Virus record (IMG/VR): IMGVR_UViG_3300020195_000009
Location: 1 to 64,000 of that record
Strand: one strand, 5' to 3'
DNA length: 64,000 nt
Below are positions 1 to 64,000 of the stretch, one piece after another (position 1 is the first letter of the stretch; each line of letters begins with the position of its first letter). A model generated the notes under the pieces. The model was not told the DNA's origin, ran no database searches, and was given only the letters and a program-made list of their open reading frames with translations. Position numbers and translations under genes: made by a program.

Positions 1-644
1 GCTGCAACGACCTTCGGAGCTGCCGGGGGGGCTGCAACGACAGTCTTGCTGCTCTCCGGTGCCGGAGGGACCGCCGCTGCCACGGCCGGGGTGCTCTTGG
101 CTGCTGCGGGAGCCTTCGGCTTGGCGACGCCGTTCGCCTTCGCTGCCTTGCCCTTGCCGAGGTGGTAGTAGCCCCGCTGACCCTCGATGCGGAGGAAGAT
201 GTCCTTGTTCGCACTGAGCGTGTAACGGATGTACCCAAGCGGGTCATCCGACGACGGGAGCCAATGACGCTTCTTCAGCTCTCCGTGAACGTCGATCGCG
301 TTCATCGTACCTGATGCGATGACCGCCTGGATCGCATCGATGAGACGAGGCTTCCCTGATTTCTTGGTGGGCGCCGCCCCCTTCGGTCCCGGCTTCGCTT
401 GGACCTTCTTCGGCTTCTGAGCCGCCGCTGCCTTCTTCGTCTGACCCTTGGTCTTCCAGCCCTTCTTCGGACCCGGCTTCTTCTTCGGGGCTGCCGCTGC
501 CTGAACCTTCCGAGCGGCTGGCTTGGCCGCCACGGGCTTTGCCTGAAGAATGCGATCGTGTCGGAGGACCGACGATTGCAGCTCATCGAGGGCTTCCGAC
601 ACCTCGCTGGTACTCATGTTTGCGAATGACTTGGCCCTGGGCAT
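1..644 (-). CDS. Lys/Ala/Pro-rich histone H1-like DNA-binding protein with a central probable winged-helix domain (partial, runs off the left edge)
   Basis: Not in the ORF track; translated by hand from ATG at 644: MPRAKSFANMST...AAPKKKPGPKKGWKTKGQTKKAAAAQKPKK...RLIDAIQAVIASGTMNAIDVHGELKKRHWLPSSDDPLGYIRYTLSANKDIFLRIEGQRGYYHLGK...PAAAKSTP. Purine-rich SD-like AAGGAAAGGAA upstream. Confidence 0.75.
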   Translation of the reverse strand, partial: MPRAKSFANMSTSEVSEALDELQSSVLRHDRILQAKPVAAKPAARKVQAAAAPKKKPGPKKGWKTKGQTKKAAAAQKPKKVQAKPGPKGAAPTKKSGKPRLIDAIQAVIASGTMNAIDVHGELKKRHWLPSSDDPLGYIRYTLSANKDIFLRIEGQRGYYHLGKGKAAKANGVAKPKAPAAAKSTPAVAAAVPPAPESSKTVVAAPPAAPKVVA

Positions 645-693
645 CTTATCCGTTCCTTTCCTTATTCATCCAATTTGGAGGACTTTAGTGTTG

Positions 694-723
694 TACACCG
701 GAACCAAATCCGTTTCAACACAA
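694..723 (-). promoter_or_regulatory. Sigma70-like promoter containing the GGTGTA motif
   Basis: Minus strand TTGAAA-17 nt (ending CCGGTG)-TACAAC upstream of the H1-like gene. Confidence 0.5.
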
Positions 724-797
724 GTTTCAATTGTCCAGCTCGGAGAATATAAGGCCGCCCCAAGTGGGAATGCAAGGGGTATCAGGGCGGTCAAACT

Positions 798-1097
798 TTA
801 CGGATCTCGGACCAGACCCCGAATGAGTTTCTGGTGAGTAGGGCTCTCTTGACCCTCTTTGATGTTCGCGTAATCACAACGTTTCACCTGGAAGCAGGTC
901 GCAATTACCCCTGGGCCTGCCCGTAACCCGTCGCAATTTTCACACACATTGGACCCAAAGTTCACCTTGAACCGAAGCTTGGAAGCCTCGCTCATCACCT
1001 CTCGGTAGGCCTCGGACAAGTCCTGAGCGGCCTTGTAGGCCGCCTCTGGGTCTCCGTCCAAGAAGGCCTGGTGAAGGGTCTCCGTAGGGTCGATCAG
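798..1097 (-). CDS. Hypothetical protein with Cys motifs; probable CTG start
   Basis: Only the 3' part of the 798..1328 track ORF looks protein-like (LIDPTETLHQAFLDGD...CENCDG...TCFQVKRC). CTG at 1097-1095 overlaps the TGA of 1094..1321. Confidence 0.5.
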   Translation of the reverse strand: MIDPTETLHQAFLDGDPEAAYKAAQDLSEAYREVMSEASKLRFKVNFGSNVCENCDGLRAGPGVIATCFQVKRCDYANIKEGQESPTHQKLIRGLVRDP

Positions 1098-1321
1098 CCG
1101 TTGACCGGGAATTCCCTGTCGAGATCCACGTCCGACAGGATCCCTAGTTGGCGAAGGGCCTTTTCCGCTTTCCCGTCGCCCATCGCCTTGCGGAGCCCCG
1201 GTAGCCTCGGATCTCGGAGCTGCACTGCCCTCTGGATGACCTTCGACAGTAGAGTGTTCCATTGGGTTGGTCCCGCTGGAATGTTGCGGGTTGGGGTCGG
1301 AACGTGTTTTCGGGTGGCCAT
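1094..1321 (-). CDS. Hypothetical protein
   Basis: 75-aa ORF with ATG 4 nt after the upstream stop, co-oriented with its neighbours. Confidence 0.55.
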   Translation of the reverse strand: MATRKHVPTPTRNIPAGPTQWNTLLSKVIQRAVQLRDPRLPGLRKAMGDGKAEKALRQLGILSDVDLDREFPVNG

Positions 1322-1324
1322 GGT

Positions 1325-1780
1325 TCATGGTCTCGTCACAAGGAGGACTAGAGCTTGGATGGCATCGTACTCAGCACGGAAGGAGTCTTCGAGACTCAAC
1401 AGCTCTTGCATGCGCTCTTCACGAGTCATCGAGCTGGACGTGTCGTAGTCACCGAAGAGTACGTGATAGTGGACTCGTAACGAGACGAACCGCTGCTTCG
1501 TCAGTTCGTACTCGAACCCGGCAAACTCCTCCAAGGCCCTAGCCGCCACCATCCGAGCTTCATCGATCTTGTGGACGACTTGCTCGACCCCTTGGAACTG
1601 ACGAGCGGCTTCCTGAACCTGCTCGGCTGCCTCCGTGAAGGTCTCGATCTGCCTCTTGAGGTCGACAAAAGGACCCATGGCGCCAGCCATCGAGAGCCCA
1701 GCTCGATGGCCCACAGCAACGGTTCCGTTACCGCTTTTCTTCTCTAGTCGTCGTTCTTTTCTCGCTGAGCTACTCGACAC
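1325..1780 (-). CDS. Hypothetical helical/coiled-coil protein
   Basis: ORF track; amphipathic helical composition; start uncertain. Confidence 0.6.
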   Translation of the reverse strand: MSSSSARKERRLEKKSGNGTVAVGHRAGLSMAGAMGPFVDLKRQIETFTEAAEQVQEAARQFQGVEQVVHKIDEARMVAARALEEFAGFEYELTKQRFVSLRVHYHVLFGDYDTSSSMTREERMQELLSLEDSFRAEYDAIQALVLLVTRP

Positions 1781-1788
1781 GGTGACCT

Positions 1789-2127
1789 CTACATGTTGTT
1801 CGTGTTGCCCCTGTAGACCGTATAGAACGGAAGACAGTCGGACTGGTTGAGCGCCTTCTGCTGAGCGTCATCCTCTTGCACCGTGCTCAGAAGCGGCACG
1901 AGCTTAAGGAGTTCGAGGATCTCTTCGCACGTAGTGATGCGGGCGAGGTCGTCACGGGCCTTCGGGTTGTGCTCGATCGTGTAGACGATCTGCGCCTTGC
2001 TCATCGTGTCGAGCAGGCAGACGTTGCCTTCCATCCAGACGTTGTTGGTCTTGTCTCCGTCGGCCAGTGTTGGAGGCGGACCCTCTCCCGTAATGCAGGG
2101 GTCGCAGCCGTTCGGATCATCGCTCAT
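1789..2127 (-). CDS. Hypothetical protein
   Basis: ATG at 2127 forms an ATGA overlap with the stop of 2124..2393. Confidence 0.6.
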   Translation of the reverse strand: MSDDPNGCDPCITGEGPPPTLADGDKTNNVWMEGNVCLLDTMSKAQIVYTIEHNPKARDDLARITTCEEILELLKLVPLLSTVQEDDAQQKALNQSDCLPFYTVYRGNTNNM

Positions 2128-2393
2128 GAGCCCCTCCTCAACCACTCGACACGAAAGATGCGTCGATGGCTTCCTACCAGGACACGGCAGTAAAAGATTC
2201 CAGCCTTGCAGCGGCGGTCGTAGTGAGGCTCTCCGCCTTCGACACTCTTCACAAACTCCGCAGCCGACCGAACGAACTCGTCCATCGAAGAGGTCTCGAT
2301 GGCCTCCGCAACCTCTTCGTCGGTGAGGTCAGGTGAGTCCTCCTCCAGATCGATCCCGAGGTCTTCGGGTACCAGTGCGGGCTGAAACTTCAC
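2124..2393 (-). CDS. Hypothetical acidic protein
   Basis: ORF track; packed tightly between its neighbours. Confidence 0.6.
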   Translation of the reverse strand: MKFQPALVPEDLGIDLEEDSPDLTDEEVAEAIETSSMDEFVRSAAEFVKSVEGGEPHYDRRCKAGIFYCRVLVGSHRRIFRVEWLRRGS

Positions 2394-2396
2394 GCT

Positions 2397-3236
2397 TTAC
2401 CTTACCAGGGGGAGACGACGGGTCGTGTTGCGCTTCTTGTCCGTCAATGTCTTGTCCGCAGCATAGCAATATTTGCAGCCTAGTGAGCACGACTCGTTGA
2501 TCGTGAAGGGGTCAACCATCAAAACGCACCCACATCCCTCGGAAGGGGGGAGCGCCCGGCCAGCCAACGCAAAGTCCTCCGGGGGTGCGCAAACGCCGGA
2601 GCCAAGGTTGGGATGGTACCCAGGATGCTTGGCAAGAAGCCGATCTTCATTACAGAGAAGCACCTGAACCCCACGATTTTGACCCACCTCAGCCACCTGA
2701 GCCAAGACGTTGAGGCGTTCCTGCTCGCTTCTCGTCTCAGGTAGGAGGTCGTTTTCCTGTAGGAAGGAAAGGTAGACCCTCTTGAGGCCGGCGTGAGCCG
2801 CCATCGCCGAGATGGTGTCGAACCGCTGGACAACATCAGGGACGATAGGGACAGGAGAAAACCGCCAGGTGATGTTCTCCGGCCCGAAGACGCTGGCAGC
2901 CATCAACAGCGAGTTGGCCCCATCCCGAAGGCTTGGGGCGCCCTTTTCGACCTCTTCCCAGCCGGTAACGGTGATGTGGATCTTGGTGGGTCGATTCTGA
3001 AGCCGATCCTTGTCGAAGATGAGATTGGTGGGGTCCTTCGTCCAAAAGACGAGCCCAAGCACGTCATCGGGACGCAGCGACCATCGGCCTGGAATGGCCG
3101 TTGTAGGGTCGAATCCAATCATGTAGCCCCGCTCCAACTGCGACAAAAACCAAGGCCATTTGGCATGAGGCAAATCCGTCCACCGGGAGAGGGAGTAAGG
3201 GAAGCCTTCTTCTTTACCGCTTCGGATCTGGGCCAC
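2397..3236 (-). CDS. DUF1848-family protein (radical-SAM-like, C-terminal Cys cluster)
   Basis: SRWTDLP...WF (family SRRTDIP), LVFWTKDP, GCGC and CSLGCKYCYA motifs. Confidence 0.8.
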   Translation of the reverse strand: MAQIRSGKEEGFPYSLSRWTDLPHAKWPWFLSQLERGYMIGFDPTTAIPGRWSLRPDDVLGLVFWTKDPTNLIFDKDRLQNRPTKIHITVTGWEEVEKGAPSLRDGANSLLMAASVFGPENITWRFSPVPIVPDVVQRFDTISAMAAHAGLKRVYLSFLQENDLLPETRSEQERLNVLAQVAEVGQNRGVQVLLCNEDRLLAKHPGYHPNLGSGVCAPPEDFALAGRALPPSEGCGCVLMVDPFTINESCSLGCKYCYAADKTLTDKKRNTTRRLPLVR

Positions 3237-3245
3237 GTTTTGATT

Positions 3246-3304
3246 TACACCGGGTTGAAGGTTGAACTTGAATCAAAATTGCGGTCGGTCGAGGGTCCGG
3301 TGTA
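3246..3304. promoter_or_regulatory. Divergent pair of CGGTGTA motifs serving the DUF1848 gene (minus) and the MazG gene (plus)
   Basis: TACACCG at 3246-3252 and CGGTGTA at 3298-3304, within about 10 nt of each start codon. Confidence 0.7.
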
Positions 3305-3313
3305 TGCGGGGGC

Positions 3314-3961
3314 ATGATCGACCTGAACCAACTCGCCCAAGTCTCGAACACCATTGCCTGCGAAAAGGGCTGGTGGGACGGCTCACCCCGTTCAGTAGCT
3401 GCCTTGACGCTCCTCATGCAATCGGAAAATGCCGAAGCTCTGGAGGACTACCGAGCCAACAAGGGCCTGAAAGACATCTGGTACGAGGTGAAGTATGAGC
3501 CGGATCCGGGAACCCTGTTGGCGAACCCTGTCAAGGCCAGCATGACCGAGGAAGAGATCCAGCGGATGATAGCTACGGCGCAAGCCAACAACTTGAGCGT
3601 CAAGATCCTCGATCAGAAGCCATGCGGAATCGCCGTGGAGTTAGCAGATACGATTATCCGAGTCGCTGATTTCGCGGCTCATCGAAGCCTAGACCTCAAC
3701 GTGGAGTACGATAAACTCCCTTCCGGGCGGCCCTCCTTGGACTTTGAGGAGGCATTGGCGGAGTCAAACTACTGGTTCTCCAAGGTTTGGCATAGCCACA
3801 AGCACCGGGACGAAGGCGGCATCGCCTTCCAGCTCGTCAAGTCCGTGGACTGCCTTCTCCTCATGTGCGCCAACAAGGGCATTGACATCGAGAAGGCGAT
3901 CGAGATCAAGACCGCTTTCAATAGAACGAGACCCGTTAGGCACGGTAACAAAAAGATATAG
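3314..3961 (+). CDS. MazG-like NTP pyrophosphohydrolase
   Basis: EKGWWD...SENAEALEDYR, IAVELADTIIRVAD, and IDIEKAIEIKTAFNRTRPVRHGNK, typical of all-alpha NTP-PPases. Confidence 0.8.
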   Translation: MIDLNQLAQVSNTIACEKGWWDGSPRSVAALTLLMQSENAEALEDYRANKGLKDIWYEVKYEPDPGTLLANPVKASMTEEEIQRMIATAQANNLSVKILDQKPCGIAVELADTIIRVADFAAHRSLDLNVEYDKLPSGRPSLDFEEALAESNYWFSKVWHSHKHRDEGGIAFQLVKSVDCLLLMCANKGIDIEKAIEIKTAFNRTRPVRHGNKKI

Positions 3962-4231
3962 CTTTGGTGCCGGGAGTGCCGCCGCCTCGGAAGATACAAC
4001 CTCACCCCTCAACAATTCGCTGATTTACTAGAGAAACATCGGGGTATGTGCCCCCTCTGCCTCACGAGAAAGGCCGACGTGATTGATCACGACCACAGTT
4101 GCTGCTCAGGTCAACGCTCGTGTGGGGAGTGCGTCCGAGGGGTTATCTGCAAGCAGTGCAACGCAGCGTTGGGGATTCTGACTGAACAAGGGGTGAGGCG
4201 AGCAATGCTCTACTTGAGGAAGCCCAAATGA
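3962..4231 (+). pseudogene. Endonuclease VII-like (His-Me finger) domain with no start codon before its N-terminal part
   Basis: In frame from 3962: LWCRECRRLGRYNLTPQQFADLLEKHRGMCPLC...IDHDHSCC...VRGVICKQCNAALG. The first ATG (4046) lies inside the domain. Confidence 0.7.
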
Positions 4232-4893
4232 ACTGGAGAGAGGAAGCCAAGACCCGAACCCACATCCTCGGAGCTGACGAGTCGGGTTTCGGGTCCTATG
4301 CGGGGCCGCTCGTCGTTTGTGCCGCCGTCGTACCCGTCAATTGGAGCCGACCGAGGGGGCTTAACGACTCCAAGAAGATTCGGAAGGCGGAGCACGAGCG
4401 GCTCTTCTACATCCTGAAAGACGTGATCCCGTATCAGGTCGAGATGGCCCAACCGGATGAGATCGACCGGGACGGGATCATGCTCGCCCTGAAGAGGTGC
4501 TACCGTGTGGTGGTGCGGGGCTTACTGGAGCGATTCCCAGACGCCCTGGTCATCCTGGACGGTGAGGTGACCCTCCGAGCCGATGGGATTCAACACCTGA
4601 ACTTCCCAAGAGCTGACGGTGAGGTCCCTGCGGTCATGGCCGCCAGCGTCCTGGGAAAGTTCACCCACGATCGCTACATGCTCAAACTCGCTGAGGAATA
4701 TCCTGGCTACGGATTCTCAAGACACTGCGGCTATGGCACCCCAGAGCACGAAGCGGCCATCGTAAAGAAGGGCATGTGTCCGGCTCATCGACGAAGCTAC
4801 GTCCCAATGGGTAAGCTCAAGACAGCCGAGGAGATGTCTCAAGCTCATGATGAAGGGATGGTAGTTGACGACGAAGGGACTACTCCCGAGTGA
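4228..4893 (+). CDS. rnhB: Ribonuclease HII
   Basis: GADESGFGSYAGPLVV, LNDSKK, ILDG, AVMAASVLGK, YPGYGF...GYGTPEH...HRRSY. Confidence 0.9.
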   Translation: MNWREEAKTRTHILGADESGFGSYAGPLVVCAAVVPVNWSRPRGLNDSKKIRKAEHERLFYILKDVIPYQVEMAQPDEIDRDGIMLALKRCYRVVVRGLLERFPDALVILDGEVTLRADGIQHLNFPRADGEVPAVMAASVLGKFTHDRYMLKLAEEYPGYGFSRHCGYGTPEHEAAIVKKGMCPAHRRSYVPMGKLKTAEEMSQAHDEGMVVDDEGTTPE

Positions 4894-5317
4894 CGTAATC
4901 CAAAGCCTCGCCAGCGCTCTTTACCAGCTCTGAGAAGTTGGAGTGCTGCTCTTCGAGTTGGTCGAGGATCCACTCCATCGCAGGCTCCGTCCGAAGTTGA
5001 CGGGAGAACTGGACGGCTCGGTGCATCTTGGCTTCCGCCTCTTGCATCTCCTCCAACATCGACTTGGCGCTTCGGATGATGTTCGGTTCGATGGGCATCC
5101 GAGCGCTCATGTATCGGGCAACGACGCGGTTGACCATGGGACCCATCTCCGCCTTCTTCCCTTTGAGGTACTCATTCGTTGGCTTGTGGCAGGAGTCCGA
5201 GCCTGGGCTGACGTGCTTACAAAACACGGACCAGGCGGTTGCCCATGCCTGCTCGTCACTGTACGACGGGTTGGACTTCTTGATATCCTTGAACAGCTCA
5301 TCGACCTTAGCCGGCAT
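4880..5317 (-). CDS. Hypothetical protein carrying an RVVARY motif
   Basis: ORF track; motif VNRVVARYMSA; converges on rnhB with a 14-nt overlap. Confidence 0.7.
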   Translation of the reverse strand: MPAKVDELFKDIKKSNPSYSDEQAWATAWSVFCKHVSPGSDSCHKPTNEYLKGKKAEMGPMVNRVVARYMSARMPIEPNIIRSAKSMLEEMQEAEAKMHRAVQFSRQLRTEPAMEWILDQLEEQHSNFSELVKSAGEALDYVTRE

Positions 5318-5395
5318 CGTTGGTCACCCCTACATAGCGGATGATCCCCGCATCACGAGGGTCCGCTAGAGTGTAGATGTGCCACTGCATCATGG

Positions 5396-5818
5396 TCAGG
5401 TCAGAAACTTGAGGATGGCCTCACCAACGTCCTTGTAACCAGGCTTCTTACCTGAGTCCTTCAAGGCCTTGGTCACCCCGTCGGTGAGCTTCTTGAGGTC
5501 CTTCTTGCCCTTGTCGGACTCCAGGTACTTGCGAGCCGCCTTACCCTTGTCGGTCTTGGGTTCGGGAGCCCCGTGGAACCAATCATCGAGAGCTTCTCGG
5601 ACGTCCTTCATCCCGAACTGACCCGCACCACCCTTCTTGGCCTCAGCGCTCATCCCGTGGGAGAGGTCGCTGATCGACTTGACGTTGTCTTGGAGGAACT
5701 TGGTTACAGGATCCGACTCGGCGGCGAACCGAGTGACAACACGGCGAACTAGCGCCTCCGGGGAGGACTTGGACTTGGCGAACCGAGCCGCTACCCGTAA
5801 CGCAAGAACATCGCTCAT
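5396..5818 (-). CDS. Hypothetical Lys-rich protein with RVAARF and RVVTRF motifs
   Basis: ATG at 5818 forms an ATGA overlap with the stop of 5815..7170; begins MSDVLALRVAARFAKSKSSPEALVRRVVTRFAAE. Confidence 0.75.
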   Translation of the reverse strand: MSDVLALRVAARFAKSKSSPEALVRRVVTRFAAESDPVTKFLQDNVKSISDLSHGMSAEAKKGGAGQFGMKDVREALDDWFHGAPEPKTDKGKAARKYLESDKGKKDLKKLTDGVTKALKDSGKKPGYKDVGEAILKFLT

Positions 5819-7170
5819 GGGTTCACCCCATGCAACGCCTGGAAGAAGTCGTAGGGGCTCATCTCGGCGATCTTGGCGGCTTCCCTGAGGGTGTAGCGAT
5901 CCCGAAGATCCATGAGGGCTGCTGTCTTCGGCTCCTCCCACTCCTCAGCCGCCTTCTCCATGGCGATGTGGACCCAGGAGGGTTCCCCAGTCAGGCAGTT
6001 GGCAAGCTCTCGAATGGCCGTCGCTGCGTCAAACGTAAGCCGACCCCCGCCCCGCATACGGGTGAGGTTCTTGGGGGCCCCTTCCGAGATTTCCCACTTC
6101 AAGACCCACGGAATGAACACCCGCTCCATCTTGGTGATGGTGTCGTCCGAGAGCTGTTCCGTCTTACCGTTCACTCGGACGAAGAAGTCGTACTGATGGG
6201 CGTTGTTGATGTGCTTGAGTTTGCCTTCATCCCTCAGCTTCTTCATTCGGGTGAGGCGCTCTTTGCTGTACTTGGTGAAGACCTCGATTACGCTCTTCCG
6301 ACCGGCAACGGACGGGTCTTCATCATTGAGAAGTCCCGTGCCGACGAGGATCTCTTTGAGGCCAGCCCCACCCGACCGAGGCATCTTCTCGACGATGGCT
6401 TGGGTGGGCTTACCCCCCGGCCAAGCGAGGAACTTCTTCGGAGGCTTGGGGGAAATCCCGTCAGCCCAAGCCGTCCCAACGGTCTTCAGGTACTTCGGGG
6501 AAATCTTGGCGATGTTTTGAGCGAGGGGGACGTCCACCATGCTCGACTGCCAATCCTCTTCGACCTTGATGTACTTGCTCTCCGTATCTGTTTCTTCACG
6601 TTTCCAGTAGAAGCCCTCCCCTCGCTCCCGGAGAGCCACGAAGATGTGCTTCTGTTCCGTCTGTCCGTAGAGAACCCAAACCCTGTACCCAGGGTGGGTT
6701 GAGGAGAAGGATGACTTCGGCCAAACGAACTCAGGGATCGAGATAAACTTCCACTCCACGTTGGCAGGTGCCCCAGAGTCACCCCACGCCTTGTTGAAGT
6801 CCTGACCCTTATCCACCGCATCCGGCTCTCTCGCCTTCGGCTTCTCTCGCTTGGGAGCCGGCTCGGGGGTCGCTCGCCCCTTGCCCTCCAAGACATCCTT
6901 GGCCACGTTGATGTCGACCATCTTCTTGGGGTCACCCCCGCGATCAGGATGGTTCTCGAACGCCTTGGTTCGGTAAGCCTTCGTGACTTCCTCAGAGCTG
7001 GGGGAAGCAGTTGGAGGGAAGCCAAGAATGGTCTTGGCTTCCTGCATCGACATGGCGATGAGAAGACGAGCGTAGCGTTCCTCGAAGAACCTGGAGGCTA
7101 CCCTGTACTCGATTCGGTTGCGAAATCGAGCTACAACATGGCGTACGATTCGGATGTCGTCAGGCTGCAT
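5815..7170 (-). CDS. J-domain (DnaJ-like) protein with N-terminal HVVARF/RVASRF motifs and an unknown C-terminal region
   Basis: AKTILGF...EEVTKAYRTKAFENHPDRGGDPKKMVDINVAKDVL, with an intact HPD motif. Confidence 0.85.
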   Translation of the reverse strand: MQPDDIRIVRHVVARFRNRIEYRVASRFFEERYARLLIAMSMQEAKTILGFPPTASPSSEEVTKAYRTKAFENHPDRGGDPKKMVDINVAKDVLEGKGRATPEPAPKREKPKAREPDAVDKGQDFNKAWGDSGAPANVEWKFISIPEFVWPKSSFSSTHPGYRVWVLYGQTEQKHIFVALRERGEGFYWKREETDTESKYIKVEEDWQSSMVDVPLAQNIAKISPKYLKTVGTAWADGISPKPPKKFLAWPGGKPTQAIVEKMPRSGGAGLKEILVGTGLLNDEDPSVAGRKSVIEVFTKYSKERLTRMKKLRDEGKLKHINNAHQYDFFVRVNGKTEQLSDDTITKMERVFIPWVLKWEISEGAPKNLTRMRGGGRLTFDAATAIRELANCLTGEPSWVHIAMEKAAEEWEEPKTAALMDLRDRYTLREAAKIAEMSPYDFFQALHGVNP

Positions 7171-7214
7171 GGATAGGCGTCTCTGCTGTGGCAGCGCCTA
7201 TCAAAAGATCCCTG

Positions 7215-8498
7215 TCAGGCCTGTTTGACTTCTTGCTCCGAATTCTCATCCCGAAGAGTGTGGACCGCCTGACCCGTCTTGAGGGTTTGCTCCGTGATGA
7301 GTACCCGCTCAATCCTCGTGTCCCCAGGGAGGTCGTAGGAGAGCTGGCGAAGTGTAGACTCCACGATGGATCGAAGAGCACGAGCCCCAGTCGGGCGGGT
7401 CTTGGCTTCTTTGGCGATAGCCCGCAAGGCTTCAGGCTCAAAGTCCAGGTTCACCCCATCCATTTGGAACAAGGCCTTGAATTGCTTGACGATAGAGTTG
7501 CGAGGGTCCGTGAGAACCCGGACCATGTCATCCTCGGTCAACTCCACCGTGGTCGTGAGAACCGCCAACCGACCCATCATTTCGGGGATGATCCCGAACT
7601 CCAAGAGATCCTCTTCGGTGGTGGAAAGGTAGGTCTTGGTCTGGTCGATCTTCTCACGGGCCGAGGCTCCGAAGCCGAGACGAGACCCCTTGTTGATCCG
7701 AGCTTCCACGATGGGCTCGATCCCCGCAAACGAGCCCGCACAGATGAACAGGATGTTCGTGGTGTCGATCGTATCGTAGGCCGTCATCATACCGGCCTTG
7801 CCGGCACGAGGTACGTTGACCTTCGACCCCTCCAAGAGCTTCAAGAGCGACTGCTGGACACCCTCTCCCGTGACGTCACGGTACCCGGCTCGGTCCCGAC
7901 CACCCTTCCGTGCGATCTTGTCGATCTCATCGAGGAAGATGATGCCCCACTCCGCCCGTTGGATGTCCCCTTGAGCTTCCTGAATGAGCCCCTGGAGCAA
8001 CGTCTCTACATCATTGCCAACGTAGCCAGCTTGGGTGAGCCCCGTCGCATCCCCGACGAAGAACGGAACGTTGAGCATCCTCGCAATAGTGCGGGAAATA
8101 TGAGTTTTACCCGTGCCCGATGGACCGAGGAGAAGGATGTTGCTCTTGTCGATCTCGACGTCCTCTTTCTTGCCGTCGACTTCGATCTCGGTCTTCCCCT
8201 CCTTCGACTTTCGGCGCTTGAAGTGGTTGTAGACCGCAATGGCGATGTCCATCTTGGCCTTGTCTTGGCCGATGACGAAGTCGCTGAGGTAGGCCCGGAT
8301 TTCCTTGGGGGTCTTGAGGGCCTCTTCCTTGGCCTTGGTCTCGAAGTTTCCCTTGCGGGACCCAGCCTCCATCTCTTTGGTGGCCATCTCGACGCAGCGG
8401 TTGCAGATGAACGGACCCTCCTCAGGGTCCGCAGCAATGAGGTTTTTCACCTCGTTCCTGGGCCTTTTGCAGAAACCGCAGCAAACCGGATTGCTCAT
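7215..8498 (-). CDS. clpX: ATP-dependent Clp protease ATPase subunit ClpX
   Basis: C4 zinc finger (CGFC...ICNRC), Walker A GPSGTGKT, pore-1 GYVG, Walker B IFLDEIDK, pore-2 RDVTGEGVQQSLLK, LGF loop, sensor II GARALR. Confidence 0.95.
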   Translation of the reverse strand: MSNPVCCGFCKRPRNEVKNLIAADPEEGPFICNRCVEMATKEMEAGSRKGNFETKAKEEALKTPKEIRAYLSDFVIGQDKAKMDIAIAVYNHFKRRKSKEGKTEIEVDGKKEDVEIDKSNILLLGPSGTGKTHISRTIARMLNVPFFVGDATGLTQAGYVGNDVETLLQGLIQEAQGDIQRAEWGIIFLDEIDKIARKGGRDRAGYRDVTGEGVQQSLLKLLEGSKVNVPRAGKAGMMTAYDTIDTTNILFICAGSFAGIEPIVEARINKGSRLGFGASAREKIDQTKTYLSTTEEDLLEFGIIPEMMGRLAVLTTTVELTEDDMVRVLTDPRNSIVKQFKALFQMDGVNLDFEPEALRAIAKEAKTRPTGARALRSIVESTLRQLSYDLPGDTRIERVLITEQTLKTGQAVHTLRDENSEQEVKQA

Positions 8499-8508
8499 AC
8501 TTGATCCT

Positions 8509-8515
8509 TACACCG
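8509..8515 (-). promoter_or_regulatory. CGGTGTA motif upstream of clpX
   Basis: CGGTGTA-10 nt-ATG; one of 14 such upstream sites. Confidence 0.65.
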
Positions 8516-8517
8516 GA

Positions 8518-9444
8518 TCAGGAGCCCATGAGGGCTTCAAATCGTTCGATGCGATCTTGGGCCCATTCCCCCTTGAGCCCGAAGTTTGAGATGGCGAAAA
8601 GCTCAGCAAAGGCCTCACCTTCCTTCCTACTATACTTCGAGGTCCACCACTCAGGGCGCTCAAAATCAACGGAAAGGCGGTTTTTTCGCTCATACCTATG
8701 CCCAAGCTCATGGATGAGGATGTAGTCCAGGGCTCCGTAGGTACCACTGGTTCGCTTGAGGACGTTGGGGGTGGCTCGGACGTACAGGGTATCCTCCCCC
8801 GACTTGTAGACCCCTCCTGCGGTACCTCGGAACTCCTTGGGACCTGCCAGGGCAACCTTGAGTCCCCCAAGGGCCTTCCGCCGCCACCCCTTCACTTCGT
8901 CGAAGACCGCCTCCATCGAGGTCACGTAATGGCCGATCTTCTTCTGGTCTAACCCTACAAGGTTTAGGTAGGTGTTGCCCCCTGCCTGGATTTCCTTGGG
9001 AACAATCTTGCCCCCCTCGTTCGAGAAGTACCGGACGAGGTCTCCAGCGAGGGGTTTGATCTCTGACTTCCAGAGGCGCTCCGCCTCCGCTCGGCTGTTC
9101 ACTTGAGGCATCTTGGCCCCCGAGTCTCGCAGGAACCAGTGGAATTTACTGGCTTTATCTTTGAGATCCTTCTGCCCCTGGGGGGTCTTCGGAGTCTCGA
9201 AACGGAAGTTGTCTTTGAACCACTCGGCTGTTTTAGCGGCCTCTTCGGGGATGAAGTCCGCGAAAAGGCGGTCCATCTTGGTGTTCAGCTCATCATTGAG
9301 CGTTGAACTGAACATGAACTTGGCTGCCACCCGGCGAGCCATCCGGTCCTGGTAGAAGAAGGCGACCCGCTCAACGATGTCCACGGGCTCTCGAAAGGGG
9401 GCTGATTCCGAATGACAACCCCAAGCTATTTCTAAGTCCGTCAT
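8518..9444 (-). CDS. Zincin-type metallopeptidase-domain protein with N-terminal RVAFFY/RVAAKF motifs
   Basis: LIHELGHRYE (HExxH) plus downstream EAFAELF. ATG at 9444 forms a TGATG overlap with the upstream stop. Confidence 0.75.
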   Translation of the reverse strand: MTDLEIAWGCHSESAPFREPVDIVERVAFFYQDRMARRVAAKFMFSSTLNDELNTKMDRLFADFIPEEAAKTAEWFKDNFRFETPKTPQGQKDLKDKASKFHWFLRDSGAKMPQVNSRAEAERLWKSEIKPLAGDLVRYFSNEGGKIVPKEIQAGGNTYLNLVGLDQKKIGHYVTSMEAVFDEVKGWRRKALGGLKVALAGPKEFRGTAGGVYKSGEDTLYVRATPNVLKRTSGTYGALDYILIHELGHRYERKNRLSVDFERPEWWTSKYSRKEGEAFAELFAISNFGLKGEWAQDRIERFEALMGS

Positions 9445-10223
9445 CAACTCACTTCGGCATACACAATGCAATCCGTGCTCCACACGAGGCCTTTGCAGTG
9501 AACCTTCCCACAAGGTTCAACGACGCAAACCCCACCCCCACCGAACCGATTGGGCTTGTCACCTTCTTCGCCGTAACGGTTGGATACAACAAGGAAGACC
9601 TTGTTCTCCATAGCGAAGTCCATCCAAGCAGTGGCCGGGAAGCCCCCCTCACCCCAGTTGGATGAAAACGCTACGATGTCTGCATCCCCTGGGGAGTAGA
9701 GGTTCTTCCAATCGTCATTCACCTTGTCACGAACGTCTCGACAGATAAGAAGCCCCACCTTCTTTTCAACGCCGTCGATCGTGGCTTGAACGATAGGGGG
9801 GTTGGCCCGGCCGGACTCTGCCCATAGGAAGTCATTGGCCCAGCGGTTGATCTTCCGCATGCTTTCGAGGTAACCAAAGGGATCAACGTAGACCTGGCTG
9901 TTGTACAGCTTCCCGGTTCCCGCCTCTTCCTCGATCATCCCCCACACGAGGTGGACGTTGAACTTGGAGGCTAGGGCCGCCATGAGCCTCGTTGTAGGGA
10001 TTTCGTCGTTCGCTCGGATCGCCGGCTCCAACGTGATGATCTCAGCGTCAACCCGTGCCTCTTCCGGGCTCATGTATGAATACCCAGTAGTTGCAAGCTC
10101 CGGCATCACGATAAGCTTCGCCCCCGCCCCGGCAGCCTGCTCGATGAGCTTCACAAGCCGACGCTGATTCTCACGTTTCTGACGGAAGACAGGGGCGAAC
10201 TGGATGGCTGCTACGAGGGGCAT
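9444..10223 (-). CDS. Carbon-nitrogen hydrolase (nitrilase superfamily)
   Basis: Start MPLVAAIQFAP; catalytic triad motifs VMPELATTGY (E), RKIN (K), GLLICRD (C); VVSNRYGEE. Confidence 0.9.
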   Translation of the reverse strand: MPLVAAIQFAPVFRQKRENQRRLVKLIEQAAGAGAKLIVMPELATTGYSYMSPEEARVDAEIITLEPAIRANDEIPTTRLMAALASKFNVHLVWGMIEEEAGTGKLYNSQVYVDPFGYLESMRKINRWANDFLWAESGRANPPIVQATIDGVEKKVGLLICRDVRDKVNDDWKNLYSPGDADIVAFSSNWGEGGFPATAWMDFAMENKVFLVVSNRYGEEGDKPNRFGGGGVCVVEPCGKVHCKGLVWSTDCIVYAEVS

Positions 10224-10228
10224 CGGGC

Positions 10229-10885
10229 TTACCAGTTGGAGAGTTCCTGAGCCTTGCTGCCGTCGAAGGGTACGAGGATCTTCTTCGTACGAAGCCGGTT
10301 GACACCCCACCGACGAGTCGCGACCTTGGCGGCGTCTTTGACGAGGCTAGCTTCAACCGAACTAGGGATCTTCACCCCAAACTTCGACTCGACCCAACGA
10401 AGCTCGTTTTTGACGGTATCTTGAACCGAAGGCTGACCCTTCGTGTACTTCGTCAAGATTTCAGCGACCTTCAACGAATGGTCCACGGTGTTCCCGCCCG
10501 TAGGATCGGAGCTTCCGGTCGGCTTCCAACTAGGATCAATCACAAGCCCCTCAAGCTGTTCACGCTCGGGGTTGGCCGGACGGTACGCCATCTTCTCCGC
10601 AAACATGGGGAGGATGCCGAACCGCCACGTATTGAGCCCCATGATGGCCGAGTTGATGACGTAGTTGCGTGGAGGATCCCACCACGCCCCCTGCTTGTCC
10701 TTTGCGAATCGGGACAAGTTGGCGTTGAGATAAGCCTCCATCGCTTGGTATGAAGACTCTTCCTCTTCGGCCTTAACCAGCCTCATCGCCTCGTTAGCGA
10801 GGAACAGACGCTCCGCCTGAACGAGGTGCCCGGCCTTCATGAAAGCTACAGCGAGGGAGCGGATCTCTTCGGCGGTCTTCTTCAT
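10229..10885 (-). CDS. Hypothetical protein
   Basis: Start MKKTAEEI with GGAAGGA SD upstream. Confidence 0.65.
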   Translation of the reverse strand: MKKTAEEIRSLAVAFMKAGHLVQAERLFLANEAMRLVKAEEEESSYQAMEAYLNANLSRFAKDKQGAWWDPPRNYVINSAIMGLNTWRFGILPMFAEKMAYRPANPEREQLEGLVIDPSWKPTGSSDPTGGNTVDHSLKVAEILTKYTKGQPSVQDTVKNELRWVESKFGVKIPSSVEASLVKDAAKVATRRWGVNRLRTKKILVPFDGSKAQELSNW

Positions 10886-10950
10886 GGTTCCTTCCAGCGC
10901 TCCTCGGGAGTTTTCACCCAAGGCTGCCTTACAAGAACCTTCTCACGCCT

Positions 10951-11313
10951 TTAGGGGAACTGGCGATCCCAATAAGGGTCCGACGGTCCACGATAGACCC
11001 GAGGGGGCCTCAGGGTCGTTTGCATCGTGGAGATCGGAACAACCCCCTTCCGCTCTCCGATGCGGAGAGTGAAGTTACCATTTTCGTGACCTATGACGGC
11101 ACGACCCTCTGCTAGGAGGGCATCGAGAAGAGGGGTCATACTCACAAAGGAAAGACCCGCATCCATCCGAAAGTAGCGGGCTGTCCCTATGCTCACGGGC
11201 TCAAGAACATCGAGCCTTTTGAATTGAAGGCCCATCTCGTGAGCCTTCCTGATGACAGCCTCCGCAACATGAAGGTCTGCCTCCCCAGGGTGCGCTTGGA
11301 CTCCGAACCTCAT
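10951..11313 (-). CDS. Hypothetical protein
   Basis: ATGA overlap with the DHFR stop. Confidence 0.6.
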   Translation of the reverse strand: MRFGVQAHPGEADLHVAEAVIRKAHEMGLQFKRLDVLEPVSIGTARYFRMDAGLSFVSMTPLLDALLAEGRAVIGHENGNFTLRIGERKGVVPISTMQTTLRPPRVYRGPSDPYWDRQFP

Positions 11314-11825
11314 ACCCTAGTATACGTTCGATGGATCAGCGTCGGGTCGTCTGGGTTCTGCTCTTCGCTGGCGACTTTGAACCCTTCGACCTGCCCCTCC
11401 TTGAACCAGTTGAGGGTGGTGATCTTGTAGACTCCGTGCGGGTTGGGATGTTGGTACTCCTCGTTCACGAGCGTCACGTCAAGCTCATCGCAGAACTTGA
11501 GACCCTCTTCGTAGATCGAAGCGCCCCCAGCCAACCAGATCGGGGTGCCTTCCTTCCCTGCCACGAGGATGGCGTCCGCTAGCTCCGAGAAGACGGTCAC
11601 CCCATCCCAATGAGGGTGAGCATCATTCTTGGTGAGAACGAAGGTCTTGCGACCGGGTAACGGTCGGCCGATCGACTCCCATGTGACGCGACCCATGATG
11701 AGAACGCCACCCATCGTGGTCTTTTTGAATCGCTTGAGGTCCGCTGACTTCCGCCAGGGGAGTTGGCCGTCAACTCCGATGAGTCCATTGGAGCTTGTTG
11801 CCACGATGATCTTCGGTGTAGTCAT
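11310..11825 (-). CDS. folA: Dihydrofolate reductase
   Basis: NGLIGVDGQLPWRKSADLKRFKKTTMGGVLIMGRVTWESIGRPLPGR; WLAGGASIY. Confidence 0.95.
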   Translation of the reverse strand: MTTPKIIVATSSNGLIGVDGQLPWRKSADLKRFKKTTMGGVLIMGRVTWESIGRPLPGRKTFVLTKNDAHPHWDGVTVFSELADAILVAGKEGTPIWLAGGASIYEEGLKFCDELDVTLVNEEYQHPNPHGVYKITTLNWFKEGQVEGFKVASEEQNPDDPTLIHRTYTRV

Positions 11826-11855
11826 TCAGGAGTTCCCCCAGTTTGCTGAAACGGC

Positions 11856-12404
11856 TTACTCATCATCAACCCTTTCAAGTCTCGTTCGAGGAGGTGGGTC
11901 AGGGACATAAGGGATCGTGCCTCGGTCCCACTCGTCCCCGGATTCTTGGACGATGTAGACCTCACCCATGAAACCCTTGAGCTGATCCTCAGCCTTCGAG
12001 AAGGCTCGAAACCGTAAATCCCCGCCACCTAACAAGAGAACCCGATCAGCGGTCTCCTGCTTGACCCTCACGTCAGGGATGGAGGCCCTTGCGGCTATCT
12101 TGAGGTCCTCAGCCGCTCGTTGATTGGTCGTCGTAACAAGGACCCGTTCACCAGAGAGAGCCTTTGTCACAGCCTCCTGAAGCATCTGGACTTGCTTCAT
12201 TGACCTTCGGGCCGACTGGAAGATCAGGGCTCCGCCCCCACGTAGCATGAGGACTCCCGACCGACGAGAGACGGGACCGAAGCTGAGGCGACTCTCGATA
12301 CCCGCTTGAACGTGCATAGCCTCGTCGTCGTTTTCGCATCGAATGACGACACGTTCCCCAGCTTCCGCTCGTCTCGCCAGTTCGATCATCTCCTCGTGAG
12401 TCAT
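11856..12404 (-). CDS. Hypothetical protein with an internal duplication
   Basis: Start MTHEEMIE after the HU stop. Repeated segments AEAGERVVIRC / ALSGERVLVTT and LMLRGGGALIF / LLLGGGDLRF. C-terminus PPPRTRLERVDDE. Confidence 0.6.
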   Translation of the reverse strand: MTHEEMIELARRAEAGERVVIRCENDDEAMHVQAGIESRLSFGPVSRRSGVLMLRGGGALIFQSARRSMKQVQMLQEAVTKALSGERVLVTTTNQRAAEDLKIAARASIPDVRVKQETADRVLLLGGGDLRFRAFSKAEDQLKGFMGEVYIVQESGDEWDRGTIPYVPDPPPRTRLERVDDE

Positions 12405-12409
12405 CAGAG

Positions 12410-12703
12410 TTATGAAACGACGGCCTTTTTCAAAGGCGACACGGGCCGAACTTTCACCTTTTTTGAAGCGGGTTTCGCAGCAACCGTCGCCATCTGTTTG
12501 GTGAAGGGATTCATCCGCTGACACTCTGGTGTTGCAGGGGTGTCCTTGAGTGTGATCTTCACAAGACCGGGAAGTGTGATCTCCCCTTCCGCCTTGAGGG
12601 CCTCGACAACGGCCGCTGCGTAGTGGTCGACGTACTTGGCGGCATCACCCTTAGTGATGCCAAGACGGGTGGCGAGGGATTCAACGAACTGGGACTTGGA
12701 CAT
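12410..12703 (-). CDS. HU-family nucleoid-associated protein
   Basis: MSKSQFVESLATRLGITKGDAAK...EGEITLPGLVKI...RMNPFT...AAKPASKKVKVRP...LKKAV matches the HU/IHF fold pattern. Confidence 0.9.
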   Translation of the reverse strand: MSKSQFVESLATRLGITKGDAAKYVDHYAAAVVEALKAEGEITLPGLVKITLKDTPATPECQRMNPFTKQMATVAAKPASKKVKVRPVSPLKKAVVS

Positions 12704-12713
12704 GGGAGTTTAC

Positions 12714-13592
12714 CTACACCAACTTGTAGTTTTTCTGGAAGTTACCTGCGAAGGATGGAGTCTGCTTGTGGCACGGGACGCATAGAGTCCGCCCGTTTGA
12801 GATGTCCCACATAGCTTCGCAACCGTAGGCGTCTTCGAGGGTTCGGATGTTGTACTCCACGAGGAGGACGGCGAATGGCTTGATGTGATCGGCGTGAAGT
12901 GGACCTCCAACCCGACCACACTCTTGGCACGTGAACTTGTCGCGGTTGAAGACAGCCTTCCTCCAGGTAACGGAGCGTTCGGTGTTGCGAATCAAGAGCG
13001 CAAGCGAAGTCTTGCCGCCCTGCCAGTTGGAACCGTTGGGGCCTTGAAAGCGACCTCGATTAGCTTGAGAGATCCGTTGTTTAGCTTCCGAACTGTGAGT
13101 ACGACCAAAGAAAGGGTTGAGAGGTCCCACCTTTTTGGACCCCGCTTCTGATAGAGCCTGGCGGACTTCGGGTCGGGCCATTGCCTCGCGATTAGCAGCC
13201 CTCCAAGTTTCCGTTTGAGTGATAGCCTTGAGTCTAACGCCTGCCGCCGCTTTAACCTCCTCCGAGTGGGTTCGACCAAACATCGGATTCCTTGACCCAG
13301 AGACCGCCACACTTCGACGAGCTTTGACCTCTGGTTTCAGGTTGGTCTCCCGAAGGGTTTCCGAAGTTCGTTTGCGTGCCTCTTCGGACTTGGGCTTCCC
13401 GAACATCGGGTTTCGGGGACCTGAGAGAGCTTCGGACTTGGACCTGGCGGGGATGCCTTGAATCTTCATCCACTTGCGGATCGAAAGCTCCGAAATCCCG
13501 TCCAAGCGGGCAATCTGTCGTATCGAGAGGCCCTCCACAACATAGCGCTGATACAGGTATTCTTTGGTGAGGTTGAGCGCTTTCACACTCAA
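12714..13592 (-). mobile_element. Free-standing HNH homing endonuclease with NUMOD3-like repeats
   Basis: Repeats NPMFGK, NPMFGRTHSEE, NPFFGRTHSSEAK; C-terminal CQECG...LHADHIKP...NGRTLCVPCHK. Confidence 0.9.
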
Positions 13593-13631
13593 CCATCTGT
13601 ATCAAAGAACTAATGATCCTTCTCTGGGAGC

Positions 13632-14678
13632 TTAGACTGCCACCTTCATACTGAGAGCAGGCCAGGGGGTGTACCCTTCGAGAACGAAGTGCTTCATAAC
13701 CTCTTCGGTCGAAATCGTTGGGTCCATGAGCGCTTCGATGTCGGTGAGATCCTTGATTTGATCCGATATGATCAGCTTCGGGAGTGGGCGAGGCTCTCGG
13801 GTCAACTGCTCCTTGAGCGCAGGCACGTGGTCGTACTCGGCTTTTGAGCCATCTGGTTTCGCTGTGTATATGTGTGCATCGACGAGTGCGTGACCGAAGA
13901 TACCCGGCTCGATGCCGGAAAACCTTGAAAACAGGTGAATAAGCAAAGCATAGCTCGCGATGTTGTAACCGACACCTAATCCGACATCCGCGCTCCTCTG
14001 CGTCAGGTGGAGACAGAGGCGCCGCACAGCAGGGTAGTTCGGAACAGTCACCGAGAAGTGTCGATCCAGGTCGTCGCGGGAAGTCCTTGAGAGCACCTCA
14101 CCGACTGTTTCTTTAGATGCGGCCCGCTTGAGGTCTTCACCCACGAAGTGCTCCAGCGGACGTGGCTCGTTCTGCACGTTGAACATGAACAGGCAGTGGC
14201 ACGGCGGGAGCTTGCTCGTCTGAGCGTTTCCCGGAGCCCACGCTGAGACGATCATGCGCCGGGACATGGGGTTCTTCTTCAACTCGGCGAGAACCCACGC
14301 GATCTGGTCGTTGAACTTGCAGGCGTCCATACCGTCGATCGTGTGGTCCGACGAGTCGATGGTCCCGTGAACGGGGAACTGCCGCCAGAAGTTGCCGTAG
14401 GCGCTCGGGACCTTGCCGCTGGAATCCGCCCACGCGTCCCAGAACTTGCAGCCGTGCTGCTTGAGGATCGAGATGTCAGTCTGGCCGCTGAGGAACCATA
14501 ACATTTCAATGACGATGTTCTTCCAGCTCACCGACTTGGTGGTGAGGAGAGGGAAGCCGGTCCTCAAGTCGTGCTCGTAGTAGTACCCGAAGGTCGAGAG
14601 CGTATCCACGCCCGTTCGGTTTTCCTTGCGAGTCCCCGTCTCCAGCACGTGCTTCACGAGATCGATGTAGGCTTTCAC
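13632..14678 (-). CDS. thyA: Thymidylate synthase with an insertion of about 49 aa
   Basis: RTGVDT, GFPLLTTK, EMLWFLSG, NPMSRRMIVSAW, LPPCH, QRSAD...YNIASYALL, DAHIY. Confidence 0.95.
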   Translation of the reverse strand: MKAYIDLVKHVLETGTRKENRTGVDTLSTFGYYYEHDLRTGFPLLTTKSVSWKNIVIEMLWFLSGQTDISILKQHGCKFWDAWADSSGKVPSAYGNFWRQFPVHGTIDSSDHTIDGMDACKFNDQIAWVLAELKKNPMSRRMIVSAWAPGNAQTSKLPPCHCLFMFNVQNEPRPLEHFVGEDLKRAASKETVGEVLSRTSRDDLDRHFSVTVPNYPAVRRLCLHLTQRSADVGLGVGYNIASYALLIHLFSRFSGIEPGIFGHALVDAHIYTAKPDGSKAEYDHVPALKEQLTREPRPLPKLIISDQIKDLTDIEALMDPTISTEEVMKHFVLEGYTPWPALSMKVAV

Positions 14679-14737
14679 TTAAGCACCTCTCCGAGACTCA
14701 CTACACCCAGGAGCCCTGAATAACCTGAGAATAATAT

Positions 14738-15463
14738 TCAGACGGGGTCTTCTCTGTCGAATCGGGTTGGGATCTTCTTGCGGTTGATGGGTTCATGCCC
14801 CATCCGAAGGTCCTTAATCATCCATTTGTCCGTGAACTTGAGGATGCAACTAGGGTTATCCCCGACAAGCCCGAAGCGATCCTTCGTCACCGTAGCCTCG
14901 ATACCGTCCTCGTGGGGTTCGAGGCGCAAGCTGACGGCGCTTCCGTGTGCAATCGCTGTCGGAGTTCCAAAGTTGGCGGTCTTCATCTCTGCTCTCGTGG
15001 CCTGTTTTCTGAGCTGCCACGTCATGAGCAACGCTACTCCCGGTCTTTCCGCCAACGCCTTGCCAACTTTCGGCACCCAATTTGTGAACATACCGGCGAT
15101 GGAGACGTTGCGCCGATCCGTGGTGAGCATATTGGGTGAGTCTAGGACGACCAATCCGCATCCATCCGACGTTACCGAGCGAAGAGCTGCTGCGAGACAC
15201 TCCTCCAGGCTGGTCGGATTCATCGTGTTGAAGCTAAGGTTGGAGTTCAACCCCAAGGTGAAGAGACGATCAGAAGAGACCGACGCTTCGCAGTCGAAGT
15301 ACATCGTCTTGCGGTTTCGTCGTGCTGCCGCCGCCGCTACCGCAAGACCGAGAGTCGTTCGACCTGTCCCCGTTTCCCCCATGATCACGGAGAGACATCC
15401 CCCAGGAAACCCCCCTTGGAGGATCTTGTCGAGATTCTTGCTTCCGGTCCCGAACGAGATCAT
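14738..15463 (-). CDS. RecA/RadA-like ATPase-fold protein with a non-canonical Walker A
   Basis: TGSKNLDKILQGGFPGG...GETGTGRTT, YFDCE, LVVLDS. ATG at 15463 forms an ATGA overlap. Confidence 0.75.
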   Translation of the reverse strand: MISFGTGSKNLDKILQGGFPGGCLSVIMGETGTGRTTLGLAVAAAAARRNRKTMYFDCEASVSSDRLFTLGLNSNLSFNTMNPTSLEECLAAALRSVTSDGCGLVVLDSPNMLTTDRRNVSIAGMFTNWVPKVGKALAERPGVALLMTWQLRKQATRAEMKTANFGTPTAIAHGSAVSLRLEPHEDGIEATVTKDRFGLVGDNPSCILKFTDKWMIKDLRMGHEPINRKKIPTRFDREDPV

Positions 15464-16020
15464 GAGCGGCGAGCTTTCATCCTGGCGATGACCTCGGACC
15501 AAGACTTCACTCGAAGGTCATCTAGGCCAAGGTTCCGGGTGTTAGGGCACTGCCATAGCATGGCAGTGCCCTGAGGGTGACGTTCTGCCCAGCCCGACAC
15601 GTGAGAAGGATTGTCATCCAGGAGCCCGCCCCCTTGGACCATGTGTTTGCTCGACGTGTAGATGATATCCTTGGACGAGAAGGAGAAGTGTTCCTTGAGC
15701 CACTCCGTCCGCTCGTAGGTCCAGTTGCGGCTATGTTGGGGCGTCGTCACGGCCACCACGTGAACGAAGGTCCGAAGCTCCCGGATCGCTTCGAGGGCCT
15801 CCGGGTAGGCCTTGAGAGACTGGCAGAATCCGTGCTTCTCGAACAGGGTGAAGCACACCTTTTTCTGGTCTTCGGTCAGGACCGTGAAGATGTCCCACAC
15901 GTCGAAGTCGGCCGGTTGGTACCTTCGGCCCGTGATGACGGCCATGATGTCGAGAGCCGGAGTTTGGAAGTCACATAGAACTTCATCTACGTCTACGAGG
16001 AGAACCTCACTGTCAGTCAT
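15460..16020 (-). CDS. 5'(3')-deoxyribonucleotidase (HAD family)
   Basis: LVDVDEVLCDF (DxD), ERTEWLKEHF, KHMV...LLDDNP. Confidence 0.85.
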   Translation of the reverse strand: MTDSEVLLVDVDEVLCDFQTPALDIMAVITGRRYQPADFDVWDIFTVLTEDQKKVCFTLFEKHGFCQSLKAYPEALEAIRELRTFVHVVAVTTPQHSRNWTYERTEWLKEHFSFSSKDIIYTSSKHMVQGGGLLDDNPSHVSGWAERHPQGTAMLWQCPNTRNLGLDDLRVKSWSEVIARMKARRS

Positions 16021-16307
16021 CCCACCTGTACACCATGCTTAGCCAGCATGGCCTTCAAGGCGGGGTCGTCCTCTTCGTCTGGGTCCTCATGGGCCATCTG
16101 GAGAACCCTAGAAAAGCGGTCCGTCCCGGTCTTCCAGCCGTCGATGGCCTCGTGGACCACCTTGGTTACTTGGTCTTGCTCTTCCGGGGTCCGAGCCCTG
16201 GCGTACATGAGCCGGAAGGTCTCGACTTGCTCAGCATTCAGCTCTTTCCCGACGTGGCGAGCTTTGAGAGCGAGAATCAGCGTGTTTTTACGTTGCCTCA
16301 GACCCAT
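16017..16307 (-). CDS. Hypothetical protein
   Basis: ORF track; ATGA overlap with the downstream gene. Confidence 0.6.
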   Translation of the reverse strand: MGLRQRKNTLILALKARHVGKELNAEQVETFRLMYARARTPEEQDQVTKVVHEAIDGWKTGTDRFSRVLQMAHEDPDEEDDPALKAMLAKHGVQVG

Positions 16308-16334
16308 AACTTCGACCTGTATGGGAGATATAGC

Positions 16335-16532
16335 TCAGATTTCACGGCCACAGCCTCGGCAGATGAGGACGAGGAGGTAATCATCCTTGTCCAGAAACGA
16401 ACCCCTCCGCGACCCACAATGAGGGCACGGCTCTGGTCCCGTGTCAGGTCGGTCGGGCGGAAGCGCCACTTTACGGCCCGATGGAGCCTTCAAGTGGCTC
16501 AGGTCCCGCACGCCTTGCTTCGTGAGCTTCAT
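16335..16532 (-). CDS. Small zinc-ribbon protein
   Basis: CPHC...ICRGC; GGTGTA motif upstream. Confidence 0.6.
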   Translation of the reverse strand: MKLTKQGVRDLSHLKAPSGRKVALPPDRPDTGPEPCPHCGSRRGSFLDKDDYLLVLICRGCGREI

Positions 16533-16547
16533 TCGATCGTACCTACT

Positions 16548-16874
16548 TTACACCGGATCCCGAGCATCGGCTCGAAGACGAGCCTGGTCCGCCATCATAC
16601 GATCAAACTTCTTGCGGTTGGACTTGCCGGCCTTGACGATCAGGCTCAGTTCCGTCTGAAGGTTTGCCCGGACCTTGGGGTCGGAGGCGGTCTTGATAGC
16701 CCTGGAGGTGCGCACGAACTCCTGACGGGCTCGAACCAGCCAGTTGGACAGGCCCTTGATCTCGCCCGTCACGTCCTCGCCCGTCCCCCAGCAGCGGAAG
16801 CAGATGCCCCGGCAAACATGGGAAAAGCGGGAAAGTACCCCTTCACCCTTACAACGTTCGCATGTAGTTCCCAT
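16548..16874 (-). CDS. Small protein with a DnaJ-type CxxCxGxG zinc finger
   Basis: CERCKGEG...CFRCWGTG. Confidence 0.65.
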   Translation of the reverse strand: MGTTCERCKGEGVLSRFSHVCRGICFRCWGTGEDVTGEIKGLSNWLVRARQEFVRTSRAIKTASDPKVRANLQTELSLIVKAGKSNRKKFDRMMADQARLRADARDPV

Positions 16875-16909
16875 GAGAGAGGAACACCTGGGATCCGTCG
16901 AGATTCAAC

Positions 16910-17137
16910 CTAAATCGGCGGGACACTACTGTAACAGTGCTTTACTCCGTGCTGGCGAGCTTCTTGGGCCGTCATCAGGCGAATGAGCCCCTCCCGCTCA
17001 AGGCTCATGAGGTACTTCTCTGCCTCAATCAACGAGCACTTCGCCATCATGGCCACTTGGCCGATGAGTACGTAGGGGCGTTCGGCAAAGTACTTCAGGA
17101 TTTCTTTGCGGTACTCCTCCGGCTTGTCGTACTTCAT
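16910..17137 (-). CDS. Small protein, possible winged HTH
   Basis: EILKYF...IGQVAMMAKCSLIEAEKYLMSLEREGLI has the wHTH pattern. Confidence 0.55.
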   Translation of the reverse strand: MKYDKPEEYRKEILKYFAERPYVLIGQVAMMAKCSLIEAEKYLMSLEREGLIRLMTAQEARQHGVKHCYSSVPPI

Positions 17138-17364
17138 TTGAGCAGTGGTGGGAGATTCTCCGTCAAAGTCGTCGGAGATACAGGGTCCAAACCGTCAAGT
17201 TGATGAACTTCAAGGATTTTGACCCCCTCGGCCTCCAGCTTGACTCGGAACGCATCGAGGTCGTCCACCCTAGCGTTGAAAATGTCGAGCCCCGACCCGA
17301 TGATCAAGAGGTGCTCAGGCAGCGGGACGTCACGCTCTGAGCGGACAACAAACGAGTAGTACAT
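17134..17364 (-). CDS. Hypothetical protein
   Basis: ORF track; ATGA overlap with the downstream gene. Confidence 0.55.
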   Translation of the reverse strand: MYYSFVVRSERDVPLPEHLLIIGSGLDIFNARVDDLDAFRVKLEAEGVKILEVHQLDGLDPVSPTTLTENLPPLLK

Positions 17365-17389
17365 TCACCTTGACCATTGAATCAAAGGC

Positions 17390-18565
17390 TTAGATGACTT
17401 CGACGCTAGTACCCGTGACAGGAGCCTCAGCCACCTCGACCGCGTAGATTTTGCTCCAATCGACCCAAAGGTCGGCGCCAATCTCCGTCTCGATAGCCCA
17501 CCTATCGTGGATTTCTTGGGTCCGGCACCAAAAGCCCCCCTCATCCACATCAAGGTACCCGGCAGGTTCGGACAGATAGATCCCGATCTCCAGCTCTACG
17601 GACACGGGGAGAACCCGAGCCCTTCCCTGGAGGAGTTTGGCCACATTGGGAGTGGCAATCCAAAACCCACTCGTTCTACCTTCGATGACCTCTGGGAAGG
17701 GGGTCGCTGGCTTGGTTCTCCCCCCTTGGATAGCCGCCGAGGCCAACTGTCGAGCAAGGTCTCTCACCCAACCCGTTGCCGTAGCTCCAAGAATGGCCCG
17801 TCGAACGTCGAACCTAAGGTTCCGGGCAGTCGGGTCTTGGATGGGGTACTTCGAGGTCCCAAAGCCCTTGAGGCCTCGTATGCGGTCCAACCCACCTCCA
17901 GAGGGCTTACCTAGCGGGAAGAAGTCCTGGAAGGCTCTGGCCATCCCTGTTGAGGAAGCGAGAAGGGTCGGAAGAGCGCTTTGAACTTGGGAAGTAAGCA
18001 TCCGTCGTCCTGCTCTGGACGTGAACAGGAGCCGGCTGTCCCCATCGTCTCGGAGCAGGGCCGTTTGCGGTATCCGCTCCAGGAGGCGCTCTAAGACATC
18101 CCGCTCCCGCCCTTGGTCGAAGGCCCATTGGACGATGAAACCCTCTACCTCGGGCTTTAGGCGCTTCGCAGGGAGCACCATGTTGCCACTCTCCCTTGGG
18201 ACGGGAGCCGGCTGGTAGAGGTCGTCGTCCGTGATGCGAGCTAAAGCCCGGCCGGTCTCAGCAGACACGAGAAGGATTGAGTCCCCGATCTGCGTGTATT
18301 CATCTGCGAGGTACCCGGCTTCTTCTTGAACGTCATCGTGTGGGAAGGACTTTTTTAACTCCTGGATCAGACGCTCTTTGAGCCAGTCTGCCGGTCGCCC
18401 TTCCGTTCGAGCCTGCTTGAAAAGGTCAGATATTTCAGGGGTCTGTTGAACCACGACACGAGCAAGTCGAAGAAGCCCAGGGCTTGGGTTCGTGTGCGAG
18501 AGGACCTTCACGTCCACTCGTGACAAACCTACCTCAGGGGCAGGCTTCGTAAGCTCGTCGATCAT
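17390..18565 (-). CDS. Hypothetical protein (391 aa)
   Basis: Long ORF with an ATGA overlap; no family recognised. Confidence 0.7.
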   Translation of the reverse strand: MIDELTKPAPEVGLSRVDVKVLSHTNPSPGLLRLARVVVQQTPEISDLFKQARTEGRPADWLKERLIQELKKSFPHDDVQEEAGYLADEYTQIGDSILLVSAETGRALARITDDDLYQPAPVPRESGNMVLPAKRLKPEVEGFIVQWAFDQGRERDVLERLLERIPQTALLRDDGDSRLLFTSRAGRRMLTSQVQSALPTLLASSTGMARAFQDFFPLGKPSGGGLDRIRGLKGFGTSKYPIQDPTARNLRFDVRRAILGATATGWVRDLARQLASAAIQGGRTKPATPFPEVIEGRTSGFWIATPNVAKLLQGRARVLPVSVELEIGIYLSEPAGYLDVDEGGFWCRTQEIHDRWAIETEIGADLWVDWSKIYAVEVAEAPVTGTSVEVI

Positions 18566-18816
18566 AGCTTGGGGTAATGCCGGATGTAGCGACTACACGC
18601 AAGACAGTGCATGACCTGATCCCCGCGTTTGATGAGACCCCTGTTCCGGGTATCTACGTCTTGAGGAAGCGTTGCGATTTGGACGCTGGCATCTGGATGG
18701 GGGCAAGCCAGTTGGGACTCTTCCACAAGGTCAGCAAGGCGAGCCTCATCCTCGACTCGCCCTGCTTTTCGAGCGGTCTCATGATCCCGAATGAGCTGCC
18801 AGTTTCGAGTTCCCAC
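18562..18816 (-). CDS. Small Cys/His protein
   Basis: ACPH...HCLAC. Confidence 0.55.
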   Translation of the reverse strand: MGTRNWQLIRDHETARKAGRVEDEARLADLVEESQLACPHPDASVQIATLPQDVDTRNRGLIKRGDQVMHCLACSRYIRHYPKL

Positions 18817-18856
18817 GGTTCAACCTTTGCGGAATCCAAGGTCAGGCGTCGCACGA

Positions 18857-20437
18857 TCAGGTACTTGAACCCCCACCTCTGATCATCTTGAACTGCTCGC
18901 TCCTGTGATTAGAGGCCAAACGAGCACGAATTCCGTCGTCTACGGTTTCGTCGTAACCGACCCACTCCAGGATCTCTTTGATCTCGTCCGTCATCGTCTT
19001 GATGATGCGAGGGCGACGGGACAGCTCGGTACCCAGAATCTCTTCATCGAGACCAGGCTTTCCTTGCGTGAACGACTCAACCATCGCCTCTTGGATCGAT
19101 TGCTCGATCTCACGACCAACGAGGTTTTTCCCCTTGTCTGCGAGGTCTGCGAGGTTGAAGCTGGACATGTCTTGCCCGGACTTTTTGGCGTGGATCTTCA
19201 GGATGTCGATCCGGTCTTCTTCGTTGGGAAGATCAAAGAAAAACCGTTGGGGCATCCGGTTGACCATCTCGACCGGGAGGGTCTTGAGACTGTTGGCCGT
19301 CATGGCAATGCACACAGGAGTCTTGGACTCCTGAGCCCACGTGGACAGGATGCCGAGAAGACGAGACGTGGTACCAGCATCCGACTGAGCCGACGACTGG
19401 CCACCCGCGAGAGACTTCTCCGCCTCATCGATCCACATGACGCAGGGGGAGACGGACTCCACGATGCGGAGGGCTCGGTAGAGGTTACCTTCCGAGTCTC
19501 CAACGCCCGAAGACCGGAGCTTTCCCATCTCGAATTGAACGAGGGGGAGGTCCCATTCCCGAGCCATGGCTTTGGCGCAGACACTCTTGCCGCACCCGTA
19601 GACGCCGACGAGGAGAACACCCCGAGGCGGCTTGAGGCCGAACTTTTGCCCCTTGTCGGACCAACACGCCTTGGACTTCTTAGCCCAAGCCTTGAATCGC
19701 TGGGCTCCGCCGATCGTGTCGAAGGTCTCTTCCGTCGTATCGACGAACGACACAAGGTCCGTTTTTTTGAGCTGGTTTCGCTTGTACTCCGCCACGAACT
19801 TGGGATCGACTCGACGGGGCTCAACAGGGTCCTTCTTGGTCCTCACGACCGACTGAGTGATCGCCTGCTCAACTTCGTACGAGGTCATCCCCTTGAAGAT
19901 GTTGGCGGAATCCTTCGGTACTGGCGACCGGAGTTGCTTGCAGAACGTCTCCACGAGCGAGTTGATTTCCTCGCCCGTCATCCCGGTGTCCTGAACGACC
20001 TCGATGTACCGCTGGAGCTTTTCCGGAATCACCTTCCGGGGACCCGCGAAGATCAAGCACTTGACGATGCGAAGGTCCTGATGGAGCTGGTGGATGATGT
20101 TGAGAACCCGGCGAACGACTTGCTCATCCTTGAGGAACCGATCCGGGTCCGTGATGATGTAGAAGTTCTCGTTGTCCTTCGGGTCATCCTGGTAAATCTT
20201 GATCAGGGCATCGTTGATGGTCGCCGCATCCGGCGAAACCGTATGCGAACGGCTAGACCAATCACGGATGATGTTCCCGATCGGCTGGAGCCCAAGGGCT
20301 CCGTTGTAAACCCAGGTCCGGTTCTCGTGCTTCTTCATTTGCTCGTGAAAGCGAACGATGAAGCGGTCTTCTTCGTCGGTCACGAAGTAGAGGGCGCGAG
20401 TTAGAGACCGAAGGTGGTGGATCAGTTCGGGGGTCAT
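18857..20437 (-). CDS. Ycf46-like AAA+ ATPase
   Basis: N-terminal inactive AAA-like domain (LYFVTDEEDR); PPRGVLLVGVYGCGKSVCAKA, MWIDEAEK, TANS, RFFFDLPNEEDR. Confidence 0.9.
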   Translation of the reverse strand: MTPELIHHLRSLTRALYFVTDEEDRFIVRFHEQMKKHENRTWVYNGALGLQPIGNIIRDWSSRSHTVSPDAATINDALIKIYQDDPKDNENFYIITDPDRFLKDEQVVRRVLNIIHQLHQDLRIVKCLIFAGPRKVIPEKLQRYIEVVQDTGMTGEEINSLVETFCKQLRSPVPKDSANIFKGMTSYEVEQAITQSVVRTKKDPVEPRRVDPKFVAEYKRNQLKKTDLVSFVDTTEETFDTIGGAQRFKAWAKKSKACWSDKGQKFGLKPPRGVLLVGVYGCGKSVCAKAMAREWDLPLVQFEMGKLRSSGVGDSEGNLYRALRIVESVSPCVMWIDEAEKSLAGGQSSAQSDAGTTSRLLGILSTWAQESKTPVCIAMTANSLKTLPVEMVNRMPQRFFFDLPNEEDRIDILKIHAKKSGQDMSSFNLADLADKGKNLVGREIEQSIQEAMVESFTQGKPGLDEEILGTELSRRPRIIKTMTDEIKEILEWVGYDETVDDGIRARLASNHRSEQFKMIRGGGSST

Positions 20438-20460
20438 TTTCAAAGGCTCCGTGATTAATG

Positions 20461-20467
20461 TACACCG
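20461..20467 (-). promoter_or_regulatory. CGGTGTA motif upstream of the AAA ATPase gene
   Basis: Lies just after the 16-bp hairpin; reads CGGTGTACATT. Confidence 0.6.
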
Positions 20468-20477
20468 ACGAAAGCGA

Positions 20478-20514
20478 AGAGCCGCACCTTTCTAACTCAG
20501 AAAGGTGCGGCTCT
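20478..20514 (-). terminator. 16-bp perfect hairpin between DUF1257 and the AAA gene
   Basis: AGAGCCGCACCTTTCT-AACTC-AGAAAGGTGCGGCTCT, followed on the minus strand by TCGCTTTC (weak U tract). Confidence 0.6.
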
Positions 20515-20533
20515 CACGCTAACCCTTCGGTGT

Positions 20534-20866
20534 TCACGCCATCCGGCAGAACTGGGTCACGTCCCCGTTCTTCTCGATGATGCGTTCCCCGAGGATGTGA
20601 CCCTCTTTGAAGGCCACGGCCCGGAACTTGGCCTCAGCATAGTCCTGACGGAGCAAGCCGAGCTTGCCCTGGTCGGCTCGGTAGTAGTCGACATCCCCGC
20701 TCCTGATCACCCCCGTCTTGAGGTTGATCTCGGCGCCGTTGAAGTCGCCGGAGAGCATGTGGATCGTGTCCCCCTGCTCTCGGAACTCGATGTTCTTGCC
20801 CTTGAGGGCCGTGATGAGGTGCTCGCGCTCCTTCATGTCCGACTGAACCGTAACTCGATGCGACAT
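20534..20866 (-). CDS. DUF1257 (Ycf35-like) protein
   Basis: MSHRVTVQSDMKEREHLITALK...LRQDYAEAK...KEGH, in the usual position beside a Ycf46-like AAA gene. Confidence 0.7.
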   Translation of the reverse strand: MSHRVTVQSDMKEREHLITALKGKNIEFREQGDTIHMLSGDFNGAEINLKTGVIRSGDVDYYRADQGKLGLLRQDYAEAKFRAVAFKEGHILGERIIEKNGDVTQFCRMA

Positions 20867-20894
20867 GTTCTCTTCCTTTCCTTGAACTTGTGAG

Positions 20895-20920
20895 GGGTGA
20901 TAGGGTTTACCCTATCACCC
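20895..20920. other. 11-bp perfect inverted repeat overlapping the DUF2997 stop
   Basis: GGGTGATAGGG-TTTA-CCCTATCACCC; no U tract follows on the minus strand. Confidence 0.6.
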
Positions 20921-21100
20921 GCTGTTGACTTCGTGAACCGTCGGGCAGTTGCCGTCGGGGAGGTGCTCGTCCGAGACCAGCGTACCCATCTGCTGGGTCA
21001 CCTTGCTGATTTCGTTGCAGTCGTGATCCCGACGGTTGATGACCTCGTGGACCACCTTTCCGTCTGGCTTGAAGGTGACCTTGTATTCCATCGATTCCAT
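20915..21100 (-). CDS. DUF2997 protein
   Basis: YKVTFKPDGKVVHEV...DC...TQQMGTLVSDE; synteny with DUF1257 and the AAA gene. Confidence 0.7.
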   Translation of the reverse strand: MESMEYKVTFKPDGKVVHEVINRRDHDCNEISKVTQQMGTLVSDEHLPDGNCPTVHEVNSG

Positions 21101-21140
21101 CAGAAATGCTCCTTATGGTCCCCCGAAGTCCAGGGCTCCC

Positions 21141-21776
21141 TTACTCTACACCGTTTCCCCCGAAACGAACAGTAGCTCCTCGTTTGACGACGACAACCCC
21201 TTCTTCGGGAGCTTCGGCGCCTTTCGGGCCAGCCCATGGGTCTTTGGGTGGCGTCGGAGAAGATCCTGACAACATTCTACCACTTTGGCTCGGAGTGTTC
21301 AGAGCTAGAAGTTGAGGCGTTAGCCTCACTGGCTCCTTTTTTTGTGGATCCTCGGTTGAAACATGAGCCTGAGGTTGGGGTTTTGGGGGACTCTCCGGTA
21401 CCATTTCGATCGGAGGTGGGGCTTCTTCCACCGGGAGACTCATGATCGGAATGGGAACCGAGACCGCAGGCTCCACGAGGTCTCGTGGGTCCATCCACGC
21501 AGATTGCCCTCTTACCGTAGGCAGGGGCCCAGGGTCAAACATCTTGAATTGTTTGCCTTGGATCTGCGAAAACCTTGGGTCAGAGGGATCCATTCGAGGG
21601 ACTTCCGAAAAGAGCCGCTTCTCCCAGGTCATCACCCGCTGGTCGAACTTGCTGGTACCATGCTGAGACCGGGTACATTCGGGTTGAACGCACCGATCAC
21701 AAAACTGCAACTTGAAGTCCTCGTAAGGGACCTGTTGATTGTTGCACTCCCCGAGCTGGTCCAGACGCCTGACCAT
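21141..21776 (-). CDS. Hypothetical protein with N-terminal Cys cluster and Pro-rich C-terminus
   Basis: C...FCDRCVQPEC; Pro-rich tail. Confidence 0.65.
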   Translation of the reverse strand: MVRRLDQLGECNNQQVPYEDFKLQFCDRCVQPECTRSQHGTSKFDQRVMTWEKRLFSEVPRMDPSDPRFSQIQGKQFKMFDPGPLPTVRGQSAWMDPRDLVEPAVSVPIPIMSLPVEEAPPPIEMVPESPPKPQPQAHVSTEDPQKKEPVRLTPQLLALNTPSQSGRMLSGSSPTPPKDPWAGPKGAEAPEEGVVVVKRGATVRFGGNGVE

Positions 21777-21801
21777 CTATCTTACCGATCTCATAAAGAA
21801 A

Positions 21802-24800
21802 CTAGAGCCCATGGTCACGCAACCTACGGGCAAATTCTTCGGGATTGATACGAATCCCCAGGTTAGGGTCGATGAGGGTCTCGTTCGTCTGCCCACATAC
21901 AAGGTGAAGAATTTTGCAGCTCCCCACATCCAAAAGGTTGATGCAGACCCCTGCAACCTGTCGAATAGAGAGGAGGGTGGTGACAGGAAGCTGGTAGGTG
22001 AAGACCTCTAGTTTCCCGTTACCGTTCGTTTTCCCATTCACTTGAGGGGTTGGTGGGGCTGGAGTCGCTTGCACGGGAGCCGCAACCGCTGGGGTTGTAG
22101 GTAGAACCGGAGCCGGAGTCTCCGGTCCCTTTGGAGTGATTGAGGTTGAGACGGGGGCAGCTACGGGCACCGGAGGAAGAGGAGCTACGGCTTGAGACTC
22201 CTCGCCTTCAAGTTGGGGCATGTAGTCAGGGCGTAGGTGACCTTCGAGCCACTCAGGTACCTTCTGGTAAACCTTGTCCCCAATGCGAACCTCGGTGGCC
22301 TTGAGGGGCTTCTCACCCTCTTTCGGGGGCCGAAGCTCCCCCTTCATGATTTTCTTGTAGTCGTACTTGGCGTCCCATGTCGTGTCGATGAGGGCTTCTA
22401 CTTCCAGCTCAACCTCCCAACGAATCAACCGACCGGGGAGCGTCATCAACCTGTCGATGACAGGCATCGCCTTTTGAAGGATGTGGTGCTTGACCTCGAA
22501 CACGATTTCGTCGTGAACCGTCATGAGCATCCGAATGAGATCCTGTTGCATCCACCCAAGGCGGTAGAACTCCTTGTGTAGGAGAACTAGCGCCATTTTC
22601 ATGATGTCGGCGCCGGCCCCTTGAATCGGGTAGTTGATTGACCAACGCTCGGCTGCTCCAACGAGGGGCTTGTCCTCGCTGTCGATCTCTGGGATGTAAA
22701 TCCACCGACCGAAGGGGGTCTTGATGCCCTTTTTGGCGTGAACGTAAGCCTTTTGCTCTTTCACCCACTTGGTGAAGATGGGCATGGCTTTGTCGAAGTT
22801 GGCCTTCCTTCGAGCCCCTTCCTGCTGGCTGCACCCGGTTGCACGCATAATCGCCTGTGCTCCACCTCCGTACACGAGGGAGAAGTTGGCGATCTTGCCT
22901 TGCTGACGCTCTTGCTTGGTGATTTCAGCCTTGTTGAAGAAGGCTCGGGCCGTGATGCTGTGGAGGTCTCCGGTACCTTCCTTGAACTCCTTGATCCAAA
23001 CCGGCTCTTTTGAGAGGTTGGTGACGATGCGTAGCTCTTCGCCAGCAAAGTCCACCTTGACCATCGTGAAGCCTTCCCGAGCTTTGAAGGCTTGTCGGAG
23101 AGCGGTCGCTACCTTGGGCTTCTTCTCGTCGTATGTCCCAGGGATCCCGTGAGGAGGGAACCCGCAGAAGCCATGCTCAGGCTTACCGCCTGGCGCTGAG
23201 ATACGACCTGTAGCAGCTCCGTGCTGCTTGAACTGGAGCCTAGCTTCATTGTTCGAGTCGCAGTTCGCGACCATAGATTCAAGGTAGGTTCCGATGACCT
23301 TCTCGACCTGTCGGTACTTGACGATGACGAGGAGAACCGAGTTGACCTTGGCATCCCCCTCAACGAGCTTCTCCAGAGTGTCTGCGTCGGTCTTGAACCA
23401 TCCGGACTTCTCGTTTCGCTCCGGCTTGGGGGTGATGTTGAGACCGTTCGGGCTGTCGAAGAGGAACTCCGAAAGCTGCTGTGGGGACTGAGGGTCGAAC
23501 CCATGAAAGCCGTGCTGGTCGGCAAGAGCTACGATTTGCTCCCGATACCCATCCGCTTCCTTTCGGGCGGTCTCAAAGAGAGACTTAACGTAGGGAATGT
23601 CGAGGTAGACTCGGTTCCGTTCCATGCCTCGAAGGGCCTGAGCCGTCTGTTTCTCCAGACGGTAGGTGCTGGCGTAGAGCGGATCCCGAGCAAGAAGAAT
23701 AAGGGCTGGGTTGTCGCAGTGAAGGTACGTGCAGATGGCGTCCGAACAGGCGTAGCGAAGACCCTCTTCTGGGTGAAGGCTTGCGAACTGAATCTCCCGC
23801 CTTGCCCCACGTGAGGTGACAAACAGCTCTTTTAGCTCGATCATCTCGTAGGGGATCGACATACCCCGTTCATCTTTGATCGGCCCGTTGGGGCCTTGAA
23901 CGAACAACGTCTTCTCAGATTTGGTCTTGAGGCTCAGGTTCTTGTCGTTCGTGTACTTGCAATAGTAGAGAAGAAGCCCGTCCTCATGGGATTCTGGGTG
24001 CCAGAAGTCGATCCCTGTCACCGGATAGAGCATCTCCTGGTCGAACTTGGCGTTCCAGAAGAACAGTTTGACCTTGCCCTGCTCTTTGATGAGTGGGCTT
24101 CCAAGCGGGTCGTTCTTGAACCCCTCCTCCGTGAGAACAGGTTGCGCTGCCCTGCAAAGGCGCTGAATGGCCCTACCCGCACCCACGATGTCAACGTTGA
24201 CGGACTCTTCCGCTACGTGACGAACCGGGCAGTAGTACCCGGTTTTACCATCGGGGCTGAGGCAGTAGCCGACGATCTTGTGAACCGTTTGAGGGATCCG
24301 CTCAGGTCGAGCTGTACCCTCATCCCAATACTCCTCGAACACCTCACGGATGTCTTCGGGACGACGCCAGTAAACCCTGGTGTCGAGGCCCTGAGTTTCA
24401 AGATCGAGAGCGCACTTGCCGGATTTGAGAGCCGCATCCACGACTTCGTTGAGTTGCTCGACGCTCTTGATGAGGATGAACTCGTGGTACTTCATCCACG
24501 GCTTGATGATGTCTGGGACCTCGCGTTGCTGACGAAGCCCCATGTCGGCCATGTAGCTAGCCGCATCGGCACCCTCATCGCCTCCAGCCCCCCCGCCAAA
24601 CATGTCGTCATCTGAACTCTCTACGCTTGGAGCCGGAGAGAGTTGAATTGGGGCTTCATCATCAGACGGGTCCGGGGGCTCTTCCAAGACAACGGGAGCC
24701 AACCCCACCACGAGGTCGAGTGGTGAGTCTTCCTCCTCGGGTACCTCCTCGGAGGCCTCGAAGCGCTTGAGGATCTCTTCGATGGGTGTGGGGGTGATCT

Positions 24801-24873
24801 CTTCCTCTCCCGCCCAATCAGCGAGGCCCAGCACTTCCCCCAAGGGCTCGAAATCGCTATTGTTCGGCATCAA
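21802..24873 (-). CDS. polA: Family A DNA polymerase with a 3'-5' exonuclease domain and no 5'-3' exonuclease
   Basis: ExoI LDLETQG, ExoII NAKFD, ExoIII YACSDA; ATGRIS, motif A VDFAGEELRI, motif B RQQGKIANFSLVYGGG, NYPIQGAGAD, motif C VHDEIVFE. Confidence 0.95.
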   Translation of the reverse strand: MMPNNSDFEPLGEVLGLADWAGEEEITPTPIEEILKRFEASEEVPEEEDSPLDLVVGLAPVVLEEPPDPSDDEAPIQLSPAPSVESSDDDMFGGGAGGDEGADAASYMADMGLRQQREVPDIIKPWMKYHEFILIKSVEQLNEVVDAALKSGKCALDLETQGLDTRVYWRRPEDIREVFEEYWDEGTARPERIPQTVHKIVGYCLSPDGKTGYYCPVRHVAEESVNVDIVGAGRAIQRLCRAAQPVLTEEGFKNDPLGSPLIKEQGKVKLFFWNAKFDQEMLYPVTGIDFWHPESHEDGLLLYYCKYTNDKNLSLKTKSEKTLFVQGPNGPIKDERGMSIPYEMIELKELFVTSRGARREIQFASLHPEEGLRYACSDAICTYLHCDNPALILLARDPLYASTYRLEKQTAQALRGMERNRVYLDIPYVKSLFETARKEADGYREQIVALADQHGFHGFDPQSPQQLSEFLFDSPNGLNITPKPERNEKSGWFKTDADTLEKLVEGDAKVNSVLLVIVKYRQVEKVIGTYLESMVANCDSNNEARLQFKQHGAATGRISAPGGKPEHGFCGFPPHGIPGTYDEKKPKVATALRQAFKAREGFTMVKVDFAGEELRIVTNLSKEPVWIKEFKEGTGDLHSITARAFFNKAEITKQERQQGKIANFSLVYGGGAQAIMRATGCSQQEGARRKANFDKAMPIFTKWVKEQKAYVHAKKGIKTPFGRWIYIPEIDSEDKPLVGAAERWSINYPIQGAGADIMKMALVLLHKEFYRLGWMQQDLIRMLMTVHDEIVFEVKHHILQKAMPVIDRLMTLPGRLIRWEVELEVEALIDTTWDAKYDYKKIMKGELRPPKEGEKPLKATEVRIGDKVYQKVPEWLEGHLRPDYMPQLEGEESQAVAPLPPVPVAAPVSTSITPKGPETPAPVLPTTPAVAAPVQATPAPPTPQVNGKTNGNGKLEVFTYQLPVTTLLSIRQVAGVCINLLDVGSCKILHLVCGQTNETLIDPNLGIRINPEEFARRLRDHGL

Positions 24874-25291
24874 TCACCACAACTGTATACACCCCCTGCC
24901 GCCAGAACTGGACCAGCTCCGCAACCAAACGTCGAGCATTTGGGTCTTCGATGCCAGAGGGCTCAAAGCACCATGGCATCTTAGTGGCCGTTGGGACGCA
25001 CTCCTTAGGTCGATAGAAAGGGCAGGGATCTCGTCTCTCACACACACGATTGTCAACAGGCAACTTTCGCAGAGCCCCATCGGGGGGGATCCCAAGAGCC
25101 TTCACAAGGGGTGAAGTCCACCCCGCCAGAGCATGATCCATGACCGCTTTCTGGACCTTTGTAAGCAAGCTCATTGCGGGGACCTCTTGGGCCGGAGCCC
25201 ACGTGTCTTCCCACCGATCCCCGTACTGGTAGATGAGGTACAACTCCAAGTCCCCCAGCTCAGAGGTCTTGATTTTTAGGCGTCTAGGCAC
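24857..25291 (-). CDS. Hypothetical Cys-containing protein
   Basis: CERRDPCPFY...C...WC. Confidence 0.65.
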   Translation of the reverse strand: MPRRLKIKTSELGDLELYLIYQYGDRWEDTWAPAQEVPAMSLLTKVQKAVMDHALAGWTSPLVKALGIPPDGALRKLPVDNRVCERRDPCPFYRPKECVPTATKMPWCFEPSGIEDPNARRLVAELVQFWRQGVYTVVVIDAEQ

Positions 25292-25937
25292 CTCGGATCT
25301 TCTCGCCGATCTTGTCCAAGAGGAGCTGTGTTCGTTTGCGGGCCTCTCCTGTTGCGATCAGCCTATTTTGAACATCATGGTGAAGGTGGTCGAGAAGTTT
25401 GCCGACGACAAGAAATCCCTTCATCTCGAAGTGGGGCTTCGCTTGCCTCAGTCGGCTCTCACACACGGCAAGTAGATCGAGAAGATCGTGTTCCTCCTCC
25501 GTGGGCCCACTCTTCTTGGACTTCCAGTCCGGAGCCGGCCCCTCGGGGGTGATGATGCCGTACGCTTTCTCCAACCCGAGAAGAACTTGGGTGAACTTGG
25601 CGTCCGTCTCCCCCGTGTACTTCTTCCAAAGAGCGAAGATGTCCCATCTCTCTTGGCATACGAAACACCAGACGTGGGACGGGGATCTTGCGCTTTCTGG
25701 GTACACCCTAGCGGAAGGATCCGCGTCCTTACCATGAAAAGGACAGGAGACCTGCTCTTCGTTGGAAGACCCCGAATACCGTAGCGTGGCTCCAAACCGT
25801 CGAAGCAAATCGTGAGCTGATACACTTACCTTGAGGGTTTCGGCCCGTTGCTTGACCCACTCACGGTAGGCGTCGTTGCGTTCGGCATCCCGCAGGGCCT
25901 CCTTGTAGTTGTCTCCAAATCCGTCATCGCGAGCCAT
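25284..25937 (-). CDS. Primase-type CHC2 zinc-finger protein without a TOPRIM domain
   Basis: VSCPFHGKDADPSARVY...HVWCFVC...DIF; 217 aa with a helical C-terminus. Confidence 0.8.
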   Translation of the reverse strand: MARDDGFGDNYKEALRDAERNDAYREWVKQRAETLKVSVSAHDLLRRFGATLRYSGSSNEEQVSCPFHGKDADPSARVYPESARSPSHVWCFVCQERWDIFALWKKYTGETDAKFTQVLLGLEKAYGIITPEGPAPDWKSKKSGPTEEEHDLLDLLAVCESRLRQAKPHFEMKGFLVVGKLLDHLHHDVQNRLIATGEARKRTQLLLDKIGEKIRGA

Positions 25938-26155
25938 TACAGTTCATCCCAATCGTCTGGGAGTTCAGAGGGTACCCCAGCGATGATCTGGCTTCGGATG
26001 ATCATGCACTCACACGATGTGTAAAGAGTCGAAGCGTAGAACGTGCTGGCATATGGGTTTTGAAAGACTGAAACGAGGTCGCCCTGCTTGTGGACAACCC
26101 GCACCCCAGTCCCACCGCACGCAAAACACCCCGTTGAAAATGTCGTGGAGGACAT
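25937..26155 (-). CDS. Small Cys protein
   Basis: CFACGGTG...CEC; GGTGTA motif just upstream. Confidence 0.5.
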   Translation of the reverse strand: MSSTTFSTGCFACGGTGVRVVHKQGDLVSVFQNPYASTFYASTLYTSCECMIIRSQIIAGVPSELPDDWDEL

Positions 26156-26157
26156 GC

Positions 26158-27642
26158 TTACACCGAGAACATCCCCTCTACCGATTTCTCGATAGAGTGA
26201 GCCACGTTACGGTGATCTTCGAGACTCATACCCTTGTCACTACTCGTCCCAGCAAACTGGTCACGGTTGTAGATGCTCCTTGTCTTCCAGTCGACACCAG
26301 CCACGAAGGGGGCGAAGAACTGCCCATCTCTTCGTTTTAGGCAGTCGAAGAGTGTCGTCCCAGCAGTCCGGTGCTCATCATTCAGGTACGTCGTTGTAAC
26401 GACGTCAGCACTCCGCTCAGCCTCGTTGGCGTAGCTGAGGGCTCGGAGCTTGTAGCGACCTTCGGACTTGTCTGCATAATCCTTACCGTCACGGTTGATC
26501 TGGAAGAGCAGGAGAACAGCTACTTTCTCACCGTGGTTGAAGTGCAACGCAAGCTTCTTTGAGTCACGAATGACCGAGTTCAACTCGATCGTGTAGTCCT
26601 TGCCACGCTTCTTTCGACGGGGCTCTACGAGGCCACCGTGGTCGATGATGAGCAGGTGGATCTCGTTCTTCTGGTGAGCAAGCTCCGCTTGCATCTTGAT
26701 GTCGTCAGGGGTGACGTCATCATCGGGACTCCAAACGTCGAAGGACCCGTACTCAGGGTTGTTGACGAAGTCGTCGATCACAATCTTGTAGAACTGCTCT
26801 TCCGCCGCTGTCAGAGTGCCCGCACAAATCTTGTCGTACTCAAGAGGATCGTAACCCAGGGCCTTAAACCTTGGGTTCGCCGAGTGGAGGGCGTAGATCA
26901 TCTGCCGTAGTTGCTCGTACGGCATCTCCAGCGTTATGTAGTAGACGTTGGAGCGGTAGCGGGTAACCAGATTGTACGCCCAATTGAGGGCAAAGGTAGT
27001 TTTCAGCTCACCTGTGAATGCAGCATGCAACCAAAGTTCACCCTTCTTGACTCCTCGGATGATCTTGTCGATGTCGTTGAGCCCGCAGAACTTACCCCAG
27101 GCGAGCCCCTTGTTGGCCTTGGCCTCCTGGTACTGATCCCAAACGTCTTGCCCGTCTTCACGGAGGTTTCCTTGAAGGCGTGTGTTGTGCTGGTAGACCA
27201 GAAGCTTGTGGGCATTCTGGGAGAAGTGAAGGACGCCCTCACGAAGCCCCTGCTTCTTCTCCTTGTCAATGACAAGACCCTTGGCGATGATTTCTTGAGC
27301 TTCTTTTAGAAGCGTGATGGCCTTGATCTTGTTCTGCTCTTCGACCGTGGAAGAGAGCAGGTGGGAGTAATTTGTACGGATGTAAGGCTTCGCACCGTCG
27401 AAGTCCTTGATTCTTTCGGAAACCTCCTGGTCCCGACGGGTCTCGAAGTAGTCCGAGATGGTCTGCCGAGCTGGGATCTCCAACCGCTGCTGGAAGAAGT
27501 TGAGAATGAACTCGTAGATGCGTTGGTCGGCTGGCTGCGTCCACTCGACGTGGGCAGCAATGAGCTTTTGAAAATTGCCGATGAGGTTCTCTTGAGAGAC
27601 CCCACCATCCACATCGATGACCGAACGAAGAAGGCCTTTCAT
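26158..27642 (-). CDS. DnaB-like replicative helicase (SF4)
   Basis: GLNDIDKIIRGVKKGELWLHAAFTGELKTTFALN, YITLEMPYEQL, LLIIDH, LLFQINR, ERSADVV. Confidence 0.85.
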   Translation of the reverse strand: MKGLLRSVIDVDGGVSQENLIGNFQKLIAAHVEWTQPADQRIYEFILNFFQQRLEIPARQTISDYFETRRDQEVSERIKDFDGAKPYIRTNYSHLLSSTVEEQNKIKAITLLKEAQEIIAKGLVIDKEKKQGLREGVLHFSQNAHKLLVYQHNTRLQGNLREDGQDVWDQYQEAKANKGLAWGKFCGLNDIDKIIRGVKKGELWLHAAFTGELKTTFALNWAYNLVTRYRSNVYYITLEMPYEQLRQMIYALHSANPRFKALGYDPLEYDKICAGTLTAAEEQFYKIVIDDFVNNPEYGSFDVWSPDDDVTPDDIKMQAELAHQKNEIHLLIIDHGGLVEPRRKKRGKDYTIELNSVIRDSKKLALHFNHGEKVAVLLLFQINRDGKDYADKSEGRYKLRALSYANEAERSADVVTTTYLNDEHRTAGTTLFDCLKRRDGQFFAPFVAGVDWKTRSIYNRDQFAGTSSDKGMSLEDHRNVAHSIEKSVEGMFSV

Positions 27643-28571
27643 CCGAGTGGCCCCCCGCCTTGTTTCTTCTTCCCGTACTTGTTCTTGGGGTAACCCGGCC
27701 CTGAAAGGACGGAATCACGCTCTGAAGGCTGGTGCGCATCGGAATCCACATGGGATGGTCGATCCGAAATGGGCGCACGGGGAGCTTTGCGGACTACAGC
27801 GACGGGCTCTTCGTCGTCCTTGTCAATGGTCATCCCTGGCTCTTCCCGAGGTCTTGCACCCACTACCCCTCGGTACTCAACCTGACCGGAACGTTCTTTC
27901 ACGAGATCGATAACTTCAAACTTGCCTTGAATGTAATCCCCGACGTCACGGCTCCACGTGTAGTGACCTTCACCAAATGGGCTGTCAGGCTCTTCTACGA
28001 GCCAGGTGGGCAGATTCAACGACTGCCGGACCATCAACGCCTCTTTGAGGATGCCCCCCATGGCCTGGTTCTTCCAACCAAGAAACCCGAGGCGAATGAT
28101 GGCAAGATGGTACGTTGAACCTATGAGATCCTCAACCGTGTTGTAGGTGGCGACCTCATCCCGTTGCTTTCGGGTACGTGATGTCACGGACTCTCTACCA
28201 AACCAGACGTTCTTGAGTTTCTCGTCGGTGATAATTTGAAAGTTGAACCCCTCCACCTTCACCGTGCCCCACTTGGCGATGAACGTCCACTTGAAGTGGC
28301 AGAGTAGGTCTGTCCACCAACCCTTCAAAAGAAGGTTGATCCTGGTCTTGTCGACGACCGGGGGGCCCCCATGTTCGACGTGGGGTATATAGAGCGGGCT
28401 ATCATCACGGGCCGGCTTGGCTTGCGCAAGTTCAGGCCCAAGCTTGGCGATCACCCTCTTGTTGTAGAGGCACCAGCACTCCTGCATCTTGGCCTCACCG
28501 CCCTTATGGACGATGATGTTCCCAACCCCGTGGCACACGGGGCAGTCCTTGTTGGCTGCGACAGGTCCCAT
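27639..28571 (-). CDS. Possible DnaC/DnaI-like helicase-loader derivative with an N-terminal Zn motif and no intact P-loop
   Basis: CPVCHGVG...ECWC; LAIIRLGFLGWKNQAMGGILKEALMVRQSLNLPTWL resembles the loader core; adjacent to the helicase gene. Confidence 0.5.
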   Translation of the reverse strand: MGPVAANKDCPVCHGVGNIIVHKGGEAKMQECWCLYNKRVIAKLGPELAQAKPARDDSPLYIPHVEHGGPPVVDKTRINLLLKGWWTDLLCHFKWTFIAKWGTVKVEGFNFQIITDEKLKNVWFGRESVTSRTRKQRDEVATYNTVEDLIGSTYHLAIIRLGFLGWKNQAMGGILKEALMVRQSLNLPTWLVEEPDSPFGEGHYTWSRDVGDYIQGKFEVIDLVKERSGQVEYRGVVGARPREEPGMTIDKDDEEPVAVVRKAPRAPISDRPSHVDSDAHQPSERDSVLSGPGYPKNKYGKKKQGGGPLG

Positions 28572-28599
28572 CCCGAGGGGATCTACACCGGCTCCTAAG

Positions 28600-30318
28600 T
28601 CACGCAGTTTCCTTTTCCCGAAGGGCAGCGACAAGGTCTCGAAGTTCCCCTTCCCCACGCTCGAATTTGAGCGCCCCGACGGCTGCCTCCCCGATGACTT
28701 GGTCAATGAGGCCTTTCTTCTTCCGAAGCTTTTGAACGACCTTGTGATCGATCGTCTCTCTCTTCTTACCTTCCCTATTGGGGCGTTCGGCGATGAGATG
28801 TACCGCAAGGACCTTTTGGTGAGGGGAGCCGATGCGGATCATACGACCGAGAAGTTGGACGTACTGACCCCAGCTCCAGGGGGAGTCGAAGAAGACCATC
28901 CCGACGGCCGCCTGGAGGTTGATGGCCTCTGAACCGGCATCCGTGATGAAGATGACCTTCGTGTCACTGCTGAGGTCCTGGAAGAGGTCCTGGGCCTTCT
29001 TGCGGTCCGTGTCCTTCTCCTTGCCCGTGATGCGGACGCTCTTGATGCGCTCTACTGCAAGAAGCTTTTGAAGCCTTCCCACAAGCTTCTCGAACCGGGT
29101 GTAGACGATGACCTTCTCGTCCCCTAGCTCCTCGGAGAGAAGGTCGATGAGGGCCGATTCCTTGGCGCTCTTCCCCTCGAAGTGCTCACCTTCCTCGAAC
29201 TTGAGAAGGGCGAGGGAATCCACTACCTCTTGGGCGTAGATGAGGCTCGTCAGCTCTTTGGTGTCCCGGTAATCCTTCAGGTCACCGTCACCCATTTCCA
29301 GCATCCCAGCGAGGGCTTCCGCGTACTTCTTGTCCTCGGCTGAGGATAGCTCGCAGATGATCTCACGGGTCGTCAGGGAGGGTAGCTCGTCGCTCACCAC
29401 GTGTTTTGGTCTTCCGTAGAAGTAGGGATCGATAGTCGACCGAAACTGACCGAGATTCTTGTAGCCAACGATGATCGGGATCTTCACCCCACCCTTTACC
29501 CGCTGCAATTCCGTGACGCAGTAGGTGTTCATGAAGGAGGTTTTTGACGCGAAAGTCTCCGACCGTATGACCTTGTAGACCCCGAATCCTTCGATCAAGT
29601 TGTTCTTCAAGAGAGTTGCCGTAAGCCCCCAGCATCGAATCGAGCGTTCGGATAGGAATTTACACGTTTGATGGGTCTTTGTGCTGGGGTTCTTGAAGGC
29701 CGTGGCTTCATCGAAGATGGTGAGGATCTTCGGAACTCGAAGGGTCAGTTCATCGAGGTACCCCCGGCCCGCCGTGGGTTGGGTTCCGGGTTTTGCATCG
29801 GACCCTGGGGCTACCTTCTGGATGCCTTGATCCCAGTCTCGGACAAGCACGTGGTAATTTGTGACAAGGATTGCTCGGGGTTGGCCGGGATCCGAGGAAG
29901 CCTTTGCCCAAGCCAAGTAGGCAGCCTTCCTTTGGTCCAACGTTCCTGTGGCCACGTAGGTCTTGATACCCACCGTGAACTTCTCGACTTCGGACGCCCA
30001 CTGCCGGATGGCCGACTTCGGGCAAATGACGATGGCTTTGATCGCCGGATCTCTCTCCCAAAGGTAGCAAAGAGCGCCAATTGCCTGAATGGTCTTACCT
30101 AAGCCCGTGCCGTCACCGAGCACCATTCGGTTGATCATGAGCAGGTGGTAGATCCCCTGCGCTTGGTAGTACCGAAGACGGAAAGGCTGAGGTGTCCCGT
30201 CGAGCCCCATGAACTCGGTCCGAAACATCGACGTCGGCTTCAACTCCAACGTCTTGGACGCTCGAACCTGCTTGATCTGTTCGTAGACCGGGTTCGGATT
30301 TGAAACAGCAGCCGTCAT
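28600..30318 (-). CDS. SNF2-family helicase/ATPase
   Basis: LRYYQAQG, GDGTGLGKT, FDEAT, LTATLLKN, KVIVYT, AGSEAINLQAA, DSPW...GRMIRIG. Confidence 0.9.
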   Translation of the reverse strand: MTAAVSNPNPVYEQIKQVRASKTLELKPTSMFRTEFMGLDGTPQPFRLRYYQAQGIYHLLMINRMVLGDGTGLGKTIQAIGALCYLWERDPAIKAIVICPKSAIRQWASEVEKFTVGIKTYVATGTLDQRKAAYLAWAKASSDPGQPRAILVTNYHVLVRDWDQGIQKVAPGSDAKPGTQPTAGRGYLDELTLRVPKILTIFDEATAFKNPSTKTHQTCKFLSERSIRCWGLTATLLKNNLIEGFGVYKVIRSETFASKTSFMNTYCVTELQRVKGGVKIPIIVGYKNLGQFRSTIDPYFYGRPKHVVSDELPSLTTREIICELSSAEDKKYAEALAGMLEMGDGDLKDYRDTKELTSLIYAQEVVDSLALLKFEEGEHFEGKSAKESALIDLLSEELGDEKVIVYTRFEKLVGRLQKLLAVERIKSVRITGKEKDTDRKKAQDLFQDLSSDTKVIFITDAGSEAINLQAAVGMVFFDSPWSWGQYVQLLGRMIRIGSPHQKVLAVHLIAERPNREGKKRETIDHKVVQKLRKKKGLIDQVIGEAAVGALKFERGEGELRDLVAALREKETA

Positions 30319-30319
30319 G

Positions 30320-30907
30320 TCAGTCCTTGGTGGGCCAGAGGTCGACCGAGATCGGAGGCAAGCGTTCGCCCGCCTCGATGGCATGACGCCGCTCTTCGTC
30401 CATCTGGGCTTCCATCTCCCGCATCCGTTGGTGGTCCGCTTCCGTTGGCATGGGCTCCTCAAAGCGGCCATTTGAAGCTGACCTTGCCATCTTGACGTGA
30501 TCGATGAACTCTTTCGGGGGTCGAACGTTGTGGGCCTCGACGTAGTGTGCGAACCCCTGTGGCCAAACGAAGACGGAGTCCCCGAGGCACATCGAGCCGT
30601 TGTGAATCTTGCAGAGACGGCACCCCGAATAGCCCCTCCACTGCATGAGGGACTTCCCGCCTTTGAGGAAGGACGCGACCAGGCGTCTCTCTTCTTCACT
30701 CCACGTGTTGTCGATGAAGTCCTTGGGGTCCGGAAGCGAGGCATACTTCGCCACGTAGTCCTTTTGCCAGGCGGACATCGCCGGATTCGAGTCCGGCTCC
30801 CCCGCGTAGACCTTCCAGTACCCGATGCCCTTGAGCCCTTGAATTTCCGAGTAGAACCTCCCGGAGGACCCGTCGATGAGGAACGTCGGATGGGCAGTAA
30901 GGATCAT
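30320..30907 (-). CDS. Hypothetical protein with a Cys/His motif
   Basis: WRGYSGCRLC...NGS...FVWPQGFAHYVEAHNV; GGTGTA motif upstream. Confidence 0.65.
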   Translation of the reverse strand: MILTAHPTFLIDGSSGRFYSEIQGLKGIGYWKVYAGEPDSNPAMSAWQKDYVAKYASLPDPKDFIDNTWSEEERRLVASFLKGGKSLMQWRGYSGCRLCKIHNGSMCLGDSVFVWPQGFAHYVEAHNVRPPKEFIDHVKMARSASNGRFEEPMPTEADHQRMREMEAQMDEERRHAIEAGERLPPISVDLWPTKD

Positions 30908-30929
30908 GCCCTCGTTACACCGAGGTAGG

Positions 30930-31535
30930 TCACCAAAACGAGAAGTAGAGCCCCGCTTGCGGGTTGTGAAGGAGCGTCCACCATGAAAAGGCGTACCCGG
31001 CGTAAACGCCGAAGTTCTTGGTGACGTCCATCCCAAGCCCGGCCCCAACAGAACGGAACCCCGTGGCCACGTTCAAGTTGAACGAGCGGTAGTAGGCGAG
31101 GTCCCAAAGGATCCCGACATCAACGGCTTCACCTGCGGAAGACTGCTTGAAGGCGTCAACGAAAAGGAAACTGCCCGCAAACTTTGGCCTGAAACGGAAC
31201 CCCCAGACGGGAGGCTCTCGTTTGGCAACCGTGACTTCGAGCTTGCCTTGTCCAACCACCTCGTAGTTGCACCACTTCATCGTGACGGAGTACGGAACTG
31301 GCTGAGACCCCGAGTAGTAGACCCGACCCTCTACGTCGGTGATGATAACGATCGGATCAAGCTGAAACTTGGGCTTCTCCTCTTGAAGACACTTCTTTTC
31401 GCGAAGTGCTCCCACAAAAACATCTAGATCCTCTTTCGGAACACATCGACCTGAGAGGGAGCATTCCTCTGCTAAGGCTGACCTAGCGATGAGTAAACAC
31501 CCAAGTGTACAAATAGCGGTAGGGTAACAGCTCAT
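30930..31535 (-). CDS. Exported protein with a probable signal peptide and C-terminal amphipathic beta-strands
   Basis: LLIARSALA|EEC signal-peptidase-like site; C-terminus FGVYAGYAFSW...AGLYFSFW. Confidence 0.6.
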   Translation of the reverse strand: MSCYPTAICTLGCLLIARSALAEECSLSGRCVPKEDLDVFVGALREKKCLQEEKPKFQLDPIVIITDVEGRVYYSGSQPVPYSVTMKWCNYEVVGQGKLEVTVAKREPPVWGFRFRPKFAGSFLFVDAFKQSSAGEAVDVGILWDLAYYRSFNLNVATGFRSVGAGLGMDVTKNFGVYAGYAFSWWTLLHNPQAGLYFSFW

Positions 31536-32107
31536 ACCTCCGCCTCCTGATTGGCCTTACTTGCCTCTAAGGCCCGTCTTGCCTGTTGAGCGGCGGTCAT
31601 TCTCGCTACGGCCTCAGGAGACCTCTTACGGCCTCGATTTGAAGAGGCTCTTTTTTCAACCACCTCGGGGGTCGGCTTCTTCCCCCTCAACGCAGCGGAC
31701 ATCTTGGCCCGTGCTTCAGGCGTTTGACCTTGCTCAACCCACCAGGCCCGTGACGCTGCGATTTTTGCGATCACTTCAGGTGGACGCTTTTTACCACGAT
31801 TCCCGGCTGCTGTTTTCGCACATGCTTCAGGTGATCGTTTTTTACCCCTTTGGGATGCCGCCATTCTCGCTCTAGTTTCGAGGGAAGGTCTCTTACCAAG
31901 ACGGGCTGCCGACATTTTCTTGCGTGTGGATTCGGTCACGGTCTTACCCCCAAGCCCCCCGACTTCGAGGTTGTAACCAACCCCAGACCTATTCGACCCA
32001 AGGTGTTGAATCCACCAAGTCTCCCGTTTATAGGCTTCTTCTTCACTTGAAAGTGTTTCTATTACCTCAAAGCGGAAGTTATTGGCCCCGTACTTTCGGA
32101 TAGCCAA
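31532..32107 (-). pseudogene. GIY-YIG homing endonuclease lacking its N-terminal catalytic motif, with NUMOD3-like repeats
   Basis: LAIRKYGANNFRFEVIE...E..WI..L.S...GYNL..GG followed by RGKKRSPE-type repeats; no GIY/YIG segment upstream in frame. Confidence 0.75.
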
Positions 32108-32237
32108 CGAAACTCTGCTCTGCCTTCTTGAGGTCCCGAGCTGCGGAGGTGACGAACTGACGGGTGTTCCGAACCCGGTTCGATGCCGTGTCACCAAGGC
32201 GTTCGTCGCTAGCTGTTCGATCGTAGTCGTGGCTCAT
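32079..32237 (-). CDS. Small hypothetical ORF (52 aa) overlapping the endonuclease remnant out of frame
   Basis: MSHDYDRTAS...VRGQ; its last 10 codons overlap the GIY-YIG frame. Confidence 0.4.
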   Translation of the reverse strand: MSHDYDRTASDERLGDTASNRVRNTRQFVTSAARDLKKAEQSFVGYPKVRGQ

Positions 32238-32304
32238 TTTCAAAGCCCGTGGTCGACCCCAAGCCCCAACCGCTTGCACTCTTCGTAGGCGGCCTTCGCC
32301 ATGG

Positions 32305-32880
32305 TTACTTCCCGTACTTCAAAAGTAGGTCATCGACGGTCTTCGCCGGGATCCCCGACTTGTCTTTCACCGTCACGACCATGACATCAGGTCGCACGAC
32401 TACGACCTGATCGACGTCCTTGTTGGTCACCCCATCGGGCAGGATGATCTCCGTGGGTTTGTCTTTCCCAGGCTCCGTGAAGACCACCTTCTTGGGGTCC
32501 GAGAAGAAACCAGGCTCCTTGATGGGAACCACAACGGCCTGAGTCATCCCCTTGGAGTCCGGGTCCCCCGGTTGAATGAGCTTGCCATCAGGGCCGATAC
32601 GGTCAGGGTCGACCGTGTTCGCAAGATCGACCGTGCTGCCTTCACCCTTAGGGTCCTTCTTGCCGAGGAGCTTGCCCAGCAGACCGCCGATCTGAAGGTC
32701 TTTGAAACCCATCGAGACGAGCACCACGGCCACGATGATGACGACCCCCGCCAGGATAGGACCAAGCCCTTTGGCCCCTATCCAACCCATCGTCGCCTTG
32801 AAGCCAGCCCAAACCCGAGCCCCAAACGAAGGGGTCTCAGGTTCTACGGGCTTCTTTTCTACTTCGGACGTGTCACCCAT
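32305..32880 (-). CDS. Membrane protein with a single N-terminal TM helix
   Basis: GPILAGVVIIVAVVLVSMGF followed by a Pro/Val/Asp-rich soluble region. Confidence 0.7.
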   Translation of the reverse strand: MGDTSEVEKKPVEPETPSFGARVWAGFKATMGWIGAKGLGPILAGVVIIVAVVLVSMGFKDLQIGGLLGKLLGKKDPKGEGSTVDLANTVDPDRIGPDGKLIQPGDPDSKGMTQAVVVPIKEPGFFSDPKKVVFTEPGKDKPTEIILPDGVTNKDVDQVVVVRPDVMVVTVKDKSGIPAKTVDDLLLKYGK

Positions 32881-32883
32881 GAC

Positions 32884-33357
32884 TCACCCACGGCCAGTGG
32901 GGGGTTTCGGAGGATCTTCGCCTTGAGCTGCCCCGTCCGCAGGGGGGTCTGAGGGCATCTCAGCCGGAGGCTCTGACGCCCCAGGCAGAATAGCTGGGCC
33001 AGCAGGACCAAGGGGCTTACCACCCTTCTTGGCAGGTGCGCTCTGGAGCCAGGACCGGATACGGCTGTACAAGAGAGCCGAGAAGACTCCGCAGATGGCT
33101 CCGTACATGATTCGACCGGACATGGAGGTCCCGATGGCCGTTGGCCAGACGAACTGCTTGGCAAAGACGCCAAGAGCGCCGCCGTTCACGATTGGCCCGA
33201 TCGGCAACCACACTTCACGCCAGATGCGGTTTTCCTTGGCACCCTTCCAGAAACCCTCCACGACCTTGCGGATCATGTAGGTCATCAAATAGATGCCTAG
33301 ACACAAGATCACGGTCTGTGCATTTATGAAGGCCTCGAAAATCTTGTCTAAGTCCAT
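32884..33357 (-). CDS. Holin-like membrane protein (about 3 TM helices)
   Basis: TVILCLGIYLMTYMI, VWLPIGPIVNGGALGVFA, IMYGAICGVFSALLY; charged Pro-rich tail. Confidence 0.55.
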   Translation of the reverse strand: MDLDKIFEAFINAQTVILCLGIYLMTYMIRKVVEGFWKGAKENRIWREVWLPIGPIVNGGALGVFAKQFVWPTAIGTSMSGRIMYGAICGVFSALLYSRIRSWLQSAPAKKGGKPLGPAGPAILPGASEPPAEMPSDPPADGAAQGEDPPKPPTGRG

Positions 33358-33403
33358 TGCGGGGCTCCCTTCAATGGGCCGGCTCATAAAACAAACCGTA
33401 GAA

Positions 33404-33706
33404 CTACACGTCTGCTTCTTTGACGGTCAGGGTCTCGGTCAGTTCCACGGTGTGATTTTGAGGCTCCCGTGCGGGCGGGGGCGGCGGAGCCTCTGGTGGT
33501 GGAGCCGGTCTGGGGACGATCTCTTCCACATTTGCCGACTCCCACTTGGAAATCCAAGCAAGACGCTCCAAGAGGTCTTTCTTCTGACGCGCCGTAAGGT
33601 GCGGATTGGATAGGAGCATGTGGAGTTGCTGCCTAGCCTGAGCCGCCCCTTTGGCGCGAACTTCAGGCGGAACATCGTAGATGGTCAAGGTTCCACGGGC
33701 CATCAC
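33404..33706 (-). CDS. Hypothetical protein, probably virion-associated
   Basis: ATGA overlap with the upstream structural gene; C-terminal ELTETLTVKE motif. Confidence 0.6.
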   Translation of the reverse strand: MMARGTLTIYDVPPEVRAKGAAQARQQLHMLLSNPHLTARQKKDLLERLAWISKWESANVEEIVPRPAPPPEAPPPPPAREPQNHTVELTETLTVKEADV

Positions 33707-36700
33707 AGACTCCCAGGCGGCAACTTGTTCGGCAACTGAATCGTCGTCGGATCGACTTCGTAGCGAACGTGATTCGCGATGAGGGGGTGCCCTTCGATAC
33801 GGTACAGCTCGGCTGCGGACAACCCTTCGCCGGTTCCGTTCGTTCCGATGAAGAGGGAGCCCCCTTTGGGTACTCCACTCTCAAGGGTTTGGGTCGTGGT
33901 CACAATCGCCAGCATCAACTCATCACCTGCGGAGGCTTCATTTCCGCCTACGTTGGTGACGCTGTTCCGAACGAGGAAGGCTCGCCCTACAAGAACACGG
34001 GACGATTTGTTGAGAACCATCAGGTTGTCGTAGACAACGAAGACTTCACCTCCAGGACGATCTCCGCTGGCCGTAAAGGCCGAGCCTCCTCGGAACGTTC
34101 GGAAGTTGGTGAGGAGAGTGTAGTTCCCGGATTCACCGTCGACTTCAACGACCACTTCACCCGCTTGACCCGCCGCAATAGACGCAGGAAGAAGGTTGAT
34201 TTCGTCTTGTTCGAGGAGCTTAGTTTTGGCAAGGCTGGCCGCTCCAAACCCGACCCCTGTTTTATCCAGGTAGGCAAGCGGGGAGAGGTTCGCGTTCGTG
34301 AAGTAACCCCCTCGGAAGTCCTTGTCCTTCCAAAATCCCCCAAGAGGCAGACGCTCCGAACACCCTAGGTACTCGGGGTTTACCTCAGGGGCCGTTAGGT
34401 CCGAGATAGCCCCCATGAGGATCTTTGGGCGAGGGGCTACGCCACTGGTAGGCGGGTAGACCGTCTGGTCCTCGAAGCCGACGTTCCTGAAATCGTAGAC
34501 GTTGCCGGGGACCACATCCCCAGAGAACCGACCGGACCCCAGCGTTGTGATGAACCCAATGGAGGCTAGGATCTCCAAAGCCTTCTGATTGGGTCTTGTC
34601 AGAGACGCCTCATCAAGCTGCGAAGAAGCGAGCTGATAGGCCGTTGTCGTCTGGAACGGACCAGGACTGTGGCCGAGGTCGAGGTAGTTTGACTGACTCC
34701 CCCACGGATCCCCTAGGTAAGGGGTCCGAGAATAGTTGAGGAGCGCCGTATCCGACGCCGACATCGGACCTGGAAGGATGGATACCGGGCCGAAAATAGC
34801 AACGTCCGTGTTGGTAGAGCGAACTCCCGTGTTTGCCGCTGATCGGTCCCTAGAGAGAACCATCTTGAAAGGTTTGTTCAGGTCGAACGCGCCTCGGTCA
34901 AACCCAAAGATCGACGCCTCCACAACATAGTGTTTTGAGGTGAAGCTCGGGATGGGTACGGGAGACTTCGACAGGTCCAAAGTCTCAGCGTTTAGGATGA
35001 ACGTCGAGTCCCCATCATCGTCGATCTCGATCCAGAAGGTAGGACCGTTAAAGTTCTGACGAAGAAGGTTCACAGCTCCGACGCCCGTTGACTCACGCGT
35101 AGAGGGGTTGACCCCAGACCCATTGGCCTTGTAGTCACTGGCCTCATAGACCGCCCAAATACGAGCGATTCCGTAGAACGGGGGGAGTTCAATACCTTGC
35201 CGCCCAAGACCTCGTGAGTCGGTGAAGAACCGAGACCCGGCATGGGTGATACCCCCAAACGAGAACGTCGAGTTGTACGTCGCTGGAACGATCGTCAGAC
35301 CCGTGAAGTTGCCGGTCGAGATCGAAGCGTAGGACAACGGAACGTTGGTCGTGTAGTTGATGTACTGCTTGCAGTGGTCCGAGTCCGTAACCGACGTATT
35401 CAATCCCTCACGGGATTGAAGCATGAAGTTGACGCCTCGATGGAAGATGGTCCCATTGGCCGGGAGGACCGGCGCATGAACCGCCCCAAACCCTGGGACA
35501 AGATGCCTCGGGAGCTGGACGTAGAAGTTCTTTCTGTTCGCATCCGAATCCGTTGAACCAGAGAAGAGACCGAGCGGGTCCGTTGTCGTCCACTTGGCCG
35601 TCGTCCCGTCAAGCTTGTTGACCGGCATGAGACCTTGCGTGTGGTACACGGAGTACGTGATTCCCGTATCCGTGGGGATGTTTCGGTCCACCGTGAGGGT
35701 CGTAACCCCAACTACCGTTACACGGTAGTGACCCTGCCCAAGACCAGAGGGGATGAACAGAAGGTCGTCCACGACCGCACCAGACGCTCCGAAGTTGGCC
35801 GAACCATCCGTGAAAACGGTGGATCCTGAGGTAAAACCTGTCGTCCCCGTTGCAAACGAGGCCATATGCCGGTTGGTATTTGCCCCATCTTGGGTGCGAA
35901 TACCCGTGGGTGTCGCTGGGTAAGCGATACGACGGAAGGGGGTAAGGATGACCGTCTTGCTCCCAAGGTCGGCGTAGGCTTCTGCTGTGACCGGGAGGAG
36001 CCCTTTGTACTGGTCGCTCCGGTACTTGCTCCAAAGCAAGGCCCATGATGTCCGAAGTGGGTAGTTGGTCGCCGGTACAGCCGAGGGTTGGATCAGCAAG
36101 TCCGAGTTTGGGTTGAACAACGAGATGCTGTGAAGCGAGTCCGGTCGACGAGAGATCCCTCTCCCCGGTCCGTACTGGAGGTGCATCGTGATGTAGACTG
36201 TCTTCGCAAACGGGAACGGGACGCCAGCACCCTTGAACTCGATGACCATGTCATCGACCGGCATTGGGTTGGAAGGAGTGATCGTGAAACGCTCTTGTGG
36301 GATGGGGTCTTCCACCCCATCCACGCGAATTTCAACAGCCCCACGACCTTTACGGATGACGTAGGTGCTCGTTGCAGTCGGTACGGGGCGGTCGGTCGTG
36401 AGAGAGGTCTCTGATTCAACGGAGACGATGCCGTAGGTCCCCTTTGCGGCACCCGTGAAGATGACGAGAAGGTCCCCAGGCTCAACCCCAGGTTGGAGGA
36501 AGTTGATCGTTGTGTCCGTGAACGTTGTGGTGTTTGTAGAGGCACCATTGGCGCTCTCTGCTGGAACTTCGTTCAAGTATCGGACCTGATCCGAATCCGC
36601 ACCGGGGACCGTGTTCTTGAACTGAGCGACCGTAATTTTGATACGGTCTCCAAGCCCATCGTTGTCGGCCAGCTCCGTGTCCCACTGGTTCGCCGCCCGC

Positions 36701-38268
36701 TGACGTGTCGTCAGGGCGTTTATCGTGAGCGACCACGATGCCCCTACCGGCTGCTGAGCTGGAATGATGACGGGGGCCGTGAAGGGGGTGCAGAGAACTT
36801 CCACCTTCTGCTGGGCAGCCGCATCCGAGAAGATCATTCGGATGTTGTCGGGGGAGTCCAGCTTCGTGATACCAAGACCAGCCGCAGAGGAGCTGATCTT
36901 GTCCTCGTAGAAGACAAACGGCCCCTGCGGTCCACCACCCGAACGCTTCCAGTTGGCTCGAAGCTGACCCTTCAGAAGCTTGTCGAGGTTGGCAGCCAGA
37001 AGCGTGTTGTAGTTGAACCCATTGGGGTTCACGATGTGACGGAGATCGAGGATGTCCGTTCCCGCGATCTGGTCCGAGAAGACCCCGTCCGGGCGACCCG
37101 AGAGGATCTTGATGGGAGACCCTGCGTTGTGAGGCTCGGCCTTTGAGCCGTTAGCTCCACGAACAAGGCCGCTCACCGTGGTTCCGGTGATGGCCGTGTA
37201 GGTCAGGTACTCATCCCCAATTTGAACGAGAACCGCTGATGCAGGGGTAGCGGGAAGAGGGATGTCAGCCGCCGAAACCAGAGAGATCGTTGTAGAACTC
37301 TCGGTGATGGCGTTGAGTAGGGTGGGGATCGTAGAGAACGTCTTGATTCCCGTACGATCCGTAGCCGTGGGGTTACGGTTGAAACCACCGTTGAGGTTTT
37401 GGCTTGGATCACCCGCCCAAACGACGGAGTTGCGTCGGAAAACAACGCTGAGGGGGATGGCGTAAGTGTAGCCGTCAACGGTACCTAGAGAGTTGGCCGT
37501 CCCGTCACCTGCACGCCAGAGACCGGGATCTCCAAGCTCTTGCCGCATGTTGGTGAAGGTGAACGCGGTATCTACCGTCGCAGCTCCACGAGCCTTCACA
37601 ATGGTCGGGTCAAACCCAGAGGGGTAGGTTGCAAGACCGATGAGCCCCTTGACGACTCGGACCCGATATTGAACCTGAACTCGTTGGGTCGTCTCGACCC
37701 CAATGGCCGGGTCTTGGATATCGTCCGCAAGGAACGAGTAACCACCCTCAACGTTGCCGTAGCGATAGACGGCTGAGGCGCTGGGTTTGTTGAGGCTTGA
37801 TGGTCCGGGAGGCACCCTCGCCAACCAAACCTCAAGGAACACAAAGTCCGCTCGGAAGTCACCGCTGTTGGATGGGGGTGGGTCGAGCGTGATCTTGTTC
37901 CAGGTGTCCGCGTTGTTGGGAGACCCTGGAGGCGTCCCGGTCTTGGTTCCCGTTACGGGAATAAGCCATCCGTTAACGGCAGCCCACATGATCGACTTGG
38001 TCTCGCCCGTTCGCTGACGGCCGAATCGGAACCAGTTGGACCAGTTGGCGTTCGTGAGGAAGTCTTTGGACGGGTTCGTCTCGTTCCCAAGGAAGCCAGA
38101 GGGTGATCCTCGAAGCACGAGCTGTTGGCGCCAGTCTTGGGAAAGCTGCTGGAGAAGATTCAACTCCGCATCAAGCGGGGGCTTTCCTTGCTGCCACAAG
38201 ACGAGCGAAAAGCCCGTCTGCTTCGGGTCAAGGACCCGCGATACCCCCGTTCCGAGATTGTCAACCAT
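33703..38268 (-). CDS. Large virion structural protein (baseplate/tail associated)
   Basis: 1521 aa, Gly/Thr/Ser/Pro-rich and beta-rich; N-terminal WQQGKPPLDAELN; paralog of 45134..47779. Confidence 0.8.
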   Translation of the reverse strand: MVDNLGTGVSRVLDPKQTGFSLVLWQQGKPPLDAELNLLQQLSQDWRQQLVLRGSPSGFLGNETNPSKDFLTNANWSNWFRFGRQRTGETKSIMWAAVNGWLIPVTGTKTGTPPGSPNNADTWNKITLDPPPSNSGDFRADFVFLEVWLARVPPGPSSLNKPSASAVYRYGNVEGGYSFLADDIQDPAIGVETTQRVQVQYRVRVVKGLIGLATYPSGFDPTIVKARGAATVDTAFTFTNMRQELGDPGLWRAGDGTANSLGTVDGYTYAIPLSVVFRRNSVVWAGDPSQNLNGGFNRNPTATDRTGIKTFSTIPTLLNAITESSTTISLVSAADIPLPATPASAVLVQIGDEYLTYTAITGTTVSGLVRGANGSKAEPHNAGSPIKILSGRPDGVFSDQIAGTDILDLRHIVNPNGFNYNTLLAANLDKLLKGQLRANWKRSGGGPQGPFVFYEDKISSSAAGLGITKLDSPDNIRMIFSDAAAQQKVEVLCTPFTAPVIIPAQQPVGASWSLTINALTTRQRAANQWDTELADNDGLGDRIKITVAQFKNTVPGADSDQVRYLNEVPAESANGASTNTTTFTDTTINFLQPGVEPGDLLVIFTGAAKGTYGIVSVESETSLTTDRPVPTATSTYVIRKGRGAVEIRVDGVEDPIPQERFTITPSNPMPVDDMVIEFKGAGVPFPFAKTVYITMHLQYGPGRGISRRPDSLHSISLFNPNSDLLIQPSAVPATNYPLRTSWALLWSKYRSDQYKGLLPVTAEAYADLGSKTVILTPFRRIAYPATPTGIRTQDGANTNRHMASFATGTTGFTSGSTVFTDGSANFGASGAVVDDLLFIPSGLGQGHYRVTVVGVTTLTVDRNIPTDTGITYSVYHTQGLMPVNKLDGTTAKWTTTDPLGLFSGSTDSDANRKNFYVQLPRHLVPGFGAVHAPVLPANGTIFHRGVNFMLQSREGLNTSVTDSDHCKQYINYTTNVPLSYASISTGNFTGLTIVPATYNSTFSFGGITHAGSRFFTDSRGLGRQGIELPPFYGIARIWAVYEASDYKANGSGVNPSTRESTGVGAVNLLRQNFNGPTFWIEIDDDGDSTFILNAETLDLSKSPVPIPSFTSKHYVVEASIFGFDRGAFDLNKPFKMVLSRDRSAANTGVRSTNTDVAIFGPVSILPGPMSASDTALLNYSRTPYLGDPWGSQSNYLDLGHSPGPFQTTTAYQLASSQLDEASLTRPNQKALEILASIGFITTLGSGRFSGDVVPGNVYDFRNVGFEDQTVYPPTSGVAPRPKILMGAISDLTAPEVNPEYLGCSERLPLGGFWKDKDFRGGYFTNANLSPLAYLDKTGVGFGAASLAKTKLLEQDEINLLPASIAAGQAGEVVVEVDGESGNYTLLTNFRTFRGGSAFTASGDRPGGEVFVVYDNLMVLNKSSRVLVGRAFLVRNSVTNVGGNEASAGDELMLAIVTTTQTLESGVPKGGSLFIGTNGTGEGLSAAELYRIEGHPLIANHVRYEVDPTTIQLPNKLPPGSL

Positions 38269-38328
38269 GGACGTTCATCTCCATCTCTTCTAGCCGAGGC
38301 TGGTTCATTAGAAGAGAACCGCGTCCTC

Positions 38329-38994
38329 TCAAAACAGGACCGCCCACGACCCTATGAGCACTCGATCAGGTACGCCAGTCCCGTGTGCCGTCAATCGAGT
38401 GAACCTCAAAACGATTGAAGTCCCTTGATCCGGGAGAGTCAACGAGACAAGTGACTTGTCAGTCGTGGCCACAAACGTAACACCCCCGTTGAAACTAACC
38501 TCTACGGAGACGTCAAGATCCGGGACCAGCTCCTTATAAGTTCGGACGAACACCTCATCCTTGTCGTCCGTGTCCACGTAGGTAAACAACTCGTAGGTCA
38601 CGAGCCCTTGAGGCGGGCCGGGGGGTGGACCACCCCAAATGATCGCCTGAGGGGTCGTTTGAAGAACTGGAGTATGGGCGGCTGCCAGATTCGTATGGTA
38701 AAGCCCTACGGTACCCTTGTCCCCAAGGGTAACCCCAGTCGTAAGTCCAGTATTTACCCCTGTGGCGTCGAGCATGTCGTCAAAGACGATCTGCGTGAAT
38801 AAACCATGCGACCCAAGGATACCCGTGTACTTCTTTGTGAGTAGATCCGAGAGGTTGGTTGGGTTCCTTACTGCAACGTCATCAGGAACCCGAACAACAT
38901 AGTTCCCAGTGACCGGAGTTAAGGCAGCCCCAGATGCGGAGACGACACCGTTGATAGCATCGTCAAACAAGCTGACTAGGTATTGCGTGGACAT
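38329..38994 (-). CDS. Probable virion structural protein
   Basis: Beta-rich composition within the tail module. Confidence 0.65.
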   Translation of the reverse strand: MSTQYLVSLFDDAINGVVSASGAALTPVTGNYVVRVPDDVAVRNPTNLSDLLTKKYTGILGSHGLFTQIVFDDMLDATGVNTGLTTGVTLGDKGTVGLYHTNLAAAHTPVLQTTPQAIIWGGPPPGPPQGLVTYELFTYVDTDDKDEVFVRTYKELVPDLDVSVEVSFNGGVTFVATTDKSLVSLTLPDQGTSIVLRFTRLTAHGTGVPDRVLIGSWAVLF

Positions 38995-39000
38995 GCTTTG

Positions 39001-39318
39001 TCACCCCCCCATAGACCGCACGACGCACTGCCGACAGGCTTTGATTGAGGCGTTGAGTTGATCAGCGAGCCCCTCCGTAGGTAAGCCGTGGACCTCACAT
39101 TGGACCGGAACGTCATAACGCCCTGGCGCTTGAAACGTCGAGAGGAACGTCTCGATGACAGACCTTTCGTCCTCTCGGGTGGATTCACTAGAGAACCCCC
39201 ATGTCCCATCAGGAGCTTGGTCCGCGAAGACGGTGAGCCCCTCGTAGCTAATCAGGACCCTCGACTCGCCGAAGCTGTGAACGACCTCGTACTCCGTGCT
39301 GGCGATCAGGATGTTCAT
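39001..39318 (-). CDS. Hypothetical protein
   Basis: ORF track; follows the tailspike gene after a 1-nt gap. Confidence 0.5.
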   Translation of the reverse strand: MNILIASTEYEVVHSFGESRVLISYEGLTVFADQAPDGTWGFSSESTREDERSVIETFLSTFQAPGRYDVPVQCEVHGLPTEGLADQLNASIKACRQCVVRSMGG

Positions 39319-39319
39319 A

Positions 39320-42300
39320 CTAGGGGGTCTTCAATGAAGCGTTGTTATGAACCATGAGGGAGGTAGTTAGGAATTTGTAAGCTACGGAGCTTGCGGTGGA
39401 ATGGCCCGTCTCAGCATTTGTGTAGTAGGCGCCACCATTTAGGGTGTCATTTGTTAGAGCCGTACCATTACCGATCTGCAACTGAATGTAATTGAGAATG
39501 TTGTCGAACCCCCCGAACTTACCCCCACAGAAGTTGCCGGAGATGTGAAAAGCCGGCGTACTGGCGACATTCCCACTGATGACGGCAATCCCCGCACCCA
39601 AGGCGCCAATGAATCCAGCGCCGTAGTCTGTATAGACGTAGTTATCGTGAACCACACACTCCATTTTCCGCTGCCAGGTCGTACCTTGGAAATGGATCCC
39701 AATGAAGTTCGATGTGTCTTTTTGAGAAGTGAGGGATTGACAGTTTTTCACAACCAGACGGTTGAAATCGATGCTCGTGGAGACGAGACGGATCCCATAT
39801 TGCGGATCGTAGTTGTTGGGCCAAGTGCCGCCAACGCAACGATACCGCAACCCATCGATGATGATTGGGCCCATCGGACCACCGCTAACAAGCCCGCCGT
39901 TGTGGTCGATGGCAAGCCAGCAATTCTCGATTTTCGGCCGTAGAATTTGAAGGGGGCCGAGGTCCATCGCGAGACCAGTACCGCTTGAACCTCCTCCTGG
40001 ACCCCACGGGAACTTGATGCCGATACCATTGCTCGTGTTGGGGTCAGTGCCTCCAACAAGAGCGGGGTGAATAACCGGGTCCTCGACGACGAGACGTCCC
40101 TCTGGCTGAAGCACGAGGAAGCTTCCCGCAACCCACTGATCGGGGTTAGCTCCCGTAGGGCTCGACGAGGTGTTGTTAACCGTGATGGTGATCCCCCGGA
40201 AGGAGCCGTTAGTTCCTCGATTTACCGTAGACGACCCCAAGCCCCCAGTGATGATGAAAATCCAATGCAGAGGGACGTTCGTGTTGTTAGCACTCCCGGC
40301 TGCACGCGGACTATGGATGTAAATACCATCCACATCTGCCGGACCGCCTTGTGAGTTAGGACCGACAAGGACCAGGTATCCTGCCCGCCCAGCCTTTCGG
40401 TGGAATCGGGTAAAGGAGATGTCGCGAATTACGAGCCCAGAGTCTATATTCGCGGCGCCGGTCGTGTTCTCGATCGAGGTACCGGAAGCGGCGATTGTCG
40501 CCCACCCGTGGTGAATCAAGTTGTCCGTGACCGAGATGTAGTCCGTGCTGCTAAGAGACACTCGCTGGGCTACGGAATAGAAACCGTTACCTCTAAACCC
40601 AGGGGAGGTGTTGAACGCGAGTGTTTCCTGGCCACCACCTACGAACGCTACGTTCTTGACTATTGGCTTGAAGCACTGGAGGAAGAAGGGTACGAAGTCC
40701 GTTCCACGATCGAGCGGAACGGACCATACACCACCCGAGATTTCGACCGTGCCGATGATTGCCCGTTCGGTTGTCGCATTCGCTGCATTGAAGGGGAGCG
40801 GCATCAGATGCAGCAACACGGTGTTGTTGCGGGTATTATCCACGACACTGACCGTACAGTCGAGGAAGCGTACCTTGTCCACGGTTAGTACATCAACCGT
40901 GAGTTCAGGATCAACCGCGAGTACTCCTGCGGAAGTGGCGATAGCCGTGGCCGAAGTAGTGTCAACCGCAGGGAGGTCGATCACACAGTTCTCGAACGCG
41001 ACGTCGCTGACCGTAGCAGCGAGCGAACCCGCACCGAACGTCGTGACGTAAACCACCACTCCACCAGCGGTAGCACTACGCATGTAGCAGTTACGGAACA
41101 CGAAACCCTTCATGCTCGTACCGCTCGCGTAGATCGAGATCGCAGATCGAGGTGCCCCCGCAAAGGGGTGGCTGAGGTCGTTGTTGAACTCGCAGTCCGT
41201 AAAGATCGAAAGAAACGGATTCGGTCCAGTCGTCGATGCCTTGTAGGGCGTCGCGTTGGAGTACGAAATGCTGATCTCCTCAAACAGGCAGCGGTCTGCG
41301 CTGACGGAGCCCTGTGCAGAGAGGTAACCACCCGCCCCATATCTGATCGCGAGATCAGCGAGATGGAGACGCGATCCAGCATTAACACCGATGCAGGTAG
41401 TGATGGAGGAGCCGCCATCAAAAAGGATGTGGGTGGCTTCACGCCCCTCGCCTTGGATAATGACCTCTTTACCCGCTGGGACATTGAAGTTGCTGTTACC
41501 CAGCGTATAATCCCCACCCTTCAAGAAGATCGTCAGCGAATCGTTGAGAGGGGCGGTACCAATCCAGTACGCTATCACCTGTTCGAGAGCGGTCGCTCCG
41601 TTAAAGTCCCCGAACGACTTCACACCGTCACCACACGTGACACCTTGCGCGTTAAGCTTCTTAGTGATGGACTGGGTGCTGTCATCCACCCCCAACGTGT
41701 GAATGTTACGATCGCCTACGGCATTGCCGCTGAGTTGAATCTGCGGCTGACCAACCCCTGTAATCCACTGGTTGACGAACACCCACGAGATACCGTTGTT
41801 GCGTAGAGCCGCAAAGGCGGTGGGGGTCGTTCCGTTCTCGTTCGGGACGTAGAGTCCACGTGCAGTCGAATTCGTGTAAGTGTCCGCGTACCCGGCGGAT
41901 CTCTTGTCGATCGCCCAGAAGACCGCGTACAGATTGAGCCGCCCAGTGGTACCATTAACGCCACCAGCGACCTTGATTTGACCGCTGAGGGTTGGGGCAC
42001 ACGAGAATCGTACTGTACCTGCTGCGTAGTCGATCGTCATCCGCTGATCGTCAGCGGGGATCGCCGGGTCAATGACCGGGTTCAGCGACGTGATCGGACT
42101 CGACAGATCCGGGGCCGTACCCGAGCCGTCGTCGGGGTAGAGAACGACACGATACCCGAGGCCCGATAGCGTTGTGTGAGGGGCCGGAGAAACGTAGACG
42201 GCATCCGCTCGATCGACGGTGGTGTCGAGCGCGTAGCGGGGCGATACGATGTTCCGCACGCGATCGAGGTTGACGGCGTCTGTTGTCGGACCAACCGTGT

Positions 42301-42955
42301 TGTGCAACGTCGAACCAGGAATGACGAACAGGAACGTCTGTTCTTGTCCGACAGGGCCTGAGCCCGGTACGGCAAAAAGTTGGACCGCGTTGGGACGAAC
42401 AATTTGGTACCAGTTGACGGTATTGGCTGCCCAAGAGCCGCCTGTAATGTCCGTGACGGTGAGCGTGGAAAGATTGTCAACGACAGAGACGACAGCCACC
42501 TTGTTACCTTGCGCAGGCATCTCAATGAGGATCAGATCCCCGGCTTGAACTCCATCAGTGATGAAGTCAGCAGCCAAGTCCTGAAACTGAGAGGCCGTCG
42601 GGAAGGCGGTCATTGCGGTGGGACTATCGAACTCCGCGCCGAACGAAATCTCTGTAGGACCGTACCACTCCGCGCTCTCCGAGCCGTTCGGGTAGATGTT
42701 GAGATTCTTTTGGAGGAAATCCCCGGGCTTGCTCGGCGGGAGAACGCTGAGCACCTCCTTTAGCATTATCGAGGCGTTAGAGTAGAACGACTCGGAATTG
42801 ACGTTACCCTTGCCGACGATCCCCTCAGGCAAGAGGGCAGAGTCCCCGATCGTTAGGGCCTTACCCCCGGCCGTGAAGTCTCCACGCCGAAGCTGCTCCA
42901 GCTCCAGTCGCGTGATATTCGAGTAGGCGCCTGTTGAGGTGAAGGTTCCAGCCAT
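39320..42955 (-). CDS. Tailspike/tail-fibre protein with a probable right-handed beta-helix (pectin-lyase-like) region
   Basis: VTCGDGVKSFGDFNGATALEQVIAY...IFLKGGDYTL typical of beta-helix caps; later FxNC/FxDC-type periodic strands. Confidence 0.7.
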   Translation of the reverse strand: MAGTFTSTGAYSNITRLELEQLRRGDFTAGGKALTIGDSALLPEGIVGKGNVNSESFYSNASIMLKEVLSVLPPSKPGDFLQKNLNIYPNGSESAEWYGPTEISFGAEFDSPTAMTAFPTASQFQDLAADFITDGVQAGDLILIEMPAQGNKVAVVSVVDNLSTLTVTDITGGSWAANTVNWYQIVRPNAVQLFAVPGSGPVGQEQTFLFVIPGSTLHNTVGPTTDAVNLDRVRNIVSPRYALDTTVDRADAVYVSPAPHTTLSGLGYRVVLYPDDGSGTAPDLSSPITSLNPVIDPAIPADDQRMTIDYAAGTVRFSCAPTLSGQIKVAGGVNGTTGRLNLYAVFWAIDKRSAGYADTYTNSTARGLYVPNENGTTPTAFAALRNNGISWVFVNQWITGVGQPQIQLSGNAVGDRNIHTLGVDDSTQSITKKLNAQGVTCGDGVKSFGDFNGATALEQVIAYWIGTAPLNDSLTIFLKGGDYTLGNSNFNVPAGKEVIIQGEGREATHILFDGGSSITTCIGVNAGSRLHLADLAIRYGAGGYLSAQGSVSADRCLFEEISISYSNATPYKASTTGPNPFLSIFTDCEFNNDLSHPFAGAPRSAISIYASGTSMKGFVFRNCYMRSATAGGVVVYVTTFGAGSLAATVSDVAFENCVIDLPAVDTTSATAIATSAGVLAVDPELTVDVLTVDKVRFLDCTVSVVDNTRNNTVLLHLMPLPFNAANATTERAIIGTVEISGGVWSVPLDRGTDFVPFFLQCFKPIVKNVAFVGGGQETLAFNTSPGFRGNGFYSVAQRVSLSSTDYISVTDNLIHHGWATIAASGTSIENTTGAANIDSGLVIRDISFTRFHRKAGRAGYLVLVGPNSQGGPADVDGIYIHSPRAAGSANNTNVPLHWIFIITGGLGSSTVNRGTNGSFRGITITVNNTSSSPTGANPDQWVAGSFLVLQPEGRLVVEDPVIHPALVGGTDPNTSNGIGIKFPWGPGGGSSGTGLAMDLGPLQILRPKIENCWLAIDHNGGLVSGGPMGPIIIDGLRYRCVGGTWPNNYDPQYGIRLVSTSIDFNRLVVKNCQSLTSQKDTSNFIGIHFQGTTWQRKMECVVHDNYVYTDYGAGFIGALGAGIAVISGNVASTPAFHISGNFCGGKFGGFDNILNYIQLQIGNGTALTNDTLNGGAYYTNAETGHSTASSVAYKFLTTSLMVHNNASLKTP

Positions 42956-43002
42956 GTGTCCTGTTCGAGCTAAAGGATAAAAAGCCTAGCGACTTTTAGG
43001 GC

Positions 43003-45132
43003 TCACGGCGGAAGCCACTCAACTTCTTGAAGATCGAGAGTCTCTCCTGTTCCGTTTTTGATGAACGACACCCGGACGAAGATGAGGAAGTCACCGAAGC
43101 CATTATCCACAGTGAATGCTGTGGTGTCGTAGGAAACCGTAACATCAGGACCCGACGTACCCGTAGCGCAACCCCGGAAGTCCGTCGTCGCAAGGTCTGG
43201 GTCACCTTTGGAGCGACCCAGATCCAACCAACCCGTCGATCCAGGGACCTTGACTTGGACGATCGCCCCACCAGTGTGATCGTTAACCTCGCTACCCGTG
43301 AAGGCCCCGGTCGAGGCAAACGCTACCGAAGCAAGACCCTTAAGGCGGATCTTGCCCGTGTTACGAGCGATGCCCGTATTGAACGCTCGAACATGCCGAC
43401 GAATGTGGTTCGCGAAATCTCCGGCCAGAACGGCTGCATAATCCCCTCCAGGGGTGGTTGGGTTATACGGAGCCACGGTGAAGTTCGTAGAGGGGTAGAT
43501 GAGCCTCCCCGAATGGACCTGAAGGTTACCGTCCCCCGATGCAAGCAAAGTTGCGGAAACTAAGACGTTAACTCCCGCAGGAAGGATGGGTGTCGCCGGA
43601 CTACCCGCCGCAAACGACGAGATGTGCCTGTACGACTCATCGTTGAGAGGTTCGTAGGTGTTCGTCGTGAGGCTACCCGCAACAGGATTATAAATGTAGC
43701 GTTCCGTGCTTGCCTGCGTAGCAAGACCCCCAAAGGGACTACGCCACTCGACCCCAACCTGACCGTAAGGCCATGGAATCGTAGAAGCAGCCCCACCGAT
43801 GGCTTGCGAGGGGTTTTGAGCCCTCGCCACATCGAGAATTTGAGGAGGTGAACCAAGCGTGAACGCCAAACCCGTTCCGTCATCCACGAAGAGGAGCCCG
43901 TTGTCGTACAAACGATACGGATGAACCAGACCCCCAAATGCGGTCAAATCGATTTTAGCAGGGGTTTCCGTAGACTCAAAACCAGCAGGCACGCTTCCAG
44001 TTGCGACTTGGTTGGTGAGGTACGAGTTCTTGAAGACATCGGTTGCCGTCGCCGTGAAGTTGAAGGTCAACCCCGTTGAGTTGTAATGCTCGATGCCCGA
44101 ATAGGGGGTGGAGGTTATCGTACCCGCTGGTGCCGTTGTCATCGATCCAACCGTAGGACCCGATGCGGAATCCGTGTCCAGGAAGATGTTCTTCCTGTTG
44201 ACGGTCTCGAATTCGATAGGCAACGAGGGTACAGCCGAGTAGCAATTCCCTGCTACTAACGTGAGAGCCGTCAAGGCCGCCGGCTGAATCGCAGCAAGTG
44301 AGGCCGCATAGCCCTCCTTCCAGTGGCCAATCAGGTAGCTATCGTTGTCCCCTGCAACCAACGTGATTGAGAAGTTGTACTTCGCAAGTTGGTACGACGA
44401 GAAATTCGTGGAGTAGGCGGTATACTCCAACCCAGGGTAGCTGGAGAGATAGGGTAGGCGATCGATCAAGCTGATCTTGTCAAGGCCCGCAAGCGACGCA
44501 ACGTAATCCGACTGGCTTACGGGGCGGGTAGCCTCAACGAAAGCAGCCCCAGGGATGCCCGCAGGGGGAGGATTCGCCCCTAACCAAAGGGCCATCACAA
44601 GTGTAGTTTGTCCCGAATTGAAGAAATCCGCATCGGTCGTCTTGTAGACAGCAAGAACCCCCCGATCGGCCGGGTAGACGATACCCGTAATCGCATGGGC
44701 TCCTAAGCTACCGTTCGGGGTGAGGTACTTCGTGACGATACCCGTCGCGTCGGTCCAACCTCCGTGTTCGGCCAAACCCCCAACGGTCAGAGCCGAAGTC
44801 CAATCGGGAAGCCCAGAGTTTGGGACGACATTGTTGAAGCCGATAGCATCCGGTCTCACCGGAAGAAGATCAGCTAGAGCCGCGAGTGCATCGAGAACGG
44901 ACTCCCCATCGTAAGGCCCACCTGCCGTTGAAAGGAGTGGTTGTCCCGTCGTAGGGTTGAATTCCGGGATACCAACCGCCCCGCTCATGTGGGCGTCGAT
45001 CGGGTCAGTGATGTGAGAGGAAAGGTCCCCCGACCCAGAAAAGGGGAATGCAAGAGCACTCGCAGGAACTTGACCCCCCGCTAGCTTTCCGGGGCCGGGT
45101 TGTACGACAGAGGGATCCTTGTTGGACGGCAT
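43003..45132 (-). CDS. Virion structural protein (tail-fibre/baseplate associated)
   Basis: LSSHITDPIDAHMSGAV motif as in phage fibre proteins; location in the tail module. Confidence 0.7.
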   Translation of the reverse strand: MPSNKDPSVVQPGPGKLAGGQVPASALAFPFSGSGDLSSHITDPIDAHMSGAVGIPEFNPTTGQPLLSTAGGPYDGESVLDALAALADLLPVRPDAIGFNNVVPNSGLPDWTSALTVGGLAEHGGWTDATGIVTKYLTPNGSLGAHAITGIVYPADRGVLAVYKTTDADFFNSGQTTLVMALWLGANPPPAGIPGAAFVEATRPVSQSDYVASLAGLDKISLIDRLPYLSSYPGLEYTAYSTNFSSYQLAKYNFSITLVAGDNDSYLIGHWKEGYAASLAAIQPAALTALTLVAGNCYSAVPSLPIEFETVNRKNIFLDTDSASGPTVGSMTTAPAGTITSTPYSGIEHYNSTGLTFNFTATATDVFKNSYLTNQVATGSVPAGFESTETPAKIDLTAFGGLVHPYRLYDNGLLFVDDGTGLAFTLGSPPQILDVARAQNPSQAIGGAASTIPWPYGQVGVEWRSPFGGLATQASTERYIYNPVAGSLTTNTYEPLNDESYRHISSFAAGSPATPILPAGVNVLVSATLLASGDGNLQVHSGRLIYPSTNFTVAPYNPTTPGGDYAAVLAGDFANHIRRHVRAFNTGIARNTGKIRLKGLASVAFASTGAFTGSEVNDHTGGAIVQVKVPGSTGWLDLGRSKGDPDLATTDFRGCATGTSGPDVTVSYDTTAFTVDNGFGDFLIFVRVSFIKNGTGETLDLQEVEWLPP

Positions 45133-45133
45133 C

Positions 45134-47779
45134 TTAGCTTCTCCGGTTCAGGAGGTTCCCGGACAGTCGGAAGACGCTCGCTATGGTCGTGTTGTTTGCC
45201 GCCAAGAATTTGACGCTGTTCTCAGCGTCAAATTCCGCCCATCGAACGAAGAGAACCATGAACAAGGTCCCCTTCTTACCAAGGACCGAGTCCGAAGTCG
45301 TCTCCATGACGGTCGGCATGACCACCTTGTGGATACGTTCGTCGGATAGAGGCTGACCAAAGGCGTTCGGCTTGTAAGAAGTCGGAACCGAAGGAAAGTA
45401 GGTTCGATTCTCAATGTCCGCGTCGATCAAAGCCCGAGTGAACGTCACCGACTCCGGATTCGGGACATACGGAATGACCGAGTGGGTCCGCAAGAAGCCG
45501 GTTGAGGCGTTGAACTCCGCTACGAAGATGCCGAGATCCCCATCCAGCTCGTGCTCCCCTGACCACCCACCACCATCCTTAATGACCCCGCCCGTCTGAA
45601 CGTAAGCGAAGGGGTAGGGGTAGCCTTCTCCTTGAGAACCAGATCCGGTCGTGATCGAATAGAGGAAAGGCGAGATCCATCTGGGAACCATCGTGAGGCT
45701 CGTACCAAGGAGCGCGGAGCGGACCGTCTGCGAAGCTCTAGCCTCATAGTAAACCGTCATCTGAACGCTGGATTGAGGCATCGGCCGGATGGCCTGATAA
45801 TCCACGTCGATGATGTCACCAGGGGCAGCCGTCCCACCACTGAGGGTGAGAAGACGACCTTTCGCATCGAGCGATCCACCTGCACCCGGAAGGGGGCCTC
45901 CGTTGATCCTTACTTGAATGAGCGTCTCAACTCGCTCAGGGAGCACGTACTTCGTTGACGTAGCCACACCCGAATCAGCCGACAGCGTATGCGTGATGGT
46001 GCTTGTCTTGTACTGAAGCTGAACCTCTCGATGAGGGGCATCGATCGCCTGCGTCTGCATCGCACTGAAGCTGACAGGAGCGGTTGCAGGTAGAGCCGGA
46101 GGTCCTGGGTTGTTGATGTAGAAACTAGGGGTCCCGAAGTCATCAGTCGGCGTCTTGGTCAGACCCACTCCAGGGGGGTAACCAATGAGAAGATCGATGT
46201 ACATCGGTTCGGTGGTCAACCCACCGATCGGAGGAGTCCCAAGGGTGATAAAAACGTTTCCAGGTGGGTACTGACCTAGCCCGGAAATACTCGTAACAGG
46301 AAACGGAACATAGAGAGGGATGGCCGTAGGGGAGGCTTGAGCGAAACCTACTTCAATCCCCTTTTCAAGGGCAGTCGTCCCGTGGATCCTAGCCCCCACA
46401 ACATCCACAATTCGAGTCCCCGAGGGAGCACGACTGATGAACCCGATCGCCCCAGAAAAAGGGTACTGCGCCATCGCCGCAGGATTGATCGTTACGACTG
46501 TTCCCGTGGTCCACGTAGCCGTGGAGACGTTGGGATCTCCAGGGGAAATTTGGAATGTCAGCACTTCGTAGACCACACGGTCAGAAAAGAACCGGCGGGT
46601 GCAGTCAAACTGACCTATGAAATCAGCTCCGGGGGTGTCCCCAGTGAGGACACCATCACCTGGTAGGGTTCCGATTTCATCGGCCCAAAAGAGGGTATGA
46701 CCGGCAACGCCGCCCCCAAGGGCCGTGACTTCCCACTCCGTCTTGAGCGAGTTGTCGAGGAGGTAGTTGAAGTTTTTCTCCCCCACCTCCAAATAGCTGC
46801 CCCAACCCGTGATGGAGGTAGCTTGACGAAGATCAGCCACATCGTTGGCTACAAAGATGTCGTAGAGCAAACCATCAGGACGATCCGACGGTCCAGGTGA
46901 TGCAACCCCACCGTTATGGTTAAGGTTACGCTCGAAGGCTGTTGTATTTCTACGGAAAACAGCCACGAGGGGGATGGCGTACATGTACCCATCAACTGAA
47001 TCAATCGTGTTTGTGGGAAGGCCATCCCCTGCCCTCCAAAGTCCAGGGTCGCCGTTAGCGCTCTGGTTTTGGTATACGAAGGCTGTAACCACCCCGTTGG
47101 GTGCCCCCGCACTAGGAGGAACCGAGTTGGCCAAGACTACGGGATCATCGATTCCGTTGGGGTACGCGAAAATGTCGACGCCTGGGATGACCCGGATTCG
47201 GTATTGAATCTGAACCCGTTTGGTCGTCTCAGAGGCGACGATGGCATCCAGGATGTCATCCGCAAAGTTGAGGACCGCATCATCCGCTGCTTGAATCTTG
47301 ACGTTGCCGTTCCGCCAGATCCGACCCGTAGGGCTCTTGCCGTCCGTGCTGGGGGAAGCCGAGATGAGCTTCCTCCACACTTCGAGAATCACGATGTCGG
47401 TACGCTTGGCTCCGTTACCAGCAGGACCGGCTCCCAAGTCCAACGTGTTCGTAGAAGCACTTCCAGTGTAGGCGAGAAGGATGGGCCAGCCGTTGACGAG
47501 GGCCGTGAGGTTGTTTGCTAGGACCAGGGTGTTCGCGATGACCGACGGGACGAAGAGCGAGGCGGTTGGGTCCGACTTGTTGAGGTGGTCGTTCGTGAGC
47601 CACCCAGAAGGCGCCAGCCTTCTGACCAGCCCCAAGGCTGCCCCGAAGTCCAAGTCCTCGGAGAGGTTGAGTTCCTTGTCGAGAACAGGCTTGCCAGCCT
47701 GGAACGCAACAGACTCAAAACTCCGGCCATCCGGGTCGAGGTACCCACTGACTGCCGGGCCTAAATTCTTGGTCCCCAT
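45134..47779 (-). CDS. Virion structural protein, paralog of 33703..38268
   Basis: FQAGKPVLDKELN, RTDIVILEVW, ETTKRVQIQYRIRV, GDPGLWRAGDG, VDGYMYAIP. Confidence 0.8.
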   Translation of the reverse strand: MGTKNLGPAVSGYLDPDGRSFESVAFQAGKPVLDKELNLSEDLDFGAALGLVRRLAPSGWLTNDHLNKSDPTASLFVPSVIANTLVLANNLTALVNGWPILLAYTGSASTNTLDLGAGPAGNGAKRTDIVILEVWRKLISASPSTDGKSPTGRIWRNGNVKIQAADDAVLNFADDILDAIVASETTKRVQIQYRIRVIPGVDIFAYPNGIDDPVVLANSVPPSAGAPNGVVTAFVYQNQSANGDPGLWRAGDGLPTNTIDSVDGYMYAIPLVAVFRRNTTAFERNLNHNGGVASPGPSDRPDGLLYDIFVANDVADLRQATSITGWGSYLEVGEKNFNYLLDNSLKTEWEVTALGGGVAGHTLFWADEIGTLPGDGVLTGDTPGADFIGQFDCTRRFFSDRVVYEVLTFQISPGDPNVSTATWTTGTVVTINPAAMAQYPFSGAIGFISRAPSGTRIVDVVGARIHGTTALEKGIEVGFAQASPTAIPLYVPFPVTSISGLGQYPPGNVFITLGTPPIGGLTTEPMYIDLLIGYPPGVGLTKTPTDDFGTPSFYINNPGPPALPATAPVSFSAMQTQAIDAPHREVQLQYKTSTITHTLSADSGVATSTKYVLPERVETLIQVRINGGPLPGAGGSLDAKGRLLTLSGGTAAPGDIIDVDYQAIRPMPQSSVQMTVYYEARASQTVRSALLGTSLTMVPRWISPFLYSITTGSGSQGEGYPYPFAYVQTGGVIKDGGGWSGEHELDGDLGIFVAEFNASTGFLRTHSVIPYVPNPESVTFTRALIDADIENRTYFPSVPTSYKPNAFGQPLSDERIHKVVMPTVMETTSDSVLGKKGTLFMVLFVRWAEFDAENSVKFLAANNTTIASVFRLSGNLLNRRS

Positions 47780-47838
47780 CAGTGGATCTCCACGATTGAA
47801 CGATTACCTACAGATTTGGTGCGGAGCTTATCCATGGC

Positions 47839-48483
47839 TCAGAAGCTCAAACGCCAGACGATCTCCAGCGTGGAAGTCGCTGGTTTCGAGATTATTGGGA
47901 ACGTTAAATAGTTCACCATCGTCTCTTTTGTGGTCAAATCGACCAACGGGTTGTAGGGCCCGTTTGGGGGAAGCACGGGGTTGCGAATGGACAGGTTCGT
48001 CGAGATGTTGCCCCCAAGGAGGCCCATCTCGACAAGAGGTCCGACCGCTTCAGACTCCGTGTAGATGGTCGAGAAGTCGACCACGTTTGTCGGGATGGCC
48101 GTTGGGACACCTGCGGCGTCGATGAACTGTGTCGTTGAGAACGTCTTGCGAGTCAACTCCGAGTAGAGAGACCTCTGCGTGTTCGTTGGAGCTGGCGGAG
48201 CCAGTGGATTCCAGCCGATGTCACCCGTCCCGACTGCAAGGACAAAGCACCCCTTCGTGGGCTCTGCGTTGTCCTTCATCAGACGAGCCACAAGGATAGA
48301 GGCATCCTTGACAATGATGTTCTTGATCTCCCGTCGGTCTTGCTCAACCCCGGAGGCCCCATCCCGAAGGATGAGGGAAACATCACCTCGAATGCCCGGC
48401 GCTTTCTCCTCGTAGCGAGACTTCAAGGCTCCGAAGAACCGAGAGCCTACGCGGGAGAACACCTCATCCAATTTCATGTGCAT
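47839..48483 (-). CDS. Tail-collar/baseplate fibre-attachment-like protein
   Basis: NIIV...LAVGTGD...PAPTNTQRSLYSELTRK...EAVGPLVEMGLLG, a tail-collar (DUF3751-like) pattern. Confidence 0.6.
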   Translation of the reverse strand: MHMKLDEVFSRVGSRFFGALKSRYEEKAPGIRGDVSLILRDGASGVEQDRREIKNIIVKDASILVARLMKDNAEPTKGCFVLAVGTGDIGWNPLAPPAPTNTQRSLYSELTRKTFSTTQFIDAAGVPTAIPTNVVDFSTIYTESEAVGPLVEMGLLGGNISTNLSIRNPVLPPNGPYNPLVDLTTKETMVNYLTFPIISKPATSTLEIVWRLSF

Positions 48484-48557
48484 CTTCTCCGGTCTGGAAA
48501 GCTCGCCTGCTGGGACGAACGAGCTTCAACACACCGACGAAGCTATAAGAACAACCG

Positions 48558-50306
48558 TCAGAGGGTTGATAGACTCTCACCAAGGGTCAGAGTCTCAAAG
48601 AGATTCACACCAAGCTTGGTCTCGATAGCTTCCGAAAGCGTCAGGCTATCGAAAACGTTGACTTGAACAACGTTCTCCCCCGGTACCAAGTCGAAGTTCT
48701 CGGTGATCCCAAAGGTCTCCCCGACCAAGATGCTCGTCGCAGCCGAGGTGAAGAGACCTTCCCCAAGGGACAGGACCTCGGCTGGGTTCACGAAGTAGCG
48801 CCTCTCGTTCACCACGGGAGCGGGCAGCGGGGAGAGGTTGTCGACCGTCACGAAAACATACGGAGGCGGGACCGTGTTGTTGAACAGAGCCCAGGTAGGG
48901 CTGTTCAATAGAGCGACGTCGGACGGTGTGACGGTCGTTGTGAGAGTGAACACCGCTCCGATGTCCACCAAAGGGGTGACTACCTCCGAGCGCTTGTCGC
49001 CAAGGTTGTGCTTTGCTTCTCCAAGTAGATAGAAGCCAGCAAAGAGAACGCCGGAGTTCAGGAAAGAGGCGACAGGAGTTGGTACAACACCCCCACCATG
49101 CGTAAAGAGAGGAGGAGGGTCAACGGGTCGAGGGAACTCGTAGCGCTCGAAGGCCTGCGTACAAGCTTTGACGTCATCGACTTGAATCGAAGAGGAAGGG
49201 GCACCTCCAGACTTGAGAGCTGGGGAAAAGAACACGAGCCCGTTGGGGTTACCGAAAAGGTCTCGAACTCCTGGGTCGATACCGGACTGAACCGGAGGCA
49301 GTACCGTAAGCGACTCCAGGAAGCTCAAGGTCTCAGCGAGACTCATCTCGACCGTAGACCGGCTGTCAGGTTGCTTAGATACCGCAGATTTCTCCTCGAA
49401 TTGAATGGTCTCGGAAAGTTGAATGGCATGCCGAACGGCCGTATCCACCCCACTCCCAGAGACCTGGAGACGTTCTGAAAGCGTTAGAGTCTCAGGTAGA
49501 GCGTCAGCAAAGGCTGGGCCAAAGCGAAGCGGGTCCAGCACCACAGAGAGCGCTTCATTGAGCGATAGGACCTCTTCGAGACTTGGCCCTGCCGACTTCT
49601 TCGCTCGCACCTCCCCAGTGAACTTAGAGAGGGGGACGGACGTTCGGAGCTGCGTCTTCGACCATACCAAGATGGCCGTGTTGGGGAGAACGACCCGACC
49701 ATCGGCTGCTTTGACGTTGGGGGAAATCGTTAGAACGTAAGGGATCCCAGAGGTGAGGGAGATGACGGTCAGAATAACACGGGTAGCATTAGCGACCAGG
49801 TTGGGGGTAGCAGCCGTGACCGGCAACGGGGAACCGTCGATCGTTTGCAGCGTATAGTTCGCTGGATCCGATAGCTCAGAGTCCACCAACATGGGCTGGT
49901 GGAAGACAAGGTTGATGGCGGTTGCGCTTTGAGTCCGAGCCGCAAAACGGTTGGAAGAGGGGAATCCTGTGAAGGTCGCTTCATCTGCATCCGGGTCGAT
50001 AGTAGACCCGTCATAGCTCTCAACGTCCTCTGAAACCGTAACCGTGAAGAGCTGGTAGTCTTGCTCCGTCGTGATGACTCGAAGCGAATTGACGTCGGAG
50101 GGATCAGCTACGACCTGAAGCGCTTGAAGATTGGGTCCAAATGTGTAGCTCGACGTATCTATCGTCGCCGGGACCGACAGGTCCGGCCCTTCCGAAAAGG
50201 TGATGCGGACAGTGAACGGGTTGAGAGCCGTAGCACTGACCACTTGGAAGAGGCTTCCGCCCCCTCCAAACGGTGTTCCTCCGTACGACCCTCCTCCAAA
50301 CGACAT
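48558..50306 (-). CDS. Virion protein with Ig-like domains and E-x-L-x-L-x-E repeats
   Basis: VRITFSE...DTSSY and NLVFHQ...DPANYT Ig-like starts; ETLTLSE-type repeats. Confidence 0.7.
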   Translation of the reverse strand: MSFGGGSYGGTPFGGGGSLFQVVSATALNPFTVRITFSEGPDLSVPATIDTSSYTFGPNLQALQVVADPSDVNSLRVITTEQDYQLFTVTVSEDVESYDGSTIDPDADEATFTGFPSSNRFAARTQSATAINLVFHQPMLVDSELSDPANYTLQTIDGSPLPVTAATPNLVANATRVILTVISLTSGIPYVLTISPNVKAADGRVVLPNTAILVWSKTQLRTSVPLSKFTGEVRAKKSAGPSLEEVLSLNEALSVVLDPLRFGPAFADALPETLTLSERLQVSGSGVDTAVRHAIQLSETIQFEEKSAVSKQPDSRSTVEMSLAETLSFLESLTVLPPVQSGIDPGVRDLFGNPNGLVFFSPALKSGGAPSSSIQVDDVKACTQAFERYEFPRPVDPPPLFTHGGGVVPTPVASFLNSGVLFAGFYLLGEAKHNLGDKRSEVVTPLVDIGAVFTLTTTVTPSDVALLNSPTWALFNNTVPPPYVFVTVDNLSPLPAPVVNERRYFVNPAEVLSLGEGLFTSAATSILVGETFGITENFDLVPGENVVQVNVFDSLTLSEAIETKLGVNLFETLTLGESLSTL

Positions 50307-50316
50307 CAGATTCCTT

Positions 50317-53300
50317 TCAAGGATCGATCAGGAAGTCGAGGGTACCATTCCCAACGTTCTTGACGAGAGAGTACACATGATAAGATCCATCGAGGAAGTC
50401 GAACGGGATGGCTCCCAAAGTCGTGTTCGAGAGCAAGTCGAGGAGCCGGACCTCCCGGTCCCCCAAAGGCGTACTAACGAAGGCTAGAGCTGCCGTGAGC
50501 CCGAAAGCATTGAACCCGAACCGGACTCCCGTGTCTCCAGTTCCAGAGGTCGCGTCATTCAATAACTTCAACTTGAAGCTCACCGTCGTCTGGAGCCCCG
50601 CCGGGTCCGTTAGAGGAGTGGGATTACGATAGATCGTGTTTGTAGGGGAGGCTAAGGTCGAATAGGTGAGAACTCCAGCGAAGGCGGTGGCGGTCACTTG
50701 CCCAGGATCGTCGGACTCCAGGACCCACTGCGTCTTGAAGTCCGGGTCGTTCTCTGGAAGGACATCCCCCGAGTAGACAGCACAGACGTCCTTGGTCCAG
50801 TTGAGCTTCTTGAGGGCGATGGGGTTGTACTCATCCGAAAACGGAGCAATATGCTCCGCTTCTCCGGTTGATTGCTCGATGATCTTGAGGTCGTTGTAGA
50901 GTACGTCCTTGGGGACGAGGAGACGGACCCTCAGCGTTGCATCGTTGGTAACGAAGTCCCCGTCGTTGTTAAGTACATCCTCGGGTCGGTTCAAACCTGA
51001 GACGAACTCAAAGACCGGGGAGGGCCGGCGAACTTCATACGTCTGCGTCGAAGGGACCAGGGGAGTGCCCTCATTGAGTCGCGTGAAGGCGATCACGGCT
51101 GGATTCTCGGCAAATTCCTCCCAAGGGTACGGGATACCCGTAGAAGAGGAAGAGAATTGAGTATGGTTGTGCGCGACCGTTGTAAAAAGGTGCTCCGGGG
51201 AGGACATGACGTTCCGCTGATTCAAGAACTGGTGGTGCGGAACAATTCGGATCTCTGTGGGGGATCTCGTGATGCCGTAGCGCACGAAGTCCCACGAGGT
51301 CTGAGAGATATTGGTGGGATCGAAGGCCCCCCATGTGATCGAAGCCAACCCCTGGTTGATGATCGAGGAGATTCCCAAAGAACTCGCAGGAAGGACCACC
51401 TCGCTGTAGTCGAGCCGAATGACGGGCGACGGGATCGCATCGAGCAAGAGCGAAACGGACCCTCCAGGGTCTCGTACGAGACGGTACTTGTGAGCCACAG
51501 TCCAATCCGTCTCGGTGGGGATCCGGTAATCGGCCTCACTAGGCGTAAAGGGAAACGTGCTCAGGATCGTCAAGACCGTGGGGGCCACCGTAGCAATCGA
51601 GTAAACCCCCTTGTTTGGGCCTATATCAATCACAAGATCGCCCCCTACGGCAACCCCAGCGGCCACGAAGTTTGCCGATAGATCCGTCAAAACGTTACCG
51701 GCAAGCGCCGCATGCCCGGAGGTCTTCAACTGGAAGTAGTAACCCGTCAGGGATGTAGGATCCGTTCCCTTCCAGATCCCGACGTACTTCCGCACACCAC
51801 TTGTCGGCTGAGCCCGCCAAACGTTGACGTAGATCCAATCCACCACGGAGGTGGAGGACACGCTTCCTGCCGTCGCAGACCCGAATGAAATCGTTGGGTT
51901 CCCCCCACTGACGAGGAAGGACGAGTAGGGGTATGTCCCGATCAGCGTATTATCGATGAAGAGGGTGACGAGATCCCCTCCCGTACTCTTGGTGATTCGG
52001 TAGGTGTGGGTCAGCCCATCGTTCCAGTTGAAGTTGAACTGCGACCCGATCCCTAGAAGGGTGCCGTCCGAGTGGAAAGCCACCTGAGGGACTCCCACCG
52101 ACTCCCGCAGCATCACTCCAATAGACCGGGTGCCGTCAAACACATCCACCGTAGCGCCGCAGAAACCAACGGGGGTGCCGTCGTTGAGGAACGAAACGAC
52201 CTGAAACCGGAACTCCGCGAAGTAATCGATCAAGGCTTCGATGATGCGATCTGGAGACGCCATCGGAGCGAGGTCTTCAATGAAGTAGACCAGCCCATCA
52301 AGAAGGGTGTCGTCTTCGATTCGTAACGTCCGACCCACCATCCTGGCGGTGGCCGAGCCAAGAGCCCCCCAGGGGGATGGGGTGGCATCTTCCGGCAAAG
52401 ACCGGCCGGGGTAGCTCACCTTCGGCTGCGATTGAGTTGGGAAAAAGCAAAGCTGAATCAGGCGAGAGCCGTCATCGACCGCAGCCATAACGGCGTTGGG
52501 GGTGATCCCGTGGGTGAACGTCCGAAGCTGGACGTTCACATCAAGAACAACATCTGCGGAGACGAGCAGCAAGGGCTCGATTCTCGTGAACCCTCGGAAA
52601 TCCCCCCCTACGAGCCCAACCTCTTCTGAGGTAGCCTGCGTCGTGGCAGATGTTGAATCGAGGATGAGTGAACCCCCAAGGAGAGACTCCGTTCCATGGT
52701 AACCAACCAACGTCCACGGAGCGGGGGAGTTCTCTGGAAGAAGATCCCCTTCATACGAGGCAAAGATGGACGGGGCCGTCTGAGACGGATTAGTCGGGAG
52801 CACCAAGTAGCGGACGACATCCCACGTGCTCAGACTCTCAGCCTGTCGATCCAAAGATCCGAAGAAGATACCCTGGAGTTGATCGAAGGGATCCCCCAAT
52901 TCCTCCAGGTAGGGGAGGTCTTCTTCAAGCACACGAAGGCTTTCTACGACTTCCCCGTCAACGAAGAGGCGAACAATCTCATCTCGACCCCGAAAGAAGC
53001 GGTAGCTGTGGGAGATCGACCAGTCAAAGTTAAAGGGTAGACCGGACGGATCGTTGCTTGGAAGAATACCCCCAACCCAAGCTGAAAGAGTCGACGGATC
53101 GTTACCAAATCCCTTCTTCAAGAAGCCTAGCTTCCGTACCCCTCCGTCGAGCAAGTAGCCCATCACGATAGCCCGGCGATCGTTCGACCAACCGACGGCT
53201 ACGCCAGTGAAGATTCCGTTCGGCGTAGTCGAATTGATCTCCATGCGCCACGTAGCAGCAAATACGTGAGGGAAGGTCAGATCCACGGAGCGGGACCAAA

Positions 53301-55737
53301 AGAGTGGGTTCCCCGTGGGAAACGGCCCAGGGGTGTTGCTTTGTACGGTCAGTAGACCGCTGCCGACGCTGGCAATACCGAGACCCTTGCGCTCCCAGGG
53401 GACCAGGTCGTTTTCGGGGAGCACATCCGCCGTATAAGAAACTGACGTAGATTCAATCGATCTTGATAGAGGCGGATACGCGATCTTGTGGATCGGCGTA
53501 TTGAGGACCAGAAGGTTGGGATCGTTCAACGCAACCGAGTAGGCTCTCTCAAACGCCCGGTAATGCAGCTCTCGAAACAAGGGTTGGATGAGATCCGCCC
53601 GAATATCATCCGGCATAAACGTCGCCGGTTGAATCGTAACGTTCCGGTATCGGTACGCATGTTGAGTCGGATTTTGGCGGCCTACGTCGTTGTTCCAGTT
53701 GTTGAGCCGGAACTCCTTTGAATTCAACCGTCTAAACTCGATGGTCGGATCCTTGATCCAAGAATAATCGACCTTCACGTCGTCCGTGGGGGCCGGAGCG
53801 ACAGGAAGGACGACTTGACCAAGCAACCCGACGACTGCTTGAACCGCTGTGATGGTGTTGTTGATCTTAACAACTACATCCGCCGGATCGTCAGCGATCT
53901 CCCCCGTTCTTGGATCCACGAGCTTCCAAGTCATCGAACCGTTGTTAGGGTCAGGCAAACTGAAGCTCGCCTGGAGTCTCAGACGGGTGGCGTTGACCTG
54001 CCCCGTGATGAGGAACGAGCCGCTATTTAGGGTTGTCCCCCCAAGCTCAATCCGAAGCCCTACGTGACTCGATGTAAACGAACCCCCAGGAAGCACAACA
54101 TCATTGGAGGTGAACTGTGTTGCCCCAAAGGCGCTCGTTGTGTAGGTCTGGATCTCCCCGTCCACTCCGGTTTGTATGGTTAGCGGAGGTTTGACAATGG
54201 GCCCCTTGTCCGTGAACACGGACCGACTAACGAGGGGGGTGGCCGCCGAGAAGATGGCCATGTTGAAGATGGGATCAATCGGGTTACCCGCAGCGTCTTT
54301 AGGGGTCCCCGTTGCATTCACGATGAGCGTGTAGTTGCCGGAGCTGAACCCAACGGTCTCAAGAGCTACGGTTCGCTCATCGAGTGCCCTGACGGAACGG
54401 ATAGCTACCGGAGTAGGGCCTGTAAACGAGTACTCCCCAACCGAGAGAAGTGCCTCATCTATACGCATCAACTCATCGAATGACACCAAGAGCGTCCCAT
54501 CTTCGGGGAAGAATTGGACACTTACGACTTGGGGTTTCGAGGCGTTAGCCGTGAAGACACGTTGCCCAGAGAGGAAAGAACCGTGTATGGTCTTGAGCCT
54601 TATGACCGCTCCAACGTAGACCTTGCCGTTCGTTGACTTCGTTGTGTGCAGAAGGGCTCCTGTTGCCCCTCGGGTGAATTTCCACTGGAGCAGCCCCGTT
54701 CCAGGAGTGTATCCAGAACCAGGGACATACGTTCCGTTTGACGGATCATTGCCAGGAAGGTCTCGATCCACCGTGACCTTCGATCCATCAAAGTCGATGA
54801 CCCGGTAAGGCTCACCGGGTTCAAATGCGAAGGACGTTCCAGGGGACCCCGTGATGTAGAGGTACTGACCCACCTGAGAAGGGAGGAAGCTGCCTATGAC
54901 TGTATCGAATACTCTGGAATGAAAGGTCCCAGGATTCGTTTCAACGACCTGACCCGTCGTGCCCGTCTGAAGGGTCTCGATGACCAACTCAACCGTGTTT
55001 ATTGTGACCGGGTAGGCCTCTGCCTCGTTCGCAGTTACGGAGTAACGGTTCACATCGGAGGCCTCATCCAGATCCATTTCCTCAGGGAAATCAACGCTAA
55101 CCGTCAACCCATCCACACTTACAAAGTTCAGAGCCCCAACTTGCAAACCCTCATCTAGGGAAAGGACTTCAACCGTGGAGGGGTTGGCGTTGTATGCTTG
55201 CGTACCTCCTTCGGAAAGAAGGAGTGTGTCTACAGCTATCGCCACGAACGGCGACATACCTTCCACGAAGGTGAGGGTTTCTCCAACCTCAACCTGAAAC
55301 CCTATACTGAGGGTTTCTAGGAGGGTGAGGGTCTCTGCTCCAGCAAACGCTGCCTCATCCACATTGAACAAATAGGAGACGGTTTGGAGATCACCGTGGA
55401 GATCCACGATCTCGATGTCCACAGTGACTGGGTTGCCGTCTGCAAAAGCCGGGTGGGAGCTGATCGTGACGATAAGGTCAGGCCCGTCAAAGACGATCGT
55501 ACCCCCGAAGGATACGAGAAACTCGGAGTTTAGGATGACTTGTACGCCGTTGAGCTGCACCTTTAGGCTCAGGTCGTCGAACTCTGCGGAGGCATTGACC
55601 TGAAACTGTACCGGAGCCGCGATCGAGACTCCGGTTCCGTTCGGAATAGGTGACGCCGAAACAAGTGCGAACCCACCGGAGATCAGGGCCGAGCCGCCGT
55701 ATGGGGTCGTACCGTATGGGCTTCTCGCGAAGGACAT
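50317..55737 (-). CDS. Very large virion protein with Ig-like and about four lectin-like repeats
   Basis: 1806 aa; four Y-x-G/A-D/R-x-L-P-E starts and F/W...H-x-Y-R-type ends. Confidence 0.75.
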   Translation of the reverse strand: MSFARSPYGTTPYGGSALISGGFALVSASPIPNGTGVSIAAPVQFQVNASAEFDDLSLKVQLNGVQVILNSEFLVSFGGTIVFDGPDLIVTISSHPAFADGNPVTVDIEIVDLHGDLQTVSYLFNVDEAAFAGAETLTLLETLSIGFQVEVGETLTFVEGMSPFVAIAVDTLLLSEGGTQAYNANPSTVEVLSLDEGLQVGALNFVSVDGLTVSVDFPEEMDLDEASDVNRYSVTANEAEAYPVTINTVELVIETLQTGTTGQVVETNPGTFHSRVFDTVIGSFLPSQVGQYLYITGSPGTSFAFEPGEPYRVIDFDGSKVTVDRDLPGNDPSNGTYVPGSGYTPGTGLLQWKFTRGATGALLHTTKSTNGKVYVGAVIRLKTIHGSFLSGQRVFTANASKPQVVSVQFFPEDGTLLVSFDELMRIDEALLSVGEYSFTGPTPVAIRSVRALDERTVALETVGFSSGNYTLIVNATGTPKDAAGNPIDPIFNMAIFSAATPLVSRSVFTDKGPIVKPPLTIQTGVDGEIQTYTTSAFGATQFTSNDVVLPGGSFTSSHVGLRIELGGTTLNSGSFLITGQVNATRLRLQASFSLPDPNNGSMTWKLVDPRTGEIADDPADVVVKINNTITAVQAVVGLLGQVVLPVAPAPTDDVKVDYSWIKDPTIEFRRLNSKEFRLNNWNNDVGRQNPTQHAYRYRNVTIQPATFMPDDIRADLIQPLFRELHYRAFERAYSVALNDPNLLVLNTPIHKIAYPPLSRSIESTSVSYTADVLPENDLVPWERKGLGIASVGSGLLTVQSNTPGPFPTGNPLFWSRSVDLTFPHVFAATWRMEINSTTPNGIFTGVAVGWSNDRRAIVMGYLLDGGVRKLGFLKKGFGNDPSTLSAWVGGILPSNDPSGLPFNFDWSISHSYRFFRGRDEIVRLFVDGEVVESLRVLEEDLPYLEELGDPFDQLQGIFFGSLDRQAESLSTWDVVRYLVLPTNPSQTAPSIFASYEGDLLPENSPAPWTLVGYHGTESLLGGSLILDSTSATTQATSEEVGLVGGDFRGFTRIEPLLLVSADVVLDVNVQLRTFTHGITPNAVMAAVDDGSRLIQLCFFPTQSQPKVSYPGRSLPEDATPSPWGALGSATARMVGRTLRIEDDTLLDGLVYFIEDLAPMASPDRIIEALIDYFAEFRFQVVSFLNDGTPVGFCGATVDVFDGTRSIGVMLRESVGVPQVAFHSDGTLLGIGSQFNFNWNDGLTHTYRITKSTGGDLVTLFIDNTLIGTYPYSSFLVSGGNPTISFGSATAGSVSSTSVVDWIYVNVWRAQPTSGVRKYVGIWKGTDPTSLTGYYFQLKTSGHAALAGNVLTDLSANFVAAGVAVGGDLVIDIGPNKGVYSIATVAPTVLTILSTFPFTPSEADYRIPTETDWTVAHKYRLVRDPGGSVSLLLDAIPSPVIRLDYSEVVLPASSLGISSIINQGLASITWGAFDPTNISQTSWDFVRYGITRSPTEIRIVPHHQFLNQRNVMSSPEHLFTTVAHNHTQFSSSSTGIPYPWEEFAENPAVIAFTRLNEGTPLVPSTQTYEVRRPSPVFEFVSGLNRPEDVLNNDGDFVTNDATLRVRLLVPKDVLYNDLKIIEQSTGEAEHIAPFSDEYNPIALKKLNWTKDVCAVYSGDVLPENDPDFKTQWVLESDDPGQVTATAFAGVLTYSTLASPTNTIYRNPTPLTDPAGLQTTVSFKLKLLNDATSGTGDTGVRFGFNAFGLTAALAFVSTPLGDREVRLLDLLSNTTLGAIPFDFLDGSYHVYSLVKNVGNGTLDFLIDP

Positions 55738-55772
55738 CGCTCAGACTGTTTTATAGGAAGACCCGTGGGTGC

Positions 55773-56099
55773 TTAGACGGTCTTGATGCTCAAGACCGCA
55801 AGCTCGACCAAAGGACCCCCACACGGCAAAACTCCTGGGTAGCTAGCCACCGTGAGCGGAAACGTGGTCGTCTCCCACTCGACGTATTTGTTGGGGTTAC
55901 TCAGCACGCACGCCGAGTCACGAGCCCGGAGTTTGTAGTAGGTGATAGTAGCGGCACCACCGCCCGAACTGAACAGCTCGCCGGTCCCGTGCTGCCCCCC
56001 GTCCGGCGTGAACGGCGAAGTGAAGACACCTCCGGCCCCGTCTTGGCCTCCGTCCGGCGTGAACGGCGAAGTGAAGCTCTCTCCGGTGAAGTTCGCCAT
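55773..56099 (-). CDS. Small virion-module protein with a duplicated FTSPFTPDGGQ segment
   Basis: ATG at 56099 forms a TGATG overlap with the upstream stop. Confidence 0.6.
   Translation of the reverse strand: MANFTGESFTSPFTPDGGQDGAGGVFTSPFTPDGGQHGTGELFSSGGGAATITYYKLRARDSACVLSNPNKYVEWETTTFPLTVASYPGVLPCGGPLVELAVLSIKTV
55999..56076. repeat. 27-nt exact direct repeat with 51-nt period
   Basis: CCGTCCGGCGTGAACGGCGAAGTGAAG at 55999-56025 and 56050-56076. Confidence 0.9.
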
Positions 56100-57142
56100 C
56101 AGATTGTCGGCGACACGCCGGCCCAGACCGCCCAGACCTGTTGTGCCGTGGAAATCGCGCCTGGTCCGCCGATGTAAATCTTGTCCTTGGTGCCCACGGT
56201 ATCCGCCGTGTCTAGGTTCGTACGAAGGACGCTTCCGAAGCGGAAGAGAGTCGAAGCTCCCTTGCAGCCCGTCGCTATCGCCGACGCACCGGGTCGTATC
56301 CACCAGGCAGGAAGGAGGCTGTCTTTGCTCGTGAACGGGTTGGTGCCGGCAGTTGTGGTACCCCCCTCGATCGATCCGTTTGTACCTCCGTACGGAGCCA
56401 GACCGATGCGTTGGCTATTGCTCGTCGTAGATGCTTGAGCCAGGCTTGTGGCGCCAAGCCAGGCACGTGCATGTGCCGGATTTGTCGTGGTAGGGATGGC
56501 ACCGCCGACATGCCCGAAGGTAACCTGTTGCCCCCACGCGTTGAGGGGCGCTGCCGTCTCCGAAACGAACATGACTGCTGGATCGACGTCGGCGGACGGG
56601 AAGCTTCCAGCCGCCATGACGTCAAGGAAGAGACCGTTCTGGTAGCTCGTTGCTCCGATGAGCACGCCGAACGCGTAGAAGGAGTAGAACTCTGCTGAGC
56701 CGCCGCAGGCGATGTGCCACCGATAGGTGGCCTCGGTGTTGAACCACGACGCCAGAGGAGTAGCGGCGGTTCCAGCGCCGATCATGTAGACTTCGTCGGT
56801 CGCAGTCGGCGTCACGGTCGCAGCAGGAGAGCCACCAATGAACCCTGCCGAAGCAGAGTATTTGATCTGCCATCCGCGATTATCGGTCGTTCCGCGTTGG
56901 AAGATCAGCTCACGTGTTTGACCGCTAACGGCTGGAGCCCGCATCCGAACCCAAGCACTGCTGTTGCCGAGTCCGTTCGTACCTGAGGCACCACTCGTTA
57001 CCTGCGTGCCGCCAGCGCTGTAAGTAGTGCCGTCGCTGTCGTTCACCTTCGTCCATCCCGCCGTCATAAGGGTGGAGATGAGGAGGTACATGGCGACGGC
57101 GCCAGTAGCGGGGGTGTTGTTAACAGAGAACGAGTAGGCCAT
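56099..57142 (-). CDS. Probable tail-fibre/receptor-binding accessory protein
   Basis: Ala/Gly/Thr-rich; LISTLMTAGWTKV...GLGNSSAWVRM; located in the tail module. Confidence 0.6.
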   Translation of the reverse strand: MAYSFSVNNTPATGAVAMYLLISTLMTAGWTKVNDSDGTTYSAGGTQVTSGASGTNGLGNSSAWVRMRAPAVSGQTRELIFQRGTTDNRGWQIKYSASAGFIGGSPAATVTPTATDEVYMIGAGTAATPLASWFNTEATYRWHIACGGSAEFYSFYAFGVLIGATSYQNGLFLDVMAAGSFPSADVDPAVMFVSETAAPLNAWGQQVTFGHVGGAIPTTTNPAHARAWLGATSLAQASTTSNSQRIGLAPYGGTNGSIEGGTTTAGTNPFTSKDSLLPAWWIRPGASAIATGCKGASTLFRFGSVLRTNLDTADTVGTKDKIYIGGPGAISTAQQVWAVWAGVSPTI

Positions 57143-57164
57143 TTATTTCTTCGCTCCTATACCT

Positions 57165-58346
57165 TCAACCCCACGTGAGAATAACTTTCGCACTTGTACA
57201 CTCGACGTGATCCGTTGGCGCTCCGCTGTCCATGAAAAGCTGGACCTCGTAGTCCTTCAGGGCCGAAGGTAACGTCAGGGCTCCCGAAGTGAGGAATGCT
57301 GTAGTCGTAGACGTAGACGTCAACACAGAGCCGGCAACGATACCGCTGTCCGTGAGGTTGTAGAGCTGCACGGTCAGTTGAGGGGCCGTCGTATCCACCG
57401 CCACCTGGAACGTGATCTGTGCGTTGGCGGGGAACTTCGATGGGTCTAGTCGAAAGGACCCGATGCGCGTGGCAACCGTCTGACTCGTCGATTGAAGCCC
57501 AGAAACGCCGTTGAACTCTTTGAACTTGGGGAGGCCCAGAGGATCTGGAGTACCCACGCGGAGCACCTGCCAGTTGGTGCCATCAAAGGCCGTTTCGACT
57601 TCATAGGAGACCGTCCCATTAGGCGGGGCAACAAGAGCCAAAATGGTGGGACCAGCAATGCCGTTGAGTAGAGCGAACCCACCAGAGCCAGTTGTGAGGT
57701 TGATCTTGTACTTGAACCGCTTGCCGGTCGGAACGCCGGTCGAGTCGATCTGCTCGCTGTAGAGCCCGGTTCCCGTCAAGTTCAGGGTGCGCCAAGGCTT
57801 GTCCACGTCGTCCGTGATCGTGACCGTGCTTGGACTTGAAGATGTGAAGTTGACGGTCTGCTCCAACCCTATGAAGCGGCCGACACGGGAACGTAGGAAC
57901 CGGAACAAGAAGTCGAGGAACACATTGGCCCCTCCGTCTGCGCCCCCTTCCCATCCGGTTCGCTGAGCAGCGGCCGAACCTCCGATGTTGGTCATCGCGC
58001 CAGTCATGCCGGCACTCGGAAGGACGATGCCGTAATCCGTGTCCCCGATGCCGAAGAACCTCGTATCTGTCGTGACGACAGGCCCCGGATCCGTACGGAT
58101 CAAATGAACGAGGTAGACGCCATCGAGCGTCGGTGTCGCGTTTGCAACCTGCAAAGAGCTGTTATTGACTGTAGGTGGCGATGAAAGGGGGGCGGGCCAA
58201 GAGATGATCGTCCAAGCCCACGAGGTCGCACCACCTCCGGCGGCATCGGTAAGAATCACCGATACCCCGGTCACAAGCCCCAAGACCGACTGGCCGTCGC
58301 CGCCGATGTTGAGTCCTTGAGTGATTTGGATGGTCGCCTGGGGCAT
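57165..58346 (-). CDS. Virion protein with an N-terminal PKD/Ig-like domain
   Basis: ATSWAWTIISWP...TPTLDGVYLVHL. Confidence 0.65.
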   Translation of the reverse strand: MPQATIQITQGLNIGGDGQSVLGLVTGVSVILTDAAGGGATSWAWTIISWPAPLSSPPTVNNSSLQVANATPTLDGVYLVHLIRTDPGPVVTTDTRFFGIGDTDYGIVLPSAGMTGAMTNIGGSAAAQRTGWEGGADGGANVFLDFLFRFLRSRVGRFIGLEQTVNFTSSSPSTVTITDDVDKPWRTLNLTGTGLYSEQIDSTGVPTGKRFKYKINLTTGSGGFALLNGIAGPTILALVAPPNGTVSYEVETAFDGTNWQVLRVGTPDPLGLPKFKEFNGVSGLQSTSQTVATRIGSFRLDPSKFPANAQITFQVAVDTTAPQLTVQLYNLTDSGIVAGSVLTSTSTTTAFLTSGALTLPSALKDYEVQLFMDSGAPTDHVECTSAKVILTWG

Positions 58347-58349
58347 GGG

Positions 58350-58448
58350 TTAGGCTGCCTTCCTTAGCCGCCTGGCAATCGTGATCCGAAGCTCCCCGGT
58401 AATCGGATCGTACAGTCCGTAGACGATTCCATACTTAACCTTAGACAT
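58350..58448 (-). pseudogene. 32-codon remnant of a GIY-YIG-type endonuclease N-terminus
   Basis: Hand translation MSKVKYGIVYGLYDPITGELRITIARRLRKAA*, resembling the IY.L.DP.TG..RY.G.T start of GIY-YIG proteins. Confidence 0.6.
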
Positions 58449-58467
58449 GAGACCTTAGCCTCTAAAT

Positions 58468-59001
58468 CTATGATAACGTTATGGAAAACGTCACGGTAAG
58501 TGTGTCATTGGTGAACAAAGTGCGAGGCGAGAACTGGATCTCGTGGGCCATGACTCCGACGGTGGCGTCGTCGAACAGGGCCGTCTTCTGGACGGTCTGA
58601 GGACCGGGGACGCCCGTGTACGTGAAAATCTTCTGGAGGACGGTCTGCGTTCCAACGCCCGTTGGGAGCGTGACGGTCGACAGAGCCCTTTGAAGACCGG
58701 CCGTGCTGGGAGTGTTCGTGATCTCCCCTGTCAGGACGGTGTCCGTCTGGGCCGGAGCGGCCGAGTCGTTGGTCAGGGCGATGTAGTTGAGACCGCCTCC
58801 AAGACCCGTACGCTGCCCGGCGGCACCGTAGAGGTAGGTGTGGATCTGAACTCGACCCGCGTTGGTGACGATGTTGTGAGCCTCTTGCTCATCGATCACA
58901 CGGCGAAGCCACAGGCCCGTCTTGTCATCGAAGTCATAAGCCCGCTCGTGACGGATGACAGCCCGTGCTCGGGGTCCGCGCATGGATTCTTGGATGAGCA
59001 T
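58468..59001 (-). CDS. Tail-collar/fibre-attachment-like protein
   Basis: NIVTNAGR...YIALTNDSAAPAQTDTVLTGEI; start MLIQES with GAGGAGG SD. Confidence 0.6.
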   Translation of the reverse strand: MLIQESMRGPRARAVIRHERAYDFDDKTGLWLRRVIDEQEAHNIVTNAGRVQIHTYLYGAAGQRTGLGGGLNYIALTNDSAAPAQTDTVLTGEITNTPSTAGLQRALSTVTLPTGVGTQTVLQKIFTYTGVPGPQTVQKTALFDDATVGVMAHEIQFSPRTLFTNDTLTVTFSITLS

Positions 59002-59048
59002 GAAGTTCCTCCTCTCGGGGCTGCGGATAAAAGGTTCCGCGAAGACCC

Positions 59049-59864
59049 TCAAAAGTCCATCGAATGATCTTCATCGGAGACGGTTTGGTTTTCCTTGACG
59101 CCAAGCCGGTCACGGTCCTTCAAGCCTTGAGGGAAGACCCGAAAGTCCTCGTAGTAGTAGTTCGCCAATCGCCAGCGATGGGAATCAAGAATCTTCCCCC
59201 CTTGGTCCTCGTTGGGCTTGTACGTGTCTCGGAAGAGGTAGCGGATCCGAAAGAGCGTGTGAGCCGGACGGATGATGTCGAGGATCAACCGGATGTTGGA
59301 ATCCAGGGTGAACACGTCCGGGGGGAAGCCACCTCCGATCGCTTCAATGTCAATTTGGAACCCGAACTGATCACTGATGTCGAGACCTGAAGCCCCGGCC
59401 CGGACCAAGAGGAAGTTTTCCGTGACGGTCACCCCCTCAGAGACGAAGAGGGTCACCCCGTCCCGCATGCTTGAAGGGACCGAGCCTTGGAAGTAGATGC
59501 GGATGACGTTCAGAAGGAACTGCTTGAATTCAACATCATCGAAGGTGGTCGTAGGTAGCCGCCCATTCAAGAAGACCAAGTACCCGATGAGACTGTAGAG
59601 GAAGTCTGAGCGAGTGTTCTGGAAGTTGGAGTCGAAGTCCACGTCCTCCAGGGCCAGCTCCAAACGAGCCAACTCGACGGCAACAGCCTTGATCTCGTTC
59701 GTGTAATTTGGCCCTTGAACCGTCGAGATCCAGTTGGACGGGAGCAGGTTCAAGAGGGTCGTGAAGACCGCTTGAGACCTCTGGGCGAGGCGGAAGTTGT
59801 ATTCTTTGCCCCGCTGTTGGATGGTAAAATTTACGCGATCAGGATCCCTATTGAAGCGAGCCAT
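59049..59864 (-). CDS. Baseplate wedge subunit (P2 gpI-like)
   Basis: ELARLE...DFLYSLIG...FKQFLLNVIRIYFQGS, IIRPAHTLF; immediately downstream of the baseplate J gene. Confidence 0.7.
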   Translation of the reverse strand: MARFNRDPDRVNFTIQQRGKEYNFRLAQRSQAVFTTLLNLLPSNWISTVQGPNYTNEIKAVAVELARLELALEDVDFDSNFQNTRSDFLYSLIGYLVFLNGRLPTTTFDDVEFKQFLLNVIRIYFQGSVPSSMRDGVTLFVSEGVTVTENFLLVRAGASGLDISDQFGFQIDIEAIGGGFPPDVFTLDSNIRLILDIIRPAHTLFRIRYLFRDTYKPNEDQGGKILDSHRWRLANYYYEDFRVFPQGLKDRDRLGVKENQTVSDEDHSMDF

Positions 59865-59867
59865 GAT

Positions 59868-62800
59868 TCACCTTGCCGTTGCTTCGCGGAAGGTAATCGT
59901 AAAATTGCCCAGGTCCACGAACTCCACCCCGGAGGACGTGATGTCCTTGGTCCCCGAGTCCCCTCGAATCACGTAGCTGGCAGCATAGACGTGGTTCGTA
60001 GGTTCATCTGGAGGGAGATCCGTACCTGAGAGAGAGATCACGATGTGGTTAGCGGTCCTCCGAAGAAGTTCTGCTTCTTGGGATGCCAGCGTAACGAAGC
60101 CATCCGCAACAAGCGTAGGGGTGTCCGTGTACCCGATGATCGAGGCACCTCCAGAACCAATGATGAAGGCTTGGTTAGGTCCTGTGGCAACCGCCGTGAG
60201 AGATTCAGCGAGGGTGAGAGGCTCATCATCTTGGAACACCCCCTTGTGTTCCGTGATGAGCCCACCTCCGTCCGTGGTGGGGAACCTCAACGCACTCGTC
60301 AAAAGGAATACTTGATTACCGCCGATGTCCAGGGAGGAGGTATGAACGTTGGCTGTAGACAAGCTCTCGCGAAGTTTCCTAGACCCGTCGGCGTAAGCCA
60401 TGCGGGCCAGAGGGATGACCTGGAAGTCAACGCCCCCCGTCGAATCGACGGTGTTGATCAGGTCCGACTGTGCAATCCCTTGCCCAATGAGTCGCCGGTT
60501 CAACTCGATGCTCACGTTGGATCGGATGTCCGGGTCGGCTTTATCTCGGGTTGCACCGGGAAGAAGCTGAACCGTGGTTTCAACCTCGACCGAGTTCTGA
60601 ACAGATTGCTTGACGATTACGTCAGCCGTGGTGTGCCGTCGCGCGTTGATCGTTCGCTGGAGCTGCTGGAGCAAGTCGTTGATGACGTAGTTGACCGTGA
60701 AGTTCTCATCATGGACGTAGTCGATCGAGACAGTCGCTCCGTTCGGGATGTCGCTACTGCTGGTACGAACGAGCCGCACTGGGGTCGTGGAGGTCCCGTC
60801 GATGATCTCGTAGTCTGGGACCGTGGTGTCCGGGCTATCGTACTCAATAGAACGATCCGCATTGAAAACTCGGATCGTCTTCGTGTTGATGCCAATGCTG
60901 AGAAGCGGCTCCTCGATGAAACCGATGAGGACGTGCTGCTCATCGTTGACCGTGATGCTGTCTCCAGAGGGGATGCCTCCGACTTGGTTGATTGACAGGA
61001 AGTCTCCAGCGATGGTGCTCTCACCCTCCAGGAGAGGGTCCTCAATCTTGTAGAGGTCGTACCCTAGCGTTGAGTTGAGTGTGCCCGAGATTTCACCTAC
61101 AACCGACACGACACGGCGAACCGGCTGAAAAGTGAACTTGAATTGATTGAGCGTTCGGAACCGATAATCCGCAGTGATGACGTCATCGATCCCCGTAACG
61201 GGTTGACCAGAGAGCAACGGGTTCAACTTGAACGTCTGGTAGTCCACGAGGGTGACGCCCGTGAGATCGTAGTCGAGCCCTTGAGTCACATTTCGGACGC
61301 CAAGGCTCTGACCTATGTTGTCTAGGATCTCCGTGATCGGGGTCGTGGGGCTGACGCGGCTGTCTTGGACTCGGAAGATGAGGTTTGTCAGATCGAGGAT
61401 TTGGCATTGGATGTCTCTAGCCACCTCGAACGTGAAAGCGAACTTCTCGGTTACCTGACGCTCCCGAAGACCCTGGACCCAGATGTCTACCTTCCCACCA
61501 ATGTGCTTTCGTCGCACATCATCGTAATCACGCATCATCAGAGCATCGCCGGACTTGATGACCTTGGCTTTGAGAACCCCGATTTGCTCTGCCGTGGTTG
61601 AGGCGTAGCCGCCTTCCGTTCCAGTATCAACGGAGATGAATCCCAACATAGCCCGAACAGCAAGGTCGGCATTTGATTCACGGTCATTACCAAAGACAGT
61701 CGCTTCCGTGTTCGTTACCAGGAGCCCTGAAACTCCTTGGGCGCTCTTGATCTGACCCGCCGGACGGTTACCTGCGTCCCCGATGGTCTCAGCAACGATA
61801 TCGACGACAAGTTCATAACGCTTCGTGTCGAAATTGAAGAAGGCGTCAGCGTTGGCAGCCGAGAGGATAAAGGTCCCGCCGACTCTGAAACGGACTGAAG
61901 GAACGCCTAGTGTGGCATCAGCATCGGTTGCCAGGAGAGTTCCTGAGGGGACGGGAACGTCAAAGAGGGGCTTCGAGGTCGTGTAGAAGACCGCCTGACC
62001 AACGGCGGGGCGACCTGGAAGCCTCTTCTTGCTGGCGTTACCCGCCAGCTTGTCAAAGGCAGAGTCGATGAGGCCCTGAACGGCCGTGTTGCTGGTGAAC
62101 CCAAGAGCTGCCCGAAGAGCTGTCTTGTAAGCGCTCGCTTCAACCGGATCCGACACCCCATCATTGTTGGTGTCATCGATCTGAATGAGAGTGAGGAAAC
62201 TCTGAGCCCGGTGAACGAAGTCGAGCAAGAAGTACAATCGCTCAGCTTCGGATGAGAACGGGTCTACAGACACGTCACGTGTCGTAGAGCCTGGAACCAA
62301 GCTGATTTCTTGGTTCACCCGCTGGATGGCCGTGATGAAATCAGCCGTGACGTTGAACTGGGTTCGACCAGGGAGGTCGCGGATAGCCGTGTCAATGGTG
62401 AGTGGAGCCCCAAGAACCTCTTGGGAGAAGGGGCTCTCAATCTCGATACTCGTTGAGCTATCAAAGTAGACGCCAGTTACAACGTAGAAGATGGGGTCTG
62501 CGTCCGAGACGTTGTTAAATTGATCCTCATTCAAGATCCCAGCCCCACCCGATCGGATATGCCGGAAGGTGATGAACTTGGTGAGAGTCCTGTCTTGAAG
62601 AGTCGCGCTGAACTTGAGGTCGTTAGTGAATTCGATCGCGGAGTATTTCCGGTCCAGTCGAACCCCTAACTCATTCCCGAAAGAGTCTTCCTCACTAACG
62701 CGAACACGAACGAAATCCCTGCTTTCAGTCGCCCATACAACCGAGTCAGCTCCAATTTCAAAGAGGTCTTCCTCGAATACATCGGAGGAGGCGGTAACGA

Positions 62801-63326
62801 TATTCTCGTTGATCCTGTAATACCCGCTCGTACCCCCAGGGGTAACAGAGGCGTAAAAGTTAAATCCAACAAAGTTGTTCCCGGTGGGCCCACCCGCCGA
62901 CCCAAGCACATCGCGAGGGATCGCCGCAAGAATGTCCACAGCATCACGGCGACGATGTACTCGAATCCCAGATGGTGGGTCGACCGTAGCGATGTCCGCC
63001 GCTCGAACCTTGGTGACTTTGACGGATGATGCCCCGCTCACTCCTCCAATGATGTCGATCGTTCGGATGAGGATGGTGTTGACGCCAGGCTCCAGAATGA
63101 GCCCCGTCGGGTAGCTGTCTGGGTTCGGGATCGTAAAGGCTGGGAGATCAAATTTCACCAACGTGGGGTCAGAGACGAACGCACCCCCGTTGACCGAAAT
63201 TTGAATGTCCGCCGTGCTGACGTCTACCAGACCCTCGATGAAGATGGCCTCCTGGTTCGTTGTGAACGTCAATGTCTGAGTGAACCCAGACCCATCTCTC
63301 AGTGCTATTTGCGGTGCGAAGGCCAT
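59868..63326 (-). CDS. Baseplate J-like wedge protein with a long N-terminal extension
   Basis: PGSTTRD, DKLAGN...R...AVGQAVF, VPSGT, GNRPAGQI, NTEATVFGNDRESNADL..R, GTEGGY, GKVDIWV. Confidence 0.85.
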   Translation of the reverse strand: MAFAPQIALRDGSGFTQTLTFTTNQEAIFIEGLVDVSTADIQISVNGGAFVSDPTLVKFDLPAFTIPNPDSYPTGLILEPGVNTILIRTIDIIGGVSGASSVKVTKVRAADIATVDPPSGIRVHRRRDAVDILAAIPRDVLGSAGGPTGNNFVGFNFYASVTPGGTSGYYRINENIVTASSDVFEEDLFEIGADSVVWATESRDFVRVRVSEEDSFGNELGVRLDRKYSAIEFTNDLKFSATLQDRTLTKFITFRHIRSGGAGILNEDQFNNVSDADPIFYVVTGVYFDSSTSIEIESPFSQEVLGAPLTIDTAIRDLPGRTQFNVTADFITAIQRVNQEISLVPGSTTRDVSVDPFSSEAERLYFLLDFVHRAQSFLTLIQIDDTNNDGVSDPVEASAYKTALRAALGFTSNTAVQGLIDSAFDKLAGNASKKRLPGRPAVGQAVFYTTSKPLFDVPVPSGTLLATDADATLGVPSVRFRVGGTFILSAANADAFFNFDTKRYELVVDIVAETIGDAGNRPAGQIKSAQGVSGLLVTNTEATVFGNDRESNADLAVRAMLGFISVDTGTEGGYASTTAEQIGVLKAKVIKSGDALMMRDYDDVRRKHIGGKVDIWVQGLRERQVTEKFAFTFEVARDIQCQILDLTNLIFRVQDSRVSPTTPITEILDNIGQSLGVRNVTQGLDYDLTGVTLVDYQTFKLNPLLSGQPVTGIDDVITADYRFRTLNQFKFTFQPVRRVVSVVGEISGTLNSTLGYDLYKIEDPLLEGESTIAGDFLSINQVGGIPSGDSITVNDEQHVLIGFIEEPLLSIGINTKTIRVFNADRSIEYDSPDTTVPDYEIIDGTSTTPVRLVRTSSSDIPNGATVSIDYVHDENFTVNYVINDLLQQLQRTINARRHTTADVIVKQSVQNSVEVETTVQLLPGATRDKADPDIRSNVSIELNRRLIGQGIAQSDLINTVDSTGGVDFQVIPLARMAYADGSRKLRESLSTANVHTSSLDIGGNQVFLLTSALRFPTTDGGGLITEHKGVFQDDEPLTLAESLTAVATGPNQAFIIGSGGASIIGYTDTPTLVADGFVTLASQEAELLRRTANHIVISLSGTDLPPDEPTNHVYAASYVIRGDSGTKDITSSGVEFVDLGNFTITFREATAR

Positions 63327-63327
63327 G

Positions 63328-64000
63328 TCAGCTCACTAGAGTGAAGTCACGGAGGGTTTGCCGGAACACGCCCTCTAGCTGCGTGGAACCAAGAAGGTCT
63401 TCAGGTTGGGGCAAACGGATCCCTCTTGTTAGTTGAAGAGCCTGTAGAGAACGGCTCTGCACCTCTAGGTTGACGAAGATCACGGTCGGGTCTTGCTGGC
63501 TCTGGTCCAGCGTCACTGAGACCAACCTAAAGGGAAATTCTCCATCCTCCACGAACTGGCCGACTGCTTCTTCTTGTTGCCGCTTGATCGATTGCCAGCG
63601 ACCAAAGGTCGTGTAGATGTCCGAAGTGATGGCGTTCTGGACGATCCCCCTAGCAGACAACTTCTGCCCGATCTGTTCCACAATGGTGGCCCCGTACCAC
63701 GGATGAAAAGGGTTGGACCCTCGAACTGTATAGAAGACCTTCTGGAGTTCCTGGATGAGGAGAGCTTCTTGTCGGACCTCAGCTACCGACCCGTTCGTCC
63801 CATAACGCCAGTCGTTCTCCACCCCAACCCCACCGCACCGTCGGCACTCCTGCCGGACGGTCGTGTAGTTGATCTCTGCGTAATCATTGAAACCACGGAG
63901 GGGGGAGTCGAAGATAATCTGACGGACGGGACGATCCAGCTCCGTGTTGGGATCGTTCACAAGCGTCCAACCTGGAGCAACCTCCTGCCCTCGAAACACA
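63328..64000 (-). CDS. Baseplate gp25/GPW-like protein (probably partial at the right edge)
   Basis: GSNPFHPWYGATIVEQIG...ITSDI...LVSV...DPTVIFVNLEVQS. Confidence 0.75.
   Translation of the reverse strand, partial: VFRGQEVAPGWTLVNDPNTELDRPVRQIIFDSPLRGFNDYAEINYTTVRQECRRCGGVGVENDWRYGTNGSVAEVRQEALLIQELQKVFYTVRGSNPFHPWYGATIVEQIGQKLSARGIVQNAITSDIYTTFGRWQSIKRQQEEAVGQFVEDGEFPFRLVSVTLDQSQQDPTVIFVNLEVQSRSLQALQLTRGIRLPQPEDLLGSTQLEGVFRQTLRDFTLVS

What the first reader, a model, noticed from the sequence alone, without database searches (positions are those of the whole stretch)
18857..21100. Phage-encoded Ycf46-like AAA + DUF1257 + DUF2997 module
All three genes are adjacent and co-oriented. This trio is known as a conserved neighbourhood in cyanobacteria and some other bacteria, with function unresolved to my knowledge. 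Its presence among phage early/middle genes, with GGTGTA motifs before DUF2997 and the AAA gene, suggests an AAA remodelling machine with two small adaptors used during infection (inference).
Basis: partly seen in the sequence, partly recalled or inferred. Interest (0 to 1): 0.6.

Follow-up and report, generated by a model that had tools for sequence, protein, structure and literature searches.

The report
Phage Ycf46-type AAA with two partners
A huge phage carries, next to its DNA polymerase, a divergent copy of a widespread but never-explained three-gene set (a Ycf46-type AAA ATPase plus the small proteins DUF1257 and DUF2997) that many bacteria also keep as one operon. The finding is real, but it is a new member of a known, uncharacterised kind rather than a new system.

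Summary
The three genes are present, adjacent and co-oriented on the minus strand: AAA 18857-20437, 110-aa gene 20534-20866, 61-aa gene 20915-21100.

- **AAA:** a full-length homologue of cyanobacterial Ycf46 (33% identity, E 1e-66). It shares the family motifs and a p97-like fold: a dead N-terminal AAA-like domain plus one live AAA module.
- **Small proteins:** both fail Pfam's own cut-offs. Profile-profile comparison ties them to DUF1257 (97.8%, E 1e-12) and DUF2997 (94.2%, E 1e-7).
- **Conservation:** the block PolA - Cys4 protein - DUF2997 - DUF1257 - AAA - 391-aa protein is syntenic in 47 of 47 related huge-phage loci. The trio also occurs in cultured Pseudomonas, Rhizobium and Rhodobacter siphophages. 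It is a tight operon in 30 of 30 DUF2997 loci sampled from one bacterial phylum.
- **Cyanobacteria:** Ycf46 sits beside a truncated DUF1257 only. A DUF2997-Ycf35 pair lies elsewhere.
- **Partners:** a complex model supports DUF1257-DUF2997 binding (0.67 against 0.02 for the best control). One MAG fuses the two proteins.
- **GGTGTA:** the motif is clade-conserved before DUF2997 and before AAA, and a strong hairpin separates the two units.

Function is unknown in any organism. My best guess is a hexameric remodeller working with a heterodimeric cofactor. I rate it a new member of a known kind, of moderate interest.

The parts
18857..20437 (-). Ycf46-family AAA+ ATPase (526 aa from ATG 20437; the ORF is open from TTG 20443). 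It has a degenerate N-terminal AAA-like domain (about residues 1-200, with E22-E23-D24 where a P-loop would be). It has one active classic AAA module: Walker A 278-285, Walker B 337-341, Arg 394.
   Evidence: Pfam AAA E 1e-20 and PHROG 8638 E 2e-83 over the full length. Model pLDDT 86.7. Foldseek matches p97/Cdc48 D1-D2 at E 1e-20. Atlas 'ycf46' clusters match at TM 0.72-0.79. It is 33% identical to cyanobacterial Ycf46 over residues 14-493.
20462..20533 (-). Stable RNA hairpin in the spacer between the DUF1257 gene and the AAA gene (core stem 20477-20515). It is a candidate terminator, attenuator or processing site.
   Evidence: MFE is -48.9 kcal/mol for the 96-nt spacer, z = -7.5 against shuffles. 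Most related loci also have an unusually stable spacer. The consensus terminator scan does not call it, because there is no T-run.
20461..20466 (-). GGTGTA motif 24 nt upstream of the AAA ATG; promoter-like element.
   Evidence: Conserved 9-75 nt upstream of the AAA start in 34 of 39 distinct related loci.
20534..20866 (-). Divergent DUF1257 (Ycf35-like) protein, 110 aa, with an invariant N-terminal Met-Ser.
   Evidence: No direct Pfam hit. 18 of 46 orthologues hit DUF1257. The family HMM finds bona fide DUF1257 at E 1.5e-12. hhalign gives 97.8%, E 9.8e-13 over 106 columns. Atlas TM 0.76. Model pLDDT 80.
20915..21100 (-). Divergent DUF2997 protein (61 aa; probably 58 aa from ATG 21091), with the family's invariant Cys (C28).
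   Evidence: Pfam DUF2997 at E 0.013, 15.8 bits, covering 3-45 of 47 positions. PHROG 23133 at E 1e-6. 12 of 40 orthologues hit DUF2997. hhalign gives 94.2%, E 1.2e-7.
21147..21152 (-). GGTGTA motif 46 nt upstream of the DUF2997 ATG. It lies inside the last codons of the upstream gene, where it reads Gly-Val.
   Evidence: Present 19-93 nt upstream of the DUF2997 start in 36 of 39 related loci, with the synonymous positions fixed.
21141..21776 (-). Syntenic upstream neighbour (211 aa) with four invariant Cys (C11, C26, C29, C34) and a Pro-rich middle. It is possibly a zinc-binding protein. Membership of the module is not shown.
   Evidence: Present in 47 of 47 related loci. Alignment A6. No Pfam, PHROG or PDB match. 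Absent from the bacterial trio loci.
17390..18565 (-). Syntenic downstream neighbour (391 aa), unknown function. Membership of the module is not shown.
   Evidence: Present in 46 of 47 related loci. No Pfam, PHROG or PDB match. Absent from the bacterial trio loci.

Best explanation
The locus encodes a phage copy of the prokaryotic Ycf46-DUF1257-DUF2997 system. The AAA protein is built like p97. A catalytically dead N-terminal AAA-like domain is stacked on one active classic AAA module, and it presumably forms a hexamer. DUF1257 and DUF2997 form a heterodimer in which the last beta-strand of DUF1257 pairs with the first strand of DUF2997. I infer that this dimer works with the ATPase as a cofactor or specificity factor, or possibly as its regulated client. 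Together they would use ATP to remodel or take apart a protein complex during infection. In this huge-phage clade the genes are fixed inside the DNA-replication cluster. They appear to be expressed as two units, DUF2997-DUF1257 and then AAA, each preceded by a GGTGTA element and separated by a strong hairpin.

Shown: family identities, synteny, motif conservation. Modelled: the DUF1257-DUF2997 contact. Inferred: the contact with the ATPase, hexamer formation, the target and the timing.
For: - **Family identity:** (AAA; DUF1257; DUF2997).
- **Functional linkage by conserved neighbourhood across unrelated lineages and different gene orders:**
  - 47 of 47 huge-phage loci.
  - Cultured phages SM1, L338C and RcKickapoo, with the order AAA-x-x-DUF1257-DUF2997.
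  - 29 of 80 prokaryote loci.
  - 30 of 30 DUF2997-centred loci in one phylum.
  - Ycf46 beside DUF1257 in 5 of 5 cyanobacteria.
- **DUF1257-DUF2997 binding:**
  - Complex prediction ipSAE 0.67 (runs 0.65, 0.68, 0.67) against a best control of 0.02.
  - At least 91% of contacts are shared between runs, and partner pLDDT is at least 66.
  - That mark was reached by 58 of 80 solved complexes and by 2 of 110 mismatched pairs. The counts are only rough here because my own alignments were used.
  - A natural DUF1257-DUF2997 fusion exists in L141, joined exactly where the model puts the interface.
- **Importance to the phage:** strict core synteny, and an intein inserted just before Walker B in a relative.
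- **Two expression units:**
Against:
- The huge-phage clade has Gly/Ala/Asn in place of the family's Leu/Ile at pore loop 1. This argues against ordinary substrate threading.
- The DUF1257 fold gives only generic platform-like matches (Z at most 7.5, within background), so 'adaptor' is not backed by structure.
- Genomic context differs between phage groups: replication genes here, lysis genes in SM1-like phages. A replication role is therefore weakly founded.
- In cyanobacteria DUF2997-DUF1257 pairs with a ferredoxin gene rather than with the AAA (PMC4284462). The dimer can therefore work without an adjacent AAA.
- There is no expression data.
Confidence: 0.45

Rival explanations
1. The small proteins are not helpers of the ATPase but its substrates, or an inhibitor/antitoxin-like pair. 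The set would then be a conflict module (abortive infection, superinfection exclusion or anti-defence), like the AAA-plus-partner systems SgiAT and IetAS.
For: AAA ATPases of the SpoVK/Ycf46/Vps4 group act as the antitoxin in SGI1 sgiAT (PMC10954446). NCBIfam gives a weak IteA anti-phage ATPase hit (53.6 bits). The trio is patchy in bacteria, found in 42 of 151 genomes of one phylum. It moves between phages and cells.
Against: The IteA hit is far under its cut-off of 510 bits and covers only the generic AAA part. No protease or nuclease partner is present. The genes are core, single-copy and strictly syntenic in the replication cluster of 47 of 47 phages rather than in a variable island. In bacteria the AAA tree largely follows taxonomy.
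Confidence: 0.15
2. The module mimics a host growth or stress checkpoint. In cyanobacteria the ycf46 operon marks (p)ppGpp-dependent growth arrest. The phage copy would push the host into, or hold it out of, such a state.
For: In Synechococcus elongatus the three-gene ycf46 operon is induced at severe stress and in the dark. It needs (p)ppGpp, runs opposite to ribosomal genes, and Ycf46 is reported to interact with KaiC (PMC13683863). I find that operon to be RHH - Ycf46 - DUF1257-like, so it is the same pairing as here.
Against: The evidence in cyanobacteria is correlative. The phage's host is unknown (mat and sediment metagenomes). The phage AAA is not close to any host clade. No RHH gene accompanies the phage copy.
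Confidence: 0.1
3. The ATPase is a virion-assembly or general folding chaperone, as proposed for MoxR, BCS1 and Clp homologues of jumbo phages. The small proteins would be co-chaperones.
For: Jumbo phages carry several AAA+ chaperones with proposed assembly roles (PMC7824862). In SM1-like phages the AAA gene follows lysis genes, away from replication genes.
Against: Here the genes lie between PolA, DnaB-like and SNF2 helicases and nucleotide-metabolism genes, not among structural genes. The phage already has ClpX-like and DnaJ-domain genes. The same trio is a chromosomal operon in bacteria that build no virions.
Confidence: 0.1
4. The adjacency has no functional meaning: three unrelated small phage genes happen to sit together.
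For: The direct Pfam scans of the two small proteins fail.
Against: Linkage recurs in 47 of 47 related phages, in three other phage groups and in many bacterial phyla, with rearranged gene order and one gene fusion.
Confidence: 0.02

Closest known systems
Cyanobacterial/plastid Ycf46 (Synpcc7942_0417, slr0374) and its three-gene operon
   Same: The whole-length architecture is the same, and identity is 33%. Shared features are the N-domain T-x-E-E-x-R motif, the C-terminal W...R-A-R-x-A-S motif and a single Walker A. A DUF1257-type gene lies immediately beside it.
   Different: The phage proteins form their own long branch outside every prokaryote clade. They lack the hydrophobic pore-loop residue and carry an 8-residue C-terminal insert. 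They have DUF2997 and a full-length DUF1257, where the cyanobacterial operon has an RHH gene and a C-terminally short DUF1257.
Bacterial AAA-DUF1257-DUF2997 operon (Myxococcota, Verrucomicrobiota, Planctomycetota and others; uncharacterised)
   Same: The same three families occur in one tight cluster. This is the closest counterpart.
   Different: The usual order is AAA-DUF1257-DUF2997, whereas here it is DUF2997-DUF1257-AAA. The bacterial small proteins pass the Pfam cut-offs (54-84 bits) and the phage ones do not. The phage set lies in a replication cluster and is flanked by two clade-specific genes.
Ycf35 (DUF1257) - DUF2997 - Fed7 cluster of cyanobacteria
   Same: The DUF2997-then-DUF1257 gene order is the same as in the phage (PMC4284462).
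   Different: The neighbour is a ferredoxin, with no AAA gene beside it. The phage record has no Fer4_12 gene and only a sub-threshold radical-SAM-like match.
AAA-DUF1257-DUF2997 genes of cultured siphophages (Pseudomonas SM1/PaMx31 group, Rhizobium L338C group, Rhodobacter RcKickapoo group)
   Same: A homologous AAA (about 30% identity over the C-terminal 60-70%) occurs with DUF1257 and DUF2997 a few genes away.
   Different: Two unrelated genes separate the AAA from the DUFs. The context is after lysis genes. An aromatic or aliphatic pore-loop residue is retained. These phages have 80-110 kb genomes.
p97/Cdc48-type double-ring AAA unfoldases with Ufd1-Npl4-type cofactors
   Same: The fold matches D1-D2 over the whole chain. 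The cofactor-plus-ATPase logic is the working model.
   Different: The resemblance is structural only. D1 is dead here, there is no N-domain of the p97 kind, there is no homology between the cofactors, and pore loop 1 lacks the gripping residue.

Membership tests
Ycf46 family of AAA+ ATPases | About 500 aa, with a non-catalytic N-terminal half followed by a single classic AAA module | tested here: met
   Pfam AAA matches only at residues 276-404. There is one Walker A. The model shows a degenerate alpha/beta N-domain plus an AAA module. Atlas TM is 0.72-0.79 to 'ycf46' clusters over residues 1-514.
Ycf46 family of AAA+ ATPases | Full-length sequence homology to cyanobacterial Ycf46 (the gene in the RHH-Ycf46-DUF1257 operon) | tested here: met
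   32-33% identity over residues 14-493, E 7e-67 to 9e-64 in 5 of 5 cyanobacterial genomes. The operon structure was checked.
Ycf46 family of AAA+ ATPases | Family signature motifs outside the AAA core (N-domain T-x-E-E-x-R; C-terminal W...R-A-R-x-A-S) | tested here: met
   The group consensus lines show both motifs in the huge-phage, bacterial, cyanobacterial and siphophage groups.
Ycf46 family of AAA+ ATPases | Hydrophobic residue (Leu/Ile, or Phe/Trp/Tyr) at pore loop 1 before V-G-x-S-E | tested here: not met
   The family reads F-G-G-[LI]-V-G-[ES]-S-E. The window and its clade read R-S-S-G-V-G-D-S-E or variants with Ala, Asn or Glu.
Ycf46 family of AAA+ ATPases | Orthology: placement inside a prokaryotic Ycf46 clade | tested here: not met
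   The huge-phage sequences are one clade (support 100) on a stem of 0.89 changes per site, outside all prokaryote groups. This is a quick tree with long-branch warnings.
DUF1257 (PF06868, Ycf35-like) | Score over Pfam's gathering cut-off (22.2 bits) | tested here: not met
   No hit at E<=10 for the window protein. 18 of 46 orthologues hit at E<=0.1, best 1.7e-4.
DUF1257 (PF06868, Ycf35-like) | Profile-level homology to members that pass the cut-off | tested here: met
   hhalign gives 97.8%, E 9.8e-13 over 106 of 110 residues. The phage-only HMM hits L072 and L133 at 1.5e-12 and 1.1e-10, and these score 80 and 84 Pfam bits.
DUF1257 (PF06868, Ycf35-like) | Same fold and the conserved N-terminal Met-Er start replaced here by the family's Met-Ser(-His) | tested here: met
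   Atlas TM is 0.76 to a cluster that is 96% PF06868. M1 and S2 are conserved across 75 phage and prokaryote sequences.
DUF2997 (PF11211) | Score over Pfam's gathering cut-off (24.1 bits) | tested here: not met
   15.8 bits, E 0.013, but covering 3-45 of 47 model positions. 12 of 40 orthologues hit, best 5.4e-5.
DUF2997 (PF11211) | Profile-level homology to members that pass the cut-off, with the invariant Gly and Cys | tested here: met
   hhalign gives 94.2%, E 1.2e-7 over 43 columns. C28 and G14 are invariant or nearly so in both sets.
AAA-DUF1257-DUF2997 conserved operon | All three families encoded side by side on one strand | tested here: met
   Window. Relatives: 47 of 47. Bacteria: 30 of 30 DUF2997 loci.
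AAA-DUF1257-DUF2997 conserved operon | Physical complex of the three proteins | tested here: inconclusive
   Only DUF1257 with DUF2997 was modelled: 0.67 against a control of 0.02.
IetA/IteA-type anti-phage ATPase | Score over the NCBIfam cut-off (510 bits) and a partner protease | tested here: not met
   53.6 bits, on the AAA core only. No protease gene is adjacent.

The most novel reading that the evidence does not exclude
In this huge-phage clade the Ycf46-type ATPase and its DUF1257-DUF2997 dimer have become a fixed part of the replication apparatus. They are locked next to PolA with two clade-specific partners (a Cys4 protein and a 391-aa protein). The ATPase would act as a non-threading segregase, since its pore-loop grip is lost, that loads, recycles or removes replisome components such as the DnaB/KaiC-like helicase. 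If so, it would give the first mechanistic handle on the long-unexplained Ycf46/Ycf35 proteins of cyanobacteria and plastids.
Probability: 0.12. Interest if true: 0.7.

Novelty: new member of a known kind. Interest (0 to 1): 0.48.

Why it matters
Ycf46 and Ycf35 (DUF1257) are conserved open reading frames of cyanobacteria and algal plastids whose biochemical role has stayed open for decades. This work shows four things:

1. The AAA, DUF1257 and DUF2997 genes form one recurrent unit across bacteria, cyanobacteria (in part) and at least four phage lineages.
2. The two small proteins probably form a heterodimer.
3. Cultured, tractable phages (Pseudomonas SM1 group, Rhizobium L338C, Rhodobacter RcKickapoo) carry the set.
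4. A whole clade of 100-530 kb phages keeps it as a core gene block beside the polymerase.

Together these make the question testable in simple phage-host systems. For phage biology it adds a conserved core module, and a clade-wide GGTGTA promoter-like signal, to a poorly known huge-phage group. It does not reveal a new kind of system.

Tried and rejected
- **DNA and protein searches of the phage collection.** A megablast of the region found nothing. A tblastn of the 110-aa protein also found nothing.
- **Word-index searches of the small proteins.** These gave only close metagenomic kin without Pfam labels.
- **Direct Pfam and NCBIfam scans of the small proteins.** No usable hit.
- **Profile searches of the PDB.** Nothing was found for DUF1257, DUF2997, the Cys4 protein or the 391-aa protein.
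- **Fold searches of the DUF1257 model.** Foldseek gave no match at E<=0.001. The wide VIA search gave Z at most 7.5 to generic alpha/beta platform domains (KA1, adaptin appendage, CPSF73/100 C-terminal domains). That is within the tool's stated background, so I draw no function from it.
- **NrdG-like radical-SAM neighbours.** They appear in about 7 trio loci and suggested an Fe-S link, echoing cyanobacterial fed7. I rejected this as context noise. Those contigs are near-identical across MAGs of different phyla and look like phage or mobile DNA. The window's genome has no Fer4_12 gene.
- **Donor or host inference from the AAA tree.** Not possible: the phage clade is a long separate branch.
- **Relatives of a virus record.** The genome search cannot draw them.
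- **Corndog-type mycobacteriophages.** The small ORFs upstream of their AAA gene gave no DUF hit.
- **Expression.** No RNA run holds the region, and read laying was not used.
- **Literature.** No paper treats the phage module. A search for GGTGTA as a promoter gave only primers.
- **Searches not run.** The big representative search was not needed and was not run.
- **An early error, corrected.** My early statement that cyanobacterial Ycf46 loci lack DUF neighbours was wrong for the main paralogue.
Full report
**Setting.** The window is the first 64 kb of a 286,005-bp IMG/VR virus record that CheckV rates about 60% complete. The DNA occurs in microbial-mat and sediment metagenomes, and no RNA run holds it. 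Around the finding, all on the minus strand, lie these genes:
- an SNF2 helicase (28600-30744)
- a DnaB-like helicase (26158-27642)
- a family-A DNA polymerase (21802-24873)
- a deoxynucleotidase (15460-16020)
- thymidylate synthase (13632-14678)
- a ClpX-like ATPase (7215-8498)
- a DnaJ-domain protein (5815-7170)

The module therefore sits in a replication and nucleotide-metabolism cluster. That it is 'early/middle' is inferred from this position only.

**The observation.** Three co-oriented ORFs are present.
- AAA runs from 18857 to 20443. The likely start is ATG 20437, behind a GGAG.
- The 110-aa ORF is 20534-20866.
- The 61-aa ORF is 20915-21100. Most orthologues start at the position of its fourth codon.
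- A gene caller had shortened the 110-aa protein to 100 aa. The N-terminal Met-Ser is invariant in 46 relatives, which supports the longer form.

**The ATPase.**
- Pfam finds one AAA module at residues 276-404. PHROG 8638 (unknown function) covers the whole length.
- An AlphaFold model built on 44 sequences has pLDDT 86.7.
- Foldseek aligns the whole chain to the D1-D2 tandem of p97/Cdc48, NVL and Rix7 at E 1e-20.
- The Atlas search gives TM 0.72-0.79 over residues 1-514 to clusters auto-named ycf46, one of them mainly cyanobacterial.
- The N-terminal half has no Walker A; invariant Glu-Glu-Asp stands in its place.
- A scan of one genome per species returned 80 prokaryote loci with 29-38% identity in the best-matching segment, most spanning nearly the whole protein.
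- In five cyanobacterial genomes the best match reaches 32-33% identity over residues 14-493 (E about 1e-66). That gene sits in an operon of a ribbon-helix-helix gene, the ATPase and a DUF1257-like gene. This fits the published three-gene ycf46 operon of Synechococcus elongatus (PMC13683863).
- Motifs outside the AAA core are shared by all groups: T-x-E-E-x-R in the N-domain and W...R-A-R-x-A-S at the C-terminus.

'Ycf46-like' therefore holds at family level. Two qualifications apply.
- The huge-phage proteins form one clade on a long stem outside every prokaryote group, so no donor can be named.
- At pore loop 1 the family has Leu or Ile (Phe, Trp or Tyr in some phages). This clade has Gly, Ala, Asn or Glu there. 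That residue normally grips the substrate in classic AAA unfoldases (established knowledge), so the mechanism may differ.

**The two small proteins.** Pfam's own thresholds are not met. Homology is nevertheless well supported.
- Many orthologues give sub-threshold hits to exactly these two families and to no other recurrent family.
- An HMM built from the phage family alone picks out ORFs lying directly beside the AAA gene in bacterial loci, at E down to 1.5e-12. Those ORFs and their neighbours are textbook DUF1257 (72-84 bits) and DUF2997 (53-68 bits).
- hhalign between the phage families and those bona fide sets gives 97.8% (E 9.8e-13, 106 columns) for DUF1257 and 94.2% (E 1.2e-7, 43 columns) for DUF2997.
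- The Atlas adds TM 0.76 to a DUF1257 cluster and DUF2997-labelled nearest clusters.

**How conserved is the set.**
- *Related huge phages.* In 47 viral contigs of 20-529 kb whose AAA is 44-78% identical, all 47 have the order PolA, 211-aa Cys-rich protein, DUF2997, DUF1257, AAA. 46 of them also have the 391-aa protein.
- *Cultured siphophages.* Pseudomonas SM1, Rhizobium L338C and Rhodobacter RcKickapoo carry a homologous AAA, then two unrelated genes, then a 126-147-aa gene and DUF2997. That gene passes the DUF1257 cut-off in SM1 and L338C. All three DUF2997 genes pass theirs. At least 21 phage records carry DUF1257, and one record already labels it so.
- *AAA-centred prokaryote sample.* Of the 80 loci, 29 have DUF1257 and 30 have DUF2997 within the flanks, in 26 of them both and close to the AAA gene. 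They come from Verrucomicrobiota, Planctomycetota, Myxococcota, KSB1, Omnitrophota and others.
- *DUF2997-centred sample.* In the phylum of a Kofleriaceae MAG, 42 of 151 genomes have the gene. All 30 loci examined have the three genes contiguous.
- *Cyanobacteria.* The picture is split. One Ycf46 paralogue lies beside a DUF1257 that lacks the last part of the profile and has no DUF2997. A second paralogue has no such neighbour. A DUF2997-then-Ycf35 pair lies elsewhere; the literature groups that pair with ferredoxin fed7 (PMC4284462).

**Do the small proteins bind each other.** The complex test scored 0.67 (runs 0.65, 0.68, 0.67) against 0.02 for the best of three controls. At least 91% of contacts were shared between runs, and the partner's pLDDT was at least 66. 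The mark was reached by 58 of 80 solved complexes and by 2 of 110 mismatched pairs; the counts hold only roughly because my own alignments were used. The interface joins the last strand of DUF1257 (residues 100-110, plus helix 67-91) to the first strand of DUF2997 (residues 3-14). Two independent observations fit this.
- A Clostridia MAG encodes one 184-aa protein with DUF1257 (1-122) running straight into DUF2997 (125-177).
- The cyanobacterial DUF1257 that has no DUF2997 beside it lacks the C-terminal part of the profile.

The model supports binding but does not prove it. Binding to the ATPase was not tested.

**Expression signals.** GGTGTA is not enriched in the window as a whole (20 sites against 15.7 expected). 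In the whole genome, 36 of 113 sites lie beside a same-strand gene start, against 6.3% for hexamers in general (P 1.6e-16). The commonest spacing to the start codon is 8-12 nt. Among 39 distinct related loci the motif lies 19-93 nt before the DUF2997 start in 36. There it sits inside the last codons of the upstream gene with its synonymous positions fixed. It lies 9-75 nt before the AAA start in 34. Four of the five loci without it there have spacers of at most 22 nt, and the fifth has 67 nt. The variable distance and the separate GGAG-type ribosome sites argue for a promoter-like element rather than a ribosome-binding site; this is inference. The 96-nt spacer before the AAA gene folds into a hairpin of -48.9 kcal/mol (z -7.5), and most relatives also have an unusually stable spacer. 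The simplest reading is two transcription units, DUF2997-DUF1257 and AAA onward, which would allow different dosage of the small proteins and the ATPase.

**Mechanism.** I commit to a p97-like hexameric remodeller whose partner is the DUF1257-DUF2997 dimer, with confidence 0.45. Linkage and the dimer are supported. The ATPase-dimer contact, the client and the timing are inferred. Four rivals remain:
- a conflict module, 0.15
- mimicry of a host growth checkpoint, 0.10
- an assembly chaperone, 0.10
- meaningless adjacency, 0.02

The remaining weight lies with mechanisms I cannot name. The lost pore-loop residue and the differing contexts in other phages are the main reasons for caution.

**Novelty and score.** No paper in the library treats the phage module. 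The three families, their neighbourhood in bacteria and their presence in some phage records are already in databases. The window adds a divergent member, a huge-phage clade in which the set is core, and a clade-wide regulatory motif. I rate it a new member of a known kind, with interest 0.48.

Noticed in passing
L009:4001-6922 (IMGVR_UViG_3300028654_000001, 512 kb): The orthologous AAA gene carries an in-frame insert of about 435 residues. The insert starts with Cys, ends with His-Asn followed by Cys, and contains a LAGLIDADG-type block. It is an intein with a homing endonuclease, inserted just before Walker B.
   Followed up: partly
L006, L008, L009 (PolA matches split at about residue 751-753): The PolA gene of three related phages is interrupted by about 1.25 kb between two well-conserved halves. 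It may be another intein or an intron; I did not look further.
   Followed up: no
whole genome G000; window examples 30916-30921, 26159-26164, 24888-24893, 16549-16554, 16029-16034, 12715-12720, 8509-8514 (all minus strand): GGTGTA, often preceded by C or T, marks many gene starts of this phage. The modal distance to the start codon is 8-12 nt, and it is conserved across the clade. It may be a phage-specific promoter or transcript-start signal, and no literature match was found.
   Followed up: partly
window 21141-21776 (-) and 17390-18565 (-): Two clade-specific genes always flank the trio. One is a 211-aa protein with four invariant Cys and a proline-rich middle; the other is a 391-aa protein. 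Neither matches anything in Pfam, PHROGs or the PDB, and both are absent from the bacterial trio loci.
   Followed up: partly
L153-L157 (cyanobacterial genomes G001-G005): Each cyanobacterium has two Ycf46-like paralogues. Only one lies in the RHH - Ycf46 - DUF1257-like operon, and its DUF1257 lacks the C-terminal part of the Pfam profile. Microseira (L158) also has an AAA followed by two DUF1257 genes.
   Followed up: partly
L141:9089-9643: A single 184-aa ORF in a Clostridia MAG fuses DUF1257 to DUF2997.
   Followed up: partly
L112, L117, L129, L134 (and L128): Nearly identical trio loci are binned into an archaeal MAG, two Gastranaerophilales MAGs and a sheep-rectum bacterium. They have NrdG-like and ComEA-like neighbours and a 420-aa protein ending in DUF1257. 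They are probably one gut phage or mobile element that was mis-binned.
   Followed up: partly
window 12714-14678 (-): Thymidylate synthase (348 aa, Pfam match in two stretches) lies next to an HNH/NUMOD3 homing-endonuclease gene. This suggests a mobile element at or in thyA.
   Followed up: no
window 5815-8498 (-): The phage also encodes a ClpX-like AAA+ protein with the ClpX zinc finger and a DnaJ-domain protein, so the Ycf46-type ATPase is not its only chaperone-like gene.
   Followed up: no
DUF2997 alignments A3, A8: One Cys is invariant in DUF2997 from phages and bacteria alike. The huge-phage clade adds a second Cys in a G-P-D-C-D stretch. There is no explanation yet; a metal or redox role is possible given the ferredoxin neighbour in cyanobacteria.
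   Followed up: no
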